Shown here: positions 1 through 49,473 of the stretch, piece after piece
Position numbering within the stretch: position 1 is the first letter of the stretch
How the letters are laid out: every line of letters starts with the position of its first letter
Assembly (NCBI GenBank): GCA_016931295.1
Contig: JAFGEZ010000021.1
Span: 1-49,473 of the forward strand
Length of the DNA: 49,473 bases
Reading direction: 5' to 3'
Origin: Candidatus Krumholzibacteriota bacterium
Lineage (GTDB): Bacteria > Krumholzibacteriota > Krumholzibacteriia > Krumholzibacteriales > Krumholzibacteriaceae
Notes under the pieces: generated by a model
Told to the model about the DNA's origin: nothing
Databases searched by the model: none
The model's input: the letters and a program-made list of their open reading frames with translations, nothing else
Position numbers and translations under genes: made by a program

Positions 1-56
1 CGGCGAATATCGCTTGCTGCTCACGGACTCCCTCCTTTAGGCTCAATTGTAACCTA

Positions 57-2183
57 TCAGGTGTCTAGCAAACCAGGGGAAGTCCAGTCCGAGTTACGAT
101 TCGCAATGGCAAGATCGCTATCACCGTCACCATCTAGATCATCGCTTGAGACCGAGTAAGGCACGTCGCACGCGCTATAGTGGGAAAAAAAAGTGAATGT
201 ACCATCTCCAACACCTAATAGAACCGAGATATTGTCAGAAGTCCAGTTAGCTGTCACTATATCCAGATTTCCGTCATTGTCCAGATAGCTACAATTAAGC
301 GAGATAGGTTTTGTTCCAACATTATAATTTATTGCGGGGTTGAATGTACCATTTCCGTTTCCTCGCAGAACAGAGACATTGTCAGAATCCATGTTAGCCA
401 CTACAAGATCTACGTTTCCATCTTTGTCCAAATCGGCGCTAATCAGAGATCTCGGATTGGCGCCGGCTCCCAGGAAGTATGCCGCCAAGAAAGTACCATC
501 ACCGTTGCCAATGAATATCGACACATTGTTCGATCCCGAATTTGCGACTGCGAGGTCCATATCCCCATCATTATTGAAATCATCGCTGACTATCGAGTTG
601 GGGATATCCCCCGAAATGAGCAACCTGGAAATAAAAAATGTTCCATCTCCATTTCCTGATAGGATTGTAACCCTGTCGTTCTGGCAAGCTACTGCCAGGT
701 CTTCTTTCCCATCGCTGTTGAAGTCTCCGTTTGCGATAGAGATCGGAGCGGCCCACACGCTGAAATTAGTCGCGGCCGAGAATGTTCCGTCACCGTATCC
801 CAAAAGAATAGAAACTTGATCGGCAACATCATTCGCAGTTACAAGATCCTTGTCCCCGTCATTATTGAGATCCACACTGATGAGTGCGACCGGCGAAGTG
901 CCTATGCTAAAAGTCGTGATTTCGGAAAAGGTACCATCGCCATTTCCAAGCCTCACTCCAACACTATTAGAAAAATAGCTATTGGTCACAAGATCCTGGA
1001 TTCCGTCATTATTGAGATCGTCGAGGACTATAGCCCATGGCATATTTCCCGCTTCTAGCAATCTGGCGGAAATGAATGTGCCATCGCCCTGATTCATGAG
1101 AAATGAAACTTCATCTTCATCGGCGACTATAATGTCCATATCTCCATCATTCTCCAGATCATAGCTGGTGACCGAACCGGGATTGTTTCCAACTACATAA
1201 TCTTCCTTCTCACCAAATGTGCCATCACCGATACCCAAAAGAATCGAGATGTTGTAAGACAAGGCGTTACTTACCGCAAGATCCTGATTTCCGTCACCGT
1301 CAAAATCCTCACTAATAATCGAATTCGGGGTGTTGCCAACGATATATTCTACGGCTGATCCGAATGTTCCGTCTCCGTTTCCTAAAAGAACAGAGATGTT
1401 GTCGGAAGAACCATTTGATATCGAAAGATCCTGATCTCCGTCGCCATCGAAGTCGCTGCTCGCTATCGACCATGCTTGATATCCTGTAGCGTAGCTGCCC
1501 TCCGAGGCAAAAGTGCCATCTCCGTTGTTCAATAGTATAGAAGCGGATCCGCTATAACCGTTTGCCACGGAGAGATCGTTATCTCCATCTCCATCTAAGT
1601 CACTTATCGCCACTGAATAGCAAAGATCCCCGATTAAATAGTTTACCGCGCTTTCAAAAGTCCCGTCACCATTGCCCAACAGAACCGAAATGTTGTCTGA
1701 ATAATCGTTTGCCACTACAAGGTCTTTATCGCCGTCTCCATCGAGATCATCACTATTTATTGCCCTGGGACTTTGACCCACGGCATAGTTTCCTGCAGAG
1801 GAAAAAGTCCCTCCTCCATCGTTTAATAGTATTGTGACGTTTTCCGACTCGTGATTGGCCACTGCGAGATCCTGATACCCATTACCGTTCAAATCCCTTG
1901 CGATTATCGATATTGGATTATCTCCTACGCTGTAATGGAATGGCATCGAATAGTATCCATCCTCTTCCCCGATAAGAATAGAAACGGTTCCCGCGTCTTC
2001 AGAAACAATACCGAAGTTTGCCACCGCAAGATCCGCAATCCCGTCCCCATTGAAATCCTCGATCGCGACTGATGCTGGCTTATTCCCAGTGATTATCGAT
2101 GTCGCGCAATTGAAAAGTTGAGGTATTGCCGATGTTGTGACCGGCATAATTAATATCATTAAAACAATAAAGCATCTGCTCAT
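57..2183 (-). CDS. Secreted FG-GAP / VCBS-type repeat protein. It carries about 12 repeats of the form GNGDGTF...DFDGDGDxDLAVAN.
   Basis: 708-aa ORF. The N-terminus MSRCFIVLMILIMPVTTSA looks like a signal peptide. The Ca-binding-like motif DxDGDGxxDLxVAN recurs about every 47 aa. GC content is visibly lower than in the rest of the window. Confidence 0.7.
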   Translation of the reverse strand: MSRCFIVLMILIMPVTTSAIPQLFNCATSIITGNKPASVAIEDFNGDGIADLAVANFGIVSEDAGTVSILIGEEDGYYSMPFHYSVGDNPISIIARDLNGNGYQDLAVANHESENVTILLNDGGGTFSSAGNYAVGQSPRAINSDDLDGDGDKDLVVANDYSDNISVLLGNGDGTFESAVNYLIGDLCYSVAISDLDGDGDNDLSVANGYSGSASILLNNGDGTFASEGSYATGYQAWSIASSDFDGDGDQDLSISNGSSDNISVLLGNGDGTFGSAVEYIVGNTPNSIISEDFDGDGNQDLAVSNALSYNISILLGIGDGTFGEKEDYVVGNNPGSVTSYDLENDGDMDIIVADEDEVSFLMNQGDGTFISARLLEAGNMPWAIVLDDLNNDGIQDLVTNSYFSNSVGVRLGNGDGTFSEITTFSIGTSPVALISVDLNNDGDKDLVTANDVADQVSILLGYGDGTFSAATNFSVWAAPISIANGDFNSDGKEDLAVACQNDRVTILSGNGDGTFFISRLLISGDIPNSIVSDDFNNDGDMDLAVANSGSNNVSIFIGNGDGTFLAAYFLGAGANPRSLISADLDKDGNVDLVVANMDSDNVSVLRGNGNGTFNPAINYNVGTKPISLNCSYLDNDGNLDIVTANWTSDNISVLLGVGDGTFTFFSHYSACDVPYSVSSDDLDGDGDSDLAIANRNSDWTSPGLLDT

Positions 2184-2459
2184 ACTGTTCCCCCTGCATG
2201 ACTGTTTAGTGTAGCAAGCAATTTAAAACAGATAATCTTACAATCTTCAATAGAATTTTCATCCCGTAGTATGACAGAAATTACATCAAACACCTTTGCT
2301 TGCCGTTCCATCCCTGACCTGCCAGGTGACTAAATCCCTTTCGGGGCAATCGAGTAGGGTGTCAACGTTCCCTTCATTCCTTTCTTCTCTCCTTATGCCG
2401 CGGCAAATTGTCCCTTTTCCCTTGCCCGCGGGCGTAACCCGTCTATATTCTTGATTACG

Positions 2460-3686
2460 ATGCTGAAGACACCGGCGAGCATAAAGCCTCATATCGTCCT
2501 GCTCGGGCGAACCAACGTCGGCAAATCGACGCTGATGAACGCCATCGCGCGGCAGCCGCTGGCGCTCACCTCGGATGTGCCCGGCACGACGACCGATCCG
2601 GTCCGCAAGTCCTACGAGCTTCTCCCTTTCGGCCCCGTCGTCTTCGTCGACACGGGCGGCCTCGACGACCCGAGCGTCCTCGGCGACCTGCGGGTGTCCC
2701 TCACCAAACGGGAGCTCCAGAAGGCCGACTTCGTGATCCTCGTCGTCCAGGCCGGCCTTTGGGGAGAGCCGGAGGAGCAGGCCCTCGCCACCCTCGAGGA
2801 AACGAACACCGGCCACCTCGTCGTCGTCAACAAGACCGACCTCGAGGCCGACTGGAAAGCCCCTCGGGAGGCGATCTACGTCTCGTCGACCGCCGACGAG
2901 GGGATCGAGGAGCTCCGCCTCGCCCTCATCGATCGTCTCGAGAAGACGGTGAAGCGCACGCCATCGGTCCTCGGCGACCTCATCGACATCGGCGATGCGG
3001 TCGTCCTCGTCTGCCCGATCGACACCGGCGCGCCGAAGGGGCGGTTGATCCTCCCCCAGGTGATGGCGATCCGCGACGTCCTGGACAACGACGCCGTCGC
3101 CGTCGTCATCAAGGAGGACCGCATCGCCGAAACGATCGCCGGCCTCGAGACCCCGCCGAGACTCCTCGTCTGCGACTCGCAGGTGATCGAGCTCGTCGCG
3201 CGGGAGACGCCCCCGCACGTGGCGGTGACAACCTTCTCGATCCTCTTCGCCCGCATGAAGGCCGATCTCGAGACCTTCGTGCGCGGGCTCTTCGCCATCG
3301 AGGAGATCCAGGACGGCGACAGGGTGCTCATCGCCGAGGCCTGCACGCACCACCCCCTCGAGGACGACATCGGCACGATCAAGATCCCGCGCTGGATGCG
3401 CGCCTACACCGGCAAAAAGATCGAATTCGTCAAGTCCTGCGGCAAGGACTACCCCGGGGACCTCGAGCAGTTCAGGATGATCGTCCACTGCGGGGGCTGC
3501 ATGCTCACAGCCCGCCACGTCGAGGTCCGCGTCGAGGAAGCCACGAAGCGCGGCGTGCCGATCACGAACTACGGCCTCGCCATCTCGTACCTCACCGGCG
3601 TGCTCGAACGCGCCCTCGACCCCTTCCCCGAGCTCCGGAGGCTCGTCCATGAACACCGCGCCGCTGCGCGTCGCGATCGTCGATGA
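2460..3686 (+). CDS. hydF: [FeFe]-hydrogenase maturation GTPase HydF.
   Basis: The G1 P-loop is GRTNVGKST, and DTGG and NKTD motifs follow. The C-terminal Fe-S motif is CTHHPLEDD...HCGGC (CxH...HCxxC). The ORF finder starts at TTG 2451; the ATG at 2460 is the more likely start. Confidence 0.85.
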   Translation: MLKTPASIKPHIVLLGRTNVGKSTLMNAIARQPLALTSDVPGTTTDPVRKSYELLPFGPVVFVDTGGLDDPSVLGDLRVSLTKRELQKADFVILVVQAGLWGEPEEQALATLEETNTGHLVVVNKTDLEADWKAPREAIYVSSTADEGIEELRLALIDRLEKTVKRTPSVLGDLIDIGDAVVLVCPIDTGAPKGRLILPQVMAIRDVLDNDAVAVVIKEDRIAETIAGLETPPRLLVCDSQVIELVARETPPHVAVTTFSILFARMKADLETFVRGLFAIEEIQDGDRVLIAEACTHHPLEDDIGTIKIPRWMRAYTGKKIEFVKSCGKDYPGDLEQFRMIVHCGGCMLTARHVEVRVEEATKRGVPITNYGLAISYLTGVLERALDPFPELRRLVHEHRAAARRDRR

Positions 3687-5010
3687 CAACGCCGAGTTCC
3701 GCGGCGTCATGGTCAAGGCGATGCGGAAACAGGGCTTCGCCGTCGAGGAATACGACGCCGGCGAGCCCTTCGTCGAGGGCTTCGCGCCGGGGCGTCTCGA
3801 TCTCATCCTCGTCGACCTCGTGATGCCGGGGATCGACGGGATCGAGGTCATCCGGCGCGTCAAGAAGAACGACCCCACCGTCGTCGCCATCGTCGTCTCC
3901 GCCCACGGCTCGGCCGAGACGATCGTCGAGGCGATCAAGGAGGGGGCCTTCGACTTCCTCACGAAGCCCTTCCGGCTCGACGAGCTGCGCGTCCTCCTCG
4001 AGAAGGCCCTGCGGCAGGTCGAGCGCAACCGGGAGCTCGCCTCGATCCGCGGCGACCTCTCCCGCGACCGCTTCTGCGGCATGATCGGCCGCTCCGCGGC
4101 GATGCGCCGCGTCTTCGAGCTGACCGACCGGATCGCCCGCCGCGACGTGACCGTCCTCGTCACCGGCGCCTCGGGCACGGGGAAGGAGCTCCTCGCCCGT
4201 GCGATCCACAACCTCTCCCCGCGGCGCACCGGCCCGTTCATGGCCGTCAACTGCGGCGCGATCCCCGACACCCTCATCGATGCCGAGCTCTTCGGCCACG
4301 AGAAGGGCTCCTTCACCGGGGCGAACGCCTCCCGCGAGGGGATCATCCGGGCGGCCGACGGCGGCACCCTCTTCCTCGACGAGATCGGCGACCTGCCCCT
4401 GCCCACCCAGCTCCGGCTGCTCCGCTTCCTCCAGGAGAAGGAGATCCGCCCGGTCGGCTCCGACACGACGCACACCGTCGACGTCCGCGTCGTCTCGGCC
4501 ACCAACCGCGACCTCGAGGACATGGTCCGCCGCGAGCGCTTCCGCGACGACCTCTTCTACCGCCTCAGCGTCGTGCCGGTCCAGGTCCCCACGCTCGCCG
4601 CGCGCCGCGACGACATCCCGCTCCTCGTCACCTACTTCGTTGAGAAGGCGGGGAAGAAGTACCGGATCGCGCCGCCGCGGATCGAGGGGGCCGCGATGGA
4701 TCAGCTCATCGTCTACGACTGGCCCGGCAACGTCCGCGAGCTGGAGAACGTGATGGAGCGGCTCGTCATCCTCGCCACGGGCGGCATCATCCGCGCCCGC
4801 GACCTCCCGCGCCAGATCGCCTCGCACGAGGCGACCCTCGCGGGGATCGACCTGCCCGCCGGCCTCACCCTCGACGAGCTCGAGCGGCGCTACATCGAAC
4901 GGACGATCGAGGAGGCCGGCGGCAACCGCACGCGCGCCGCCGAGATCCTCGGCATCGACCGCCGGACGATCCAGCGCAAGCTCCGCGCCTGGGACGACGA
5001 CGAGGCATGA
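3649..5010 (+). CDS. Sigma-54-dependent response regulator of the NtrC family, with receiver, AAA+ sigma-54 interaction and Fis-type HTH domains.
   Basis: The receiver begins VAIVDDN...D. Walker A is GASGTGKE, and the sigma-54-contact loop GHEKGSFTGA is present. The C-terminus AAEILGIDRRTIQRKL is an HTH. A GGAGG RBS lies 8 nt upstream. The gene overlaps the hydF 3' end by 38 nt. Confidence 0.85.
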   Translation: MNTAPLRVAIVDDNAEFRGVMVKAMRKQGFAVEEYDAGEPFVEGFAPGRLDLILVDLVMPGIDGIEVIRRVKKNDPTVVAIVVSAHGSAETIVEAIKEGAFDFLTKPFRLDELRVLLEKALRQVERNRELASIRGDLSRDRFCGMIGRSAAMRRVFELTDRIARRDVTVLVTGASGTGKELLARAIHNLSPRRTGPFMAVNCGAIPDTLIDAELFGHEKGSFTGANASREGIIRAADGGTLFLDEIGDLPLPTQLRLLRFLQEKEIRPVGSDTTHTVDVRVVSATNRDLEDMVRRERFRDDLFYRLSVVPVQVPTLAARRDDIPLLVTYFVEKAGKKYRIAPPRIEGAAMDQLIVYDWPGNVRELENVMERLVILATGGIIRARDLPRQIASHEATLAGIDLPAGLTLDELERRYIERTIEEAGGNRTRAAEILGIDRRTIQRKLRAWDDDEA

Positions 5011-5128
5011 CGCCCCGCCGCCGTCCGCTGCCGCGCCCCCGCGACGACCGAACTCACAGCCTGACAACAGGATAACCCACTCCCGCGCGCCTGGCCTCAT
5101 ATCTCGTTATATTGCAAGGCGTTACGAT

Positions 5129-5144
5129 TGGCACCATCGTTGCA
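5129..5144 (+). promoter_or_regulatory. Sigma-54 (RpoN) -24/-12 promoter, TGGCAC-catcg-TTGCA.
   Basis: This is an exact match to the TGGCAC-N5-TTGCA consensus, with GG-N10-GC spacing. It lies 166 nt upstream of the NuoE-like gene start at 5310 and just downstream of the NtrC-type activator gene. Confidence 0.6.
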
Positions 5145-5309
5145 GTCTCCCCATGCGGAGGCTGAACAGGATGACGCGAAACAACGACAACAGAATACAG
5201 GGATTCGAGTTACAGGGTACGGGGGCCGGCGGGGGACTGCGACGGAATGTCCCGGACCGGCCGACGGGGTGCGGCAATCCGCCGCGCCGTCACGGGAAGT
5301 GAGGTGACC

Positions 5310-5795
5310 ATGCATCCGGAAGCCGCAAGCGCACGAGAAATCACCGGGATCATCGGCGAGGTCCCCCGCGGGCGCCACGATCTCGTCATCCCGACGCTCC
5401 AGCGCGTCCAGGCGACGCTCGGGTACATCCCCGAGCAGGTCGTCTTCGACCTCGCCGAGCAGGTCGGCACGACGCCGGCCGCCGTCTTCGGCGTCGCCAC
5501 CTTCTACAACCAGTTCCGCCTGACCGCCCCCGGCGAGCACACGATCCGCGTCTGCCGCGGGACGGCCTGCCACGTGAAGGGCAGCGCCAGGATACTCGAC
5601 ACGATCTGCCGCGCGCTCGGCGTCGCATCGGGCGAGACGACACGCGACGGGCTCTTCACCGTCGAGGAGGTCGCCTGCCTCGGCTCCTGCTCGATCGCGC
5701 CGGCCGTGATGATCGACGACCGCTTCTACGGGCACGTGACGGCCGAGGGGCTCGTCGAGCTCGCCGAGGCGATCTCGCGCGGAGGTGACGCATGA
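5310..5795 (+). CDS. NuoE-like thioredoxin-fold [2Fe-2S] subunit of the bifurcating [FeFe] hydrogenase (HydC/HndA type).
   Basis: The Cys motif is CRGTACHVKG...CLGSCSIAP. The RBS GAGGTGA precedes the ATG at 5310 (the ORF-finder frame starts at 5247). The stop overlaps the next gene's start as ATGA. Confidence 0.8.
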   Translation: MHPEAASAREITGIIGEVPRGRHDLVIPTLQRVQATLGYIPEQVVFDLAEQVGTTPAAVFGVATFYNQFRLTAPGEHTIRVCRGTACHVKGSARILDTICRALGVASGETTRDGLFTVEEVACLGSCSIAPAVMIDDRFYGHVTAEGLVELAEAISRGGDA

Positions 5796-7738
5796 CCGGC
5801 GAACTGTACAGGCGCTGGGAGGAAGCGGGCCGGCCGGGGCATTTCCTCGCGTGGGCCTTCGGGAACAACGACGACGCGGCGGAGACGATCCGCCTGCTCA
5901 GGCGCGAGACGATCGAGCGCCCGCAGGTCTTCGTGGGCACGGGCACCTGCGGCCTCGCCTCCGGCGCCGCCGACGTCCTCGCCGCCTTCAGCGAGGCGGC
6001 CGCCGCCGGCACCATCGACGCCGACATCCACGAGGCCGGCTGCCTCGGCTTCTGCCGCATGGAGCCCCTCGTCGAGATCCAGCTTCCCGGCGGACCGGGC
6101 GTCCTCTACGGCGAGGTCACCCCGGCCGAGGTCCCGGCCATCGCCAACACGGTCCTCGCCGGCGGCCGGCACGACGCGGCCCGGGCCCTCCTCCGCTTCG
6201 ACGACGGCCCGCCGATCGACGGCATCGATGCCGTCGCCGACCACCCCTTCTTCAGGCCCCAGCGCCGCATCGTGCTCTCGCGCGTCGGGCGCTTCGATCC
6301 GGACGACCTCTCCGCCGCCATCGCGCGGGAGGATTACCGCGGCCTGCTCGAGGCGCTGACCGCGAAGACGCCCGGGGAGACGGTCGCCACGATCGAGGCT
6401 TCCGGGCTCCGCGGCCGCGGCGGGGGCGGCTTCCCCACGGGCACGAAGTGGAAGCTCGCCGCCCGCGAGCAGTCCGACCGCAAGTACGTCGTCATGAACG
6501 CCGACGAGGGCGATCCCGGCGCGTTCATGGACCGCTCGGTCCTCGAGAGCGATCCGCACGCGGCGATCGAGGGGATGGCCCTCTGCGGCTACGCGATCGG
6601 CGCCGCCGAGGGGTACATCTACTGCCGCGCCGAGTACCCGCTCGCCATCCGGCGGCTCGAGACCGCCATCGCCGACGCGCGCGAGGCGGGGATCCTCGGC
6701 GAGAACATCCTCGGCACCGGCTTCTCCTTCGACATCCGGATCAAGATGGGCGCCGGCGCCTTCGTCTGCGGCGAGGAGACGGCGCTCCTCGCCTCGATCG
6801 AGGGCAAGCGCGGCATGCCCCGCCCCCGCCCCCCCTATCCGGCCCAATCGGGGCTGTTCGGCCGTCCGACCGTCATCAACAACGTCGAATCCATGGCCAA
6901 CATCGGCTGGATCGTGTCGAACGGCCCCGAGGCCTTCCGCGCCGTCGGGACGCCGGGCTCGCCCGGCACGAAGGTCTTCGCCCTCTCGGGCAAGCTCGAG
7001 CGGAGCGGCCTCGCCGAGGTTCCGATGGGGATCTCGATCGGCGAGATCGTCGAGGGGATCGGCGGCGGGAGCGAGACGGGGCTTGCCCTCAAGGCCGTGC
7101 AGATCGGCGGCCCGTCGGGGGCCTGCGTCCCCGTCGACCTCTGGCACACCGCGGTCGACTACGACGAGCTCAAGCGGATCGGCGCCATGATGGGCTCGGG
7201 CGGACTCGTCGTGATGGACGAGGGGACCTGCATGGTCGACGTGGCGCGCTTCTTCCTCGACTTCACCACGAAGGAATCCTGCGGCAAGTGCACCCCCTGC
7301 CGCGAGGGGACGCGGCGGATGCGCCACATCCTCGAGCAGCTCACCACCCGGTGGGGCGATCCCGACGAGGGTGGCGCGCTCGCCCGCTTCTCCGGGCTCA
7401 TCGAGCTCGAGCGCGTCGCCCGCGACGTGCAGAAGACGGCCCTCTGCGGGCTCGGGCAGACGGCGCCCAACCCGGTGCTCTCCACCCTGAAGTTCTTCCG
7501 CGGCGAGTACGAGGCGCACCTCTACGACCGCCGCTGCCCCGCGGGGGTCTGCACGGCCCTCAGGGAGTACGCGATCGACCCTGAGGCCTGCGTCGGCTGC
7601 GGCCGCTGCAAGAAGCTCTGCCCGGCGAACGCGATCGTCGGGTCGCCGAAGAAGACGCACTACATCGTCGAGGAGAAATGCATCGGCTGCGGCTCCTGCG
7701 CGGACACCTGCACGTTCGATGCGGTGACGGTCTCGTAG
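5792..7738 (+). CDS. NuoF-like NAD(P)H/FMN-binding subunit (HydB/HndC type). It has an N-terminal 2Fe-2S thioredoxin-like domain and a C-terminal 2x[4Fe-4S] ferredoxin.
   Basis: GRGGGGFPTGTKW is the FMN/NADH site. CGKCTPCREG is an N3-type 4Fe-4S motif. The C-terminus has CVGCGRCKKLCP and CIGCGSCADTC. The N-terminal motif is CGLASGA...CLGFCRMEP. Confidence 0.85.
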   Translation: MTGELYRRWEEAGRPGHFLAWAFGNNDDAAETIRLLRRETIERPQVFVGTGTCGLASGAADVLAAFSEAAAAGTIDADIHEAGCLGFCRMEPLVEIQLPGGPGVLYGEVTPAEVPAIANTVLAGGRHDAARALLRFDDGPPIDGIDAVADHPFFRPQRRIVLSRVGRFDPDDLSAAIAREDYRGLLEALTAKTPGETVATIEASGLRGRGGGGFPTGTKWKLAAREQSDRKYVVMNADEGDPGAFMDRSVLESDPHAAIEGMALCGYAIGAAEGYIYCRAEYPLAIRRLETAIADAREAGILGENILGTGFSFDIRIKMGAGAFVCGEETALLASIEGKRGMPRPRPPYPAQSGLFGRPTVINNVESMANIGWIVSNGPEAFRAVGTPGSPGTKVFALSGKLERSGLAEVPMGISIGEIVEGIGGGSETGLALKAVQIGGPSGACVPVDLWHTAVDYDELKRIGAMMGSGGLVVMDEGTCMVDVARFFLDFTTKESCGKCTPCREGTRRMRHILEQLTTRWGDPDEGGALARFSGLIELERVARDVQKTALCGLGQTAPNPVLSTLKFFRGEYEAHLYDRRCPAGVCTALREYAIDPEACVGCGRCKKLCPANAIVGSPKKTHYIVEEKCIGCGSCADTCTFDAVTVS

Positions 7739-7754
7739 AAAGGCGGAGGACGCG

Positions 7755-9464
7755 ATGTCAGTGAATCTCACCGTGAACGGAACGAAGACGAGGGCGGCTC
7801 GGGGCGAGACGATCCTCTCGGTCGCCAGGCGCCTCGGGATCGAGATCCCCACCCTCTGCCACATCGACGGCCTCGAGCCGAACGGCGCCTGCCGGATCTG
7901 CGTCGTCGACGTCGGCGGCCGGCTCGTCCCCTCCTGCTCCACACCGGTCGCCGAGGGGATGGAGGTGACGACGAACTCCACGGCCGTGCTCCGGGCCAGG
8001 AAGACGATCGTCGAGCTCCTCCTCGCCGCCCACCCGAGCGAGTGCACGACCTGCTTCAAGTCGGACAGCTGCGAGCTGGCGCGCCTCGCCCGCGAGTACT
8101 CGATCGAGCGGATCAAGGTGCCGAGGGGATACGCGCGGCGCCTCCCCGACTCCTCCAACGCGGCGATCGTCCGCGAGCCGGAGAAATGCATCCTCTGCGG
8201 CAAGTGCGTGCGCGTCTGCAACGAGATCCAGGGGGTCGGCGCGATCGACTTCGCCCGGCGCGGGGCCGACACGACGGTCCAGCCGGTCTTCGGGCGCGCC
8301 CTCGGGCTGACCCAGTGCACCTTCTGCGGCCAGTGCATCAACGCCTGCCCCACCGGGGCCCTCCACGAGGCCTCGCACATCGACCGGGTCCTCGCCGCCC
8401 TCGCCGACCCCGCCGTCACGACCGTCGTCCAGGTGGCGCCGGCGATCCGCGTGTCGATCGGCGAGCTCTTCGACATGGCCCCGGGCTCGGTCGTCACCGG
8501 CAAGCTCGCCGCCGCGCTCCGCCGCGTCGGGTTCGACCGGGTCGTCGACACCGATTTCGCCGCCGACCTCACGATCATGGAGGAGGGCTCGGAGTTCGTG
8601 AAGCGCCTCCGCGAGGGCGGCCCCCTGCCCCTCCTCACGAGCTGCTCGCCGGGATGGGTGAAGTTCATGGAGCACAACTGGCCCGAGCTCCTGCCGAACC
8701 TCTCCACGTGCAAGTCGCCGCACGAGATGCTGGGCGCCGTCGTGAAGGGCTGCTGGGCGCCCGAGGCGGGCATCGATCCCGCGACGGTCTTCGTCGTCTC
8801 CGTGATGCCCTGCACGGCGAAGAAGTACGAGGCGGGCCGGCCAGAGCTGGGCGACGGGGGGATCGGCGACGTCGACGCCGTCCTCACGACGCGCGAGGCG
8901 GGACGCCTCCTCCGGCTCTTCGGCATCGATCTCGCCGCGATGCCCGAGGAGGATTTCGACCACCCCCTCGGCGCCTCGACCGGCGCGGCGGCGATCTTCG
9001 GCCGCTCGGGTGGCGTCCTCGAGGCGGCGCTGCGCACCGTCCACCAGCTGTTGACCGGCGAGGAACTCGCCTCCCTCGATTTCGAGACCGGCGGCCCCGG
9101 GATCCGCGAGACGACGGTCGACGTCGCCGGCTCGCGCGTGAGGGTGGCGACGGCCTCGGGGCTGGCCGCCGCGCGCGCGCTCGTCGAACGGGTCCGCGCC
9201 GGGGAGACCTTCCACATGATCGAGATCATGGCCTGCCCGGGCGGGTGCATCAACGGCGGCGGGCAGCCCTACGCCGACGCCGAGACGGCCCGGCTGCGCA
9301 GGAGCGCCCTCAACGTGGTCGACCGGAGCATGCCGGTCAGGCGCAGCCACCTGAATCCCGAGATCGCGGCGCTCTACCGGAACGTCCTCGGCAGGCCGCT
9401 CTCGGAGAAGAGCCACGAGCTGCTGCACACGACCTACACGGAGCGAACGCTCTTCAACGCGTGA
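7755..9464 (+). CDS. hydA: [FeFe]-hydrogenase catalytic subunit HydA, M3 architecture. In this gene context it belongs to group A3 (bifurcating).
   Basis: The N-terminal 2Fe-2S motif is CRIC. A His-ligated 4Fe-4S site reads HPSECTTCFKSDSC. Two ferredoxin motifs follow, CILCGKCVRVC and CTFCGQCINACP. The H-cluster motifs are L2 MPCTAKKYE and L3 EIMACPGGCINGGGQP. L1 reads TSCSPGW, which is atypical. The RBS is GGAGG. Confidence 0.9.
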   Translation: MSVNLTVNGTKTRAARGETILSVARRLGIEIPTLCHIDGLEPNGACRICVVDVGGRLVPSCSTPVAEGMEVTTNSTAVLRARKTIVELLLAAHPSECTTCFKSDSCELARLAREYSIERIKVPRGYARRLPDSSNAAIVREPEKCILCGKCVRVCNEIQGVGAIDFARRGADTTVQPVFGRALGLTQCTFCGQCINACPTGALHEASHIDRVLAALADPAVTTVVQVAPAIRVSIGELFDMAPGSVVTGKLAAALRRVGFDRVVDTDFAADLTIMEEGSEFVKRLREGGPLPLLTSCSPGWVKFMEHNWPELLPNLSTCKSPHEMLGAVVKGCWAPEAGIDPATVFVVSVMPCTAKKYEAGRPELGDGGIGDVDAVLTTREAGRLLRLFGIDLAAMPEEDFDHPLGASTGAAAIFGRSGGVLEAALRTVHQLLTGEELASLDFETGGPGIRETTVDVAGSRVRVATASGLAAARALVERVRAGETFHMIEIMACPGGCINGGGQPYADAETARLRRSALNVVDRSMPVRRSHLNPEIAALYRNVLGRPLSEKSHELLHTTYTERTLFNA

Positions 9465-9477
9465 GGAGGCCGGGGCG

Positions 9478-11496
9478 ATGAAAGGCGTCGTACACACGAT
9501 CGGCGAGAGATGCAAGCGGTGCTTCACCTGCGTCAGGGAGTGCCCGGCGCACGCCGTGCGCATCTCCGGCGGCCAGGCGGTGGTCCTCGAGGACCGTTGC
9601 CTGTCCTGCGGCCACTGCGTGAGCGTCTGCAGCCAGGGAGCCAAATCGGTCGAGGACGGCACCGCCCCGACGGCGGCCATGCTCGCCGACCCCGAGACGA
9701 AAACGATCGCGATCCTCGCCCCCTCCTTCCCCTCCTACGTCGATTGCGATCCCCCCGACCGTCTCGTCGGCGCGCTCCGCGCGCTCGGATTCGACGAGGT
9801 GATGGAGGTCGCCTTCGGAGCCGACATGGTCGCGGCCGAGTACGGGCGGATCTACGAGTCGTCCACGGGATCGCAGATCACCACCCCCTGCCCCTCGATC
9901 TACTTCTACGTGTGCAAGTACATGCCCGATCTCATCCCGCGGCTCTCGCCGGTCGTCTCGCCGATGATCGCCATGGCGCGCCTCATCAAGTGGCGCCTCG
10001 ATCCGGAGGCCAGGGTCGTCTTCATCGGCCCCTGCGTCGCCAAGAAGTCGGAGGCGGAGGATCCCTCGGTGGCGGGCGTCGTCGACGCGGTGCTCACCTT
10101 CCGCGAGCTGCGCGGCATGTTCGCCGACCGGGGCATCGACCCGGTGGCCTGCGAGCCGGCCGCGTTCGACGGCCCGGCGGCGTGGCGCGGGCGCCTCTTC
10201 CCCGTCTCGGGGGGGCTTCTCGTCTCCGCGGGGGTCGCCCGCGACCTCGAGGAGAACGAGGTGATCGTGGCCGAGGGGAAGAACCGGGCGATCCCGCTCC
10301 TCAAGAGCCTCGGCGAGGGCGTGATCGAACCGCGCTTCCTCGACATCCTCTTCTGCGAGGGCTGCGTGAACGGCCCCTTCTGCCGCGACCGCGAGGATAT
10401 CTTCAGGAACCGCGACAGCGTGCTGCGGTACTACCGCGAACACCGCGAACGCTTCGACGAGGACGCGTGGCGGCGGAACATGGCCGCGACCGCCGGCATC
10501 GACCTCGGCCGCTCTTTCGTGGCCGACACGCGCCGGCTGCCGATGCCCTCCGAGGAGCAGATCAACGAGCAGCTGCGGCGCATGGGCAAGACGGGACCGA
10601 AGGACGAGCTGAACTGCGGGGCCTGCGGCTACCGTTCCTGCCGCGAGCACGCCATCGACGTCCTCCGCGGGCTCGCCGAATCGGAGATGTGCCTCCCCTA
10701 CACGGTCGACCAGCTCGAGTCGACCCTCGGGCAGCTCGAGGAGAGCAACCGGCGGTTCCGCGACGCGCAGCAGCAGCTCATCCAGAACGAGAAGATGGCC
10801 GCGATGGGCCAGCTCGCCGCGGGCGTCGCGCACGAGGTGAACAACCCGCTCGGCACGGTCCTGCTCTACTCGCACATGATCCTCGAATCCCTCGAGGGGG
10901 AGGATCCCAACCGCGAGGACCTCTCGATCATCGTCCGCGAGACGGAGCGCTGCCGGCGGATCGTGGCCGACCTCCTCGATTTCGCCAGGCAGAACAAGCT
11001 CGTCCTCTCCAACGTCGACCTCGAGAGCTTCCTCCGGGATACGATCGAGCCGTCAGTGCGCGCGCCGGAGAACGCCGCCGTCCGGTTCGATTTCGAGACC
11101 GCCCCGATCCCGGAGATCGCCGTCGACGCCGACCAGGTCCGCCAGGTCGTCCTCAACGTCGTCCAGAACGCCCTCGAGGCGATGGAACGGCGCGGCCGGA
11201 TCGTCGTGCGGCTCTACCGCTCCCCCGACGGCGACCGGGCGGTCATCGAGATCGTGGACGACGGGCCGGGGATCCCCGAGAACGCGCTTTCGAGGATCTT
11301 CACCCCGTTCTTCACGACGAAACCGATCGGCAAGGGCACCGGACTCGGCCTCGCGATCGCCTACGGGATCGTGAAGCTCCACCGCGGCGACATCGCCGCG
11401 CGGAACGGAAACGCCGGGGGCGCGACGCTCCGGGTGGAGATCCCCTACGGTCTCGGCGAGACGGCGGCCGGGGAGGACACCTTCAATGACGGCTAG
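9478..11496 (+). CDS. Sensory (HydS-like, group C) [FeFe]-hydrogenase H-cluster domain fused to a histidine kinase (HisKA + HATPase_c).
   Basis: The N-terminus has 2x[4Fe-4S] ([23 protein letters not shown]). The H-domain has degenerate L1 TTPCPSIY, L2 GPCVAKKSE and L3 FCEGCVNG. An extra Cys cluster CGACGYRSC follows, then a coiled coil. The HisKA H-box is [12 protein letters not shown]. The ATPase N/G boxes are NALEAM, DDGPGI and [10 protein letters not shown]. The RBS is GAGGAGG. Confidence 0.8.
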
Positions 11497-11614
11497 AACG
11501 ACGGAGAACGCAGCACGACGCACTGCTGAACCGATGGGGACCCGCGCGGCGACTCGGGCCGGATGCCGCGCCGGGTTCCCCCCCACAACGGACCCGGCCC
11601 GAAGGAGACCTGTC

Positions 11615-12016
11615 ATGGCTAAGGTTCTGCTCGTCGACGACGATCCCGATTTCCGGGAAATGGGCACCGAAGTCCTCTCGGCGGCCGGCCACGAGGTCGT
11701 GACCGCGGCGTCCGGCAAGGAAGGATTCGAGGCGGCGCTCCGGGAGACGCCCGACGCGGCCGTCATCGACCTGATGATGGAGACGGTCGACGCCGGCGCC
11801 GTGCTCTGCCGCAAGCTGAAGAACGACGACCGGACGAAGTCGATCCCCCTGCTGATGCTCACCGCCGTCACCGAGGCCACCGGCTTCAAGTTCGGCATCG
11901 ACACCGAGGGGGAACGGGACTGGATCCTCGCCGACGAGTACGTCGACAAGCCGATCCCCTTCCCGGAACTCGTCAAGCGCGTCGGCAACCTCCTGGGCAA
12001 TGCAGCGCGCAGCTGA
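11615..12016 (+). CDS. Stand-alone CheY-like response-regulator receiver domain protein.
   Basis: The sequence reads KVLLVDDDPDF...D...LMLTA...K. The ATG at 11615 follows the RBS GAAGGAG. The ORF-finder frame starts earlier in Arg-rich sequence that is unlikely to be coding. Confidence 0.7.
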   Translation: MAKVLLVDDDPDFREMGTEVLSAAGHEVVTAASGKEGFEAALRETPDAAVIDLMMETVDAGAVLCRKLKNDDRTKSIPLLMLTAVTEATGFKFGIDTEGERDWILADEYVDKPIPFPELVKRVGNLLGNAARS

Positions 12017-13520
12017 GCATACGAGGGCCGTCCGCATCCTCGTCGTCGACGACGAATGGGGGATGCGGACCGGCGCGAAGCGGATCCTCGAGCGGGAAGG
12101 CTACGAGGTGGAGACGGCCGGGGACGGCGCCGGCGCCATCGCGCTGGCCACGCCGGCGCCGTTCGACGTCTGTCTCGTCGATCTCAAGCTCCCCGACGTC
12201 GACGGCCTCACCCTGCTCAAGGAGTTCCACGGGATCGACGCGAGCACGGTCTGCATCGTGATCACGGCCTACGCGAGCCTCGAGACGGCGATCGAGGCGA
12301 CGAGGCGGGGCGCGTGGGACTTCCTGCCGAAGCCCTTCACCCCGCAGGCGCTGCGGGCCGTCGTGGCCCGCGCCGCCGAGCGGCGTCTCCTCCTCGAGGA
12401 GGCCGACCGCCTGCGCCGCGAGCGCGAGGAGCGGCTGCTCGAGCTGGCCGGCGAGCGCAGCCGGACGAGCACGATCCTCTCCAACCTCACGACGGGCGTC
12501 GTCGTCGTCAACGAGGCGGGCGAGCTCGCCCTCTTCAACACGGCCGCCCTGAGCCTGCTCGCCGAGCCCGCGCTCGAGACGGGCGCGGGCTTCCTCGCCC
12601 AGCTGCCGGCCGGGGAGCTGCGCGAGGCGATCGCGCGGCTCCTCGACGGAACGATCGAGGAGGCGATCCACACGACGATCGAGGCCCCCGGCGTCGCCGA
12701 GGGGCAGACGCTCTCGGTGACCGCCGCCCCGGTCCCGGGGCCGAGGGGGGGCATCTCGGGGCGGACGATCAGCATCAGGGACGTCACCGACCGGGCCGAG
12801 CTCGACCGGGCGAAGTCGAACTTCGTCCGGATCGTCTCCCACGAGGTCAAGGCGCCCGTCGGCGCGGTCATCGGGTTCATCGACATGATCCTCGAGGGCT
12901 ACGCCGCCGACCCGGAAAAGCAGCGCGAGTACCTCGCGCGGGCACGCGGCCGCCTCGAGGGGCTCGTGACGATGGTCAAGGACCTTCTGGCGATGACCCG
13001 CCAGGAGACCCGGGGGGCCGGGCGGAGCTTCGAGCCGGTCGACCTGGTCGGACTCGTCCGGGAGACGGTCGCCTCGCTCGAGCCGGACTGGCGGGCGCGA
13101 TCGATCGCCGTCGAGGTGGCCGGCGACGGGGCGCCCCCCGTCGTCGGGGACGAGCCGGGGCTCGGGCAGGTGTTCACCAATCTCCTCTCGAACGCCATCA
13201 AGTACAACCGCCCCGGCGGCCGCGTCACGGTCTCGATGCGCGAATCGGGGGCCGGGGTGGAGACGACCGTGACCGACACGGGCGTCGGCATGGATCGGGA
13301 ATCGCTTGCGCGCATCTGGGAACCCTTTTATCGTATCAAGTCGGCCGAGACGAAGGACGTCCCCGGAACGGGGCTCGGACTCTCCATCGTGCGTGCGATC
13401 GTCGAGACGCACAAGGGCCGCATCGAAGTCACATCGTCACCCGGCGAAGGCACCACGTTCACCCTGTGGTTGCCGCGCGCGCCCGGCGGGGCGGACGGGG
13501 GACCGGAGAACGCCGCGTAA
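12000..13520 (+). CDS. Hybrid two-component protein with an N-terminal receiver, a PAS-like linker and a HisKA/HATPase_c histidine kinase.
   Basis: The receiver is ILVVDDEWGMR...DVCLVDLKLPDVDG...KPF. The H-box is RIVSHEVKAP. The N/G boxes are NLLSNAIKYN, DTGVGM and GTGLGLSIV. Confidence 0.75.
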   Translation: MQRAAEHTRAVRILVVDDEWGMRTGAKRILEREGYEVETAGDGAGAIALATPAPFDVCLVDLKLPDVDGLTLLKEFHGIDASTVCIVITAYASLETAIEATRRGAWDFLPKPFTPQALRAVVARAAERRLLLEEADRLRREREERLLELAGERSRTSTILSNLTTGVVVVNEAGELALFNTAALSLLAEPALETGAGFLAQLPAGELREAIARLLDGTIEEAIHTTIEAPGVAEGQTLSVTAAPVPGPRGGISGRTISIRDVTDRAELDRAKSNFVRIVSHEVKAPVGAVIGFIDMILEGYAADPEKQREYLARARGRLEGLVTMVKDLLAMTRQETRGAGRSFEPVDLVGLVRETVASLEPDWRARSIAVEVAGDGAPPVVGDEPGLGQVFTNLLSNAIKYNRPGGRVTVSMRESGAGVETTVTDTGVGMDRESLARIWEPFYRIKSAETKDVPGTGLGLSIVRAIVETHKGRIEVTSSPGEGTTFTLWLPRAPGGADGGPENAA

Positions 13521-13545
13521 AGCGGCGTGGGGAGGTGGATCGCCG

Positions 13546-14949
13546 ATGACCGGGTTCATCGACGTCGAACGGATCGAGTCGCTGCTCGCCGAGGGACGGC
13601 GTGCCGACCGGCAGACGGTCGAGGACGTGATCGAGCGCGCGGCCGAGAAGGAGGGGCTGACTCCCACGGAGACGGCAGTCCTGCTCGGCTGCGAGGACAC
13701 CGAGCTCTGGGAAGAGATCTACGCCCTCGCCCGGAAGATCAAGGAAGACATCTACGGGCGGCGGATCGTGCTCTTCGCCCCCCTCTACGTCTCGAACCTC
13801 TGCCAGAACGACTGCCTGTACTGCGCCTTCCGGCGGAGCAACGAGGAGTGCGCGCGCATCGCCCTCGGCCCCGAGGAGGTCGCCCGCGAGGTGCGCGCCC
13901 TCGAGAGCGTCGGGCACAAGCGGCTGCTCATGGTCTACGGCGAGCATCCCGCCTACGGCGTCGACTACATGGTCCAGACGATCCGCGCGGCCTACGAGAC
14001 CCGCACCCCGGACCGCCACGGGGAGATCCGCCGGATCAACGTGAACGCCGCCCCCCTGAGCGTCGAGGACTACCGGCGGCTCAAGGAGGCCGAGATCGGC
14101 ACCTTCCAGGTCTTCCAGGAGACCTACCACCCGGGCCGATACCGCGAGGTGCACCCGCCCAACACCCGCAAGGGGGATTTCGAGTGGCGGCTCTACGCGC
14201 TCCACCGCGCGCAGGAGGCCGGACTCGACGACGTCGCCGTCGGCGCCCTCTTCGGTCTCTACGACTGGCGCTTCGAGGTGATGGGCCTTCTCATGCACGC
14301 GCTCGACATGGAGCGCGTCTTCGGCGTCGGGCCGCACACGATCTCCTTCCCGCGGCTCGAGCCGGCGATCAACACGCCCTTCACCGGCTACTCGCGCTGG
14401 AAGACCTCCGACGAGGAGTTCAAGCGGCTCGTGGCCGTCTTGCGGCTCATGGTCCCCTACACCGGCCTGATCCTCACCGCGCGCGAGCGCCCCGAGCTCC
14501 GGCGCGAGTACATCCGCCTCGGCGTCTCGCAGATCGACGGCGGCACGCGGATCGACATCGGCGGCTACGGCAAGGGCCCCGCGACGGTCGAGACGGAGAA
14601 GGAGAAGCAGCAGTTCGAGATCTTCGACAACCGCTCGCTCGACGAGGTCGTGCTGGAGCTGGCGAAGACGGGCTACGTCCCCTCCTTCTGCACGGCATGC
14701 TACCGTTCGGCCCGCACCGGCGAGACCTTCATGGAATTCGCCAAGCACGGCGACATCAAGAACATGTGCCTGCCGAACGCGATTTTGACCTTCAAGGAGT
14801 ATCTCGAGGACTTCGCGTCGCCCGCAACGCGCCTCGTGGGCACGAAGCTCATCGAGGAACTGCTCAGGGGCACGGAGAACGGTCCGCGCTCGGCGCTGGA
14901 GAAGAAGATCGGCCGCATCGAGCGCGGCGAGCGCGACGTGTACTGCTAG
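13546..14949 (+). CDS. hydG: [FeFe]-hydrogenase maturase HydG (radical-SAM tyrosine lyase).
   Basis: The radical-SAM CxxxCxxC motif is CQNDCLYC. The C-terminal auxiliary-cluster motif is CTACYRS...NMC. The RBS GGGGAGG precedes the ATG at 13546. Confidence 0.85.
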   Translation: MTGFIDVERIESLLAEGRRADRQTVEDVIERAAEKEGLTPTETAVLLGCEDTELWEEIYALARKIKEDIYGRRIVLFAPLYVSNLCQNDCLYCAFRRSNEECARIALGPEEVAREVRALESVGHKRLLMVYGEHPAYGVDYMVQTIRAAYETRTPDRHGEIRRINVNAAPLSVEDYRRLKEAEIGTFQVFQETYHPGRYREVHPPNTRKGDFEWRLYALHRAQEAGLDDVAVGALFGLYDWRFEVMGLLMHALDMERVFGVGPHTISFPRLEPAINTPFTGYSRWKTSDEEFKRLVAVLRLMVPYTGLILTARERPELRREYIRLGVSQIDGGTRIDIGGYGKGPATVETEKEKQQFEIFDNRSLDEVVLELAKTGYVPSFCTACYRSARTGETFMEFAKHGDIKNMCLPNAILTFKEYLEDFASPATRLVGTKLIEELLRGTENGPRSALEKKIGRIERGERDVYC

Positions 14950-15932
14950 CGGCGCCTGATCCCCCCGCCGCGCCCGCGGCCGACCGAGAGCCCCAGCTCG
15001 TCGAGGGTCGCCGCGGTGCATTCGCGGCACGACTCGGTCGAGCCGCAGGCGGCCCGCTCGTAGATCTCGTACGCGGCCGCCGCCTCGCGCGGCGTGTAGT
15101 CGATCATGATGACGTTCGCCCCCGATCGCATCGCCCGCGCGCGGGCCTGCCGCCCGTAGACGCACATCGCCGTCGTCGAGGGCATGTGCGCCCCGGGTGC
15201 GACGAGCCGCCCGAGGGCGAGGACGCGCAGGACACGGTCGATGGGGGGCGGATCGAGATCGCCGAGGGGGGTTCCCGCCGCGGGGATCAGCGGCGAGACC
15301 GAGATCATGTCGTAGGGCGTTCGCGCCCAGTCGAGGATGTCGGCGGCGAGATGCTCCGCCGTCTGCCCGGGAAGCCCCACGATGTTCCCGCTCCCCGTCT
15401 CGTACCCGAGGGCGAGGAGGTCGTCGATGCAGCGGCGGCGGTTCTCCCAGCTCATCCCGGGGTGGAGCGTGCCGTAGAGCTCGCGGTCGGCCGCCTCGAG
15501 CTTGAGGAGATACCGGTCGGCGCCGGCCTCGCGCCACGCCCGGTAGACCTCCCGCGGCCATTCGCCCACCGAGAGGGTCACGGCGACGTCGAACCGCTCC
15601 TTGATCGCCGCGACCGTCTGTCCGAGGCCCTCGACGTCGAGACCGGGATGCTCCCCCGACTGCAGGACGATCGTGCGGAAGCCGTCCGCCGCGGCGCAAC
15701 CGGCCCGTTCGATCACCGTCTCCCAGGAAAGGTCGTAGCGGCTGACGAGATCGTTGTCGCAGCGCAGCCCGCAGTAGGCGCAGCGGCCGACGCAGCGGTT
15801 GGAGAACTCGACGATCGCGCGGAGGTGGACGACGTCGCCGTGGACGCGGCGGCGCTCGCGGTCGGCGCGGGCGCAGAGTCCGGCGGTCGCCTCAGCGTCG
15901 TCCAGGAGCCTGATGATCTCGCGCTCGTCCAT
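14946..15932 (-). CDS. hydE: [FeFe]-hydrogenase maturase HydE (radical SAM, BioB-like).
   Basis: The radical-SAM motif is CVGRCAYC, followed by a biotin-synthase-like TIM barrel of 328 aa. The gene converges on hydG with overlapping stop codons. Confidence 0.85.
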   Translation of the reverse strand: MDEREIIRLLDDAEATAGLCARADRERRRVHGDVVHLRAIVEFSNRCVGRCAYCGLRCDNDLVSRYDLSWETVIERAGCAAADGFRTIVLQSGEHPGLDVEGLGQTVAAIKERFDVAVTLSVGEWPREVYRAWREAGADRYLLKLEAADRELYGTLHPGMSWENRRRCIDDLLALGYETGSGNIVGLPGQTAEHLAADILDWARTPYDMISVSPLIPAAGTPLGDLDPPPIDRVLRVLALGRLVAPGAHMPSTTAMCVYGRQARARAMRSGANVIMIDYTPREAAAAYEIYERAACGSTESCRECTAATLDELGLSVGRGRGGGIRRR

Positions 15933-16046
15933 GGGGGGAATATAGCAGAATCGGCCCGCGCGGGCATGCCCCGTCTCGCGTTCCCCCCGCGCGGAATCAG
16001 CTCACGCGCCCCTCGCGGACGCCTTTCGCGGCCATCGCACGTCTTG

Positions 16047-16700
16047 TCAGCGCTCGATCGTCGCCTGCAGGTCGCCTATCGCGCCGAGCGAGCGACCCGT
16101 CGCCCAGAAATGCGGGTTTCCGGCGCAGAACGTGAAGGTGCCGAGCGCCGCCGGATCGACCCGTCCGTCCTTGCCCAGGATCTCCCGGTCCGCCCGGACG
16201 TCGAGTATCTCGCCGATGAACATCACGTGCGAGCCGGCCTCGACGGTCCTGACGACCCTGCATTCGATGACGAGCGGAAACTCGGCGATGACGGGCGCGT
16301 CGACCGAGTCCCCGCGGACGGCGGTGAGCCCGGTCGCCGCGAGCTTGTTTACGTCGCGCCCCGAGACCGTTCCGAAGAAGGCCGCGGCGGCGGCGTGGCG
16401 TTCGGCGGGCACGTTCACCGTGAAGGCGCCCCGCCGCACGATGTTGCCGTAGCTGTATCGCGACTCGCGGATCGAGACGGTCACGCAGGGGGGATCGGAA
16501 GCGCAGACGCCGGCCCACGAGGCCGTCATCATGTTGGCCCTGCCCGCGTCATCGTACGAGCCGATGATCCAGACGGGGGCGGGCGGCGCCAGGGGCCCGG
16601 CGCCGAGGGAGACCTTCTCCGCCCGGATAGCACCCGGCAGAAGAGTCGACGCCGCGAAGGCGGCTGCGAAAAGGGCTGTCAGGCATGGGCGCATGCGCAT
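16047..16700 (-). CDS. Flavin-reductase-like (FMN-binding split-barrel) protein with a predicted N-terminal signal peptide.
   Basis: The core VWIIGSYDDAGRANMMTASWAGVCASDPPCVTVSIRESRYSYGNIVRRGAFTVNVP matches the flavin reductase domain. The N-terminus is MRMRPCLTALFAAAFAASTLLPGAIRA. The real start is internal to a longer Arg-rich ORF listed at 16047..18116. Confidence 0.6.
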   Translation of the reverse strand: MRMRPCLTALFAAAFAASTLLPGAIRAEKVSLGAGPLAPPAPVWIIGSYDDAGRANMMTASWAGVCASDPPCVTVSIRESRYSYGNIVRRGAFTVNVPAERHAAAAAFFGTVSGRDVNKLAATGLTAVRGDSVDAPVIAEFPLVIECRVVRTVEAGSHVMFIGEILDVRADREILGKDGRVDPAALGTFTFCAGNPHFWATGRSLGAIGDLQATIER

Positions 16701-16810
16701 CGTGCGCTCCTTTCTGCGAACGATCGGGAATGTCTGCAATTCTCCGCTCGCCCCGGCTGTACCACCGCGGCGCCTCGCCGCTCCGGCGGATTCCGCCGCC
16801 GTCCGGCTTC

Positions 16811-18760
16811 CTACGCAGCGCCTCCCGTGCGCTTCGAGTACTGGTACATGAAGACGCTCAGTGCGGCCAGCATGACGATCGCGACGATCTCGCCGGCGTT
16901 CGCGCCGTAGGAGACGGCGAGGAAACGGTCCCACTTGAGGGCGGCGATCACCGCGGCGACGACCCCGGCGATCGAGCCGCCGGCGATGAACCCGCTCGCC
17001 ACGAGGATGCCCCGCTCCTTCCGTTCCTTGGCCGTCTTCTCCACGCGCGAGGACCGCCCGACGAACCAGGAGACGATCCCGCCGAGGAGCACCGCCGTGT
17101 TGAGCTGGATCGGCAGGTACATCCCGAGCGCGAAGGCGAGGGCCGGCACGCCGCTCATCGCGAGGATCACCGATATGATGACGCCGAAGGAGAAGAGGAT
17201 CCACTGCACGCCCGCCTCGGGCCCCATCAGCCCGTAGATGATCTCCTTCATCGCCGAGGCCTGGGGCGCCGGCATCTCGAGCGAGCCGAGCTCGTAGGTG
17301 TTCGCGAGGAGCATCATCGCCAGGGCGCAGAAGACGGCCGAGACGAGGATGCCGACGAACTTGTACGTCTGCTGCCTGCGCGGCGTCGCCCCGATCCAGT
17401 AGCCGATCTTGAGATCGGTGGCGAAGGCGCCCGCGACGGCGAGCGAGGTGCAGACGACCCCGCCGATGATCATCGCCACGAACATCCCCGGCTTCCCGGA
17501 GAGACCGATGCGGGTGAGGATCACGCTCGTGATGATCAGCGTGGCCAGGGTCATCCCCGAGACGGGGTTGGTCCCGATGAGCCCGATGGCGCGCGCGGCG
17601 ACCATCGTGAAGAGGAAGGAGATCCCCAGGGCGATGAGGACGCCGATCGTGGCGACGAGGGAATTCGCCACCCCGCCCCGGAAGAAGAGCCACAGGCAGA
17701 CGGCGATCGCGACGATGCCGATGAGGACGTCGCGCATGTGCATGTTGCGCTCGGTCCTGATCTCCTCGTGCTCCTCCCTGCGGCCCGCGGCGATCCCCCT
17801 GATGCCGAGCGCGAAGCTCTGTCCGATCGAGGGAAGGGAACGGACGATCCCCATGAGGCCCGCCCCGGCGATGCCCCCGATCCCGATCAGGCGGACGTAC
17901 TCCACGAAGATGTCGTCGACGCTCATCCCGGCGACGGCCGTCCCGCCCGCGACGAACCCGCCGATGTAGTGGACGAGGGGAACGAGGACGAGGAAGGAGA
18001 GGAAGGAGCCCGCGGCGATGATCGACGCGTACTTGATCCCGACGATGTACCCCAGGCCGACGATCGCGGAGAGCCCGTCGATGCGGAAGGCCATCGAGAA
18101 GCGCTCCTCGATCCACCGACCGACGCCGACGGCGTGGAAGGTGATGATCTCCCGCCAGAAGCCGAAGGTGAGGATGCAGAGATCGTAGACGAATCCGACG
18201 ACGGCCGCCCAGACGAGGGTGACGGCCTGCTGCCCGGCACTCTGCCCGGCCACGAGGATCTCGGTGGTGGCCATCGCCTCGGGGAAGGGGAGCTTGCCGT
18301 GCTCGTTCACCATCAGGTAGTTGCGCAGCGGCACGATGAAGAGCACGCCGAGGCAGCCGCCGAAGAAGGCCGTGAGGAAGATGTGCCAGAATGAGACATC
18401 GACGTCGAGCATGTAGAGCGCGGGGATCGTGAAGACCGCGCCCGCCACCACGGCGCTCGACGCGGCGCCGACCGACTGGATGATGACGTTCTCGAGGATC
18501 GTGTTCTTGCGCGCGAAGAGGTTCGCGAGGCCGATCGCCAGGATGGCGATCGGGATCGCGGCCTCCATCCCCTGCCCCGTCTTGAGGGCGAGGTAGGCCG
18601 AGGCGAGCGAGAAGACGATCGCCATGACGACGCCGATCGCGAGCGAACGGACGGTCACCTCGAAGGGGCTCGCCGACGCCGGGACGATCGGAAGGTAGGT
18701 CTCGCCGGCTGCGAGCTCCCGGTAGGCTTCCGGGCGCAACTTCGTCGGGGTCTCTGACAT
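16811..18760 (-). CDS. Oligopeptide transporter of the OPT family, a polytopic membrane protein.
   Basis: 649 aa with about 16 hydrophobic helices. The length and pattern fit OPT, for example ...IQSVGAASSAVVAGAVFTIPALYML.... Confidence 0.8.
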   Translation of the reverse strand: MSETPTKLRPEAYRELAAGETYLPIVPASASPFEVTVRSLAIGVVMAIVFSLASAYLALKTGQGMEAAIPIAILAIGLANLFARKNTILENVIIQSVGAASSAVVAGAVFTIPALYMLDVDVSFWHIFLTAFFGGCLGVLFIVPLRNYLMVNEHGKLPFPEAMATTEILVAGQSAGQQAVTLVWAAVVGFVYDLCILTFGFWREIITFHAVGVGRWIEERFSMAFRIDGLSAIVGLGYIVGIKYASIIAAGSFLSFLVLVPLVHYIGGFVAGGTAVAGMSVDDIFVEYVRLIGIGGIAGAGLMGIVRSLPSIGQSFALGIRGIAAGRREEHEEIRTERNMHMRDVLIGIVAIAVCLWLFFRGGVANSLVATIGVLIALGISFLFTMVAARAIGLIGTNPVSGMTLATLIITSVILTRIGLSGKPGMFVAMIIGGVVCTSLAVAGAFATDLKIGYWIGATPRRQQTYKFVGILVSAVFCALAMMLLANTYELGSLEMPAPQASAMKEIIYGLMGPEAGVQWILFSFGVIISVILAMSGVPALAFALGMYLPIQLNTAVLLGGIVSWFVGRSSRVEKTAKERKERGILVASGFIAGGSIAGVVAAVIAALKWDRFLAVSYGANAGEIVAIVMLAALSVFMYQYSKRTGGAA

Positions 18761-18946
18761 GCCGTGTCCTTTCGGTTACGCGGTGCGCTGATCCGGTGTC
18801 ACCGGGTAAGGATAGCCGCCGGAACCGCGGCGGTCAAATGTTTCGGCGGCCGGCGGGCGATCCGGAAATCGTGCGGCAAAACGAAAAAAACGCTTTACTC
18901 GCGTGGGTGTTTCTCCCTATACCGGAATCAGAAAGGAGGTACGTCC

Positions 18947-19150
18947 ATGAAATGGAACCCGGTCGACTGGATCGCCTATATCCTGGTGATCATCGGGGGA
19001 CTCAACTGGGGGCTGTGGGGCGTCGGGCACTGGAACCTCGTCAAGATCATCCTTGGACGAGTGCCGGTCCTCGAAACGATCGTCTACATCCTCGTGGGAC
19101 TCTCCGCGCTGTACCTCATCGTCGTCAGACCGCACCGAAAGACCGCCTGA
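18947..19150 (+). CDS. DUF378 family small membrane protein.
   Basis: The 67-aa product MKWNPVDWIAYILVIIGGLNWGLWGVGHWNLVKIILG has the IIGGLNWGL signature. The RBS AAAGGAGG precedes the ATG by 7 nt. Confidence 0.6.
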   Translation: MKWNPVDWIAYILVIIGGLNWGLWGVGHWNLVKIILGRVPVLETIVYILVGLSALYLIVVRPHRKTA

Positions 19151-19315
19151 TCGTCTGCGGCCGGCCGTGCCGGCCACGGAACGGGGGATGCATCACCCCC
19201 GTTCCCGTTTCTCTCCTCCGGGCCCGGGAAAATTGATTTACTTCCCTCCCGCCATCGGGCATCATCGCACCGTTCCGCGACGATCCGCACACCCCGCCCG
19301 AAGGGAGCAGAATCG

Positions 19316-21391
19316 ATGAGAACCGCACCAGGAACAACCCGTCTTCTCCTGCTCGCCCTCTGCGGAACGGCCCTCCTCGCCGCGTCGGCGGCGGGCGGCG
19401 TCTTCACCGCCGGGGACGCCCTCTCCGTGCGCCGCGCGGGCGCGGCGGCGATCGCCCCGGACGGCCGCAGGATCGCCTTCACCGTCTCCGTGCCCCGCGA
19501 GGCGGGCGAGGAGCCGGGGGGCGCCTGGAGCGAGCTGTGGCTCGCCTCGACGGCCGACGGCGAGCTCCGCCCCTTCGTCACCGGGAAGGTCAACGCCCGG
19601 TCACCCCGCTTCAGCCCCGACGGGACGCGCATCGCCTTTCTCCTCGCCCGCGGCAAGGAGGCGAAGACCCAGGTCTGGACGATCCCCGTCGACGGCGGCG
19701 AGGCGAAGCAGGCGACCGATTCGCCGACGGGCGTCATCGACTTCCGCTGGCACCCCGGCGGCGACCTGATCGCCTGGATCGCGACCGAGCCGAAGCCGGC
19801 GCGCGAGAAGACGCTCGAGGAGAAGGGGTACGGGTTCATCTTCTTCGAGGAGAACCTCCAGCACCGCAACCTCTACATCGGCGCGGCCGGCGGCGGCGGC
19901 GAGGCGCGGCGACTCACCGACGGCGCGACGGTCTGGAGCTTCGAGTTCGCCCCCTCCGGCGAAACGATCGCGGCGGCGATCTCGCCGAAGAACCTCGTCG
20001 ACCACTCGTACATGTTCCGCACGATCCATGTCGTCGACGTCGAGACGGGCGCGATGCGCCGCCTCACCGACAATCCCGGCAAGCTGGGCAACTTCGCGTT
20101 CAGCCCCGACGGCCGCATGCTCGCCTACGCCGCGGCGATCGAGCGGAAGGACCACGCGGTCAGCCAGGCGTTCGTGATCGACGTCGCGGGGGGCGAGGCG
20201 CGCAATCTCACCGAACCGGGCTTCCGCGGCCACGTGACCCGCGTGGGCTGGCGCGACCGGTCGACGGTCTGCTTTCTCGCCGCCGAGGGCGCCTGGAACA
20301 CGCTGAACACCGTTCCGGCCGCCGGCGGCAGGCGATCGACGATCCTCGACGGGAAGGAGATCGGCCTCGTCTTCGCTGCGCCCGACGTCACCGCCGACTT
20401 CCGGCATTTCGCGTTCACCGCCTCCTCGCCGGGGATCCCGGGAGACCTCTGGCACTGGAAACGCGGGGCGAGGAAGCCGACGCGGCTCACCACGCTCAAC
20501 CCCTGGATCGACGAACGCGACCTGGGCCGCCAGGAGGTCGTGCGGTACGCCGCCCGCGACGGCCTCGAGATCGAGGGGATCCTCGTCTACCCCGTCGGAT
20601 ACGAGGAGGGCCGGCGCTACCCGCTCGTCGTGTCCGTCCACGGCGGCCCCGAATCGCACTACACGAACGGCTGGCTGACGGGCTACTTCAATCCCGCGCA
20701 GGTGCTCGCCGGCAGGGGCTACGTCGTCTTCTATCCCAACTACCGGGCGAGCACGGGGTACGGGCTCGAGTTCGCGCTCGCCGGCTACATGGACGCGGCG
20801 GGACGCGAGTTCGACGACATCGCCGACGGGATCGACTGGCTGGTCGGCGAGGGGATCGCCGACCGCGACCGCGTGGGGCTCGGCGGCGGATCGTACGGCG
20901 GGTACGCCGCGGCGTGGTTCGCCACCTACTACACGGACCGCGTCCGCGCCGTCTGCATGTTCGTCGGGATCAGCGATCTCGTCTCCAAGCGGAGCACGAC
21001 GGACATCCCCTGGGAGGAGCTCTACGTCCACTCGGGAAAGAAGCTCGAGGAGATGTGGACGTTCAGCCTCGAGCGCAGCCCGGTCTTCCACGCGCACAAG
21101 AGCCGGTCGGCCGTCCTCATCCTCGGGGGCGCGGCCGATCCGCGCGTGCATCCCTCGCAGAGCCTCGAGTTCTACCGGCGCCTCAAGATGAACGACCACC
21201 CCGCCGTCCGCCTCGTGCAGTACCCCGGCGAGGGCCACGGCAACCGGAAACAACCGGGGCGCATCGACGTATTGTACAGGCACCTGGACTGGTACGACTG
21301 GTACGTGAAGAACCTGCAGCCCCTCGACGGCCCGCTGCCGCCGCTCGACATCAGCGAGCGCTACGGGCTCGACCTCGAAGAAGCGGAATAA
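19316..21391 (+). CDS. S9 family serine peptidase (prolyl-oligopeptidase / acylaminoacyl-peptidase type) with an N-terminal beta-propeller and a signal peptide.
   Basis: The catalytic GGSYGG nucleophile elbow is present. The N-terminus has TolB-like propeller repeats (SPDGTRIAF). Signal peptide LLLLALCGTALLAASAAGG. Confidence 0.8.
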   Translation: MRTAPGTTRLLLLALCGTALLAASAAGGVFTAGDALSVRRAGAAAIAPDGRRIAFTVSVPREAGEEPGGAWSELWLASTADGELRPFVTGKVNARSPRFSPDGTRIAFLLARGKEAKTQVWTIPVDGGEAKQATDSPTGVIDFRWHPGGDLIAWIATEPKPAREKTLEEKGYGFIFFEENLQHRNLYIGAAGGGGEARRLTDGATVWSFEFAPSGETIAAAISPKNLVDHSYMFRTIHVVDVETGAMRRLTDNPGKLGNFAFSPDGRMLAYAAAIERKDHAVSQAFVIDVAGGEARNLTEPGFRGHVTRVGWRDRSTVCFLAAEGAWNTLNTVPAAGGRRSTILDGKEIGLVFAAPDVTADFRHFAFTASSPGIPGDLWHWKRGARKPTRLTTLNPWIDERDLGRQEVVRYAARDGLEIEGILVYPVGYEEGRRYPLVVSVHGGPESHYTNGWLTGYFNPAQVLAGRGYVVFYPNYRASTGYGLEFALAGYMDAAGREFDDIADGIDWLVGEGIADRDRVGLGGGSYGGYAAAWFATYYTDRVRAVCMFVGISDLVSKRSTTDIPWEELYVHSGKKLEEMWTFSLERSPVFHAHKSRSAVLILGGAADPRVHPSQSLEFYRRLKMNDHPAVRLVQYPGEGHGNRKQPGRIDVLYRHLDWYDWYVKNLQPLDGPLPPLDISERYGLDLEEAE

Positions 21392-21407
21392 CCGAGCAGA
21401 AAGCGAG

Positions 21408-22625
21408 GTGCGCGACATGGACAAGGAAAAGCGGAAGCTCTCGCGGCGCTCGTTCATCGGCGGTGGAATGGCAGCCGTCGTGGGCGCCGGTCTCAGTCTC
21501 CCCGTGACCGCCGGACGGCTCGCCGCGGAGGAGGGCGGCGACGACGCGCCGCGGATCAGGGACTTCCGGCCCCTCGGGAAGACGGGCTGGAAGGTCTCCG
21601 ATATCGCCTTCGGCAACGCGATGATGCAGGAACCCTCCCTCCTCGAATACGCGATGGACCGCGGGATCAACTACGTCGACACGGCCCGCCAGTACTACGA
21701 CATGGAGAAGGTCATCGGCCAGATCTTTCCCGCGAAGCGCGACAGGCTCTTCGTGACGACGAAGCTCGATCCGCCGCTGGTCACGGCGACCGTGTCGGTC
21801 GCCGATCTCATGACGGGGATCGAGGAGAGCCTCGAACGGCTCAACACCGACTACATCGACTGCTGCCTGATCCACTCGATCGGCGATCCGAACCTCGGCG
21901 ACGCTGCCCGCATCCGGAACGAGAACATCTACACCGCCTTCGAGAAGGCCCGCTCGCAGGGCAAGATCCGGTTCTGGGGGGCGAGCTCGCACGGCCCGAA
22001 GATGATCGAGGAGTTCACCTGGATGCTGGAGAACACCAACATCGACATGATCATGCCGGGGATGAACTTCATGACGAAGGGGCTCGAGCCGGTCCTCGCG
22101 AAGGCGAGGGAGAAGGGCGTGGCCGTCGTCGCGATGAAGTCCCTCTCGGCCGCCCGGATCATCGACTACTCGAAGTACCGGACCGAGGGCCGGACGGCGC
22201 GGCAGGCGCTGCTCAAGTGGCTGCTCGCGCAGCCGGGGATCGACACGATCTCCATCACGATGCGCTCGATCGAGCAGGTGAACGAATACGTCTCCGCCTC
22301 GGGCAACCCCGAGCTCTCGATGCGCGAACGGGAGGTGCTGCAGGGCTACTGCGGGCTTCTCTCGCGCGACTACTGCCGGCCGGGCTGCGACGGATGCCTC
22401 GGCGCCTGCCCGCACGACGTGCCGATCCATGACATCCTCCGCTATCGCATGTACTTCCATTCCTACAGCCGGGAGAAGTACGCGATGGGGCTCTACGCGA
22501 AGCTCCCCGCGGAACGGACCGCCGTGCGCTGCGCCGGATGCGCGGCGCCCTGCGAGAGCGCCTGCACGCACCAAATCGCCGTCCGAGCGAAACTCATCGA
22601 GGCCCACCGGGAGCTGTCGGCCTGA
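21408..22625 (+). CDS. Tat-exported aldo/keto reductase fused to a C-terminal 2x[4Fe-4S]-like Cys-rich domain.
   Basis: The Tat motif is SRRSFIGGG. AKR core motifs are INYVDTARQY and GASSHG. The C-terminus has CRPGCDGCLGACPHD and CAGCAAPCESACTH. Confidence 0.75.
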   Translation: MRDMDKEKRKLSRRSFIGGGMAAVVGAGLSLPVTAGRLAAEEGGDDAPRIRDFRPLGKTGWKVSDIAFGNAMMQEPSLLEYAMDRGINYVDTARQYYDMEKVIGQIFPAKRDRLFVTTKLDPPLVTATVSVADLMTGIEESLERLNTDYIDCCLIHSIGDPNLGDAARIRNENIYTAFEKARSQGKIRFWGASSHGPKMIEEFTWMLENTNIDMIMPGMNFMTKGLEPVLAKAREKGVAVVAMKSLSAARIIDYSKYRTEGRTARQALLKWLLAQPGIDTISITMRSIEQVNEYVSASGNPELSMREREVLQGYCGLLSRDYCRPGCDGCLGACPHDVPIHDILRYRMYFHSYSREKYAMGLYAKLPAERTAVRCAGCAAPCESACTHQIAVRAKLIEAHRELSA

Positions 22626-22642
22626 AACGAGGGAGGACGATC

Positions 22643-23431
22643 GTGAGAACAAGACGCAGATACGCGATACCCGCGCTCCTCGCCCTCGCCGCCGTGCTTG
22701 TCTTCGCGGCCGCGTGCGAGCGCGAGGAGACCGACCCGGCGAAACGGGTCGTGATGCGCGCGGTGAAGAAGATGGGCGGGCTCGACCGGCTCCGCGGCTG
22801 GACGACGAGGATCGAGCGCGGACACCTGACCCAGGAACGCCCCGGGTGGGGAACGCTGAACGCGCAGGTGACCTCGCACGTCGCCAAGCCGGACCGGGTC
22901 AGGCTCGACCAGGATTTCAGCGCGTTCGACCACCCCTTCTACTACGTCTACTACCTGAACGGCGACGACGCGTGGATGGTCGTCAACATGCAGGAACGCC
23001 GGCACCCCCGCGTCGCGGAGAACCTCGAGGGGTACCTGGAGAGGGTCGACGGCCTCGCCTGGTACGCCGGCGAGGCGGATACCTTCTTCCTCGTCGCCGA
23101 CGTCGCCGACGACTCGCTGCTGGCGGCCGCGTCGATCGAACGCATCGGCTGCGTCCACGAGGGCGACACCGTCTTCTTCGATTTCGACCGGGAGAGCGGG
23201 ATGCTCCGGCGCCTCGTCGAGGACGGCGGGGCCAGCGTCTCCCTCTACGACGACTATCGCCCGGTCGGCAGGATGAAGCTCGCCTTCCACGTCCTCCATT
23301 ACGCCGGCGGCGTGCTCGAGTCGGAGTACCGGTGGGATTCGATGGAGTACGACACGCCGATCGAGGACGCCGTCTTCGAGGAGAACCGCCCGGCGCCGGA
23401 ACCGGAGCCCGAGGCGGAGTCGGGGACATAG
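22643..23431 (+). CDS. Hypothetical lipoprotein.
   Basis: A GTG start follows the RBS GGGAGG. The signal peptide and lipobox read ALLALAAVLVFAAAC. I recognised no family. Confidence 0.5.
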   Translation: MRTRRRYAIPALLALAAVLVFAAACEREETDPAKRVVMRAVKKMGGLDRLRGWTTRIERGHLTQERPGWGTLNAQVTSHVAKPDRVRLDQDFSAFDHPFYYVYYLNGDDAWMVVNMQERRHPRVAENLEGYLERVDGLAWYAGEADTFFLVADVADDSLLAAASIERIGCVHEGDTVFFDFDRESGMLRRLVEDGGASVSLYDDYRPVGRMKLAFHVLHYAGGVLESEYRWDSMEYDTPIEDAVFEENRPAPEPEPEAESGT

Positions 23432-23455
23432 GCTCGAGCAGAACGACGATCCGTC

Positions 23456-23490
23456 AATCGGCGGGGCGCGAATCGAGCGCCTCGCCGATT
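23456..23490 (+). terminator. GC-rich hairpin between convergent genes, followed by CUCUUUC; a likely intrinsic terminator.
   Basis: AATCGGCGGGGCGC (23456-69) pairs with GCGCCTCGCCGATT (23477-90) in a 14-bp stem with one G.U pair and a 7-nt loop. It lies 25 nt after the lipoprotein stop. Confidence 0.4.
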
Positions 23491-23555
23491 CTCTTTCAGA
23501 GCCCCCCCGGGCGATCGCCGGGAGAACGTGACGGGTTCCGGGGCGGGATGCGGGG

Positions 23556-24683
23556 CTATTCCCCGATCGTGGAGAGGACGTCGATCGTCTGGAGGACGTC
23601 GCGGCGGGTAACGATCCCGATGACGGCGCCGCGGTCGTCGACGACGGGAAGCCGGTCGCTCCCCCGGCGCATGACGAGCCCGACGAGGCGCTCGGCCGGA
23701 TCGAGCCGGTGGACGGCGCTCGGGGCGACGCTCCGGTTCATGATCTCCGCCGCCGTCGTTCCCGGCCACGATTCGCGCGGCACGCCCTTGAGATCGCCGA
23801 GGGTGACGATGCCGACGAGCAGGCCGTCCCGGACGACGGGGAAGGAGGAGGCGTGGTGCCGGAGAAAGAAGTCGTCGACCAGCGTCGCGAGATCCGTCGA
23901 GACGTCGACGGTGACATGGTCGTCCCGCATGAAGTCCGCCACCCGGAGACCCTGCAGCGACTCCTTGAACGCGACCATCACGTAGCCGCTCCGCGCGGCC
24001 TGGCGGAGAAAGAAGCCGATGAAGATGAGCCACATCCCGCCGATCAGCGAGCCGTACCAGGCGAAGGTGAACAAACCGAGCCCCATCAGCAGCAGGGCGA
24101 AGAACCCGCCGATCCGGGAGGCGATCCGCGTCGCGCGTTTCAGGTCGCCCGTCCTCCACCAGATGACCGAGCGGAGTATCCGGCCGCCGTCGAGCGGAAA
24201 CCCCGGCACGAGGTTGAAGACGAGCACGCCGAGGTTGACGTCCGCGAGCGACCGCGCGAGCACGGAGACGGCCGGCACGGCGTCCGCGACGAGCGAGATC
24301 CCGTAGAAGACGATCGCGAGCAGCAGGGTCATGAGCGGGCCGGCGGCGGCCATGCGCATCTCGAGGACCGGGTCGTCGACCTCGCGCTCCATCTGCGCCA
24401 CCCCGCCGAACATGAAGAGGGTGATGCGCCTGATCGGCAGCCCGGCGCGCACCGCGACGATGGAGTGGCTGAACTCGTGCAGGAGGATCGAGGTGAAGAG
24501 GAGGATCGCCGTGAAGAAACCCATCAGCCACCGGCCGGAAGGCGAGAAGAGGCCGGGGTAGTTCTCCGGGTAGTAGCCGTTGGCGAAGGTCCAGGTGATG
24601 AGACCGAGGATGAGGACCCAGCTGATGTTCAGTTCGACCGGGATCCCCCGTAGCGAGAAGAGCGTGACGTTTCTTCGCAGCAC
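23556..24683 (-). CDS. M50 (site-2 protease) family zinc metalloprotease with a C-terminal CBS-domain pair.
   Basis: HEFSHS is the HExxH motif. FNLVPGFPLDGGRIL is the second zinc/LDG motif. Tandem CBS-like repeats follow (VADFM...VVRDGLLVGIVT, VAPS...VVDDRGAVIGIVT). A GTG start at 24683 follows GGGGGAGG. Confidence 0.75.
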   Translation of the reverse strand: MLRRNVTLFSLRGIPVELNISWVLILGLITWTFANGYYPENYPGLFSPSGRWLMGFFTAILLFTSILLHEFSHSIVAVRAGLPIRRITLFMFGGVAQMEREVDDPVLEMRMAAAGPLMTLLLAIVFYGISLVADAVPAVSVLARSLADVNLGVLVFNLVPGFPLDGGRILRSVIWWRTGDLKRATRIASRIGGFFALLLMGLGLFTFAWYGSLIGGMWLIFIGFFLRQAARSGYVMVAFKESLQGLRVADFMRDDHVTVDVSTDLATLVDDFFLRHHASSFPVVRDGLLVGIVTLGDLKGVPRESWPGTTAAEIMNRSVAPSAVHRLDPAERLVGLVMRRGSDRLPVVDDRGAVIGIVTRRDVLQTIDVLSTIGE

Positions 24684-24714
24684 CGGTCTTCCTCCCCCGC
24701 CCGGAAGGGACGGA

Positions 24715-25074
24715 TCACACCGCTCCGGATCCGGCGTACCGCACGAACCGGTTGCCTTCGTCGACGTCGATGAACAGGGGATCGACCTCTCCCGACGACC
24801 AGGTGAAGGCCATGATATCGACGCGGTCGCCCTCGGTGACGAGATGCGCCGCTGCGCCGTTGATACAGACGACACCGCTCCCGCGCTCGCCCCGTATGAC
24901 GTAGGTCTGCAGGCGGTTGCCGTTCGTGCGGTCGACGACGAGGACGTTCTCGTGCTCGCTGAGATCCGCCTTCTCGATGAGATCCTCGTCGATCGTGATC
25001 GAGCCGACGTACCGCAGGTCGGCCTGCGTCACGGTGGCCCGGAGGATCATCGATTTCAGCATCATCCGTTTCAT
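24715..25074 (-). CDS. panD: Aspartate 1-decarboxylase (PanD) homolog, divergent at K9 and H11.
   Basis: The 119-aa product reads [24 protein letters not shown]|SITIDED...[27 protein letters not shown]. It keeps the Gly-Ser self-cleavage site, R54, T57 and Y58. The position normally occupied by KSKIH reads KSMIL. Confidence 0.8.
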
Positions 25075-25159
25075 CGACTTCGCTCCCCGCGGCGGAGCCC
25101 CTCCGCCGCACACGGCAAATATAGTACAATTGGCCGTCCGTGGAAAGGGATCGGGCGCC

Positions 25160-26881
25160 CTAGAGCTTCATGCCGGGTTTCTCGGTGAGATGCCTGACGA
25201 AGCGGTTCTTTTCGTCGACGAGGATGTTGCTGAATGAATGGTCGCTCCCGTCGGACCACGCGAAGGCCATGATCCCGATCTCGTCCCCCGCGCGCACGTG
25301 CCTCGACACGGCTCCCCCCGCGGCGATCACGCCGCTCCCGGGCTTTCCGCGGACGGCGAAGGTCTCGATCCGCGAGCCGTTCGTCGCGTCGACGATCAGC
25401 ACCTTTTCCATCGGGGCGATGTCGCCGTAATCCATGAGCTCGCCGTCGATGACGAGGCAGTCGATCTCCTCCGGCCGCTCCTCGGTCACCCACGCCTTGT
25501 GGATTTTCGATTTGACCACGAGGCGCTCCTCGATCCTCGAGACGATGAACTTCGACTTGCCCGCCGGCGTGCGGGGGATGTCGTCGACGATCGAGAAGTT
25601 GACGCGGAAATCCGCGCCGATCTCCTTCCGGATCCTGTCCCGCAGCATCTCCTTGTGTTCGTCGCGCCAGCCGGGCCCGGGGACGATCCGGAAGGTGATC
25701 CCCGCGCGGTCGCGCTGGTCGATCTGGAAGCGGTCGATCCCCGGCACGTATCGCGACAGCCAGGACCAGAAGAAGCCGCCGATCGACCTGCCGTCGGCGG
25801 TGACGACGGTGTCGTAGGTGCGCCCCTCGATCCGCTCCAGGAGAGGCAGCCCGCGTCCGCAGGGGCAGCTCCGCTCGGTGGGGACGGCGAGATCCCCCGT
25901 CCGGTAGCGGATGAAGGGCATGTAGTAGTCCAGCAGGTCGGTGACGACGATCTCTCCCACCTCCCCGCTCTGCGCCGGCCGTCCGCTCTCGTGGATGATC
26001 TCGACGTGGAAGAGATCGCTGAAGACGTGCAGCCCCTTGTGCTCCTCGCACTCCTGGGCGACGTTCGAGAATTCCCTGATCCCGTAGCGGTCGAAGACGG
26101 GAGCGCGGCACACGTCCTCGATGGCCGCCTTCTGCTCGGGGTAGAGGCGCTCGCCGCTCGTCACGACGGCGCGGGGGGCCGGAACGTGCAGGAGGCCCCG
26201 CTTGCAGAAGTCGGCGAAGAGGGCGAGGGCCGACGGATACCCGACGACGAGATGCGGCCGGAACCGGCGCAGGAGCCGGGCGTAGCGGCGCATCGAGTCG
26301 GGCGACATGTCGAGGCTCGAGAGGAAGAGGACGTTGTTGAACCAGTTCCTCATGCCCTCGGCGAACCGCTCGCGGGAGGAGACGTCGAGGCGCCGTCCCC
26401 AGAGGACCGCGTGGCGGTCGCCGATGTCGACGCCCGCCCACCGGTAGCCGCGCAGGGTGTTCGCACGGCGCACGGGGCCGGCGGCGCGGTCTCGCCAGAA
26501 GAACATCGGCTCGCCCGTCGAACCGCCCGTGCTCGAGGGATAGCCCCGCCGGTACGGATCCTCGGTGACGAGGCGGCGTTTCTCGCGGCGGACGATCTCC
26601 CTGTCGAGGAAGGGCAGTCGGGCGAAGTCGCCGAGGGACTGGATGCCTCCCGGCGCGATCCCGTTCTCGCGGAAAAGGTCGCGGTAGTAGGGAACGTGGA
26701 TCGATGCCTTCTCGAGGAGCGCGGCGAGCTTCCGCCAGCGGATCTCGTCGAGCTCCTCGCGCGGCAGCCACTGCGAACGCTCCAGCTCGCGCAGCCGGTC
26801 GAGGACGCGGTCGCCGCGGATGCCGCGGTAGAGCGGATAGACGACGTTCCTCACGAATGACGGATGAAGATGCGGCAGCAT
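25160..26881 (-). CDS. PaaK-type (phenylacetate-CoA ligase / F390-synthetase family) adenylate-forming enzyme fused to a C-terminal PanD-like domain.
   Basis: The N-terminal ~450 aa carry the ANL P-loop [10 protein letters not shown] and a PaaK-like core. The C-terminal 117 aa (nt 25163-25513) align to PanD: [10 protein letters not shown]...[27 protein letters not shown]...[11 protein letters not shown]. The Gly-Ser site is replaced by Asp-Cys and Y58 by Phe. The RBS is GGGGGAG. Confidence 0.75.
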
Positions 26882-27147
26882 GCCGTTTCGCTCCCCCCTG
26901 CGCCGGTGCGGCCGGCGATCGCAACGGTCGGCGAGCGCCCGCCGGAGCGCTCCGGAAGCAGTATTCTACTGCATGGGCGCGCGTCTTCCAATTCGAATCT
27001 TTCCGTTTCCTGGACCGGCCGCCCGGCGGAAGACGCGGCGCGCCGTCTTCATCGGGGTTTGCATGCCGGGGGCGGACGGGGTATCATCGCCGCGACGGCC
27101 GGCTGCGGCGCCGTCCCGCCGGGCGGCGTCCAGGACGAAAGGAACGG

Positions 27148-28440
27148 ATGAGCGGCACGATCGACACGAGCGAGGCGCATGCCCGCGAACTCGACGCGGC
27201 GGACCCCCTGGCCCGGTTCCGCGAACGCTTCGAGATCCCGCCGGGGACGATCTACATGGACGGCAACTCTCTCGGCCTCCTCTGCCGCGAGGCGGCTGCG
27301 GGGATCGAGGGGGCCCTCGACGACTGGCGGCAACTCGCGATCCGCGGCTGGCTCGACGGCGATCCGCCGTGGTTCACGTGGGGCGAGCGACTCGGAGCGG
27401 CGGCGGCCCCCCTCGTCGGCGCGGCCCCCGACGAAGTCGTCGCGACCGGAACGACGACACTCGACATCCACGCCCTCGTCTCATCCTTCTACCGGCCCGA
27501 GACGGGACGGACGCGCATCGTCGCCCTCGAACCGGACTTTCCCACCGACATCTACGCCCTGCGCGGCCAGATCGCCCTCCGCGGACTCGATCCCGACGAA
27601 CACCTCGTCCTCGTCTCCGCGGCGGCGGACGGCATCGTCGACGAGGACCTCATCGCGGCGGCCATCGACGAACAAACCTCGCTCCTCTGGGTTTCCGCCG
27701 TCCTCTACCGGAGCGGCCAGCTCCTCGACCTCCCGCGGCTCGCGCGGGAGGCGAGGGCGCGGGGCGCCCTCGCCGGCTTCGACTGCAGCCACGCCGTCGG
27801 CGCCGTCCCGCATCGCTTCGACGAGTGGGAGGTGGACATGGCCGTCTGGTGCAGCTACAAGTACCTGAACGGCGGACCGGGATCGCCGGCCTTCCTCTAC
27901 CTCAACCGCCGCCACGCCGATCGCGGCCCCGGTCTGCCGGGGTGGTTCGGCTGCGTGAAGGAGCGGCAGTTCGACCTCTCGCCCCGCTTCGAACACGAAC
28001 GGGCCGCCGGCGGGTGGCAGATCTCGTCCCCCTCCGCCCTCGGCATGGGCGCGGTCGAGGGATCGCTCGGCGTGATCCGCGAGGCGGGGATCGAGGCGAT
28101 CCGCAGGAAATCGCTGCGTCTCACCGGCTATCTCGTCGAGCTCGCCGACACCCTCCTCGCCCCGGAGCCATGCCGGTTCAGGGTGGTCACGCCCCGCGAG
28201 GCCTCGCGCCGCGGCGGGCATATCGCCCTCGCGCGCGACGAGGAGGCGCTCCGGATCAAGGAGGCGCTCGTCGGACGCGGGATCGTCACCGATTTCCGGC
28301 CGCCGGACATCATCCGGATCGCGCCGATCGCCCTCTACAACACATTCGAAGAGGTCCGGCGCGTCGTCCTCGCGCTGCGCGAGATCGTCGAGACGCGCGA
28401 ATACGAACGCGTTCCCGCCGGCCGCCAGGCGATCACCTGA
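27148..28440 (+). CDS. kynU: Kynureninase (PLP-dependent).
   Basis: 430 aa with TIYMDGNSLG near the N-terminus and FDCSHAV...WCSYKYLNGGPG (PLP-lysine region), typical of kynureninase. Confidence 0.8.
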   Translation: MSGTIDTSEAHARELDAADPLARFRERFEIPPGTIYMDGNSLGLLCREAAAGIEGALDDWRQLAIRGWLDGDPPWFTWGERLGAAAAPLVGAAPDEVVATGTTTLDIHALVSSFYRPETGRTRIVALEPDFPTDIYALRGQIALRGLDPDEHLVLVSAAADGIVDEDLIAAAIDEQTSLLWVSAVLYRSGQLLDLPRLAREARARGALAGFDCSHAVGAVPHRFDEWEVDMAVWCSYKYLNGGPGSPAFLYLNRRHADRGPGLPGWFGCVKERQFDLSPRFEHERAAGGWQISSPSALGMGAVEGSLGVIREAGIEAIRRKSLRLTGYLVELADTLLAPEPCRFRVVTPREASRRGGHIALARDEEALRIKEALVGRGIVTDFRPPDIIRIAPIALYNTFEEVRRVVLALREIVETREYERVPAGRQAIT

Positions 28441-28500
28441 GCGGGGCGGCGAGACCGGCGGACCGTGCAGCTGCCGCTCGTCCGGCGTTCCTTCAGCCGC

Positions 28501-29478
28501 CTATTCCGCTTTCCGGCAGAGTCCCGTGACGAAATCGTGGCCGAGGGCGCCCGCGGCGATGAGCCGGTCCTCGAAATCGAAACAGACCCCGAGGAGCCGG
28601 CGCGTCTCGGCGTCGTCGCCGCGGAAGTTGTGGGCGATGTCCTTGAAGAGGAGCTGGAGGACCGTTCCCCCGTAGCCGCGCGTCTCGACCTCGGCGAACG
28701 CCTCGCGGAGCAGGGAAAGGATCCGGTCGGACTCGACCGCCTCGCTCCGGTCCCAGAGGATCATCGCGAGGCGCCCCGGCCGATGGACCCGCCGCTTCAC
28801 CCGCCCGCTCCGCCATTGCCGCCGGTAGCTCTCGGGAAGCGCGGCGAGCAGCGTGTCGACGGCGGCGATCTGCGAGTCGGTCCACGCGAAACGCGCCGGG
28901 CCGACATACTCATTGAAAACGAGCCATCCGCCCGGACGGATGGCCTGCTCGAGCCGCCGGACGGCGTGATCGAGGGGATGGAAGTGATGCAGCGACTGTT
29001 CGGCGATGACGAGGTCGTAGGTTTCTTCCCCGAGGGGATGCCGACAGACGTCGCCGATGAGATAGCGGACGGTCTCTTCCGCGCCGGTCCCGGCGAGCTT
29101 CTTCCGCGCGTGGGCGATGCGGGCGGCATTCCGGTCGATCGCGTCGATCCGGCCGAAGCGCCCCGTCGCGGCGAGCTCGAGCTCGCGGTAGCCCGTCCCG
29201 CACCCCACGGTCAGCGCCCGGATCCCGTCGAGGTGGGCGAGGCGCGTGTCGAGGAGGTGCGCGAGGTACTCGACGCCGGGGTCGCCGGTGACCATCCGGT
29301 TCCACCGGGCCATCACGGCCGGGATATCCCACCAGTTCCTCGTCTCGTAAGAGAGATGGTTCCAGCTCTTGATCGACCGGCCGCGGAGGAGGTTGGGCAG
29401 AAGATGCCCGAGCCGGCGCTGGCGGAGCTTGTCGATGAAGAGGGGGATGTCGTGGATGGAGAGGAGATCGCCGAACAT
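28501..29478 (-). CDS. Class I SAM-dependent methyltransferase.
   Basis: Motif I is LTVGCGTGYRELELA; a post-I acidic residue and motif PGGWLVFNEY follow. Start at MFGDLL, 29478; the upstream ORF extension is Arg-rich junk. Confidence 0.65.
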   Translation of the reverse strand: MFGDLLSIHDIPLFIDKLRQRRLGHLLPNLLRGRSIKSWNHLSYETRNWWDIPAVMARWNRMVTGDPGVEYLAHLLDTRLAHLDGIRALTVGCGTGYRELELAATGRFGRIDAIDRNAARIAHARKKLAGTGAEETVRYLIGDVCRHPLGEETYDLVIAEQSLHHFHPLDHAVRRLEQAIRPGGWLVFNEYVGPARFAWTDSQIAAVDTLLAALPESYRRQWRSGRVKRRVHRPGRLAMILWDRSEAVESDRILSLLREAFAEVETRGYGGTVLQLLFKDIAHNFRGDDAETRRLLGVCFDFEDRLIAAGALGHDFVTGLCRKAE

Positions 29479-29623
29479 CGCCTTCGCTCCGCGCCGGCGG
29501 ATGCCGCCGCGCCGGGGAGACGAACAGAGGGGCGCCGGCCCCGTTCCCCGTGTCCCCGAAGGCCGGGGGAACGAACAGGCGGCCGGCGCCCCGCAGAAAT
29601 CGATCAGTCGTCGGCGAGCGCCG

Positions 29624-30253
29624 TTACCACGCCCAGCCGAAATGGACCTGGATCGCCTGGTTCTTGAAATCCGCCTCGTCGTCGCTGTCGTCGAGAGAGG
29701 CGAGGCCCATGAGGTACCGGATGTCCATCGTGAGCATCCCGGAATCGCCCATGCCGTACTCCCAGCCGCCGCCGAGAACCACGCCGTAGTCGAGCGCCTT
29801 GTAGTCCTCGATGTCCTCGGAGTCGCCGCCGTCAACCTCTGCCTTGGCCGAGACGTTGAAGCCGAGATACGGACCGGCGAACAGGTTGGGGTGGAACTCG
29901 CCCTCCATCGGGATGAGGAACTTGGCGAGCACGGGGATCTGGACGTCCATGAACTTCCAGTCGATGTCGCCCATCACGTCGGGCAGCGCGACCAGAACGT
30001 CCTCGGACTTCATCGTCCGGTAGACAAGAAGCAGCTCGGGCTGAACGGCGAACATCTCGTGCAGCTCGTACCACATGAAGACGCCGCCACCGAAACCGAT
30101 GCCCCAGGCGAGCTCGTCACCGACGTCGTCGCCCCAGAACTTGTTGTACGATCCGCCGACCTTGACACCGTAGTGCATGCCCTCCGCGGCGAAGGCGGCG
30201 GTCGTGATGGCCAGCATCGCGAAAACGGTCGCGACGAATACGAATCTCTTCAT
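29624..30253 (-). CDS. Outer-membrane beta-barrel (OmpW/porin-like) protein.
   Basis: The signal peptide is MKRFVFVATVFAMLAITTAAFA. Alternating amphipathic strands end in an aromatic C-terminus ...VHFGWAW. The RBS is GGGAGG. Confidence 0.6.
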   Translation of the reverse strand: MKRFVFVATVFAMLAITTAAFAAEGMHYGVKVGGSYNKFWGDDVGDELAWGIGFGGGVFMWYELHEMFAVQPELLLVYRTMKSEDVLVALPDVMGDIDWKFMDVQIPVLAKFLIPMEGEFHPNLFAGPYLGFNVSAKAEVDGGDSEDIEDYKALDYGVVLGGGWEYGMGDSGMLTMDIRYLMGLASLDDSDDEADFKNQAIQVHFGWAW

Positions 30254-30547
30254 CTTGATCCTCCCTTGCATATTCCGTCCGTACGCGAGTCGAAGGTCAC
30301 GAATGGACACCACCGAGCAAACCGTTCTCACCTCCTTCGACAACCGCGGCGGTCCCGTCACCTTCAGAACCCTTACGTGCCATGCACGTTCGAGGTTGCG
30401 GTCACCGTCGGTCGGCCCACATCGCGTCCACGCGTTACCGATTGGCTATCGGTGCCATTATCTTCGCACAGCGTGAAACAAATCGTCCGGACTGGCAAGA
30501 GAAATTTTCGGCCGCCGCGCGGCCGGGCTGCGGCGCCCAAACGCGCG

Positions 30548-30574
30548 GCGGCCCGCCCGGAGAGGGCGGGCCGC
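30548..30574 (-). terminator. Perfect GC hairpin downstream of the T9SS-cargo gene; a possible terminator with no U-tract.
   Basis: CGGCCCGCCC-GGAGA-GGGCGGGCCG forms an 11-bp stem with a 5-nt loop, 36 nt after the stop codon of the gene ending at 30610. Confidence 0.3.
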
Positions 30575-30609
30575 AGGATGCGACGACCGTTTGGAAAACG
30601 GGCCCGGAC

Positions 30610-32898
30610 CTATTTCAGCTTGAGCATCTTGCGGTTGACGGCGACGCCCGTCGCCTCCATCCGCAGGAAGTAGACGCCGGAGGCGGCGTTGCGACCGGCG
30701 TCGTCGCGGCCGTCCCAGGTGAAGTCGTTGGTGCCGCGGTTCCCGCGGCCGTCGAAGAGGACGCGGACGCGCCGCCCCGCCGCGTCGTAGACGACGAGGG
30801 CGAGCCGCCCCGCCTCGGGAAGCTTCACGGTGATCTCCGTCGAGGAGACGAATGGATTCGGCGCGTGCGCGAGGGCGATCGCCGGTGGCGCCGGCTCCCA
30901 GCCGGTCACATCGAGCCCGAGCACGTCGATCAGCTCGACCGGGTCGGCGCGTCCGTAGAGATCGTCCCGGTCGGTCGAGAACCCCCCGCGGCGCAAGAAG
31001 TGCAGGTTGTAGTAGGAGAGGTTCGTCGAGCGCCCGGCGATCGGATCGACGATCTCCATGGCGCCCATGTTCACCGCCTCGCCGCACTGCAGGCACTGGT
31101 AGGCGCCGAATGTCGGATGGTGCACGACGTAACGGCGGTCGGCGAGCGGCCCGTCCGGGAGCGCGTCGACCGCATCGCAGATCAGCGCGGCCAGCTCGGG
31201 ACCGTCGGGCGTCCCGTCGTAGTCGCTGTCGGCGACGTCGGGATTGAGGCCGAGGGCCGTCTCCTCGCCGTCGAGGAGGAGATCGCCGTCGCGGTCGCCC
31301 GCGACCGCCACGCGGTGCGACGTCCCGTTTCCCTCGAGGGCGGCGCGGAGGACCGTCGGCGGCACGCGCCCGAACTCGTGCTCGGAGCCGGCGTAGACGT
31401 ACCGGCCGTGCGAGAGGTAGTGCAGGGCGATGAAGGGAAGCTCGACGGTGATCTCCTCGAGCGGGTTCACGATCTCGACGAATCCCATGTTCACCGACTC
31501 GCCGCAGCGCTCGCAGGTCTCGTGGCCACGGGCGAAGTGCTCGAGGATGTAGGGGCCGTTGTCGCGCGGCGCCCGCGGGAGCGCGGCGATCAGCTCGACG
31601 AGGTCGCCGGCCCACTGGGCGCCGTCCCCGACGCCGTCGTCGTCGCTGTCGTCGCGGAGCCGGTCGGTGCCGAGGACGGGTTCCTCGACGTCCTCGAGGC
31701 CGTCCTCGTCGGTGTCGAGGATGATCGCCTCGACCTCGTGCGCCGGATCGTCGGCGAAGAGGATGCGCCGGAGCGCCCTGACGTCGACGCGTCCCTCGTG
31801 CATGCTCCCCTCGTAGCCGATCGCCCCGTGCTCGAGGTAGTGCAGGGCGATCTTGTGGACGTCGCACTCGAGTTCGCGCCGGGGATCGACGATCCGCCAG
31901 AAGCCCATGCCGACCCACTCGCCGCAGACGGCGCACTGCTCGACGCCGTCCATCGCGTAGTCGACGAGATAGGGCCCGTCGGGGCGCGGCGTTGTCGGCA
32001 GCGCAGTGACGAGCGCATGGAGCCGGTGCGCCTCGTCGACACCGTCGGCGAACATGCTGCCGTCGCCGTCGTAGATGTCCGTGCCGCGGCCGAGAATCGT
32101 CTCCTCGTACCAGCTCAGCCCGTCGCCGTCGAGATCGTCGGGGGCGGGCAGGGCGGCGTGCGGATCGGGAAACGAGGCGAGGGCCGGGGCGACGATGGCG
32201 GCCGCGGCGATCCCCGCCGCCCAGGGAGCGGCGGCGCGCAGGCCGCGCCTCGAAACCGCCGGCGAGGCGGCCTGTCCGACGAGTTGCCCGGTCTCGCGGT
32301 GGATGCGCCGGTAGTCGTCGAGAAGCGATGCGGTCGAGGGGCACCCGGGGCAGGCCCAGTGGAAGAGGATCCGGCGATCGGCCTCGGGAAAGCCGTTTTC
32401 GACGTAGGGCCGGGCGACGAAGCGCTCGACGCAGCAGGAGGGATAGCCGAAAAACCAGCCCTCGAGCCGCGTAACACGCGGGGAATGCTCGATGCGGCGC
32501 CCCGCGAACCGGCGGAGATACGCGTCGATCCGCCCGCGCCGGGCGGCGAGGAGAACCCGCGGCAGTCGCCGCCCGAGGAGCGTGCGCCGCTCGATCGCGG
32601 CCGTTTCGAGGCCGAGTTCGTCGAGCGCGTCGAGTTGGGCCGGAGACAGCGCCGCCTCCCACCTGGAGAGGGGTTTCAGGCCGTACCTGGTGAGCAGCGC
32701 GAGATAGGCGAGTTCGAAGGGCAGTCGTTCGAGCGATCGATCGCCGGTCATCGTTGACCTCCCGTGGGGCCGGCCGCACGCCGGCCGCGCGTCCGCCGCG
32801 CCGGCCGCCTCGTGCCGGACGGGCGAGCGGCGCGGGGGTCGAATGAGGGGCTGGTCGGGGTCACATCGGTATTGTAGCAGGATTCTCCCGGCCGTCAA
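30610..32898 (-). CDS. Large secreted repeat protein with a type-IX-secretion C-terminal sorting domain. It has an N-terminal Cys-rich domain, three ~95-aa CxxC/His modules separated by Asp-rich Ca-binding-like linkers, and the CTD.
   Basis: The C-terminal ~85 aa read NPFVSSTEITVKLPEAGRLALVVYDAAGRRVRVLF...GVYFLRMEATGVAVNRKMLKLK (T9SS CTD). Three modules contain CxxCGE..NMG..ALHYLxHG. TSP3-like linkers include DTDEDGLEDV and DSDDDGVGD. Confidence 0.65.
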   Translation of the reverse strand: MTAGRILLQYRCDPDQPLIRPPRRSPVRHEAAGAADARPACGRPHGRSTMTGDRSLERLPFELAYLALLTRYGLKPLSRWEAALSPAQLDALDELGLETAAIERRTLLGRRLPRVLLAARRGRIDAYLRRFAGRRIEHSPRVTRLEGWFFGYPSCCVERFVARPYVENGFPEADRRILFHWACPGCPSTASLLDDYRRIHRETGQLVGQAASPAVSRRGLRAAAPWAAGIAAAAIVAPALASFPDPHAALPAPDDLDGDGLSWYEETILGRGTDIYDGDGSMFADGVDEAHRLHALVTALPTTPRPDGPYLVDYAMDGVEQCAVCGEWVGMGFWRIVDPRRELECDVHKIALHYLEHGAIGYEGSMHEGRVDVRALRRILFADDPAHEVEAIILDTDEDGLEDVEEPVLGTDRLRDDSDDDGVGDGAQWAGDLVELIAALPRAPRDNGPYILEHFARGHETCERCGESVNMGFVEIVNPLEEITVELPFIALHYLSHGRYVYAGSEHEFGRVPPTVLRAALEGNGTSHRVAVAGDRDGDLLLDGEETALGLNPDVADSDYDGTPDGPELAALICDAVDALPDGPLADRRYVVHHPTFGAYQCLQCGEAVNMGAMEIVDPIAGRSTNLSYYNLHFLRRGGFSTDRDDLYGRADPVELIDVLGLDVTGWEPAPPAIALAHAPNPFVSSTEITVKLPEAGRLALVVYDAAGRRVRVLFDGRGNRGTNDFTWDGRDDAGRNAASGVYFLRMEATGVAVNRKMLKLK
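30919..32025 (-). repeat. Three tandem protein-level repeat modules of about 415 nt inside the T9SS cargo gene.
   Basis: R1 is aa ~292-385, R2 ~432-527, R3 ~568-660. Each has PxxDGPY..., CxxCGExVNMG and ALHYLxHG. The modules are divergent at the DNA level. Confidence 0.5.
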
Positions 32899-32904
32899 CC
32901 CGAG

Positions 32905-35556
32905 TTACCTGCTCAGTTCGATGCGTCGCAGCGAGGCCGCGCGCGCCTGGCGGTCGGCGGCGGCGAGAACCATGAGGCGCTGGCGCGGATGCAGCCCGGG
33001 GTGCGCATCGAGCCAGGTTGCCGCCGCCTCGGCCGCTCCCGGGTAGTACCGCGTGCCGAGCGCCGCCCCGAGCCACGACCGCGGGAAGAAGATGTCCCCG
33101 GTGCGGCGCACCTCCTCGAGAAGGGCGAGGGCCGTGTCGACCTCCGCCGGCGCGCCCGGTCCGAGGGGATGGTGCAGGAGACCGAGCCCCTCGATGACCC
33201 ACGGCTCGCGGCGGCGTCCCTCGGCGGTGCGGATCGCGGCGGCGAAAAGGGCGCGGTCCGCCGCCTCGGGCGATGCGGCCTGCCGGACGAACCGGAAACG
33301 CCGGCGGAGCTCGTCGTTCTCGATCGCGGCCTCGCGCCGGTCGAGGATGCCGCGCCACCCCTCGACGCCCCGGACGGCGAGCTCGAGGGCCGTCGCCGCC
33401 AACTCGCGCTCCGAGAGCACGAACCCCCCTATCGGCTCTTCCCCCGCCTCGACACGCCAAAGGAGATCGACCCCCCCGGCGGTCGTCGCGACCGCGCGGA
33501 GGGCGCGGAAGAGGGCCAGCTTCACCGCAGGCGGCGCCTCGTCGTCGAGACGTGCCATGATCGTTCCGTCGAGAAGGATGGCGAGCCGTGTCCGGTCGTC
33601 GATCGACAGGAAGAGCCGGCTCGTCTCGGCGGCGGCGTCGAGCGCGGCCTGGAGGACGATCTCATCGCGCTCCTCCCCGATTTGCGCCGCGCAATAGCCG
33701 AGGAATTCCCCCGGGGCCGGATTCCCGCCCTCGAGCATCCCCTCGCGCAGATGGACGAGCAGGGCGAGCCGGTGGAGGGGCGCCTCGGGCACGGCGCCGC
33801 CGAGCGCGGCGGCGATGCTTCCTTCGTCCATCGGAAAGAAGCCGAGCCCCTCGAGGTTCGCGTCGGGCAGCACGAGCTCCGTCGCCTCGATGAGCCGCGT
33901 CTCCGCCCGCCCCCCCGCGCGCAGGCGATTCGTGAATTCCAGGCCGAAGGCCCGGTCGGTCGGGAACCACGGGATGGTGCGGACCTCGAAGGCCTGCGGC
34001 CAATCGATCCCCCGCCCCCGCGGATCGAGGGAGACGGCCTCGATGGCGGTGAAGCCGCCCCCCTCCCGTCCGGCGAGACGCACCTCGACGACGGGACGCC
34101 CGGGCTCCTCCACCCACGCCCGGCTCCAGGCGGCGAGATCGGCCCCGGCGAGGGAATCGAGGACGGCGACGAGATCGGGCCACGAGGCCGTGCCCCAACT
34201 GAACCGGCGGAGATAGCGGCGAAGCCCCTCGCGCAGGACCTCCTCCCCGACGAGTTCCTCGAGCTGGCGCAGCATCACCGGGGGCTTGTGGTAGATGACG
34301 TCCCCGTAGATCTCCCCCGCCCGCGCCATGTTCTCGAGGGGCTGGCGGATCGGGTTGGTCCCCGCCGTGCGCTCGATGTCGTCGAGGGCGCGGCGGTGCG
34401 CCGCCGCGAAGAGGAGCTGGTGATCGACGTCCGGAAACGCCGGCGCGACGATCCGGTCGGCCATGAACTGCGCGAAGGCCTCCTTGAGCCAGACGTCGTC
34501 GAACCACGGCATCGTCACGAGGTCGCCGAACCACTGGTGCGCCGTCTCGTGGGCGACGAGGGAGGCGCGCCCGAGCTCCTCTCGCGCCGTGGCCCCCTCG
34601 TCGAGGAGGATCCGCGAGGCCCGGTAGAGGATCGCCCCGGGGTGCTCCATCCCGCTGTAGGGGAAGACGGGCAGGAGGACGAGATCGAGCTTGTCGAAGG
34701 GATAGGCGATTTCCGTGTACTCCTCGACGCCAACGAGGGCCGCCGCGGTCAGGTCGAGGAGGGCGGGCAGGTTGCGGGCGATCCGCGCCGAGTCGGGCTC
34801 GAGGTGGAAGACCCCGATCTGCCGGCCGCCGCGCTCCCCCGCCTCGCGCCGGAACATCCCCGCGGCGAAGGAGAAGAGGTAGGTCGAGATGGGCGGCGTC
34901 TCCCCGAAGCGCACGAGACGCTTATCGCCCGCCGCGTCGTTTGAGCCGGCCGGCGCGTTGGCGACGGCCGTCCAGCCGGCAGGGATCTCGAGCGAGAGCG
35001 TGAACCGGCCCTTGAGATCGGGCTGGTCGAGGCAGGGCAGGGCGAAGCGCGCCCGGTCGGGAACGAAGAGGGTGTAGAGGTGGTCGCGCTCGCGGTGGAG
35101 CGGCCGTTCGTCCGGGGTGAACGAGATCTCGACGCGATGCTCCCCGTCGCCCGGCGGCAGCGGCACGAGGATGTGCTCGCGGAGATGGAGAACGGGAACG
35201 GAGTCGCCGTCGACGGAGACGGCATGGACGGCCGGGCCGGCGAAATCGAGGACGAGGGTGTCGAGTCCCTGCGCGCGGAAGCGGATCCCGACCCGCCCGG
35301 CGATCTCCCCCTCGGCCGGTATCCGGTAGAAGACGGCGTAGCGGAGACCGGAGACCGCCGCGCTCCTGGCGGCCGCGAGTTCGGCCGACACGCCCGACTC
35401 GATCCGCGCGGCCGCGGCGCAGGCCGCCGGCACGTGCACGCCGCCGGCATACGCCGCCAGAAGAAGAATGATGCAGGCGATGCCCGCCCGCGATCCCGGC
35501 CCGGCCCCTCCGCTGCATCGATTTTCACGGGATGGAGAAATCCAGGTTGCCGACAT
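32905..35556 (-). CDS. M1 family aminopeptidase (aminopeptidase N-like) with a signal peptide.
   Basis: HEXXH-18-E is present: VAHETAHQWFGDLVTMPWFDDVWLKEAFAQF. The exopeptidase motif GMEHPG (GxMEN variant) is present. The N-terminal hydrophobic segment is IACIILLLAAYAGG. Confidence 0.8.
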   Translation of the reverse strand: MSATWISPSRENRCSGGAGPGSRAGIACIILLLAAYAGGVHVPAACAAAARIESGVSAELAAARSAAVSGLRYAVFYRIPAEGEIAGRVGIRFRAQGLDTLVLDFAGPAVHAVSVDGDSVPVLHLREHILVPLPPGDGEHRVEISFTPDERPLHRERDHLYTLFVPDRARFALPCLDQPDLKGRFTLSLEIPAGWTAVANAPAGSNDAAGDKRLVRFGETPPISTYLFSFAAGMFRREAGERGGRQIGVFHLEPDSARIARNLPALLDLTAAALVGVEEYTEIAYPFDKLDLVLLPVFPYSGMEHPGAILYRASRILLDEGATAREELGRASLVAHETAHQWFGDLVTMPWFDDVWLKEAFAQFMADRIVAPAFPDVDHQLLFAAAHRRALDDIERTAGTNPIRQPLENMARAGEIYGDVIYHKPPVMLRQLEELVGEEVLREGLRRYLRRFSWGTASWPDLVAVLDSLAGADLAAWSRAWVEEPGRPVVEVRLAGREGGGFTAIEAVSLDPRGRGIDWPQAFEVRTIPWFPTDRAFGLEFTNRLRAGGRAETRLIEATELVLPDANLEGLGFFPMDEGSIAAALGGAVPEAPLHRLALLVHLREGMLEGGNPAPGEFLGYCAAQIGEERDEIVLQAALDAAAETSRLFLSIDDRTRLAILLDGTIMARLDDEAPPAVKLALFRALRAVATTAGGVDLLWRVEAGEEPIGGFVLSERELAATALELAVRGVEGWRGILDRREAAIENDELRRRFRFVRQAASPEAADRALFAAAIRTAEGRRREPWVIEGLGLLHHPLGPGAPAEVDTALALLEEVRRTGDIFFPRSWLGAALGTRYYPGAAEAAATWLDAHPGLHPRQRLMVLAAADRQARAASLRRIELSR

Positions 35557-35917
35557 CCGTGTTCCTCACGGTGAACGCCTTCGCCCTCGTATCGTCGTCC
35601 GCGGAGTGATAGAAACCGAACGGTTCGCCCTGGTCATACCCGCCGTCGCCATCCACATCGACATACGCGTACAGTGAATCGACGTAGAAGAAGTCGCGCA
35701 CGCTGATCGCCCATCTTCCATCCTCATCCGCGATATCCCTGATGTTGTAGTCGATCTCGACGATCACGGTCCCGGACATGCCCGAATTGTCGGTCACCGT
35801 CCCCGACAGCACGTTGCCGGGCTCCAGGATGTCGTTCTCATCCCCGCATGCCGAAAGGATCATCGTCGAGACGATCAGCAGGAAAAGCGGGAGAACAAAC
35901 CCGTATCTCATACCCAT
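35525..35917 (-). CDS. Small hypothetical lipoprotein.
   Basis: MGMRYGFVLPLFLLIVSTMILSAC has a lipobox. The product is 130 aa and acidic (DVDGDGGYD). Its 3' end overlaps the M1 gene start by 32 nt. Confidence 0.5.
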   Translation of the reverse strand: MGMRYGFVLPLFLLIVSTMILSACGDENDILEPGNVLSGTVTDNSGMSGTVIVEIDYNIRDIADEDGRWAISVRDFFYVDSLYAYVDVDGDGGYDQGEPFGFYHSADDDTRAKAFTVRNTDVGNLDFSIP

Positions 35918-35922
35918 CCCCG

Positions 35923-36603
35923 TCAGGCGACCGACTCCACCGTCGTCTGGACCAGCGCCGAGTCGCCGAAATCCACGGTGATGCCGCGCGCGCCGAACGC
36001 CTTTCCCAGCGCCTCGAGCGTCTTCCTCGCGGATCCCTGCACCTCGGAGCGCATCTTCTCGACGAAATCCTTCGCCATGAGTCCCGCCTGCTGCTTGGCC
36101 TCCTCCTTGAGACGGTTCTTGTCGGACTCGTTGAAGCCCGGCCCGAACGCCCGGTTCAGCAGGTCGGGAATCAGCCACGGCAGCAGCTTCGAGCTCTGCT
36201 CGTCGTAGAAGTACACGTCCCGTATGTGCGTCCGGTAGAAGCAGTCCGGCATCTTCAGGCGGAAGGAGCCGAGTCCCTCGTCCCCGATGACGAATTCGGG
36301 GCTCCGCAGGTCGTACCTGAAATCGATCTCGAACTCGAAGATCATCGCCATCTTCTTGTTGCTGAGGAGCCACGTGAGGTACCGCTTGCCGAATTCGCCG
36401 AACCAGTGGTCCGCCGCCGTGACGATCTCCTTGGTGATCATCTTGAACACCACGAGCTCGCCGACGCTGCGGATCTCCTCGATCGAGGCATGTATGTGCA
36501 CGTCCCGCTCGCGCGATTTCTTCCCGCCACGCCGTCTCCATGCGATCGCCAGCACGAGGGCGACGACGAACCCGACGAGTCCGCCGATCAGGAACACTTC
36601 CAT
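35923..36603 (-). CDS. Membrane-anchored protein, possibly DUF4230 family.
   Basis: The N-terminal TM is MEVFLIGGLVGFVVALVLAIAW, followed by a ~200-aa soluble domain. The length and pattern resemble DUF4230; this is from memory only. The gene ends 5 nt before the lipoprotein start. Confidence 0.4.
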   Translation of the reverse strand: MEVFLIGGLVGFVVALVLAIAWRRRGGKKSRERDVHIHASIEEIRSVGELVVFKMITKEIVTAADHWFGEFGKRYLTWLLSNKKMAMIFEFEIDFRYDLRSPEFVIGDEGLGSFRLKMPDCFYRTHIRDVYFYDEQSSKLLPWLIPDLLNRAFGPGFNESDKNRLKEEAKQQAGLMAKDFVEKMRSEVQGSARKTLEALGKAFGARGITVDFGDSALVQTTVESVA

Positions 36604-36810
36604 GTCACATCTCCAATGTCAGTGGTTCGAGCCATCCCCTCCGGAAATACTATAGGAACCACGGGGTCCTGTCAATTCCGCCCGTTTCGCGCGCGATGCG
36701 CCGGGCATCCGCGCGCGCGGCGACGTGATGCGTGGTTCCCGGGCGGGATCGCCCGCGGGAAGAAGCGCGGAGCCGTTTCCACGACGGGCGGGGAGACGCG
36801 CGAACCCGCC

Positions 36811-37467
36811 CTACCGGCAGAGCGACTTGATCGCGCCCCAGGTCGATCCCTCGACGGCCAGCGGCTCCGTGTAGTCGACGGTGAGCATCGGGTGCGGGTG
36901 GGTCAGGTTGTCCGAGGAAGCCATCATGAAGCTGGTGTAGCCGGTGTCGGCGGTGATGAGCAGCCCGTTGTTGAACTCGTCGACCCATTGCTGGACGATC
37001 CCGGTGATGTCGAAGGAGAGGGCGCAGCCCCAGTAGCAGGGCCCGTCCGGCGCGCCGCGGGATATCGGGTACGAGAGCGTCGGTGTCCAGTTGCCCGGAC
37101 GGTTGTTCCAGGTGATCGTCATCTCGTCCCAGGGGGAGACCACCGGCGAGAACTGGATCGTTCCGTCGAGATATGCGGCCCACAGGGTGACGGTCGCGGC
37201 ATTGACCGTCGCGCCGGCCGGTATCGCCGAGATGTCGAACTCGACGTACGCGGCGCAATGCGCGACGATCCCCATGATCTGGAAATATTCGTTGTCCCCG
37301 AAATTGGTCGCATCCCACCCGGAGAAGGCGTTGGTGACGTACGAATCCTTGCCATCCGACCCCGGCTGGCGGACGATCTCGATCGCGTCGCCGTCGCCCG
37401 CGACGGCCAGCATGGATACGACGAGCAGGATCAGGCACGTGAGCGGAGTCGTCGGCATTCGCATCAT
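36811..37467 (-). CDS. Secreted DNRLRE-domain protein.
   Basis: The signal peptide is MMRMPTTPLTCLILLVVSMLAVA. The C-terminal motif SSDNLTHPHPMLTVDY resembles the DNRLRE signature. The RBS is GAGAGGT. Confidence 0.5.
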   Translation of the reverse strand: MMRMPTTPLTCLILLVVSMLAVAGDGDAIEIVRQPGSDGKDSYVTNAFSGWDATNFGDNEYFQIMGIVAHCAAYVEFDISAIPAGATVNAATVTLWAAYLDGTIQFSPVVSPWDEMTITWNNRPGNWTPTLSYPISRGAPDGPCYWGCALSFDITGIVQQWVDEFNNGLLITADTGYTSFMMASSDNLTHPHPMLTVDYTEPLAVEGSTWGAIKSLCR

Positions 37468-37678
37468 ATCGGCATACCTCTCGTGATCGATGGGGAATTC
37501 CGTTCTCGCGGCGCCGGAACGCCGGCCCGCCGGACGATCAATCCATAGCATAAAATCAGCCAATATCGCCGGGAACGGCCGCGATGCCCCGTGCGTCGCG
37601 CGGATGGCGGCGGGAACGACGAGGGTTGCCACGATCGCCCGCATCGGCTATCCTCCGTATATAGCGGATGGAAAATAC

Positions 37679-40099
37679 ATGTCACGTATCCACGGATCGC
37701 ACCATGCGCGCGCCGTGATCGCAACGATCGCCGCGGCGGGCGCGCTTCTCGCCGCGCCGTCCGGCGCCGCGGAGATCACGGTCGTCTACCGGTTCGGCGA
37801 GCCCGCCCGCGTCGACGCGGGCGGGGGATTCACGCGGATCGAGTTTTCCTCGACGGTGCAGAGCGGCCGGCCGGGCGAGCCGGGGTACCCCTTCCGCGGC
37901 GCGGCGATTTTGCTGCCCCCCGGCGAGGGGGTCTCCGGCGTCCGGGTCGAGCGGCGCGGATGGCGCGAGCTCGAGGGGTCGCATCTCCTCCGCCCGATCC
38001 AGATCCCCGTGCCGATCCGATCGAGCGCCTCTCGCGAGCGGCCGTTCCTGTTCGACGCGGCCGCCTACGGCGTCGACCGGTGGGTCCATCCCCCCGAACC
38101 CCGTTTCACGACGCAGTTCTTCCGGGGCCACGCGATCGCGGTCGGCTGCATCAGCCCGCTCGCCTACCGCCCGAAAAACCGCGCGGTCGGCTGGTACGGC
38201 GAGATCGAGATCACGATCGAGACGGCGCCCGCCGCGGCGGCGGCCGCCGCCCTCGCGCTGATGCGCACCGATCCCGAAACGATCCGGCAGCTCGCGGCGA
38301 TCGTCGACAATCCGGAGGCCGCGCCCGGGGGCGGCGACACGTTCCTCGCGGCGAGCGGCCCCGACGACTACGAGTACCTCATCGTCACGCGCGACAGCCT
38401 GCGCGACGCGCTCGTCCCCTTCCGCGATCACCACACCCGGCGGGGCATGCGAACGCGCATCCGCTCCGTCGAGCAGATCGAGGCCCTCTTCCCGGGCGTC
38501 GACACGGCCGAGCGGATCCGCAACGCGATCATCCACGAATACGTGAACAGCGGGATCACGCACGTGCTCCTGGCGGGGGATTCGGACGGGCCGCCGGGCA
38601 ACGTCAAGCCCGTCCCCCACCGAAGCTTCTACTGCCACGTGCCGGACGAGCACGATGAGGAGTTCAACCTCCCGGCCGACGTCTACTACGCCGCCCTCGA
38701 CGGCGACTGGAACGCCGACGGCGACGGCCGGTGGGGCGAGGAGGGCGAAGAGGACTTCTTCCCCGAGATCGCCGTCGGGCGGGCGTGCGTCAGGTACCCG
38801 TCCGACGCGGCGCGGTTCGCCGACAAGGCGATGCTCTACGGATCGGCGCCGGTCGCCGGGCAGGTCCGCCGCGCCCTGCTCCTCGGCGAGTTGCTGAAGG
38901 ATCACCCGGAGACATGGGGCGCCGACGAGCTGGAGGAGCTCGTCGGCGCGTGCACGCACAACGATCTCGCGACGGCCGGCATACCGCCCGACTGGGAGAT
39001 CGCGACCCTCTTCGATCGCGACGAGTACTGGAACAAGGAGGACGCGTGGCCGATCATCAACGGCGGCACCCACTGGGTGGCCCACTCGGGCCACTGCATG
39101 ACCGACGCCGCCCTGAAATTCACCTCGTCCGACGTCCGGGACACGAAATTCACCAACGACGGCGTGAGCGCGAACCTCGTCATCATCGCCACGGTGGGCT
39201 GCTACGCGGCCGCGTTCGACAACCGCAACCCGCTGGGCGACTACGGCTTCGACTGCATCGCCGAGAAGATGGTGGACATCCGTCACTGCGCCGTCGCGTT
39301 CTTCGGCAACTCGCGCGCCGGCTTCCTCGATCCGGGCACCACGAGCAGCACCTCCCATCTCTACCTGCGGGAGTTTTTCGACGCCGTCTTCGGCGAGGGC
39401 TATCACACCCTCGGGGACGCGGTACGGCGCTGCAAGGAGGAGATCGTTCCCTGGATCGCCCTCTCCGACACCTCGCGGGCCGACGAATTCCGGTACGACT
39501 ACTACCAGCTCACCCTGCTCGGCGACCCCGCCCTCGACGCGTGGACCGACACGCCGCGGGCGATGAGCGTCACGCATCCCGCCTCGATCGATCGCTGGGA
39601 GGAATCGATGGTGGTTCTGGCCCCGAACGTCCCCGGCGCGCTGGCCGTCCTCTATCATGACGGCGTCGCCTACGCCCGGGGCGTCGGCACTCCCCTCGGC
39701 TATATCCTCCTGCGCCGGACGAGGCCCTTCCCCGACTCGCTCGTCGAGCTCGAGCTCGACGTGAGCGCGCACAACCGCTACACCTATCGCGACACGATCG
39801 CGATCACGGGCACGACCGGGATCGAAGACGCGCCGCCCGCGGCCAGCCTCGCCACGAACGCGCCGAATCCCTTCAATCCCTCGACCGTGATCCGCTTCAC
39901 GCTCGACACCGAACGGTTCGTCGACCTGCGGGTCTATGACGTGGCCGGGCGCGAGGTCGACCGGCTCGTCGCCTGCCGTCTCCCGGCCGGCCCGCACGAC
40001 GTGACCTGGCGGCCGAGTCACCTCTCGAGCGGCATCTACCTCTACGTGCTCCGCGCCGGCGATCGCCTGCTGAGCGGGAAGGCCGTCCTGGTCCGATGA
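37679..40099 (+). CDS. Peptidase C25 (gingipain-like cysteine protease) family protein with a T9SS C-terminal sorting domain.
   Basis: The His and Cys boxes read WVAHSGHC and IIATVGCYAAAFD. YEYLIVTRDSLRDALVPFRDHH resembles the gingipain N-terminus. The CTD is NPFNPSTVIRFTL...GIYLYVLRAGDRLLSGKAVLVR. Signal peptide AVIATIAAAGALLAAPSGAA. Confidence 0.75.
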   Translation: MSRIHGSHHARAVIATIAAAGALLAAPSGAAEITVVYRFGEPARVDAGGGFTRIEFSSTVQSGRPGEPGYPFRGAAILLPPGEGVSGVRVERRGWRELEGSHLLRPIQIPVPIRSSASRERPFLFDAAAYGVDRWVHPPEPRFTTQFFRGHAIAVGCISPLAYRPKNRAVGWYGEIEITIETAPAAAAAAALALMRTDPETIRQLAAIVDNPEAAPGGGDTFLAASGPDDYEYLIVTRDSLRDALVPFRDHHTRRGMRTRIRSVEQIEALFPGVDTAERIRNAIIHEYVNSGITHVLLAGDSDGPPGNVKPVPHRSFYCHVPDEHDEEFNLPADVYYAALDGDWNADGDGRWGEEGEEDFFPEIAVGRACVRYPSDAARFADKAMLYGSAPVAGQVRRALLLGELLKDHPETWGADELEELVGACTHNDLATAGIPPDWEIATLFDRDEYWNKEDAWPIINGGTHWVAHSGHCMTDAALKFTSSDVRDTKFTNDGVSANLVIIATVGCYAAAFDNRNPLGDYGFDCIAEKMVDIRHCAVAFFGNSRAGFLDPGTTSSTSHLYLREFFDAVFGEGYHTLGDAVRRCKEEIVPWIALSDTSRADEFRYDYYQLTLLGDPALDAWTDTPRAMSVTHPASIDRWEESMVVLAPNVPGALAVLYHDGVAYARGVGTPLGYILLRRTRPFPDSLVELELDVSAHNRYTYRDTIAITGTTGIEDAPPAASLATNAPNPFNPSTVIRFTLDTERFVDLRVYDVAGREVDRLVACRLPAGPHDVTWRPSHLSSGIYLYVLRAGDRLLSGKAVLVR

Positions 40100-40190
40100 C
40101 CGGACGGCGACGCGCGTCGCCGCGGCGCCCCACCGTCCGCGGCGGCTGCATGTCATTCGCGGGTCGCGGGCGCGCGGCGCGCCGGCCCCG

Positions 40191-42977
40191 CTATTCCTTG
40201 AACTCGTCGAGGGCGTTCTCGTCGAGATCCCCCGAGACGGCGATGATGTAGTTCTTCGTATCGAGGTAGCGGTTGGCGGCGGCCCGGACGTCCTCGAGGG
40301 TGACCGCCATGATCCGCTCCCTCCTCGTGTCGAAGTAATCCAGGGGCCTGCCGTTCTTTATCTGGTCGTAGACGACGGCCCCGACGTCGTCCGGCGTCCG
40401 CACGTACAGGCTCAGGAGCGCGATCTTCCGCGCCTTGGCCTTCTCCAGCTCCCCGGCGGTCACGCCGTCTTCCTGGACCTTGCGGATCTCCTCGAACATC
40501 CCCCTGATCATCCTCGCCACCTTCGTCTTGTCGGTGTTCGTGCGGATGTTCCAGTAGCCCCCCTCGTCGCGGATCCAGAGGTTGCTCTTGATCCCGTAGC
40601 TGAGGCCCTGCCTGTCGCGAAGCTCGATGCCCATCCGGGAGGTCAGCGAGCTGCCGCAGAGGATGTGCTCGAGGATCCCGATCGCCTCGAGATCGGGATT
40701 CGATTCCATGATCCCGCCGGAAACCGGGTTGAAGGCGATATCCACCCGGCACTGCTCGTACTCGGGGTTGCCGAAGACGATCACGTGCTTGCCCTCGATC
40801 CGGTCGATCCTGCCGAATGGAAGCATGGGGTCGCGCGATTCCTTCCTCCAGCCGCCCAGCGTCCCGTTCAGCTTCCCCTCGATCCAGTCGCGGTCGAAAT
40901 CGCCCACGACCACGAGCTTCATCCGGTCGGGGCTGTAGTACCTGTCGTGGAAGGCCACGAGGTCGTCGCGCGTGAGCTCCCGGTAGACGTCCGGGTCGCC
41001 GGCGTGCGACACCGCGTACTGGTGGCCCTCGAAGACCGCCTCGAACATCCCGTAGAAGGCCTTCATCCGGTCGGTCGTCTTGAAATCCTCCGCGGCCGCG
41101 ACCAGGCGGGGTCGGATCTTCTCCATCTGCTCCTCGGGGAACGACGGCTCGACGAGGCCGCACATCAGGCCGCCGAGCATCCTGTCGATGTCCTCTCTCA
41201 GGGAGTATCCCGTGAACCCGATGGTGTTCCAGCTCTGGCTGATGTCGATCGAGTAGGGCGTGAAGGAGATCTCCTCGAGGATCTCGTCGAAGCTGCGATC
41301 TTCCGTCCCGCGCAGGAGCATCGCCTCGGTGAACCCGCGGATTCCCGGGCGCTCCATGTTCTCCTGGATGCGGCCGGTCTTGATGAATCCCATCACGAGG
41401 ACGGTGGGGAAATCGTGGTTCTCAAGGAGATAGACGGGCACGCCGTTGTCGAGGACGAGCGAGTCGATCATCGGGGCGATCGGGTTGGGAGCGATGATGT
41501 CGTCGAGTCGCGGCCCGTAGAGCTCGAGGACCTCGGGCAACGTTTCGTCCGCTCCCTGTCCCGGCTCCCCGTGTTCGCCGCCCGTTTCCATCCCGTCGGG
41601 ATCGTCTTCCGCTTCCTCGTCCGCCGCACGGCTCCGTTTCGTTTTCGTCGCCGTCGTGTCGGGCGAGGAATAGCAGACGACCAGGTTGTCGGATTGGAGG
41701 TACGTGCCGGTCACCCGCAGGATGTCCTCGCCGGTGACCGACTGGACCATCCGGGTCCACTCGTTGATGTACTCCCACCCCACGTAGTTCTCGTAGAGTC
41801 CCAGGCGGTTGCCGACATCGCTCGTGTACTGGTCGCCGGTGATCTCGTCGAAGCGGATCCTGTTCTTGATCTTCTGCAGATCGTACTCGTCCACCGGCAC
41901 GGTGGCGAGCGAATCGATCTCCTCCCGGATCGCCGCCTCCACGTCGGCCACCGGGACGCCGGGCAGGAGCCGGACCCCGATGCTGAACGTCCGGGGATCC
42001 TTGCTGAAGGAGAGCCCCCCGCCCACCGAGGAGCAGAGCTCGTCCCGCCTGACCAGGCGCTTGTAGAGGCGGGAGGTGGCGCTGCGCCCGCAGAGGATGG
42101 TGCCCGCCACGTACAGGGCGGGACCGTCCTCGTCGAAGCGGCCGGGCGCCTGGAAATACATGTTCACCGCCTCGTCGAGGATATCCGAATGTTTGAACTC
42201 GAGGATCTTCTTCCCCTCGGCCGGGACGCGGTAGAACCGGGGCTTCTCCAGCTCCGGGCCCCGGGTGATGTCGCCGAAGTACCGCCTGACCTGCCCGAGG
42301 ATCTCCTCCGTCTCGAAATCCCCGCAGAGGACCAGCGTGGCGTTGTTGGGAGTGTAGTATTTCCGGTACCAGGCGTAGGCCTGGTCGCGGGTGATCGACC
42401 GGATATCCTCCATCCACCCGATGACGGGATTCCGGTAGGGATGGTTCTTGAAGATGAGGGTGTTGACTTCCTCTCGCCGCATGCCCTTGGCGCTGTTGTC
42501 GACCCGCTGCCGCCGTTCCTGCGCGATCACCCCGATCTCGCTCGCGAACTCGCCGGGGTCGAACTCGCACCGGTGCATGCGCTCCGATTCGATGTCGAAG
42601 GCGAGCTCGATCCTGTTCCGGGGGAGCAACTCGTAGTAGACCGTGATGTCGCTGGATGTGAAGGCGTTGAAGATGCCCCCGTTGGAGGAGACGAGATCGG
42701 CGATGGTGCCCCTGGGAAACCGTTCGGTGCCCTTGAACATCATGTGCTCGACGATATGGGAGATGCCGGTCTGCCCGTACGGCTCGTACTTCGCGCCGAC
42801 GTCGTACGTCAGCCGCGAGTAGATGACGGGGGCGGTGTGCATCTCGTAGGTGATGACGTGCAGGCCGTTCTCGAGGGTGAATTCCCTGACCTTCGATTCG
42901 TCGATCGCCATGAGCGGGCCGGCGGAGGCCAGCGCCAGGACGATCGCGATCGCCGACACGGACAGTGTCCTTTTCAT
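40191..42977 (-). CDS. Tandem M16 (pitrilysin/insulinase) family zinc peptidase, secreted.
   Basis: The inverted zinc motif HxxEH is present in GISHIVEHMMFKG. The 928-aa length suggests two M16 halves. The signal peptide is MKRTLSVSAIAIVLALASAGPLMA. The RBS is GGGAGG. Confidence 0.8.
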   Translation of the reverse strand: MKRTLSVSAIAIVLALASAGPLMAIDESKVREFTLENGLHVITYEMHTAPVIYSRLTYDVGAKYEPYGQTGISHIVEHMMFKGTERFPRGTIADLVSSNGGIFNAFTSSDITVYYELLPRNRIELAFDIESERMHRCEFDPGEFASEIGVIAQERRQRVDNSAKGMRREEVNTLIFKNHPYRNPVIGWMEDIRSITRDQAYAWYRKYYTPNNATLVLCGDFETEEILGQVRRYFGDITRGPELEKPRFYRVPAEGKKILEFKHSDILDEAVNMYFQAPGRFDEDGPALYVAGTILCGRSATSRLYKRLVRRDELCSSVGGGLSFSKDPRTFSIGVRLLPGVPVADVEAAIREEIDSLATVPVDEYDLQKIKNRIRFDEITGDQYTSDVGNRLGLYENYVGWEYINEWTRMVQSVTGEDILRVTGTYLQSDNLVVCYSSPDTTATKTKRSRAADEEAEDDPDGMETGGEHGEPGQGADETLPEVLELYGPRLDDIIAPNPIAPMIDSLVLDNGVPVYLLENHDFPTVLVMGFIKTGRIQENMERPGIRGFTEAMLLRGTEDRSFDEILEEISFTPYSIDISQSWNTIGFTGYSLREDIDRMLGGLMCGLVEPSFPEEQMEKIRPRLVAAAEDFKTTDRMKAFYGMFEAVFEGHQYAVSHAGDPDVYRELTRDDLVAFHDRYYSPDRMKLVVVGDFDRDWIEGKLNGTLGGWRKESRDPMLPFGRIDRIEGKHVIVFGNPEYEQCRVDIAFNPVSGGIMESNPDLEAIGILEHILCGSSLTSRMGIELRDRQGLSYGIKSNLWIRDEGGYWNIRTNTDKTKVARMIRGMFEEIRKVQEDGVTAGELEKAKARKIALLSLYVRTPDDVGAVVYDQIKNGRPLDYFDTRRERIMAVTLEDVRAAANRYLDTKNYIIAVSGDLDENALDEFKE

Positions 42978-43185
42978 CGATCCTCCCGATACGTTGCGAG
43001 GAAAAGAGGTTGCACAAGACGTCTTCGTGGATTCAGGCAATACATGTCCCGGGTAGTATACCCCCCTCCCGGGCGGAATGCCAGTCCATGCAGCTGCTCG
43101 ATTCCCTCTTCGGCCTCCGGCCGGCGCCTGGACCGGGCCGGCATCCGGTGAATCGTCGGATTGGCGCCGCTGCCCACCGTCGCCG

Positions 43186-44391
43186 TTACGGAATCATGCC
43201 GGCGAATCCGGCCCCGTGCAGGGCGAGTTCGGCGGGAAGAGACGGAACCGCACCGATCCGTCGATCGTCGGCCGCGTTCGTCACGCCGCCTTCGCCGCCG
43301 GCCGCGCCGGAAACCCCGGCGACCATGCCCGCCGTCTCGAGCAGCGCGATGGAGGGCTCGAGACGCTGGAGCAGATCGCGGCGCGTCCGCGCGGCGTAAT
43401 CGTGTTTCCCGCACCGCTCTCCCATCTCGATAACCCGGCAGGCGTAGGCCGGGCGCGAGGGATCGAGGACGGCCGCAGCCCGGGCGAGCTGGAAGGGAAT
43501 CTCCCGCATCCCCTTCCCTGCCGCGGCCGCCGCCCCCGCGTCCAGCGCTCCGGCGACGACGGAGGCATCGAAGGTGAAAGCCATGAGCGCGAGAGCCGCG
43601 ACCAGGGCCAGCGAGACGGCGTTTCCGCGCGGAACATCGTTCCTCCGCGGACCGGCGAGACGTATCCCGTCGAGCGCCTGGACGACCCAGGCGACAACTC
43701 CCGCCGCGGCGACGGCAGCGGCGGCGATGAGGAACCGCTCGAGGAATCCTGCATCGACGCCGTACGGGCCGGCGAAGGCGTTCAGATCCCAGAGCAGGCC
43801 GGCCTTCGTAAGCGTCACGGCCGCGATGCCAGCCAGGCAGACGACCCAGAGCGCGGCGGCGGCCCTCGCGTGATGTCCGGAGACGAAGAGTCCCATCCCC
43901 GGAAACACCGACCCGATCAATCCCGCGGCGGCGCGCGATCTCAGCCATCCCGGCGACCGGCGCATCCTCCGCGCCTCCTCCCTCCCGGCGAGCACGATCC
44001 CCCTCGTCCACGCGAGGCAGCAGGAAACGGCGGCCGCGGCGGCGGCCGCGATCATCGCGACCGCGGCGGGGAACCCGATCTCCGGCCACGGGATGCGCGT
44101 CCACAGCACCGCCGTCGCGGTCGCCGAACCCGCTCCCAGCAGGGCGATCGCCATCCAGGCGCGGCTGCGGCGCCCGGCGGATGTCGCCAGGATCGAGAAG
44201 GGTCCCGCCATGCAGGACAGGATCGCCGGCACGCCGGACGCGCGTTCCGCGCGGGCGCCGGGCGCGCCGCTCCTGTTTTCTCGCGCCGTGGCGGACCGCA
44301 GGTATGCGGGCAGATCCTTCGCGACGTTCCGCGACGAGCCGGCGTCGCCGCGCACGGGATCGATGACATACACCTTCTGCCGACCGCTCAT
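43186..44391 (-). CDS. Hypothetical Ala-rich polytopic membrane protein with about 6 TM helices.
   Basis: This is the only frame in the region with hydrophobic helices (AVAMIAAAAAAAVSCCLAW, ALWVVCLAGIAAVTLT, AVSLALVAALALMAFTF). The alternative frames are Arg-rich. I recognised no family. Confidence 0.35.
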   Translation of the reverse strand: MSGRQKVYVIDPVRGDAGSSRNVAKDLPAYLRSATARENRSGAPGARAERASGVPAILSCMAGPFSILATSAGRRSRAWMAIALLGAGSATATAVLWTRIPWPEIGFPAAVAMIAAAAAAAVSCCLAWTRGIVLAGREEARRMRRSPGWLRSRAAAGLIGSVFPGMGLFVSGHHARAAAALWVVCLAGIAAVTLTKAGLLWDLNAFAGPYGVDAGFLERFLIAAAAVAAAGVVAWVVQALDGIRLAGPRRNDVPRGNAVSLALVAALALMAFTFDASVVAGALDAGAAAAAGKGMREIPFQLARAAAVLDPSRPAYACRVIEMGERCGKHDYAARTRRDLLQRLEPSIALLETAGMVAGVSGAAGGEGGVTNAADDRRIGAVPSLPAELALHGAGFAGMIP

Positions 44392-44584
44392 CTCTTCTCC
44401 TTCCGTCGAGGCGGCCGCTCACCCTGCCGGGCGGTCGTCATGTCGGGATACGCTGCGGGCCGAGCGCTGACGCACGGTGATTTCGGCAATAATCGTACCG
44501 GGGACATCCGGGCGCCGGGCGGCGTCCGGACGACGGGCCATCATGGAGACGCCGGGGACGGCGCAGGGAATCGGGAGACGCGAC

Positions 44585-44608
44585 GGAAACCGGACTTTTC
44601 CGGTTTCC
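44585..44608. promoter_or_regulatory. Perfect 10-bp inverted repeat GGAAACCGGA-CTTT-TCCGGTTTCC in the long divergent intergenic region.
   Basis: Read directly from the sequence. It lies ~350 nt upstream of the sigma-54 promoter at 44944, so it is a candidate enhancer or regulator site or an RNA hairpin. Confidence 0.3.
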
Positions 44609-44943
44609 GCCCCATGCGGCCTCGCGGCGCCGCCAGGACGGGGACGGTTCGTGATGCAACGCCGCATTGCACCGCGTCACGCGGGATTGTCAGCGAGCGT
44701 CCAACCCGCTCGGCGGGATCTTCCACCTCTCCTGCAGTTCCGGGCGTCGCGCGAAACGATCGTACCCGGCGTCGCCCGCCGACCCGAAGTGGCTTAAATC
44801 CGCCGGGCAGGGCCCGGAACGGATCGGCCGCGGAGACAAAAACGATCGCCCCGCGCGGCGAAGCGCACCCGCCAGATCCCCTAACTGCCTCCCATGAAAC
44901 AGATTGCCCATCCAATCCTCTTCGGCGCACCCGAACGCTCCGC

Positions 44944-44959
44944 TGGCACTTCCCTTGCA
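44944..44959 (+). promoter_or_regulatory. Sigma-54 -24/-12 promoter, TGGCAC-ttccc-TTGCA.
   Basis: An exact consensus match, 116 nt upstream of the ATG of the YdjI-like SPFH gene at 45075. Confidence 0.55.
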
Positions 44960-45074
44960 CATCACCTGGATCGGACCGGTTTGCGCGCGCGGTGCGCGCG
45001 CGGCGCCGGCGCATCGACGGCCGATACAACGAACGCACATATCGACACTGGGCCCCAGACGACGGGAGACCGCA

Positions 45075-46223
45075 ATGAGCCAGTTCATGGAAGTCCTCGA
45101 GTGGTTCGACCAGACCGGCGAGGAGATCGTCCACCGCCTCCCCCCCGAGGGATCGGCCGAGATCAAGATGGGCGCGCAGCTCATCGTGCGCGACAACCAG
45201 ACGGCCGTCTTCTTCAAGGACGGCAAGGGGCTCGACGTCTTCGGCGCGGGGCGGCACACGCTCTCGACGAAGAACCTGCCGATCCTCACGAAGATCCTCG
45301 CCCTCCCCTGGGGCTTCACGAGCCCCTTCCGGGCCGAGGTCTACTTCGCCAACATGAAGACCTTCCTCGACCAGAAGTGGGGCACGAAGGACCCGGTGGC
45401 ATTCAAGGACAGCCGCCTCGGCCTCGTCCGGCTGCGCGCCTTCGGCCGCTACACCTTCCGGATCGCCGAGCCGGTGCTCTTCGTCAACTCGGTCGTCGGC
45501 ACGCAGGGCTTCTACACGAGCGAGATGATCGGCGAGTACCTGCGCGACGTCGTCGTCGCCCGGATGAACGACCTCTTCGGCGAGCAGCTCGACACGATCT
45601 TCGACCTGCCGCAACGCTACGACGAGCTGGCCGTGCAGCTGCGCGGGCGTCTCGTCGACGACTTCTCCCGCTACGGTCTCGAGCTGCGCGACTTCTACAT
45701 CAGCGCGATCACGCCGCCCCCCGAGGTGCAGACGATGATCGACGAGCGGAGCGGCCTCGAGGCGGTCGGCAACCTCGACGACTTCTTCAAGTTCAAGGCG
45801 GCCAAGGCGATGGGAGACGCCGCCTCCTCCGGCGGCGGCGGCGCGGCGGGCGCCGCGGCGGCATCCGGCATGGGGGTCGGCGTGGGGGCCGGTCTCGGGA
45901 TGATGATCCCCGGGATGCTCGCCCGCCAGGCGGCGGAAGCCCCGGCGGGGGGCGCGGCGACGGCCGTGGCGACCTTCGCCTGCCCGAAGTGCCACAACGA
46001 GGTCGGGGCCGAGTCGCGCTTCTGCCCGAGTTGCGGGGCGCAACTGGTCAGGATGAATACCTGTCCCGACTGCGACGCCGAGCTTCCCGCCGATGCGCGC
46101 TTCTGCTCGCGGTGCGGACGCGAACTCGCCGCGACGCTCGCCTGCCCGCACTGCGGCCGCGATCTGCCGCCGGGCACGAAGTTCTGCACGGGCTGCGGCG
46201 AGAAGGTGGAGCGAAAGGAATAG
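45075..46223 (+). CDS. YdjI-like SPFH-related protein with a Gly-rich linker and C-terminal tandem zinc ribbons.
   Basis: The N-terminus [51 protein letters not shown] resembles Bacillus subtilis YdjI as I recall it. The C-terminus has CPKC..CPSC, CPDC..CSRC and CPHC..CTGC. The RBS is GGGAGA. Confidence 0.65.
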
Positions 46224-46230
46224 GGACGCG

Positions 46231-46941
46231 ATGAACGTCCGGTGCCGCCTCTGCGGCGGCGACAACACGGTCCGGCCGGGGCAGCGGATGGTGACGTGCG
46301 CCTTCTGCGGCTCGGCCCTCGCCCTCGGGGAGAAGGAAGGTCCCGAACAGCTCATCCTCCCCCACGAGCGCACGGACCGGGGCGCAACCGAGGCCCTCGT
46401 CTCCCACCTCGCCGAGCGCGGCCTCGCCCTGCCGCGGGGGATTCCCGAGGTCTCCTTCGCCTACGTCCCCTACGCGATGGCGACGGGCGAGAGGGGCACG
46501 ATGGAAACGACGGCGATCGCCGCCGCCCCGCGCGCGGCGCGCTCTATCCCCTGGCCCCCCGCCGGCGCCTGGCGCTTCTTCGACGAAGCCCTCGCCGGCG
46601 GCGAGGAGATCGTCCCGGCCGGCGAAATCCCCGGCGATGCCATCCGCCTGCTCTGGCTTCCCCTCTACACCGTGCGCTACCGTGCGGCCGGGAAGACGCG
46701 CACGGCGGCGATTTTCGGCGACAGCTGGCTCGTCCTCGCGACCGACTGGCCCCCCGGGCGGCCGCAAACGCTCGACACGCGGAACGTCCTTCTCGCCGCC
46801 GGGCTCTTCGTCGCCTACCTCTTCATCGGCAGACTCGGCGCCGGGCTCCCGGCGCGGCTTGTCGTCATCGCGTCCGCCGCGACGACGGGCTGGCTCGCCC
46901 TCGCCGCGCGGCGGCGTCTCGCGGGACGGTCGAACGGATGA
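46231..46941 (+). CDS. Zinc-ribbon membrane protein (YdjG-like partner 1).
   Basis: The N-terminus has CRLC-x14-CAFC and there is a C-terminal TM helix. Its stop overlaps the next start (ATGA). Confidence 0.55.
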   Translation: MNVRCRLCGGDNTVRPGQRMVTCAFCGSALALGEKEGPEQLILPHERTDRGATEALVSHLAERGLALPRGIPEVSFAYVPYAMATGERGTMETTAIAAAPRAARSIPWPPAGAWRFFDEALAGGEEIVPAGEIPGDAIRLLWLPLYTVRYRAAGKTRTAAIFGDSWLVLATDWPPGRPQTLDTRNVLLAAGLFVAYLFIGRLGAGLPARLVVIASAATTGWLALAARRRLAGRSNG

Positions 46942-48002
46942 GCGTGGAAACGATCGAACGAACGGACAACCCGGCGAACGAGCCCGGGAAGGGCGCGCCG
47001 GAGCGGGGCGCCGCCGACCAGGCAAAGCCGGTGGAGACGTACGGCGTCGCCTGCCCCGCCTGCGGCGGGTCGCTCGGCGTGCAGGAGGGGGAACGGAGCG
47101 TTTGCTGCGAGTACTGCGGCTCCGCCCTCGTCGTCGTGGATCCGGCCGGCGTGCGCTCCTTCGCGATGGACCCGCGGATCACGGCCGGCAAGGCACGGCT
47201 CACCGCGCTGCATCACCTCGCCGAAGAGACCGGCGGGCGGATCCGGGCGCGGCACGCCTCGATCGTCGACCTCCGCCTCGTCCACGTCCCCTTCTGGCGG
47301 ATGCACGGGCGTCTCGTCGGCTGGCTCGCCGGCAACGAGATCCATCGACGCCAGGTGGAGGTCCTTCGCCCCGACGGGCACGGGGGCGAGCGCCTCGTCA
47401 TGACGACGAACGAGGAACGCCGGCCCTTCGCGAAGCTCGTCTTCAAGCACATCGACTGGAGCGCCCCCGCCTGCTCGCTCAGGAGGCTCGGCCTGCGGGG
47501 GATCGCGTTCCGCTCGCGCTTCATCCGGTGGCGTCCTTTCGACCACCGGCTCGGCGACGAGGGATCCTTCGCCTTCCCGATGATCTCCCCCGGACAGGCC
47601 GAGCGGGACGCCTTCGCCTACCTGACGAACCTCTGCGCGCCCACCGGGGCCGAGGTGCGGGCGAGCCGGTTCGACCTGCTCGGCAGCGAGTTCTCGCTCT
47701 ACTACTACCCGGTCTACCTGCTCCGCTACCGCCACGGGCGGCGCATCTACACGATCACCGTCGACGGCAACGACGGCTCGGTCCTTCGCGGCGAGACGCC
47801 GCCGCGAAGGCAAGCCGACCTCAGGACCTTCTTTTTCGTGCCCGCCCTCTTCGCCTTGCTCGCCGGCCTGTGGCTTCCGGCGGTGGCGATCGCGGCGGGG
47901 ATCGTCTATGTACGCGACCTCGTGCAGGCCCGCGGGATGATGCCGCCGCACCGCTGGCTCGCGGCGCGTCTCGACCGCTGGTTCGGAGGTGAGTTGAGAT
48001 GA
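46938..48002 (+). CDS. Zinc-ribbon membrane protein (partner 2).
   Basis: The motif is CPAC-x14-CEYC and there is a C-terminal TM (FFFVPALFALLAGLWLPAVAIAAGIVYV). The start and stop are translationally coupled to the flanking genes. Confidence 0.55.
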   Translation: MSVETIERTDNPANEPGKGAPERGAADQAKPVETYGVACPACGGSLGVQEGERSVCCEYCGSALVVVDPAGVRSFAMDPRITAGKARLTALHHLAEETGGRIRARHASIVDLRLVHVPFWRMHGRLVGWLAGNEIHRRQVEVLRPDGHGGERLVMTTNEERRPFAKLVFKHIDWSAPACSLRRLGLRGIAFRSRFIRWRPFDHRLGDEGSFAFPMISPGQAERDAFAYLTNLCAPTGAEVRASRFDLLGSEFSLYYYPVYLLRYRHGRRIYTITVDGNDGSVLRGETPPRRQADLRTFFFVPALFALLAGLWLPAVAIAAGIVYVRDLVQARGMMPPHRWLAARLDRWFGGELR

Positions 48003-48718
48003 CCGGCGGCTACCGCGTCCTGCCCCTCCGCTGCGCCCACTGCGGGGCCGAGCTTCCCGTCATGGGGCCGATCGTCGCGTTCCGGTGCGCGAGCTGCAAC
48101 CGGTACTGGCTCCTCGGCCGGAACGGCCTCGAGGCCGCCACCGTCTACCGCGCCCGCGCCGCCGGCGACGATGCGGAGGAGACGCTCTTGCTGCCCTTCT
48201 GGGCCGTCGAGATCGACGCGCCCCGCCTTCGGGCCCTGGCCGGCGGGGCCGTAGCCGACGCCGGCGTGACCGCGCCGGCCGCCGCCGTCGAGCGCCTCCT
48301 CGCGCGGATCGAGGAAGCGGGCCGCTGGTTTGTCTACGTGCCCGCCTTCCACGCTCCCAATCCGAACGCCTGCCTGGCGCTCGGGCGTCTCTTCACACGC
48401 GGCCAGCCCGCCGCGCGCATGGAGAAGGCCGGCGGCGGCGGTCGACCCGTCCTCTGCGCCCTGCGGGCCGACGAGGCCCTCGCCCTCGTCGACTACGTCT
48501 TCCTCGCGCACCTGCCCTCGGCGATCCTCGAGATCGCCCACCTCGCAGGCCGACTCCACGCGGAGCCGGCGGCGGCGCCGTGGCTCGTCGAGTACCCCTT
48601 CGTTTGCCGGGGCCACGACCTCGTGAGCCTCGCCGGCGGATACGTCGTGCCGGTCGCCCTCGTCGCCCCGCCCGGCACGGCCGCTACGGCGCCGATTGCC
48701 GCTCCCGCGGGGAGATGA
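47999..48718 (+). CDS. Zinc-ribbon protein (partner 3).
   Basis: The motif is CAHC-x14-CASC. The start ATGA overlaps the previous stop. Confidence 0.5.
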   Translation: MTGGYRVLPLRCAHCGAELPVMGPIVAFRCASCNRYWLLGRNGLEAATVYRARAAGDDAEETLLLPFWAVEIDAPRLRALAGGAVADAGVTAPAAAVERLLARIEEAGRWFVYVPAFHAPNPNACLALGRLFTRGQPAARMEKAGGGGRPVLCALRADEALALVDYVFLAHLPSAILEIAHLAGRLHAEPAAAPWLVEYPFVCRGHDLVSLAGGYVVPVALVAPPGTAATAPIAAPAGR

Positions 48719-48958
48719 CTGCCGCGGCGCGCCCCCCCGCACGCCGTCTGCGCCTCGACGGCGCCGCGGCACGACCGGGCGGCGCCGGGGCGCGCGGTTG
48801 TGCAGACTTTCGACGACCTTCCCGGCTTCCCGAACCTTCTTGCCCGCCGGGCGCAAACCTGTCATAGTCCCGTCAAGGCCACCGTCGGGAGCATCGACGG
48901 ACACGGAAGATCGACCCGTCCGGCGCCGCCGGACACGAGACACGGGAGGACCATCGTG

Positions 48959-49473
48959 ATGAAGAGAATCGTTGTCACCGCCGCGCTCTGCCTGCTGCTC
49001 GCCGCGCCCGCGGCTGCCCAGTCCGTCCTCGACGACATCGACTGGTCGGTCGACGCGGGCATCGCCATGCCGACCGGCGATTTCGGCAAGGCGGCGAACA
49101 CCGGCTTCTGCTTCGGGGTGAACGGCTTCTGGTCGTACACCGAGCGGCTGCTCTTCGGCGGCCGGATCGCGTACGACCGGTGGGGCGTCGACGAGGACAT
49201 GGGCGGCAGGGGCTGGGACGTCGAGGGGCACTTCTCGGCGATCGAGATCGTCCCCCAGGTGCGCTACCTCTTCACCGACGACGCCACGCAGCGCGCCAAC
49301 TTCTTCGGCCAGGCGGGGATCGGCTTCTACCGCTTCGCGTTCGACCTCGAGTACGACTCCGACCTCACCGACGACACCTGGGACAGCGACGACGCCGAGA
49401 TCGACCTCGGGATCGCCCTCGGCGGCGGCGTGACGATCGACACGGCGGGCGGGCGCTCCTTCGAGATCCGCCC
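48959..49473 (+). CDS. Outer-membrane beta-barrel protein, 3'-truncated by the window edge.
   Basis: The signal peptide is MKRIVVTAALCLLLAAPAAAQS. Beta-strand patterns follow. The RBS GGGAGG is present. There is no stop before position 49473. Confidence 0.5.
   Translation, partial: MKRIVVTAALCLLLAAPAAAQSVLDDIDWSVDAGIAMPTGDFGKAANTGFCFGVNGFWSYTERLLFGGRIAYDRWGVDEDMGGRGWDVEGHFSAIEIVPQVRYLFTDDATQRANFFGQAGIGFYRFAFDLEYDSDLTDDTWDSDDAEIDLGIALGGGVTIDTAGGRSFEIR

Follow-up and report, generated by a model that had tools for sequence, protein, structure and literature searches.

We propose that this Krumholzibacteriota locus forms a self-contained [FeFe]-hydrogenase island, in which H2 may be sensed by a hydrogenase domain fused to a histidine kinase and signalled through an NtrC-type activator to a sigma-54 promoter; we put this best-explanation reading at about an even chance. 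The island occupies positions 2460-15932 of the window (the whole stretch of DNA that was analysed, 49,473 nucleotides). An earlier note on this DNA had given the range 3649-13520, which is too small: hydF, hydG and hydE flank it, and with them all three maturases lie inside the cluster. The features listed in that note are all real and lie where it placed them, and the gene order across 3649-13520, with all genes on the + strand, was confirmed by Pfam. The features are as follows.

2460-3686, + strand: hydF, H-cluster maturation GTPase (Pfam HydF_tetramer, HydF_dimer, MMR_HSR1; NCBIfam TIGR03918, 494.5 bits against a cut-off of 325.55)
3649-5010, + strand: NtrC-family sigma-54 enhancer-binding response regulator (Pfam REC, Sigma54_activat, AAA_lid_14, HTH_8)
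5129-5144, + strand: predicted sigma-54 promoter TGGCACCATCGTTGCA (TGGCAC-CATCG-TTGCA; exact sequence match, intergenic)
5247-5795, true start probably 5310, + strand: hydC, NuoE-like [2Fe-2S] subunit (Pfam 2Fe-2S_thioredx)
5792-7738, + strand: hydB, NuoF-like FMN/NADH subunit with a C-terminal 2x[4Fe-4S] (Pfam Complex1_51K, NADH_4Fe-4S, Fer4)
7755-9464, + strand: hydA, catalytic [FeFe]-hydrogenase subunit, HydABC type (Pfam Fer2_4, NADH-G_4Fe-4S_3, Fer4, Fe_hyd_lg_C, Fe_hyd_SSU)
9478-11496, + strand: HydS-like sensory [FeFe]-hydrogenase domain fused to a histidine kinase (Pfam, family alignments, NCBIfam, AlphaFold model)
11615-12016, + strand: stand-alone receiver of 133 aa, a conserved subtype with DLMME and an insertion (Pfam Response_reg; ribosome-binding site and start)
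12000-13520, + strand: receiver-gated kinase with REC, PAS_4, HisKA and HATPase_c (Pfam)
13546-14949, + strand: hydG, radical-SAM maturase (Pfam Radical_SAM, BATS; NCBIfam TIGR03955, 491.3 bits against 312.15)
14946-15932, - strand: hydE, radical-SAM maturase, convergent with hydG (Pfam Radical_SAM; NCBIfam TIGR03956, 261.2 bits against 254.6)

The 3' end of hydF overlaps the 5' end of ntrC by 38 nt and a weak sigma-70-like site (2422-2449) lies ahead of hydF; these two genes would form an upstream transcription unit, with hydE in the opposite orientation. The sigma-54 promoter at 5129-5144 would drive hydC, hydB, hydA, the sensor kinase, the receiver, the receiver-PAS-kinase and hydG. These genes are spaced by -4 to 118 nt and no + strand terminator-like site lies among them (the only two, both within 2428-2444, are upstream of hydF), which fits a single operon. 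Its final gene is probably hydG, which starts 25 nt past the hybrid kinase gene; locus L081 shows the same arrangement. The hydC start at 5310 is suggested by homologue lengths of 156-160 aa. HydA exceeds its NCBIfam cut-off (NF040763, 785.7 bits against 765), and among solved structures it is closest to HydA1 of T. kivui (8a6t, E 7e-181) and of A. woodii (7q4v).

The product of 9478-11496 consists, in order, of two [4Fe-4S] clusters, an H-domain, a Cx2Cx4Cx16C cluster, one long helix, a DHp domain (H452) and a catalytic domain. Pfam detects two Fer4 domains, Fe_hyd_lg_C at residues 75-300 (E 1e-48) and the FeS domain PF04060 at 378-407, followed by HisKA at 443-505 and HATPase_c at 550-657. 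The motifs quoted in the earlier note are present in the translation, and its description of the protein holds well. Its HydS-like L1 motif without the proton-transfer cysteine is borne out, as the position of the proton-relay residue Cys299 of CpI is Pro here and in 112 of the 121 sequences of the family alignment overall. The extra CGACGYRSC cluster is also there, and with the following C405 forms a Cx2Cx4Cx16C motif (C380, C383, C388, C405) that is invariant in the same alignment. A direct fusion to HisKA/HATPase_c without a PAS domain is likewise upheld, since neither Pfam nor the fold of the AlphaFold model reveals a PAS domain in this protein. The conserved H-cluster cysteine set, which that note left to be checked, is complete (C138, C186, C293 and C296, invariant in 121 sequences). 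Alignment of 28 sequences further shows that the H-cluster pocket (A81-P82-S83 and K189), the two N-terminal [4Fe-4S] motifs and, across phyla, the kinase H, N, G1, F and G2 boxes with His452 are invariant. Assignment as a true HydS-type H-cluster domain joined to a complete kinase is thus supported.

This conservation bears on what the protein does. It is highly improbable that it belongs to the hydrogenase complex as a fourth subunit, catalytic or structural, with a vestigial kinase module: its gene does directly follow hydA in 53 of 67 related loci, and the literature name BfuT would suit such a role, but the protein has no proton-relay cysteine, its relay region is four residues shorter than that of HydA, and all the kinase catalytic boxes and His452 are retained across phyla. 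Sensing of cellular redox state rather than free H2, with reduced ferredoxin or NADH acting via the N-terminal clusters or via docking to HydABC and the H-cluster being only a redox-active cofactor, is unlikely but somewhat better founded. It would account for the two invariant N-terminal [4Fe-4S] motifs and for co-transcription with HydABC, and a 2024 paper calls the equivalent product the 'T' subunit of its gene cluster. In TamHydS electrons travel mainly through the N-terminal clusters, and H2 does not reduce the C-terminal one. A simple Fe-S redox sensor, however, would have no need of an H-cluster pocket that is strictly conserved in its entirety, and the retention of three maturase genes in the cluster also argues against it.

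Pfam confirms the NtrC-family sigma-54 activator (3649-5010) that had been claimed upstream. It carries D56, Walker A GASGTGK, GSFTGA at 220 and Walker B LFLDEIG, and NCBI names the product a sigma-54-dependent Fis family regulator; in NCBIfam it scores best against ntrC, AtoC and ZraR, in each case below the cut-off. The perfect sigma-54 promoter claimed at 5129-5144 proved exact. It lies 102 nt ahead of the ATG at 5247 and 165 nt ahead of that at 5310, and is one of two exact TGGCAC-N5-TTGCW matches in the window, against 0.00 expected from 100 shuffles. Both matches are intergenic and oriented toward a downstream gene; the second, at 44944, is correctly placed and argues that the organism uses sigma-54. 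Sequence and position together support the 5129-5144 site as a real promoter. The upstream activator-binding inverted repeat envisaged earlier was not found in the window, and no activator-binding site or repeat is common to the two closest relatives having an upstream flank (L082 and L083).

In both of these relatives an NtrC orthologue adjoins the nuoE promoter region (60% identity and divergent in L082; 55% and in the same orientation in L083), and a GG-N10-GC motif lies upstream of nuoE. The L082 -24 element also matches a Rex-like box. Conservation of the 5129 motif, on which the earlier note let its reading depend, stands in part: related motifs precede nuoE in L082, L083, L013 and L005, and sigma-54-like promoters are seen in the two closest flank-bearing relatives and a few distant lineages; about 40 related operons show no sigma-54 motif. 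Its absence from most related operons, and a sigma-70-like TTGACA/TATACT pair without a sigma-54 motif in the closest Zixibacteria-type relative (L163), would fit a chance match at 5129 and transcription from an unrecognised sigma-70-type promoter. We give this very little credence, as exact matches are not expected in shuffled sequence, the motif is intergenic, correctly oriented and beside the gene for a sigma-54 activator, L082 and L083 carry related motifs, and no sigma-70-like site was found in 5011-5246.

The stand-alone receiver and the hybrid receiver-PAS-like-kinase reported downstream of the sensor were both recovered by Pfam. The receiver ORF was first called at 11486-12016, with REC only; its start is most likely 11615, which has GGAG 7 nt upstream and gives the same 133 aa as called in a 94% relative. 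Its gene overlaps that of the second kinase by 17 nt. The second kinase carries D61 and H271, and its transmitter is closest in NCBIfam to PnpS, PhoR and WalK. The transmitter of the sensor is closest to AtoS and ZraS, two kinases that are paired with sigma-54 activators. The small receiver is PhoB-like, whereas the receivers of NtrC and the hybrid kinase are of NtrC type (35% identity to each other, and 28-29% each to the small receiver).

Comparison of 80 related loci shows a conserved core of hydCBA, sensor kinase and small receiver. The receiver, which belongs to a distinct and well-conserved subtype, adjoins the sensor kinase in 63 of 78 loci, and 24 of 70 have a homologue of the receiver-gated kinase downstream of the sensor; an NtrC gene is found within 10 kb in only 6 of 80. 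Small receivers also lie directly upstream of second nuoE-nuoF-hydA clusters, and in L055 a receiver is fused to a HydA-N-terminal-like Fe-S protein. Together with the 17-nt gene overlap, these observations make it possible, although doubtful, that the sensor signals mainly to the small receiver and, by way of this receiver or in parallel with it, to the receiver-gated second kinase, with a non-transcriptional output such as direct control of HydABC or of another protein target. NtrC would then be phosphorylated by the second or an unlinked kinase and its position would reflect a different input. Against this, the AtoS/ZraS-type transmitter contrasts with a PhoB-like small receiver, and L022 and L055 pair the sensor directly with NtrC, the sensor-kinase gene there overlapping an NtrC-type gene. 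In L055 a sigma-54-like motif follows this pair, ahead of a receiver-nuoE-nuoF cluster.

Under the reading we prefer, the HydS-kinase would bind an H-cluster lacking a proton relay, which should react slowly with H2, as befits a sensor. The state of the H-domain and C-terminal [4Fe-4S] cluster, redox or conformational, would pass along a single helix (406-471 in the AlphaFold model) that begins directly after C405, the final ligand of the cluster, and bears the phospho-accepting His452, setting the balance of kinase and phosphatase activity. The TamHydS result challenges relay through the C-terminal cluster. Phosphoryl groups would go to NtrC-type receivers, namely the activator and probably also that of the second kinase, and NtrC would switch the sigma-54 promoter, such that hydrogenase synthesis tracks the H2 level. 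The small receiver and second kinase may make up a side branch whose output is modulating or non-transcriptional. As the sensor gene lies 3' of the promoter it would control, basal or internal transcription would be needed. The complete H2-phosphorelay-sigma-54 circuit claimed earlier stands in part. The sensor kinase and promoter, the NtrC kept in L082 and L083, the overlaps in L022 and L055 and the AtoS/ZraS-like transmitter favour it; the cluster contains no Hpt domain and hence no classical phosphorelay, and it is the small receiver that is conserved as the partner. With NtrC near only a few loci and sigma-54-like promoters in few lineages, the route is plausible, and we infer H2 as the signal, the kinase-to-NtrC pairing, the action of NtrC at the 5129 promoter and the sign of regulation.

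The sensor-kinase fusion and its place after hydA are not new, and their novelty was overrated earlier. HydDB lists group C1 [FeFe]-hydrogenases as 'histidine kinase-linked', and the 2024 Hydrogenedentota paper describes 'BfuT' of sub-type V bfuC-B-A-T clusters (reference Caldithrix abyssi WP_006928132.1; PMC11406978). The family is very large, with the same architecture in the best 120 of 7768 matches, from many phyla. Like group C and BfuT proteins, ours has an H-domain without the proton-relay cysteine and an attached kinase module, and its gene directly follows the catalytic-subunit gene of a HydABC-type hydrogenase; in HydDB terms it could be C1 or C3. What differs is the NtrC-type activator and exact sigma-54 promoter in the same cluster, seen in only a few of the 80 related loci. 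Our literature search found no paper linking such a sensor kinase to NtrC and a sigma-54 promoter, nor any demonstration that a group C or D enzyme senses H2.

T. maritima HydS (group C, M2f) and T. mathranii HydS (group D, M2e) share the two N-terminal [4Fe-4S] clusters, the loss of Cys299, the C-terminal Cx2Cx4Cx16C and a gene adjoining a bifurcating hydrogenase, and the Met353 position is Gly in both TmHydS and our protein. In TmHydS, however, a PAS domain follows the C-terminal cluster and there is no kinase, and TamHydS has neither, whereas the cluster domain of the window protein is predicted by the model to run via one helix into DHp. At L3 the sensor has CxxC, where the HydA of this window has CPGGC, with one residue more. 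AtoS/AtoC and ZraS/ZraR resemble our pair in that the sensor transmitter is nearest AtoS and ZraS and the regulator nearest ntrC, AtoC and ZraR, but no score comes near its equivalog cut-off, and the input domains are not related.

The same logic is found in the HoxBC-HoxJ-HoxA system of Cupriavidus necator, where a slow [NiFe] regulatory hydrogenase senses H2 and acts through a histidine kinase and an NtrC-family activator on sigma-54 promoters of hydrogenase operons (PMC10073562). Unphosphorylated HoxA is the active form there (PMC10073562), so the sign of regulation here cannot be assumed. The Hox system differs in its unrelated cofactor and protein family ([NiFe] group 2b), its separate sensor and kinase, and the PAS domain of HoxJ; the likeness is one of analogy, not membership.

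The window is a complete contig, 49,473 nt long, from a metagenome-assembled genome of Candidatus Krumholzibacteriota. Pfam domains in the window bear out the gene order described in the earlier note, and the cluster extends beyond the range given there, since hydF, hydG and hydE also belong to it.

Genes of the hydrogenase cluster, with their positions in the window and the basis of each assignment
2460-3686, + strand: hydF, above the NCBIfam equivalog cut-off
3649-5010, + strand: NtrC-type activator, by Pfam
5247-5795, + strand: NuoE-like subunit (hydC), by Pfam
5792-7738, + strand: NuoF-like subunit (hydB), by Pfam
7755-9464, + strand: HydA, by Pfam
9478-11496, + strand: sensor of 672 aa with two ferredoxin-type motifs, H-domain, PF04060, HisKA and HATPase_c, by Pfam
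11615-12016, + strand: stand-alone receiver, by Pfam
12000-13520, + strand: REC-PAS_4-HisKA-HATPase_c protein, by Pfam
13546-14949, + strand: hydG, above the NCBIfam equivalog cut-off
14946-15932, - strand: hydE, above the NCBIfam equivalog cut-off

At NCBI the activator (MBN1885054) is entered as a sigma-54-dependent regulator and MBN1885057 as HydA, while the sensor (MBN1885058) is named merely 'histidine kinase'. The order hydC, hydB, hydA, sensor, with 13 nt between hydA and the sensor gene, matches the bfuC-B-A-T order of sub-type V. From hydC to hydG the intergenic distances range from -17 to 118 nt and no terminator-like site was found on the + strand, in keeping with a single operon that follows the sigma-54 promoter; hydF and the activator gene, which overlap by 38 nt, are a separate upstream unit. 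A 1127-aa open reading frame at 13527-16910 has no Pfam match and was rejected as a high-GC artefact, the true genes there being hydG and hydE.

HydA matches the solved structures 8a6t (E 7e-181) and 7q4v and passes NF040763, and NuoE-like and NuoF-like subunits are present beside it, as in the structurally solved HydABC. Judged by these similarities, the cluster encodes an electron-bifurcating hydrogenase of the HydABC (group A3) type, bifurcation being predicted. The L1 motif of this HydA is TSCSPGW, as in HydA1 of A. woodii (7q4v), and T. kivui has TSCCPSW at the same place in the alignment. The Ser takes the place of the second Cys in TSCCPGW of CpI, the cluster ligand Cys300. Elsewhere on the contig, 16811-43040 holds many peptidases (S9, M1, M16, C25, M50) and an OPT oligopeptide transporter, a gene content compatible with a peptide-fermenting, H2-evolving lifestyle. 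GC content steps abruptly near position 2400, from 42-49% in 1-2400 to about 70% in the remaining contig; the low-GC block, which contains a gene for a 708-aa FG-GAP repeat protein (57-2183, - strand), may have been acquired recently or result from a chimeric assembly.

The sensor was aligned with its 120 best relatives (121 sequences) and with HydA of the window. Its Fe_hyd_lg_C match is strong (Pfam, E 1e-48), and C138, C186, C293 and C296, from L1, L2 and both positions of L3, are invariant in all 121 sequences, with the cysteines of HydA aligned to them. In an alignment of 28 sequences the APS motif is invariant too, as is the Lys of PCxAKK. L3 reads CxxC, against CPGGC, longer by one residue, in HydA. 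These invariant cysteines and pocket motifs therefore speak against a protein that is only a ferredoxin-kinase, the reading that the earlier note had tied to loss of the conserved H-cluster cysteines. The position of CpI Cys299 is Pro in 112 of the 121 sequences and that of Met353 is Gly in the sensor, and the region of the group A proton pathway (E279/E282/R286) is four residues shorter in the sensor and lacks conservation. For the sensory group, loss both of Cys299 and of the proton pathway seen in group A has been used as a criterion (PMC8163306). The sensor shares the Cys299 loss with HydS of T. maritima and T. mathranii, and Gly at Met353 is found in TmHydS as well.

Two N-terminal [4Fe-4S] motifs (C12, C15, C18, C22 and C41, C44, C47, C51) are invariant in the 28-sequence alignment. 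Invariant in the larger one is a Cx2Cx4Cx16C motif made up of C380, C383, C388 and C405, which Pfam also matches as FeS (PF04060) and which is exactly the C-terminal cluster motif of T. maritima and T. mathranii HydS. The alignment thus contains the H-cluster cysteines, the missing proton-transfer cysteine and the extra cluster that had all been proposed from the sequence. On this basis the sensor is a real H-cluster protein, HydS-like and probably of the putative sensory group C type. Solved structures include no HydS-type protein; those that match the H-domain, over residues 10-262, are all of group A enzymes.

No PAS domain, as required after the C-terminal cluster by the M2f definition, was detected by Pfam, nor was a PAS fold present in the AlphaFold model, so that the proposed direct fusion to HisKA/HATPase_c holds. 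The kinase has complete H, N, G1, F and G2 boxes and matches HisKA and HATPase_c in Pfam; H452 in AHEVNNP, N560, N564, D594-G596-G598, FTPFFTTK and G620-G624 are all invariant. The AlphaFold model has a mean pLDDT of 77, rising to about 90 in the H-domain. Its residues 305-405 are helical, and from right after the last cluster ligand, C405, one helix, modelled at a pLDDT of 45-60, spans 406-471 and bears His452.

This architecture is widespread. The search gave 7768 significant matches among 8000 scored candidates, and the best 120 of these all share Fer4, Fe_hyd_lg_C, FeS, HisKA and HATPase_c at about 670 aa. Hosts of the family include Zixibacteria, Armatimonadota, Planctomycetota, Chloroflexota, Spirochaetota, Bacteroidota, Ignavibacteria, Myxococcota and Acidobacteriota, among others. 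In HydDB, group C1 carries the label 'histidine kinase-linked (putative)', and a 2024 study of Hydrogenedentota described a 'sub-type V' with a group C3 histidine-kinase sensor, 'BfuT', after bfuA, as in Caldithrix abyssi (PMC11406978). Both the fusion and its position are therefore already catalogued.

Neighbourhoods were compared at 80 related loci, all of them encoding the sensor kinase at full length. hydA lies directly upstream of the sensor in 53 of the 67 loci that have enough flanking sequence, and the small receiver adjoins it in 63 of 78; a receiver-PAS-kinase is found downstream in 24 of 70, and an NtrC-type gene within 10 kb in only 6 of 80 (L009, L014, L022, L055, L082 and L083). 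Besides the copy after hydA, five Bacteroidales loci (L037, L051, L054, L061 and L070) have another sensor-kinase-like gene upstream of nuoE; it is divergent, at 29-34% identity, and the layout corresponds to the two-bfuT arrangement of the 2024 study (PMC11406978).

The activator has D56, GASGTGK, LFLDEIG and a variant loop, GSFTGA, together with Pfam domains including HTH_8. Its sequence marks the product of 3649-5010 as an NtrC-family bacterial enhancer-binding protein; since no NCBIfam equivalog cut-off is reached, it is left without a name at the level of NtrC, AtoC or ZraR. The exact TGGCAC-N5-TTGCA promoter reported before the NuoE-like gene is present: TGGCACCATCGTTGCA at 5129-5144 matches 11 of 11 specified bases, has its -24 GG and -12 GC elements at the consensus distance, is intergenic and faces nuoE. 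A second exact TGGCAC-N5-TTGCA, at 44944-44959 (+ strand), is intergenic and lies 117 nt before the ATG at 45076 of a gene, ending at 46223, for an SPFH/Band-7 protein with double zinc ribbons. It is likely a second sigma-54 promoter, and this exact, well-placed motif argues that the organism uses sigma-54. The activator gene and the pair of exact motifs are indirect signs of an rpoN in the genome. Searches of 4700-5260 for inverted or direct repeats returned just GC-rich ones inside the coding end of the activator gene, and the activator-binding inverted repeat sought in 5011-5128 did not appear in convincing form. Comparison of k-mers and palindromes in the upstream regions of the window, L082 and L083 gave nothing common to all three, and no Rex operator was found in the window at up to three mismatches.

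Related loci were scanned for the motif upstream of nuoE, placed by tblastn match starts; the background rate of a 10/11 match is 0.0045 per 510 nt. The motif is present at L082 (10/11), L083 (9/11), L013 (11/11) and L005 (10/11), and is absent in about 40 other loci. The 94% relative, L081, is cut inside nuoF and has no upstream region. L082 and L083 are the two closest relatives that have one, the latter being the one useful relative from a metagenome scan with a single protein, in which the other matches were almost all to the kinase domain only. Both have an NtrC orthologue beside the nuoE promoter region, in opposite orientations. In L082 (sensor 62%, NtrC 60% identical) TGGCACAAAAGCTGCT lies 56 nt before the nuoE start, and in L083 (sensor 56%, NtrC 55%) TGGCATAGCCCCTGCA lies about 110 nt before nuoE. 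The L082 site is ambiguous because it also fits a Rex-like box, the sigma-54-like -24 element lying inside the Rex-like palindrome TTGTGAAaaatGGCACAA (5764-5788); either Rex or sigma-54, or the two of them, could use this site.

Sensor-kinase and NtrC-type genes overlap in L022 (Clostridia) and L055 (Dehalococcoidales), and in L055 a 9/11 sigma-54 motif comes next, ahead of a receiver-nuoE-nuoF cluster. The Ignavibacteria-type loci L013 and L005 have strong sigma-54 motifs before nuoE and no activator gene nearby, and L163 (Zixibacteria) has no NtrC gene and a sigma-70-like promoter in place of the motif. In L013 (Melioribacteraceae) a strong palindrome, AAGAAAGAATTT...AAATTCTTTCTT (5618-5656), lies about 40-75 nt upstream of the exact promoter before nuoE and is a candidate activator site, at a locus with no activator gene within 10 kb. 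Across these loci the sensor module is thus widely conserved, and NtrC and sigma-54 form an output of it that is specific to certain lineages. Their link to the sensor recurs independently, and often enough to be credible.

Partner choice can be approached through the signalling domains. The sensor transmitter is closest to AtoS and ZraS, with ZraS 9jfj as its best solved match, and the partners of AtoS and ZraS are sigma-54 activators. The transmitter of the second kinase is closest to PnpS, PhoR and WalK, and the small receiver to PhoB-type receivers. The NtrC and hybrid-kinase receivers are 35% identical (E 8e-24) and each 28-29% identical to the small receiver; the receiver alignment separates an NtrC-type class, made up of these two, from the small receiver, and gives no partner for the sensor kinase. 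Transmitter and receiver relationships favour phosphotransfer within two pairings, the sensor kinase with the NtrC-type receivers and the second kinase with the small receiver. Counter to this, loci that lack the second kinase still have the small receiver as the conserved neighbour of the sensor. Pfam found no Hpt domain, and hence no Hpt/Spo0B-like phosphotransfer module, in any cluster protein, so that the proposed phosphorelay gives way to a branched two-component system rather than a classical His-Asp-His-Asp relay.

The small receiver is a conserved subtype with a DLMME motif and an insertion of about 7 residues (11615-12016 in the window; 13926-14309 in L004, and others). In many loci of Ignavibacteria, Bacteroidota and others, a second nuoE-nuoF-hydA cluster is directly preceded by a small receiver of similar kind. 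In L055 a receiver is fused to a HydA-N-terminal-like Fer2_4/Fer4 protein (17016-18017), upstream of which are the sensor kinase, NtrC, a receiver protein, nuoE and nuoF.

In the mechanism that we consider most likely, H2 or an H2-linked redox state would act at a slow H-cluster of the sensor, and the helix starting at C405 would carry the change to the kinase/phosphatase balance, with transcriptional output through NtrC at the 5129 promoter. Because the sensor gene lies within the operon, the operon would be autoregulated. Since a sigma-54 promoter gives no transcription until an activator is active, expression of the sensor requires another source. We give this route, from H2 or H2-linked redox through the kinase and NtrC to the 5129 promoter, an even chance of being right. 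The complete H2-to-sigma-54 circuit of the earlier note stands as far as its domains, motifs and promoter go, and falls short in that neither an Hpt domain nor an activator site was found and an NtrC gene is near the sensor in just 6 of 80 loci; its observation is confirmed and its interpretation partly supported. An extension of this route, in which one arm is NtrC/sigma-54 transcription and the other, via the small receiver and second kinase, would place the bifurcating hydrogenase complex under phosphorylation-dependent control, seems to us improbable. Small receivers found repeatedly beside nuoE-nuoF-hydA, and once fused to a HydA-like Fe-S protein, fit such post-translational control; to our knowledge, no two-component post-translational control of an electron-bifurcating enzyme has been described.

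As of 2026 signalling by group C and D [FeFe]-hydrogenases is described as untested; low-turnover H2 binding in a sensor role is putative for the whole sensory group, and the C-terminal cluster of TamHydS was not reduced by H2. Our literature search found no paper in which a kinase-fused [FeFe] sensor was tested biochemically or its link to sigma-54 described. A kinase-fused member could give a direct readout of the signal, namely autophosphorylation in the presence and absence of H2, and the cluster adds a candidate output at the DNA level, an NtrC-type activator with a textbook sigma-54 promoter. The system is a well-suited candidate for tests of whether [FeFe] enzymes sense H2, and its practical value is not special to this contig, as the family includes cultivated hosts (Melioribacter, Caldithrix).

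Activator and promoter could be rebuilt in E. coli, as has been done for [NiFe] HoxJ/HoxA (PMC10073562). The likeness to the HoxBC-HoxJ-HoxA-sigma-54 system is one of logic only: HoxBC, a [NiFe] sensor of group 2b, works with a PAS kinase that is a protein of its own, and the unphosphorylated activator is the active form there, whereas in the window an [FeFe] H-domain is fused to the kinase itself.

Follow-up and report, generated by a model that had tools for sequence, protein, structure and literature searches.

The hydA gene of the window (the whole stretch of DNA analysed here, 49,473 nucleotides) very probably encodes the catalytic subunit of a HydABC-type [FeFe] hydrogenase (group A3 of HydDB, 'A6' of NCBIfam) with a common natural Ser-type L1 motif, and a normal active enzyme is to be expected because the relay Cys297 and the remaining proton pathway are intact. 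This HydA, with Ser298 at the position of a ligand of the H-cluster cubane, is an ordinary member of a natural variant that is documented, widespread and functional, and that was already known. The gene sits in a complete HydABC-type cluster, together with the genes for H-cluster maturation:

2451 to 3686, plus strand: hydF, H-cluster maturation GTPase (TIGR03918, 494.5 bits against a cut-off of 325.55; P-loop and CxH...HCxxC)
5247 to 5795, plus strand: hydC, NuoE-like thioredoxin-type [2Fe-2S] subunit, 182 aa in the listed ORF (Pfam and PDB matches)
5792 to 7738, plus strand: hydB, NuoF-like flavoprotein with a C-terminal 2x[4Fe-4S] ferredoxin domain, 648 aa (Pfam and PDB matches)
7755 to 9464, plus strand: hydA, catalytic [FeFe] hydrogenase subunit, 569 aa (Pfam, NCBIfam and PDB matches)
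13546 to 14949, plus strand: hydG, radical-SAM H-cluster maturase (TIGR03955, 491.3 bits against a cut-off of 312.15)
14946 to 15932, minus strand: hydE, radical-SAM H-cluster maturase (TIGR03956, 261.2 bits against a cut-off of 254.6)

HydA is built from N-terminal [2Fe-2S] and [4Fe-4S] ferredoxin-like domains, an H-domain and a small-subunit-like C-terminus, with Pfam matches to Fe_hyd_lg_C (PF02906, 2e-89), Fer2_4, NADH-G_4Fe-4S_3 and Fe_hyd_SSU. It scores above the cut-offs of two NCBIfam models, NF040763 (FeFe_hydrog_A6, 'NADH-dependent [FeFe] hydrogenase, group A6'; 785.7 bits against 765) and TIGR02512 (FeFe_hydrog_A; 478.1 against 405.95). HydB contains Complex1_51K, NADH_4Fe-4S and two Fer4 domains (residues 594-646). 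Its residues 42-646 match HydB of Acetobacterium woodii (7q4v_B, E=9.5e-196), 7p5h_B and 8a6t_B match it across almost the full length, and in the region of the two Fer4 domains the alignment extends to the end of the proteins from A. woodii and Thermotoga maritima. HydC carries 2Fe-2S_thioredx (PF01257, 8.9e-46) and matches HydC of Thermoanaerobacter kivui (8a6t_C, E=7.7e-38); its true start may lie further downstream than that of the listed ORF, as homology begins only near residue 35-40 and the orthologue in a relative (L001, see below) has 156 aa. The HydDB rule for group A3 is an adjacent partner with a NuoF domain (PMC5037454), and hydB is found immediately upstream of hydA. The names given to this group differ, NCBIfam using 'NADH-dependent' and HydDB 'bifurcating'. 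The three maturase genes, all above their equivalog cut-offs, flank the operon at no more than 6.5 kb from hydA.

The serine lies in the first of the three H-cluster motifs, which are placed as follows:

8637 to 8657, plus strand: L1 motif TSCSPGW, residues 295-301 of hydA
8643 to 8645, plus strand: codon of the relay Cys297, within L1
8646 to 8648, plus strand: TCG codon of Ser298, at the cubane-ligand position (CpI C300)
8805 to 8831, plus strand: L2 motif MPCTAKKYE, residues 351-359
9222 to 9269, plus strand: L3 motif EIMACPGGCINGGGQP, residues 490-505

Read in frame, ACG AGC TGC TCG CCG GGA TGG gives T295-S296-C297-S298-P299-G300-W301, so the T-S-C-S-P-G-W that an earlier note on this DNA had described in L1 of HydA is borne out by the 569-aa ORF. 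The same note had put the codon of the ligand position at 8649-8651 when naming reads that would refute it; those three bases are the Pro codon, and the Ser codon is 8646-8648. But is this serine truly in register with the ligand? A phmmer search against all PDB chains found T. kivui HydA1 (8a6t_A, E=6.8e-181) as the top-scoring solved homologue over residues 3-564, followed as second-best solved structure by A. woodii HydA1 (7q4v_A, E=5.4e-163, 546.9 bits, also residues 3-564), with CpI of Clostridium pasteurianum (4xdc/4xdd) matched at about 1e-130. From about residue 205 to 408 the alignments to CpI (4xdd/4xdc), 8a6t and 7q4v contain zero gaps. The identity to these solved structures is enough to settle the fold. 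The cysteines of TSCCP are residues 299 and 300 when the CpI chain is counted, and the window residues C297 and S298 thus correspond to C299 and C300, respectively. In CpI, the established roles are proton relay for C299 and cubane ligation for C300. These roles are consistent with PMC8163306 and PMC5855289. The gapless alignment therefore upholds the claim that Ser occupies the [4Fe-4S]H ligand position, and the comparison with CpI around L1, which the earlier note had proposed as a check, is ungapped and brings no different nearby Cys into the ligand register.

The rest of the active site is as expected for a hydrogenase. In L2, Cys353 corresponds to the CpI ligand C355, Lys356 to K358 and Met351 to M353; in L3, Cys494 corresponds to C499, Cys498 to the bridging C503 and Met492 to M497. 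The cubane ligands C353, C494 and C498 and the second-sphere residues M351, K356 and M492 are hence all kept, and the pattern MPCxxKxxE / ExMxCxxGCxxG with the three remaining Cys ligands is found in MPCTAKKYE and EIMACPGGCING (residues 490-501). The earlier note was right to call L2 (351-359) and L3 (490-505) canonical. Residues E277, E280, R284 and S317 of the proton pathway align without gaps to E279, E282, R286 and S319 of CpI. Among 122 sequences aligned with MAFFT, Cys353 and the relay Cys (CpI C299 position) are invariant (122/122 each) and the L3 Cys pair is present in 121, the remaining one having a gap at these columns. Only the fourth ligand site stands apart: L1 falls outside a strict all-Cys TSCCPxW, and with Ser298 it falls within a Cys-or-Ser definition taken from the solved HydABC enzymes.

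Could the serine be an artefact, or could another cysteine be doing its work? The note had offered both an assembly error and a local register shift as alternatives, and both are rejected. If the real codon at 8646-8648 were TGC or TGT, the protein would have the canonical TSCCP, but such an error needs two base changes from TCG, as had been correctly pointed out. An independent metagenome assembly (L002, ENA ERZ23495388, 95.5% nucleotide identity over hydA) has all seven L1 codons identical to those of the window, ACG AGC TGC TCG CCG GGA TGG. The relative L001 (GCA_964443405.1, 71% identity) has the same Ser encoded by AGC in place of TCG. TSCSPGW is present in all five closest homologues (64-96% identity), and the search for the TSCSP variant in close relatives, suggested earlier, found C-S-P in 111 of the best 120 database homologues and C-C-P in 7 (in the 122-sequence alignment, Ser in 114 and Cys in 8, one of which is CpI). 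The chance that sequencing or assembly produced this serine is accordingly close to nil. A register shift or a substitute ligand would leave Ser298 a bystander, with the cubane ligated by Cys297 or by Cys319 of the STCKSP segment. Cys319 is the sole extra Cys near the site, and its distribution over the solved enzymes is what this reading would call for, since the window protein and A. woodii share it and CpI and T. kivui have Ala instead. However, as a compensating cysteine Cys319 (CpI A321 position) was tried and rejected: it is found in 110 of 114 Ser-type and 7 of 8 Cys-type sequences, CpI being the exception. Thus it does not co-vary with Ser298, and since it occurs in both types (in 7/7 of the Cys-type homologues with CpI set aside) and is Ala in four Ser-type sequences, it is no substitute ligand. 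L1 has no indels nearby relative to four solved enzymes, and the cryo-EM model of the A. woodii enzyme places Ser301 at the ligand site. As for Cys297, the relay Cys is kept whichever residue occupies the ligand position (118/118 of the diverse representatives described below), as expected if it retains its role in proton relay. Ligation by either cysteine in place of Ser298 therefore seems very improbable.

How common is a serine at this site? An exhaustive phmmer search of 1.84 billion representatives clustered at 50% identity yielded 150 diverse relatives, 118 of them with recognisable L1 and L2, and Ser stands at the ligand position in 23 of these 118 (19.5%). This agrees with the about 20% published by Kertess et al. 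for putative [FeFe] hydrogenase sequences (PMC5855289). In the clade of the window HydA, Ser is the majority state. The codons were surveyed at 82 loci, 80 from species-representative genomes together with L001 and L002, spanning Bacillota, Desulfobacterota, Bacteroidota, Spirochaetota, Chloroflexota and Planctomycetota; a Ser AGY codon stands at the ligand position in 30, a Ser TCN in 29 and a Cys TGY in 24. TGY is one step from either Ser codon family. The presence of both Ser codon families across species genomes shows that Ser at this site is maintained by selection. On a neighbour-joining tree of 291 unique H-domains, Fitch parsimony placed Cys at the root and called for 16 or more changes between Cys and Ser, a number that is indicative only as the tree is crude. 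Together with the codon data, these changes indicate that the site toggles repeatedly between the two residues.

A serine at this position has been documented before. Work of Katsyv et al. in 2023 reported that Ser301 of A. woodii replaces the Cys ligand of the H-cluster cubane (their A1 cluster, Figure S4i), and that this enzyme resembles the one from T. kivui in its infrared signatures and activities (PMC10021017). A. woodii HydA1 (7q4v, 7q4w, 8a5e) has an L1 identical to that of the window protein, TSCSPGW, with its Ser301 equivalent to Ser298. The two share domain architecture (residues 3-564) and NuoF-like and NuoE-like partners, although their sequences have diverged to about 47-50% identity. 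T. kivui HydA1 (8a6t, 8bew) has the same HydABC architecture but differs in its canonical TSCCPSW, in which Cys299 is the fourth cubane ligand. CpI (4xdc, 3c8y), the prototype of group A, shares with the window protein the H-domain fold and every matched residue (C299/E279/E282/R286/S319, C355/C499/C503 and K358/M353/M497), but it is a monomeric, ferredoxin-dependent enzyme with Cys300, whereas the window protein has Ser298 and partners of NuoE and NuoF type. The earlier note had judged Ser 'unusual for a catalytic HydA'. This is contradicted by the active and structurally solved A. woodii HydABC with TSCSPGW, and it also runs against the frequency of about one in five, published (PMC5855289) and found again in the present tally. 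Di Rienzi et al. had noted TSCSPGW in the trimeric hydrogenases of Melainabacteria as early as 2013, in an early metagenome paper in which Ser-type enzymes were flagged as defective (PMC3787301). A full-text search of the literature for the motif TSCSP returned nothing relevant beyond this paper, and a literature search on HndD and serine gave no match.

How would such an enzyme work? The gene arrangement and the presence of the three maturases make a mechanism as in the HydABC enzymes of A. woodii and T. kivui likely. Three cysteines (Cys353, Cys494 and the bridging Cys498) would hold the cubane of the H-cluster, and Ser298 would occupy the fourth site in the manner of A. woodii Ser301. By analogy with that residue, Ser298 would coordinate iron; in the A. 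woodii cryo-EM model itself, a Ser O-gamma bond is indistinguishable from a cluster that is bound by three Cys and has a Ser or a water close by. H2 would be split at the H-cluster, where Cys297 would be the first to relay protons to the adt amine; the protons would leave through Cys297, S317, E277, E280 and R284. Electrons would pass from the F-clusters of HydA to the flavin of HydB. The expected product is a hydrogenase linked to NAD(H) and ferredoxin, with maturation by the adjacent HydE, HydF and HydG, and the complex may, like the A. woodii HydABC, bifurcate electrons.

A different reading of the same serine is that the missing ligand betrays a degenerate, non-catalytic paralogue, a HydA-like protein that has lost its activity or serves regulation alone. 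It finds its arguments in the paper of Di Rienzi et al. and in the algal enzyme CrHydA1, where C115 (mature numbering) adjoins the relay C114. Kertess et al. made the C115S variant in 2017 and found [4Fe-4S] incorporation nearly abolished and no activity (PMC5855289). This is the same Cys-to-Ser exchange at the same L1 site, and because the variant failed to hold its [4Fe-4S] cluster, Ser is not tolerated in every scaffold. The natural Ser-type scaffold of A. woodii, with the same motif as the window protein, is active, whereas the algal variant is not. Moreover, the window protein keeps every other catalytic residue (the L3 cysteines, M351, M492, K356 and the full proton pathway), Ser is under purifying selection across phyla, and HydB, HydC, HydE, HydF and HydG are encoded alongside. 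The neighbouring gene encodes a separate paralogue that is clearly sensory and has another set of motifs. A dead or merely regulatory HydA is thus less probable still than a substitute ligand, and the reading preferred here is that of a catalytic Ser-type subunit.

For annotation, the Ser variant casts no doubt on the function of the gene, for which 'HydABC-type [FeFe] hydrogenase catalytic subunit, Ser-type L1' would be a fitting name. To decide if a HydA is catalytic, the textbook TSCCPxW is better read as TSC[CS]PxW; applied strictly, TSCCPxW would flag about one fifth of genuine catalytic [FeFe] hydrogenases, and most of the NuoF-partnered clade, as defective.

Why is Ser tolerated in some scaffolds? 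The contrast between active natural Ser-type scaffolds and the failed algal exchange has already been raised in the literature as a question, and it extends beyond this window. Ser-type and Cys-type sequences of the 120 closest homologues are told apart best by the columns H532/Y, A411/S, A424/S, G416/A, P219/G and P505/L. As second-sphere residues that switch together with the ligand they were rejected, all of them coming from one Cys clade of 7 members and being confounded by phylogeny. In 13 phylogenetically independent Ser/Cys sister contrasts, a comparison of low power as the pairs differ at 32-52% of sites, no column changed in a consistent direction; an E-to-D change that occurred four times came closest. 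A further idea is that the choice of Ser or Cys as fourth ligand is an adaptive tuning knob in HydABC-type hydrogenases and not a neutral swap. In such a scheme, the choice would shift the potential of [4Fe-4S]H, or Ser would act as a protonatable, hemilabile ligand, and the outcome could be catalytic bias, protection against oxygen or redox stress, or gating of electrons into the bifurcating branch. We regard adaptive tuning as unlikely. If it were true, the toggling (at least 16 switches, with near-equal use of the two Ser codon families and Cys) would reflect lineage-specific selection, and the window locus would be one example, its Ser-type HydA having a sensory paralogue of Cys type as neighbour.

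The cluster of the window also carries regulatory genes, among them a sigma-54-dependent regulator and a histidine kinase that resembles hydrogenases:

3649 to 5010, plus strand: sigma-54-dependent response regulator (REC, AAA+ sigma-54 activator and Fis-type HTH; Pfam), directly upstream of hydC
9478 to 11496, plus strand: hydrogenase-like sensor histidine kinase (Pfam Fe_hyd_lg_C 1.2e-48, FeS (PF04060), HisKA and HATPase_c)
11486 to 12016, plus strand: single-domain response regulator (Pfam), true start probably later
12000 to 13520, plus strand: REC-PAS-HisKA-HATPase hybrid kinase (Pfam)

The sensor kinase is regulatory context and stands outside the catalytic complex. From its N-terminus it is laid out as 2x[4Fe-4S], an H-domain, a Cx2Cx4Cx16C motif (residues 380-405), HisKA and HATPase_c, and its L1, TTPCPS, aligns to TSCSPG of HydA. 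The position of its gene is kept in both L001 and L002, in which the two further two-component genes (11486 to 13520) are conserved as well. A regulator of the same sigma-54-dependent type lies directly upstream of hydC in L001, but on the opposite strand. The window itself comes from an uncultured bacterium of 68% GC, and the nearest named relative among the HydA matches is a Zixiibacteriota MAG at 64% identity.

What might control the hydrogenase genes? They lie in a self-contained island, ordered hydF, a sigma-54 response regulator, hydC, hydB, hydA, a hydrogenase-like histidine kinase, a response regulator, a REC-PAS hybrid kinase, hydG and hydE.

2451..15932, the hydrogenase island, with hydE on the opposite strand
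9478..11496, + strand, a hydrogenase-like histidine kinase fusion of 672 aa, immediately 3' of hydA

This gene content and order suggests that the hydCBA operon is under H2-responsive, sigma-54-dependent control. From the sigma-54 regulator through to the hybrid kinase, the core gene order is kept in L001, the 71%-identical relative, which carries the regulator on the other strand, and the order hydA to hydG and hydE is seen in L002, an independent metagenome assembly that starts inside hydB. Both retain the kinase fusion gene in unchanged position.

The kinase fusion is built of two [4Fe-4S] modules, an H-domain, a Cx2Cx4Cx16C motif (residues 380-405), HisKA and HATPase_c, and it has no PAS domain. 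Its L1 motif is TTPCPS: Pro stands where the relay Cys would be and Cys fills the ligand site, an arrangement opposite to the Cys-Ser pair in the HydA of the window. The L2 motif reads GPCVAKK; that of L3, CEGCVNG, spaces its cysteines as CxxC and not as CxxxC. These traits fit HydDB group C1 ('histidine kinase-linked'), a class with a putative H2-sensing role, and also the sensory-type characters reported for HydS enzymes.

Ser at the L1 ligand position also occurs in duplicate. Four loci (L031, L036, L051 and L071, from Prolixibacteraceae, Mariniphaga, an unclassified metagenome chromosome and a Bacteroidia MAG) each carry two hydA-like genes on the same strand, about 3.5 kb apart, and both copies encode TSCSPGW, with the Ser codon being AGT in one and TCT, TCG or TCA in the other. 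These pairs are within-genome paralogues, and they hold both Ser codon families at the L1 site. Another feature of HydA is Cys333 (nt 8751-8753), which is lineage-specific; the position is Tyr or Phe in 111 of the 122 aligned sequences.

The best match of the representative search was P0121, a protein of 4122 aa in which seven segments match the HydA query, for a score of 1950.9 bits. Candidate readings are a giant multi-H-domain protein and a concatenation or gene-calling artefact; a pattern search of it did not find the canonical L1 and L2 motifs.

Two observations bear on the wider affinity of the organism.

L001 14008..16908, - strand, a Peptidase_M4 protein that includes a Por_Secre_tail (type IX secretion) domain

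This protein and P0005, a Zixiibacteriota match (64% identical), hint at a place for the window organism within the FCB-group radiation.

The window has a GC content of 67.9%, and every real gene in it is overlapped by long spurious ORFs in other frames and strands, so that ORF length alone is uninformative here. One example is:

5726..9253, - strand, a spurious ORF of 1175 aa

Follow-up and report, generated by a model that had tools for sequence, protein, structure and literature searches.

The window, by which we mean the whole analysed stretch of 49,473 nucleotides from Candidatus Krumholzibacteriota bacterium, carries on its reverse strand (-) two neighbouring genes related to panD. The first (25160..26881) is an ORF of 573 amino acids which according to Pfam codes for a CapK/PaaK-type adenylate-forming ligase with a C-terminal PanD-like domain, here called F. 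The second (24715..25074) codes for a stand-alone PanD of 119 amino acids, here called S. The two ORFs are found as an earlier sequence-only reading had placed them, on the same strand and separated by 85 nt; the spacer (25075..25159) reads as containing a ribosome-binding site, GGGGAG, located 8 nt ahead of the ATG of S. Downstream of S lies an M50 peptidase gene with CBS domains (23556..24683, same strand; Pfam), whose GTG start 31 nt past the S stop was inferred from the sequence and from homologs of 373-381 amino acids. The peptidase gene follows S in most related loci, the exceptions being L009, L025 and L035, and is probably the third gene of the operon with a putative functional link. 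The fusion/S pair is flanked by genes for a kynureninase and a methyltransferase.

The ligase part of the fusion (aa 1-450; 25532..26881) has the N- and C-terminal subdomains of the ANL fold, as judged from PDB sequence matches and Foldseek. The top Foldseek matches are PaaK1/2, BT_0428, HCL, ClxA, AjiA1 and NatL2 (2y27, E 7e-28, also 4r1m and 2y4o; probability 1.00), and phmmer finds the PaaK-family ligase 4r1l at E 3e-31. Among solved structures PaaK1/2 and BT_0428 come nearest in both sequence and fold, with about 24% identity; like PaaK the protein has two ANL subdomains and no large N-terminal extension. The AF2 model of the whole fusion has a pLDDT of 85.7. Reading of the motifs gave the P-loop (A3 motif, ten residues, aa 116-125; 26507..26536), A7 (YRTGD, 326-330), the GR of A8 (EGRTYD, 352-357) and A10 (PAGKSKF; 25547..25567) with the adenylation lysine K442. 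Among 60 homologs these core motifs are all invariant or nearly so: T118, G120, S121, T122, G123 and P125 of the P-loop are nearly invariant, as is K442, and G441 is invariant. From these residues the ligase looks catalytically intact.

What kind of ligase this is was decided from profiles and context. The sequence-only reading had called it PaaK-type; with respect to fold and motifs this stands, but an identity as phenylacetate- or aryl-acid-CoA ligase does not. The scores against TIGR02155 and NF041878 are 85.8 and 105.1, far below the curated equivalog cut-offs of 646.3 and 700, and, unlike PaaK, the fusion has no paa gene context. None of the NCBIfam models reaches its cut-off on the ligase part. 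Our local Pfam scan of the fusion returned PF02261 and a weak AMP-binding match, with no match to PF27533 (CapK_C); the precomputed annotation of an identical database protein (P0001) does contain both PF27533 and PF02261, and PF27533 is precomputed on nearly all homologs of the fusion. We assign the ligase, by its sequence, to the CapK-type branch.

The fusion was looked for in other genomes, and the same architecture of about 573 amino acids is common to more than 110 protein clusters with 50-78% identity; a scan of contigs with a single protein gave one distant unfused ligase as its sole match. The sequence-only reading had named an assembly artefact as a danger, and a frameshift or misassembly joining two genes, or a decaying remnant of a pseudogene, has next to no chance of being the explanation given that the clusters are independent. 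The F domain is also conserved to the same degree as the ligase (average identity to the window is 60% for F, 59% for the ligase and 73% for S), keeps K9, H11, R54 and D24 invariant (counts are given below) and is folded confidently in the AF2 model, with a pLDDT of about 90. Both PanD copies are evidently under purifying selection. It should be noted that decay is recognisable when it occurs: in the related loci L016/L028 the junction between ligase and F is broken by a stop codon, with a decayed remnant, RLMVKSKIN.

The two PanD copies are closely linked. In the window, as in the related loci examined, S comes directly after the fusion; of the metagenome fusion loci whose sequence extends far enough past the fusion, all but two show the same, and fifteen further S/F pairs could be assigned to a shared contig because the lengths of their longest contigs match. 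The fusion at L022 has no S within 3.7 kb downstream. The 63 unfused relatives of the ligase have no PanD within about 6 kb. The L016/L028 loci, with their decayed junction, have no S, and L032 has kept the synteny of methyltransferase, kynureninase and ligase with neither F nor S. F and S are thus both missing from two lineages. An F-like protein that stands alone (P0247) was also seen, on a short and uninformative contig.

S is by all profile measures a PanD. It matches PF02261 with E 7e-40 (135.9 bits, cut-off 25), scores 125.8 with TIGR00223 panD (cut-off 106), and aligns without gaps, residue 1 on residue 1, to the M. tuberculosis protein (2c45), to which it is 57% identical. In this register S reads K7 S8 M9 I10 L11 (KSMIL, 25042..25056, in place of the canonical KSKIH), which bears out the K9M and H11L changes claimed earlier, while the cleavage site Gly24-Ser25, precursor of the pyruvoyl group, is intact (VGSIT by motif reading, 24994..25008) together with R54, T57, Y58 and N72. 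S can accordingly be described as having complete pyruvoyl-side residues and a remodelled trans wall (M9, L11, D86). The pattern is not particular to the window. Among 120 cluster representatives of S, position 9 is Met in 116, Val in 3 and Ile in 1 and never Lys, and position 11 is Leu, Met, Ile, Phe or Val and never His; G24, S25, R54, T57, Y58, N72 and A74 are found in 120/120, G73 in 119, and an invariant D86 has been gained.

The F domain (aa 451-573; 25163..25531) was likewise claimed to be PanD-like, and PF02261 covers aa 454-561 of the fusion with E 1.2e-23 and 83.7 bits, well above the cut-off of 25. Its TIGR00223 score of 67.3 is below 106, so that the equivalog level is not reached. 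F and S are 42% identical, close to the 45% estimated earlier by eye. The KSKIH (positions 7-11; 25499..25513), the Asp-Cys at the Gly24-Ser25 cleavage position (IDCLV, 25451..25465) and the Phe at position 58 were all found as read before; to these we can add N72G and the loss of Y22. In 118 F domains K7, K9 and H11 are invariant (118/118), S8 is found in 116, I10 in 114 and R54 in 117 with one gap, and T57 is mostly kept. Position 24 is Asp in 115 and Glu in 3, never Gly; position 58 is never Tyr; position 72 is Cys, Ser, Gly or Thr, never Asn. From PF02261 and these column statistics F appears to be a non-processing paralog of PanD which has kept the trans half-site K9/H11/R54.

It had been suggested that the Cys of F could give rise to a pyruvoyl group. 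Position 25 is Cys in 89, Gly in 20 and Ser in 9 of the 118 domains, and a Cys-derived pyruvoyl is therefore unlikely; Asp or Glu replaces G24, and both N72 and Y58 are missing as well.

How unusual these substitutions are can be seen from a background of 146 PanD-like representatives clustered at 50% identity. K9 occurs in 142/146 and H11 in 138/146, and S-type clusters account for two of the four exceptions at K9. The changes in S and F are lineage-wide and, judged against this background, exceed chance. In PanD the active sites are formed between adjacent subunits of the tetramer, and the known enzymes are homotetramers in which each chain provides both half-sites. Lys9 (and His11) of strand 1 is described as strictly conserved, and Tyr58 is the proton donor. 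Lys9 and Arg54 are located on the subunit opposite Pyr25, Thr57 and Tyr58, with Lys9 pairing with the leaving alpha-carboxylate (PMC3314653); Arg54* is in trans and Ala74/75 in cis in PMC6969166; and a malonate bridges Lys9 and Arg54 in PMC3975893. The cis assignment of T57/Y58 was made from the asterisks of one paper and our own interpretation of the double-psi barrel topology. In one engineering paper the strand 52-59 is counted with those of the "adjacent subunit"; were Y58 to act in trans, F with its Phe58 could not complete a site.

The sequence-only reading had proposed that the two proteins could complement each other, with K9/H11 contributed by one subunit and R54/T57/Y58 by its neighbour. 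The complementarity of the residues is borne out by the conserved half-sets in 120 S and 118 F sequences; the partition of the residues is not, since K9 and R54 together oppose Pyr25/T57/Y58 (PMC3314653, PMC6969166). With the corrected partition the complementarity survives and becomes cleaner. On this partition S would retain the pyruvoyl side of the site, and F the side contributed in trans. The full set of PanD residues is found in neither chain alone and is complete across S and F, and we describe the two, from their alignments, as complementary and strictly conserved half-sets of active-site residues.

The most economical reading of these patterns would be a hetero-oligomer coupling decarboxylation to the ligase. 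In the form that we prefer, and which we hold to be quite possible though somewhat short of probable, S and F together make up a pyruvoyl-dependent aspartate decarboxylase that works only as a hetero-oligomer and is tethered to a glycan-modifying ligase. S would give the self-cleaving Gly24-Ser25, and thereby the pyruvoyl group, together with T57, Y58, N72 and A74/A75; F would give in trans the wall of Lys9, His11 and Arg54, of which Lys9 and His11 have been lost in S. If S and F alternated in a ring (S-F-S-F), one interface in two would form a whole canonical site, and the others would be remodelled and non-catalytic. F in trans may also be needed for maturation of the S zymogen.

There are observations which sit less easily with a split site: S has kept the trans residue R54 in 120/120 clusters and gained D86, neither of which a merely dead trans wall would call for, and which fits a homotetramer of S equally well; F has Ile, Ser or Gly at position 86, where canonical PanDs have Ile; and, besides the L022 fusion without S, the window itself has no adjacent GT4 or CE4 gene. 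An alternative, which we find unlikely but by no means far-fetched, hypothesizes that S is a self-sufficient homotetramer which tolerates, or is tuned by, K9M/H11L, and that F is dead as an enzyme and serves to oligomerise the ligase or to sense or recruit aspartate, beta-alanine or a dicarboxylate; the fusion and S would then be neighbours through a shared pathway and not through a complex. That S passes the curated panD cut-off and keeps the trans substrate-binding residue R54 speaks for such a homotetramer, as does the fact that not every PanD has H11 (the F. tularensis structure 3oug has Ser here, and the residue is non-His in 8/146 representatives), and L022 has a fusion without adjacent S. 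The loss of K9 is harder to accommodate, since this residue is otherwise near-universal (142/146) and is reported to form a pair with the alpha-carboxylate that is split off. The homotetramer also leaves unexplained why F should hold K9, H11 and R54 invariant when all its pyruvoyl-side residues are lost, why the changes in S at positions 9, 11 and 86 fall on strands of the sheet described as the adjacent-subunit wall, and why F and S should be missing from the same lineages.

A variant of the S/F ring assigns functions to both kinds of interface, and we consider it quite unlikely. The interface of S-cis and F-trans residues would again be the canonical catalytic one, and that of F-cis and S-trans residues would have been rebuilt to hold the product and pass beta-alanine on to the ligase. 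Here S-Arg54 could bind the carboxylate of beta-alanine, and two invariant acidic residues gained by the site, F-Asp24 and S-Asp86, its free ammonium; Lys9 and His11 would have been lost from this site because the alpha-carboxylate is gone by then. From here beta-alanine would pass straight into the active site of the ligase, which in the chain comes about 10 residues ahead of F, F would also be an in-trans activator of the S zymogen, and the whole would be a self-contained machine for making beta-alanine and attaching it to a glycan.

What the ligase may do is suggested by the genomic context of its family. A CE4 deacetylase gene is located ahead of the fusion in many related loci, directly upstream in 11 of them, where it is preceded in 8 by a close GT4 homolog; L009 is a full Wzx-type EPS cluster; and unfused relatives have on their same-strand flanks GT4 (16/55), Wzy, Wzx and CapD-like proteins. 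The context of this CapK-type family is polysaccharide synthesis and not aromatic-acid pathways. A pathway in the style of the low-molecular-weight thiols bacillithiol and mycothiol, also made with a GT4, a deacetylase and a ligase, was considered and set aside in favour of polysaccharide modification because the GT4 has only sub-threshold matches to BshA/MshA and its best matches are PEP-CTERM/EPS glycosyltransferases, the CE4 is PgaB-like, and L009 is of the Wzx type. A described member of the CapK/VpsH family, VpsH, attaches glycine to GulNAcA, a uronic acid in the lipid-linked repeat unit of V. cholerae VPS (PMC13463779). The fusion ligase shares with this family the PaaK-family fold and motifs, CapK_C, and the GT4, CE4, Wzx and Wzy genes beside its relatives; it differs in its decarboxylase domain and partner, for which there is no described precedent in the family, and in that the glycan genes of the window are not adjacent.

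The preferred reading of a split S/F decarboxylase can be extended along these lines. F starts about 10 residues past the catalytic lysine K442, so beta-alanine would be formed next to an adenylate-forming ligase related to CapK and VpsH. This family decorates the sugar repeats of Wzx/Wzy-type polysaccharides with amino acids, and the ligase would most likely install beta-alanine as a glycan amide, either on the carboxylate of a uronic acid or on an amine that the CE4 deacetylase has exposed. Beta-alanine is put forward as the substrate by association; we infer it, like the heteromer, the trans-complementation and the glycan target, from the architecture, residue patterns, co-occurrence and family context, which were observed directly.

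The order of the two reactions could also be the reverse. The decarboxylase would then act on the product of the ligase, so that L-aspartate is attached to a glycan or carrier and thereafter decarboxylated to the beta-alanyl form, or F would present aspartate to the ligase. The short tether of F past the A10 lysine would suit such an order, PaaK-family ligases forming amides or esters (NatL2, AjiA1, ClxA) are among the fold matches, and in F the residue at position 86 is in many cases smaller than the canonical Ile (Ser in 35 and Gly in 25 of 118), by which the pocket could be enlarged. We nevertheless find it improbable: the composite site keeps the residues that bind free aspartate, K9 for the alpha- and R54 for the beta-carboxylate, and an aspartyl amide would miss one of the two carboxylates.

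A role in ordinary pantothenate synthesis was considered as well; PanC, too, works via an acyl-adenylate. In this reading S/F would be the only PanD of the organism and the ligase an analogue of PanC or a beta-alanine-CoA ligase. The databases annotate both the fusion and S as aspartate 1-decarboxylase, and no canonical PanD is seen in the 49-kb window. We hold this to be highly improbable. The check for panB and panC proposed earlier gave neither in the window, by which a pantothenate operon was rejected, and no panB, panC or panE was found in any related locus examined; the conserved neighbours of the ligase family are glycosyltransferases, CE4 deacetylases, Wzx and Wzy, and its unfused relatives have no PanD nearby.

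Relative to the PanDs of E. coli and M. tuberculosis (PF02261), S and F have the same fold and belong to the same family, but S lacks K9, H11 and I86, F lacks G24, S25, Y58 and N72, and F is joined to a ligase of 450 amino acids. The closest parallels for the proposed arrangement are the deoxyhypusine synthase (DHS) and AdoMetDC/prozyme systems of trypanosomatids, in which a duplicated enzyme with an interface active site has become a pair of paralogs active only together. The DHS heterodimer interface has one catalytic and one dead site each, and AdoMetDC is itself a pyruvoyl enzyme with a dead paralog unable to self-process (PMC10820115). From sequence and the published cis/trans assignments S and F resemble DHS in being two paralogs whose losses fall in different parts of an active site formed at the interface. 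These eukaryotic systems have other folds, no partner fused to a downstream enzyme, and heteromers that are demonstrated, whereas ours is predicted from sequence; the AdoMetDC prozyme, moreover, acts allosterically and donates no active-site residues. A second protein is also needed in E. coli to obtain processed, active PanD, namely PanZ/PanM, through which the supply of beta-alanine is tied to the pool of another metabolite (PMC4410942, PMC4537548). PanZ is, however, an acetyl-CoA sensor of the GNAT fold, unrelated to PanD and confined to Gammaproteobacteria, while the partner here would be a paralog of PanD that brings in catalytic residues.

No published description of a PaaK-PanD fusion was found, in agreement with the sequence-only reading, which knew of none. 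The searched literature gave nothing relevant on a PanD paralog, fusion or pseudoenzyme and nothing useful on Krumholzibacteriota and pantothenate. If the heteromer is real we believe, having found none in that literature, that it would be the first bacterial PanD which needs a degenerate paralog for its active site. It would be a clean example from nature of two paralogs bound into an obligate complex by complementary degeneration, preserved across a whole candidate phylum, and a new way of coupling a decarboxylase which makes a precursor to the enzyme which consumes its product. For genome work on these uncultured lineages, the automatic annotations "aspartate 1-decarboxylase" and "phenylacetate-CoA ligase" are misleading in reconstructions of pantothenate and CoA synthesis. 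The model predicts an undescribed beta-alanyl (or aspartyl-derived) decoration of exopolysaccharide in Krumholzibacteriota and their relatives, and would provide a candidate substrate for the poorly understood CapK-type ligases.

The fusion gene (25160-26881, minus strand; 573 aa) codes for a ligase followed by a PanD-like C-terminal domain, here called F. The gene for a stand-alone PanD, here called S (24715-25074, minus strand; 119 aa), starts 85 nt past the fusion stop with a GGGGAG ribosome-binding site ahead of it. The profile search proposed in the sequence-only reading was run, and F matches PF02261 (Asp_decarbox) at aa 454-561 of the fusion (E 1.2e-23); Pfam also gives a weak AMP-binding match in the middle of the protein. 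The database protein P0001, which is identical to the fusion, carries precomputed PF27533 (CapK_C) and PF02261 matches. The AF2 model has a pLDDT of 85.7, with about 90 for the PanD-like domain. A frameshift or chimera as the origin of the fusion is ruled out because more than 110 protein clusters (~573 aa, 50-78% identity) share the architecture.

The P-loop (aa 116-125), YRTGD (aa 326-330), EGRTYD (aa 352-357) and PAGK with Lys442 of the ligase part are invariant or almost invariant across 60 homologs. The nearest solved structures, by sequence and by fold alike, are PaaK1/PaaK2, BT_0428, 2-hydroxyisobutyryl-CoA ligase, ClxA, AjiA1 and NatL2. All curated NCBIfam ligase models score far below their cut-offs (for PaaK, 85.8 where 646 is required). 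Within the ANL superfamily the ligase belongs to the PaaK subfamily and is of the CapK type, but it is not itself a PaaK. Its top NCBIfam match (25160-26881), below cut-off, is the "DVU_1553 family AMP-dependent CoA ligase", and the methyltransferase neighbour in a related locus (L002, 5042-6028) has a weak match, also below cut-off, to the "DVU_1556 family methyltransferase"; these matches may echo an uncharacterised conserved Desulfovibrio gene cluster. One sub-lineage (P0113, L003 10001-11527, and the similar P0114, P0117, P0118, P0120 and P0241) has fusions of ~500 aa that have lost most of the C-terminal ANL subdomain but retain a "GGK" and the F domain. An S-type PanD still adjoins them, and F may serve there as a structural stand-in for the lost subdomain.

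S passes the panD equivalog cut-off and aligns without gaps to M. tuberculosis PanD, residue 1 on residue 1. The alignment gives K7-S8-M9-I10-L11 in register, with G24-S25, R54, T57, Y58 and N72 intact. F, which is 42% identical to S, has KSKIH, Asp-Cys at 24-25, Phe58 and Gly72. What the sequence-only reading had described here (the coordinates, KSKIH against KSMIL, D24-C25, F58, G24-S25) is correct in every checkable detail, and the alignment it called for places M9 and L11 of S where it had read them. The profile places S in the PanD family, yet its sequence lacks the strictly conserved Lys9 and His11; F is predicted to be a pseudoenzyme with the PanD fold.

These signatures are conserved. 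Over 118 F domains there is no variation at K7, K9, H11 and R54. Gly24 never occurs, its place being taken by Asp (115) or Glu (3), and at position 25 Cys (89) is more frequent than Gly (20) or Ser (9). Tyr58 is always replaced, by Phe or some other residue, and Asn72 by Cys, Ser, Gly or Thr. The S statistics are based on 120 cluster representatives, each at least 71% identical to the query. Position 9 is Met, Val or Ile and position 11 Leu, Met, Ile, Phe or Val; G24, S25, R54, T57, Y58, N72 and A74 are found in all 120, G73 in 119, and the canonical Ile86 is Asp in every one. Of 146 representatives of all PanD-like proteins, clustered at 50%, 142 have K9 and 138 have H11; two of the four K9 exceptions are of the S type. 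A further divergent class with E9/R11 (P0277, P0371) is unrelated to both types; the full signature of P0277 also shows D24-S25, H58 and S86. In 15 contig-matched pairs the mean identity to the window is 60% for F, 59% for the ligase and 73% for S. Neither PanD copy is decaying, since F is conserved as much as the ligase and S more so.

Substrate analogues in PanD contact Lys9*, Pyr25, Arg54*, Thr57 and Tyr58, the asterisk marking the other subunit (PMC3314653). Arg54* is likewise marked as trans, and Ala74/Ala75 as cis, by others (PMC6969166), and malonate bridges Lys9 and Arg54 in the T57V structure (PMC3975893). In E. coli PanD, Thr57, Tyr58 and Asn72 touch Gly24/Ser25 and no neighbouring chain is invoked (PMC3975893, PMC4410942). 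These labels agree with the topology of the double-psi barrel, where the fold suggests that strands 54-61 and 69-72 are the partners of strand 25-28 within one chain. From the labels and the topology, G24, S25, T57, Y58, N72 and A74/75 are assigned to the cis (pyruvoyl) side, where placing Y58 in cis rests on limited literature and is a caveat to complementation; the trans wall is K9, H11 and R54, and probably I86. S then appears to keep the entire cis side with a trans wall remodelled at 9, 11 and 86, and F to keep the trans wall and to have lost the cis side. The sequence-only reading had set K9/H11 against R54/T57/Y58, which differs from the published partition, in which Lys9* and Arg54* both come from the other subunit. 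The complementarity it proposed stands and is cleaner under the published partition, since an S-cis/F-trans interface would hold every canonical residue. If the subunits alternated round a ring, complete and remodelled interfaces would be equal in number. S acting as an active homotetramer, or a second functional site in the S/F assembly, also fits, and R54 retained and D86 gained by S would suit either.

In the window the S gene comes immediately after the fusion, and it does so too at all loci retrieved starting from either of the two proteins (L002, L003/4, L005, L006-8, L009, L010, L011-13, L015). This includes P0249, the sole S variant with H11 (M9/H11/D86), and 15 further S/F pairs were judged to share contigs from the identical lengths of their longest contigs. 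A metagenome scan gave 80 loci, which were searched with the PanD profile. Where a fusion locus extends far enough downstream, it has a second PanD right behind the fusion, with two exceptions: L022 has no PanD match in 3.7 kb downstream, and none was found in L021, which has only 0.5 kb. Within ~6 kb of the unfused ligase relatives (63, at 33-40% identity, plus L032 at 55%) no PanD was found. L016 and L028 (same sequence) carry a ligase 61% identical to ours (L016, 2718-4330) whose reading frame stops right at the junction between ligase and PanD. A decayed remnant ('RLMVKSKINEAS...', also given as 'RLMVKSKINEASITG...') comes after this stop, and no stand-alone PanD is found at this locus: F and S have both been lost here in nature. 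L032, with its unfused ligase, has the same methyltransferase-kynureninase-ligase synteny as the window, and PanD was not found there. F and S have thus been gained and lost together, as follows from their adjacency, the PanD-free unfused relatives, L016/L028 and L032.

A CE4 (PgaB-like) deacetylase gene is directly upstream of the fusion in 11 related loci, in 8 of which a close GT4 homolog precedes it. In L009, labelled Eisenbacteria, the pair is inside a full Wzx-type exopolysaccharide cluster without the M50 gene. Around the unfused relatives GT4 is the commonest type among the nearest same-strand flanking ORFs (16 of 55), ahead of Wzy, Wzx, CapD-like dehydratases and CE4. VpsH, which is PaaK/CapK-like, adds glycine to the GulNAcA carboxylate of a lipid-linked Vibrio polysaccharide repeat unit (PMC13463779, 2026). 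These neighbours and this precedent point, by analogy, to decoration of sugars with an amino acid as the role of the family rather than activation of aromatic acids. In L025 (8185-11797) and L035 (1615-1893) a second, unfused CapK-like ligase directly after S replaces the M50 peptidase, and in L025 one or two more CE4 deacetylases follow it. Locus L002 (6074-9979), from a closed genome, has the gene order methyltransferase, kynureninase, GT4, CE4, fusion. Beside the pair in the window (26882-28440) GT4 and CE4 are missing: the kynureninase (27145-28440, plus strand), upstream together with the methyltransferase, is 263 nt from the fusion, and an M50/CBS peptidase is downstream. The pair persists here without its usual glycan partners. 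The sequence-only reading had asked about panB and panC; the window contains neither.

Elsewhere the first ~2 kb (1-2200) is 46% GC against ~70% for the remaining contig, with an ORF (57-2183, minus strand) for a 708-aa FG-GAP-repeat protein whose third-position GC is 0.45; recent horizontal transfer could explain this stretch, or else a chimera at the end of the contig. At 9478-12016 (plus strand) a [FeFe]-hydrogenase large-subunit-like domain and Fe-S modules are fused to a HisKA/HATPase histidine kinase, with a response regulator after it and two radical-SAM genes nearby, one with a BATS domain (HydG/HydE-like). The region, which also takes in 13306-14949 (plus) and 14946-15932 (minus), looks like a sensory hydrogenase two-component system. 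Many peptidases (S9, M1, C25, M16) and an OPT oligopeptide transporter are found at 16811-21391, 32905-35556 and 37490-43040, which suggests an organism that lives by proteolysis and peptide scavenging and so has aspartate readily available.

The searchable literature yielded no account of paired PanD paralogs, of a heteromeric PanD or of a ligase fused to PanD; the sequence-only reading likewise knew of no described PaaK-PanD fusion. The closest conceptual precedents for the S/F heteromer, which is predicted from sequence, are trypanosomatid deoxyhypusine synthase, in which degenerate paralogs complement a shared active site, and AdoMetDC/prozyme, where the paralog of a pyruvoyl enzyme is dead (PMC10820115). 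That a second protein can activate PanD has a precedent in PanZ/PanM (PMC4410942, PMC4537548).

The reading we tentatively favour, at a little short of an even chance, is an obligate S/F hetero-oligomer; it should be noted that one fusion locus is without an adjacent S. S would give the pyruvoyl group and the proton donor, and F would give Lys9, His11 and Arg54 in trans and may also promote maturation of S. Beta-alanine would be released beside the adenylation site, because F starts ~10 residues after the A10 lysine of the ligase, which would attach it to a glycan through an amide bond. If the ligase worked as VpsH does, the amine of beta-alanine would attack a uronyl-adenylate; the association with CE4 suggests that its carboxylate may instead be joined to a de-N-acetylated amino sugar.

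Follow-up and report, generated by a model that had tools for sequence, protein, structure and literature searches.

The four adjacent genes P1 to P4 probably constitute an operon that depends on sigma-54 and encodes a relative, without PspA, of the YdjGHI/SamGHI module of Bacillus subtilis. They lie on a contig of a Candidatus Krumholzibacteriota bacterium, of which we analyzed a single stretch of 49,473 nt (the window; Table 1). The first gene encodes an SPFH protein of the YdjI type, the next 3 encode zinc-ribbon proteins, 2 of which carry a C-terminal membrane anchor, and the whole is preceded by an exact -24/-12 promoter that recurs in front of the same genes in related genomes. From the B. 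subtilis homologs we infer a function in membrane stress.

Results

Organization of the operon

The genes are packed closely. P1 and P2 are separated by a gap of 7 nt, and the start and stop codons of P2/P3 and P3/P4 overlap in the tetranucleotide ATGA (46938-46941 and 47999-48002). These overlaps and the close packing, which can be read directly from the sequence, bear out the translationally coupled four-gene operon of the preliminary description. Third-position GC is 0.9-1.0 and the frame changes exactly at the gene borders, while no coding periodicity was found in 44440-44920. A comparison of synteny, as had been suggested, returned about 30 loci from Krumholzibacteriota, Latescibacterota and UBP1 (hereafter, clade loci) in which the order P1-P2-P3-P4 is kept. 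P1-P4 are one tightly coupled unit behind the -24/-12 promoter.

Table 1. Coordinates of the operon, its control region and other features of the window.
Feature	Position	Strand	Size or remark
Window (contig JAFGEZ010000021.1)	1-49,473	forward	Candidatus Krumholzibacteriota bacterium, GCA_016931295.1
NtrC-type sigma-54 activator gene	3649-5010
Second exact promoter match	5129
M50-CBS protease gene	23556-24875
Sigma-54 (-24/-12) promoter, TGGCAC-N5-TTGCA	44944-44959	+	TGGCACTTCCCTTGCA, exact consensus
GG element of promoter	44945-44946	+
GC element of promoter	44957-44958	+
Predicted 5' leader	44970-45074	+	~105 nt, start inferred from promoter
Tandem CGGT(T/G)(T/C)GCGCGCG repeat	44977-45002	+
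GGGAGA ribosome-binding site	45063-45068	+
P1 gene	45075-46223	+	382 aa
P1, Band_7_1 domain	45150-45758	+	residues 26-228
P1, three zinc ribbons	45981-46196	+	residues 303-374
P2 gene	46231-46941	+	236 aa
P2, C-terminal hydrophobic anchor	46783-46848	+	residues 185-206
P3 gene	46938-48002	+	354 aa
P3, C-terminal hydrophobic segment	47826-47915	+	residues 297-326
P4 gene	47999-48718	+	239 aa

P1 belongs to the YdjI/SamI type of SPFH proteins

The N-terminal part of P1 scores 213 bits on Band_7_1 (PF13421; gathering score 24; E=4.6e-63) and matches the broader Pfam family Band_7 (PF01145; E=1.8e-10). It is followed by a linker rich in Gly, Ala and Met (approximately residues 240-300) and by 6 CxxC pairs that make up three 4-Cys zinc ribbons, which DZR/Zn_Ribbon_1 matches 3 times. 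The HMM searches for SPFH/Band-7-like and zinc-ribbon families thus return the SPFH-type domain and the 3 C-terminal ribbons that had been described, and the Gly-rich linker is present as well. B. subtilis YdjI, itself composed of Band_7_1 and a zinc ribbon, matches the Band_7_1 model with E=8e-43, and in BLASTP residues 2-325 of P1 align with residues 6-323 of YdjI (E=5e-31, 26% identity), collinear through linker and ribbon. The proposed kinship with YdjI, which a failure to align would have overturned, therefore holds over the full length. No transmembrane (TM) segment was found in P1, where no 19-residue window reaches a Kyte-Doolittle value of 1.6. Judged from its sequence, P1 is a soluble SPFH protein of the YdjI/SamI type. 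Within the clade, P1 sequences are 73-80% identical; homologs in Desulfobacterota and Nitrospirota share about 50% of their residues with P1.

Some defense systems contain SPFH and zinc-ribbon proteins, and one source names a P1 homolog “virion core protein (lumpy skin disease virus)”, so that a role in defense has to be considered, in which an SPFH protein and zinc-ribbon sensors would act against phage or by abortive infection. We regard this as very unlikely: none of P1-P4 has a PADLOC match at E<=0.01, only 1 of 50,697 phage records holds a weak match to P1, and the four proteins carry no effector domain (nuclease, protease, TIR or pore). The vertical conservation, with a stable gene order, partly stable neighbors and a P1 that is 73-80% identical phylum-wide, is moreover unlike that of fast-turnover defense islands.

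P2 and P3 are anchored zinc-ribbon proteins related to YdjG

P2, P3 and P4 each open with one CxxC-x(14-15)-CxxC ribbon. In P2 and P3 it is followed by the YpeB-related (PepSY/NTF2-like) domain that is a feature of YdjG/SamG membership. In P2, which matches no Pfam or NCBIfam family, the ribbon (C5, C8, C23, C26) leads into a PepSY-like region. In P3, where the ribbon cysteines (C39, C42, C57, C60) are invariant across 43 sequences, it leads into two PepSY/cystatin-like units, each of a helix plus a sheet, with a long inserted beta-hairpin. In both proteins the sole hydrophobic segment is C-terminal, with the ribbon and PepSY-like domains preceding it. P4 has its ribbon at C12, C15, C30 and C33, together with an LPFW motif; no TM segment was found in it, which sets it apart from the C-terminally anchored YdjG/SamG, and its structure model (pLDDT 42) is unusable. 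Two of the three partners thus have the C-terminal TM helix that had been ascribed to them. P2 directly follows P1 in clade loci, at 37-50% identity (28% in locus L022), and P4, which is fast-evolving, follows P3 at 27-44% identity.

The preliminary description had taken all 3 as paralogs. For P2 and P3 this stands, with a BLASTP hit of E=2e-8 and an hhalign probability of 98.8% (E=7e-17) between the families arguing strongly for common descent. For P4 it does not stand in this form: the probability against P2 or P3 is about 60% and confined to the ribbon and PFW motif, which at most hints at paralogy. We class P4, which is soluble, as a divergent member of the P2/P3 set.

Matches of the three proteins to YdjG itself are faint. 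The HMMs of P2, P3 and P4 reach E=2e-6, 4e-6 and 1e-8 (1.2e-8), values that refer to a one-target search space and correspond to low scores of 12-21 bits, and hhalign against YdjG gives a probability of 44%. The homology is instead traced transitively. Among 1.84 billion proteins, the P3-family profile matches the proteins P0326 (E=3.9e-16) and P0350 (E=6.4e-15), which in turn match YdjG with E=9e-62 and E=1.4e-60. Because of this link and the match in fold, P2 and P3 can be assigned to the YdjG/SamG family at the level of sequence.

Zinc ribbons also invite a reading of the partners as nucleic-acid binders, acting as transcription or translation factors: JGI labels some P3 homologs “RNA polymerase subunit RPC12/RpoP”, and weak matches to TFIIB and RpoP ribbons were found. 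We consider this extremely unlikely, as those matches span only the 25-residue ribbon and fall under the family thresholds, while outside the ribbon P3 is PepSY-like and carries a membrane anchor.

A conserved sigma-54 promoter precedes the operon

The exact TGGCAC-N5-TTGCA sequence that had been reported before the operon is present on the + strand, approximately 115 nt upstream of the P1-P4 genes and with canonical spacing of its GG and GC elements. At 1 mismatch or fewer, the window holds 2 matches to this pattern against 0.14 expected; the other, also exact, lies directly after the NtrC-type activator gene (Table 1). From the promoter, a transcription start near 44970 is predicted. The resulting leader would contain the tandem repeat and the ribosome-binding site listed in Table 1, the latter recognized from sequence, and has no match in Rfam.

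The promoter is kept with the operon. TGGCA[CT]-N5-TTGC[AT] occurs 65-218 nt upstream of the P1 homolog in 31/32 loci from Krumholzibacteriota, Latescibacterota and UBP1, and has zero matches elsewhere in those loci (329 kb, both strands). The exception is L048, where the spacer measures 6 nt; frameshift-like breaks are also seen in that assembly. In other phyla the motif is absent upstream of P1. The activator encoded in the window, the only one of its kind there, has a Sigma54_activat domain (E=2e-70), and lies 40 kb from the operon, adjoining a hydrogenase operon. Because the promoter is conserved in 31 of the 32 loci over a background of zero, and because the window encodes an activator, sigma-54 control of the YdjI-type module, as originally proposed, is strongly supported at the sequence level. 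In none of the 32 clade loci does an activator gene of the GAFTGA/ESELFG type lie within 6 kb. Likewise, no k-mer that could mark an upstream activator site is common to most of 33 upstream regions, and local inverted repeats are all that was found in the window.

PspA and YdjH were not found in the window or in related loci

With B. subtilis PspA as query, no tblastn match reached E<=0.1, whether in the window or in the 67 loci compared, and the PspA family is absent among the window ORFs scanned with Pfam, in line with the earlier statement that the window has no PspA gene. YdjH likewise gave nothing at E<=0.1 by tblastn in the window or the 67 loci, its TPM domain appeared in no Pfam scan of operon or window, and PspB, PspC and PspF were not detected in the operon, the window or the 67 loci. 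The earlier label of a “Psp-like membrane-stress module” would have to be understood through homology, and neither PspA nor a PspF-like activator is linked to the genes in any of these 67 loci. It is YdjH that makes contact with both YdjI and PspA in B. subtilis. Since neither this TPM-domain protein nor PspA was found here, the B. subtilis mechanism is not simply transferable.

One way in which the system could work without PspA is as a sensor with a brake, as opposed to a structural scaffold. P2, P3 and P4 would then be a membrane signaling complex restrained by P1, as has been proposed for SamGH and SamI, possibly with feedback of P1 on the sigma-54 activator of the operon like that of PspA on PspF. 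In B. subtilis, loss of SamI is reported to lead to constitutive, SamGH-dependent stress signaling that is independent of PspA (bioRxiv 10.64898/2026.02.06.704340), and the operon studied here also lacks PspA; strict sigma-54 control would fit a feedback-regulated stress circuit. We nevertheless rate it as unlikely, given that SamH, the TPM-domain signaling component named in B. subtilis, is missing, that no output domain (kinase, HTH or cyclase) was found in P1-P4, and that no activator is linked to them.

Comparison with known systems

The closest counterpart of the operon is pspA-ydjGHI (pspA-samGHI) of B. subtilis. Like P1, YdjI is a soluble Band_7_1 protein with a low-complexity, Gly/Met-rich linker and a C-terminal ribbon. 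Like P2 and P3, which belong to the same superfamily, YdjG combines a 4-Cys ribbon at the N-terminus with a cytoplasmic domain of the YpeB/PepSY-like kind and an anchor at the C-terminus, and in both organisms the genes are co-operonic. The B. subtilis operon, however, includes pspA and the TPM-domain gene ydjH/samH, both missing here, and has one YdjG-like gene where the present one has three, with the SPFH gene first. YdjG has two ribbons against one each in P2, P3 and P4, and YdjI has one against three in P1. The promoter depends on the ECF factor sigma-W in B. subtilis and on sigma-54 here, and the host is a Firmicute in the one case and, in the other, a member of the Krumholzibacteriota whose window carries outer-membrane beta-barrel genes. 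The psp operon of Escherichia coli (activator PspF; PspA/B/C) has a sigma-54 promoter in common with ours, but its proteins are unrelated to P1-P4. The likeness is one of regulatory logic only, and the link to membrane stress comes via the B. subtilis homologs.

P1 also shares the SPFH-superfamily domain with HflK/C-FtsH, QmcA-YbbJ and the flotillins FloA/FloT, from which oligomeric scaffolding at the membrane is expected. It differs from them in belonging to the separate Band_7_1 family, in carrying zinc ribbons and in itself lacking a TM segment or hairpin, and the operon has no NfeD or protease partner. Client enclosure being common among SPFH proteins, P1 might form a cage and in this way control a membrane enzyme or a protease, as in HflK/C-FtsH or QmcA-YbbJ. 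Candidate clients are a PAP2 lipid phosphatase, whose gene follows P4 in the same orientation in about 12 clade loci (directly adjacent in 8), and an M50-CBS site-2-type protease, a recurrent upstream neighbor in relatives that is also present in the window. This appears distinctly improbable: a PAP2 gene is missing downstream in the window, as it is in roughly half of the loci, the M50-CBS gene of the window is on the opposite strand and 20 kb off, and an NfeD-type partner and a TM segment in P1 are both lacking.

Relatives in other phyla

Orthologs of P1 with three ribbons occur in Desulfobacterota, Nitrospirota and Methylomirabilota (about 50-63% identity). In 33/34 non-clade loci, P1 is followed by a gene of the P3/P4 type, mostly fused: in 30 of the 34, the P3 and P4 HMMs hit one and the same ORF immediately downstream of P1, the P4 HMM with values up to E=5e-23 for fused representatives. 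The P4-like module forms the C-terminal half of this fusion of approximately 425 aa. The two-gene modules of these 3 phyla thus resemble the operon in pairing a P1 ortholog with P3-like and P4-like modules, but differ in that the partners are mostly fused and that a P2 equivalent and a sigma-54 promoter are lacking. Given the fusion, a physical interaction between P3 and P4 is predicted.

Discussion

In the reading that we favor, a sigma-54-dependent, PspA-less relative of YdjGHI/SamGHI, an enhancer-binding protein encoded elsewhere would turn on the operon in response to what is probably stress on the envelope or membrane. An oligomeric scaffold of P1, and P4 along with it, may then be tethered by P2 and P3 to the inner membrane on its cytoplasmic side, with the zinc ribbons and PepSY-like domains presumably providing protein-protein contacts. 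The assembly could organize or stabilize membrane regions, or restrain a membrane-associated signaling complex. The analogy is with B. subtilis, where YdjG/H are needed to bring YdjI to the membrane (PMC8581546; bioRxiv 10.64898/2026.02.06.704340). It may be, however, that membrane tethering is not what the partners have kept as a common function, since those read from Desulfobacterota and Nitrospirota (L036, L055 and P0262) end without a hydrophobic tail.

Work on YdjGHI/SamGHI has, to our knowledge, so far been limited to B. subtilis, where the module is linked to PspA and sigma-W. Practical impact would be limited by an uncultured host clade and a function deduced from homologs. The invariant sigma-54 promoter offers an experimental handle, with low basal activity expected, and a route to the activator that recognizes it and to the inducing signal. 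YdjI-type SPFH proteins are paired with YdjG-type proteins far past the Firmicutes, into Krumholzibacteriota, Latescibacterota, UBP1, Methylomirabilota, Nitrospirota, Desulfobacterota and CSSED10-310. The occurrence of this pairing in these lineages without a linked PspA or TPM partner suggests that the conserved core is the SPFH-YdjG pair. As a more speculative possibility, about which we are rather doubtful, the SPFH(Band_7_1)-ribbon protein and its YdjG-like partners may be an ancient, self-sufficient sub-membrane system of at least 6 phyla that works without PspA or TPM proteins. The link to pspA and ydjH in Firmicutes would then be a later addition, and Krumholzibacteriota, Latescibacterota and UBP1 would have placed the system in a sigma-54/activator stress circuit of its own, in which P1 might restrain the activator as PspA does PspF.

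Organization of the operon

The four genes, P1 (encoding the SPFH protein) and P2 to P4 (encoding its zinc-ribbon partners), form an operon in which 7 nt separate P1 from P2, and in which P2/P3 and P3/P4 are joined by ATGA overlaps, read in the sequence exactly as the preliminary description had claimed. In the window, a contig of 49,473 bp and 68% G+C from a Candidatus Krumholzibacteriota metagenome-assembled genome, the reading frames of P1 to P4 are tracked by third-position G+C values of 0.9-1.0, and the switches between frames coincide with the gene borders. No coding periodicity was found in 44440-44920, upstream of P1, and we therefore consider the ~680 nt ahead of P1 to be non-coding. 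This intergenic region is unusually long and contains a perfect 11-nt inverted repeat, while the predicted leader carries a tandem CGGT(T/G)(T/C)GCGCGCG repeat. A search of 44300-49473 against Rfam gave no relevant match, a scan for sigma-70 promoters found no sigma-70-like site, and a terminator scan returned terminator-like matches at background level only.

Features of the operon, its surroundings and the loci compared with it (window positions unless a locus or plasmid is named)
Feature	Position	Strand	Remark
P1	45075-46223	+	382 aa
P2	46231-46941	+	236 aa
P3	46938-48002	+	354 aa
P4	47999-48718	+	239 aa
Intergenic region upstream of P1	44392-45074
Inverted repeat	44584-44609
Sigma-54 site TGGCACTTCCCTTGCA	44944-44959	+	ahead of P1
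Tandem repeat	44977-45002		predicted leader
P1 linker	45792-45974		residues ~240-300
HydF	2451-3686		flanks hydrogenase operon
NtrC-type response regulator	3649-5010
Sigma-54 site TGGCACCATCGTTGCA	5129-5144		between NtrC-type gene and [FeFe]-hydrogenase operon
NuoE-like 2Fe-2S protein	5247-5795		hydrogenase operon
NuoF-like protein	5792-7738		hydrogenase operon
HydA-type hydrogenase	7755-9464		hydrogenase operon
Hydrogenase-like domain fused to histidine kinase	9478-11496		followed by receiver protein and hybrid kinase
Radical-SAM genes	13306-14949; 14946-15932		may be maturases; flank hydrogenase operon
M50-CBS gene	23556-24875
Asp_decarbox-domain gene	25160-26881
Beta-barrel-like gene	48959 onward		after P4
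P3-P4 fusion	L036 7082-8359; L055 ~7080-8341		~425 aa; directly after P1 orthologue; 28 further loci
PAP2 gene after P4	L007 9639-10346; L013 7008-7940; L017 9762-10583; L018 9850-10704; L026 9687-10604		and others
Upstream neighbors in relatives	L001 167-3192; L003 582-1730		compared with window 23556-26881
Operon with 6-nt promoter spacer	L048 5700-9709
Activator gene divergent from P1	L044 ~4300-5900	-	also L045, L051, L054
Plasmid match H5	NZ_CP083452.1 161485-162177		Band_7_1 protein

P1 is a YdjI-type protein

Residues 26-228 of P1 match Pfam Band_7_1 (PF13421, E=4.6e-63), and a Gly/Ala/Met-rich linker joins this domain to three double-CxxC ribbons at the C-terminus (residues 303-374); no transmembrane segment was found in P1. 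For comparison, we used a B. subtilis-type pspA-ydjG-ydjH-ydjI locus obtained from metagenome contigs via a degenerate published ydjG primer, the sequence of which gave no match in viral contigs. In this locus, YdjI consists of Band_7_1 and one ribbon, YdjH is a TPM-domain protein, and the N-terminus of YdjG holds TFIIB-type ribbons. The preliminary description had assigned P1 to the YdjI type and had let this assignment depend on alignment with that family; P1 indeed aligns with YdjI from end to end, linker and first ribbon included (E=5e-31, 26% identity). An exact-sequence look-up of P1 in public contigs gave no record; the database proteins P0001 and P0121 are 100% identical to P1 and P3, respectively. 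P1 is unusually conserved, with 73-80% identity across the clade formed by Krumholzibacteriota, Latescibacterota, UBP1 and unclassified relatives and ~50% to Desulfobacterota and Nitrospirota, compared with clade identities of 37-50% for P2, 42-63% for P3 and 27-44% for P4. A GxGxGLGMMxPGM motif in the linker recurs in P1 orthologues from distant phyla (L036, L055) and has a Met/Gly-rich counterpart in B. subtilis YdjI; instead of being a passive connection, the linker may interact with the membrane or mediate oligomerisation.

Plasmid matches to P1 covered the SPFH domain only. The C-terminal ends of Band_7_1 proteins on proteobacterial megaplasmids and chromids, H5 among them, differ from that of P1 (one of these proteins bears the annotation "SPFH and helix-turn-helix domain-containing protein"); in other lineages, Band_7_1 is therefore joined to different C-terminal modules. 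A PDB sequence search with P1 and the P3 profile gave matches limited to zinc-ribbon fragments of PolD and RpoP, and of all readings considered here, we hold nucleic-acid binding to be the least probable. A role in defence is very improbable as well: PADLOC models gave no match, and P1 relatives were found in 1 of 50,697 phage records.

The partner proteins are related to YdjG

Each of P2, P3 and P4 starts with one four-Cys ribbon, and a hydrophobic segment ends P2 and P3 and not P4, which bears out the earlier statement that two of the three partners have C-terminal transmembrane helices. The proposal that all three are paralogous stands for P2 and P3, which match from end to end apart from an insertion of ~80 residues in P3 (BLASTP E=2e-8; hhalign probability 98.8%, E=7e-17), and is curtailed for P4, whose tie to them is limited to the ribbon and an LPFW motif (~60% hhalign probability). 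Against Pfam and NCBIfam, the three proteins matched no curated family, zinc-ribbon matches being sub-threshold only. Direct comparison with YdjG gave a weak but collinear correspondence (ribbon, IPFW motif, C-terminal hairpin), and the 44% hhalign probability of the P3 family against a single YdjG sequence is superseded by a transitive link: a P3-family profile matched 1709 proteins among 1.84 billion representatives at E<=1e-3. Among these are the database proteins P0326 and P0350, with profile E-values of 3.9e-16 and 6.4e-15; by phmmer, both are clearly homologous to YdjG (E=9e-62 for P0326 and 1.4e-60 for P0350). This profile link agrees with the fold match. At the level of sequence, the operon proteins are homologous to YdjI and YdjG. 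Because the ribbon and PepSY-like domains of P2 and P3 precede the sole hydrophobic segment, these domains are probably cytoplasmic and the proteins tail-anchored.

A homologue search with P4 gave 2 matches only, and an AF2 model built from 3 sequences was unusable (pLDDT 42) and discarded. In longer proteins with a P3-like N-terminal half, the P4 profile matched the C-terminal half. In Desulfobacterota, Nitrospirota, Methylomirabilota and others, P3/P4-type genes directly follow P1 in 33 of 34 loci, and 30 of the 34 hold a single ORF matching both the P3 and P4 HMMs; the fusion proteins that were read carry no hydrophobic tail. Two loci (L032 and L037) have three separate genes after P1, as in the window. 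The fusions argue for joint action of P3 and P4, and we predict that the two interact. They also show that P1 has kept its ribbon-protein partners in at least six phyla. A scheme of one P1 ribbon per partner was rejected, as a two-ribbon P1 (L029, L031) still occurs with P2, P3 and P4, and a three-ribbon Desulfobacterota P1 with a single fused partner.

A sigma-54 promoter conserved within the clade

The exact -24/-12 consensus reported ahead of P1 was recovered, and the window holds 2 TGGCAC-N5-TTGCA sites with at most one mismatch, where 0.14 would be expected. We compared the upstream regions of P1 relatives in 67 fetched loci, 32 of which belong to the clade. In 31 of these 32, the P1 start is preceded at a distance of 65-218 nt by TGGCA[CT]-N5-TTGC[AT]. 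In L048, the sole exception, the boxes are unchanged but 6 nt apart, and P2 and P3 show frameshift-like breaks; assembly indel errors are a more likely cause of both than real divergence. Across clade loci, the five spacer bases and the sequence flanking the boxes vary freely, and no further copy of the motif was found on either strand in 329 kb. Since the motif is kept before P1 and nowhere else in these loci, the site is probably under selection as a sigma-54 promoter. No such motif precedes P1 in the non-clade loci, even with 2 mismatches, and sigma-54 control therefore appears specific to the Krumholzibacteriota/Latescibacterota/UBP1 lineage.

The organism is predicted to use sigma-54 (with rpoN outside the window), given the second exact site and an NtrC-type response regulator that carries a Sigma54_activat domain (E=2e-70, GSFTGA motif). 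These lie within 2451-16000, which has the look of a hydrogenase locus that senses hydrogen and is under sigma-54 control. None of the clade loci has an activator gene at 6 kb or less from the operon, and k-mer counting found no activator-binding motif common to the upstream regions. In some Desulfobacterota loci, a sigma-54 activator gene is divergent from P1. In L044, L045 and L051, the strict sigma-54 sites are on the minus strand, beyond the 3' end of that gene, and face other genes, which the activator probably serves instead of P1.

Genomic neighborhood and proposed function

As previously described, the window has no PspA gene: tblastn with the B. subtilis protein gave no match at E<=0.1, either there or in the 67 loci. 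The same holds for YdjH, and Pfam scans of 31 window ORFs found neither PspA nor a TPM domain. In ~12 clade loci, P4 is closely followed on its own strand by a PAP2-family lipid phosphatase gene (directly adjacent in 8); in the window, this position is taken by an outer-membrane beta-barrel-like gene with no Pfam match. Upstream neighbors in relatives include an M50-CBS protease, a ~590-aa protein with an Asp_decarbox-like domain and polysaccharide deacetylases. The M50-CBS and Asp_decarbox-domain genes of the window lie 18-20 kb from the operon, with M1, C25 and M16 peptidase genes among those in between. That P1 forms an SPFH cage for the PAP2 phosphatase or the M50 protease seems unlikely.

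Membrane recruitment of soluble B. subtilis YdjI, and via YdjI also of PspA, requires YdjG and YdjH (PMC8581546). With YdjH and PspA absent, this wiring cannot simply be transferred. Beyond homology, operon structure and promoter conservation, we infer from homology and anatomy that membrane docking is most likely. A stress of some kind, probably on the envelope, would lead an activator to fire the sigma-54 promoter, resulting in coupled production of P1 to P4; P2 and P3, as tail-anchored proteins, would together with soluble P4 hold an oligomeric P1 beneath the inner membrane, with the ribbons and PepSY-like domains as interaction surfaces; and the assembly would scaffold or stabilise membrane regions, or restrain a membrane complex. 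SamI (YdjI) has been proposed also to restrain SamGH signalling independently of PspA (bioRxiv 10.64898/2026.02.06.704340, 2026 preprint), and we give a modest chance to the operon being a sensor with a brake.

Overall, the preliminary observation is confirmed and its interpretation supported, except for the functional label of Psp-like membrane stress. Judged by its sequence, the operon is a relative of B. subtilis YdjGHI/SamGHI that differs in having neither PspA nor YdjH, three YdjG-type partners and predicted sigma-54 control. With a function proposed by homology, it does not overturn current understanding; rather, it extends to many phyla a Firmicute system that was characterised recently, and it provides a clean handle on regulation.
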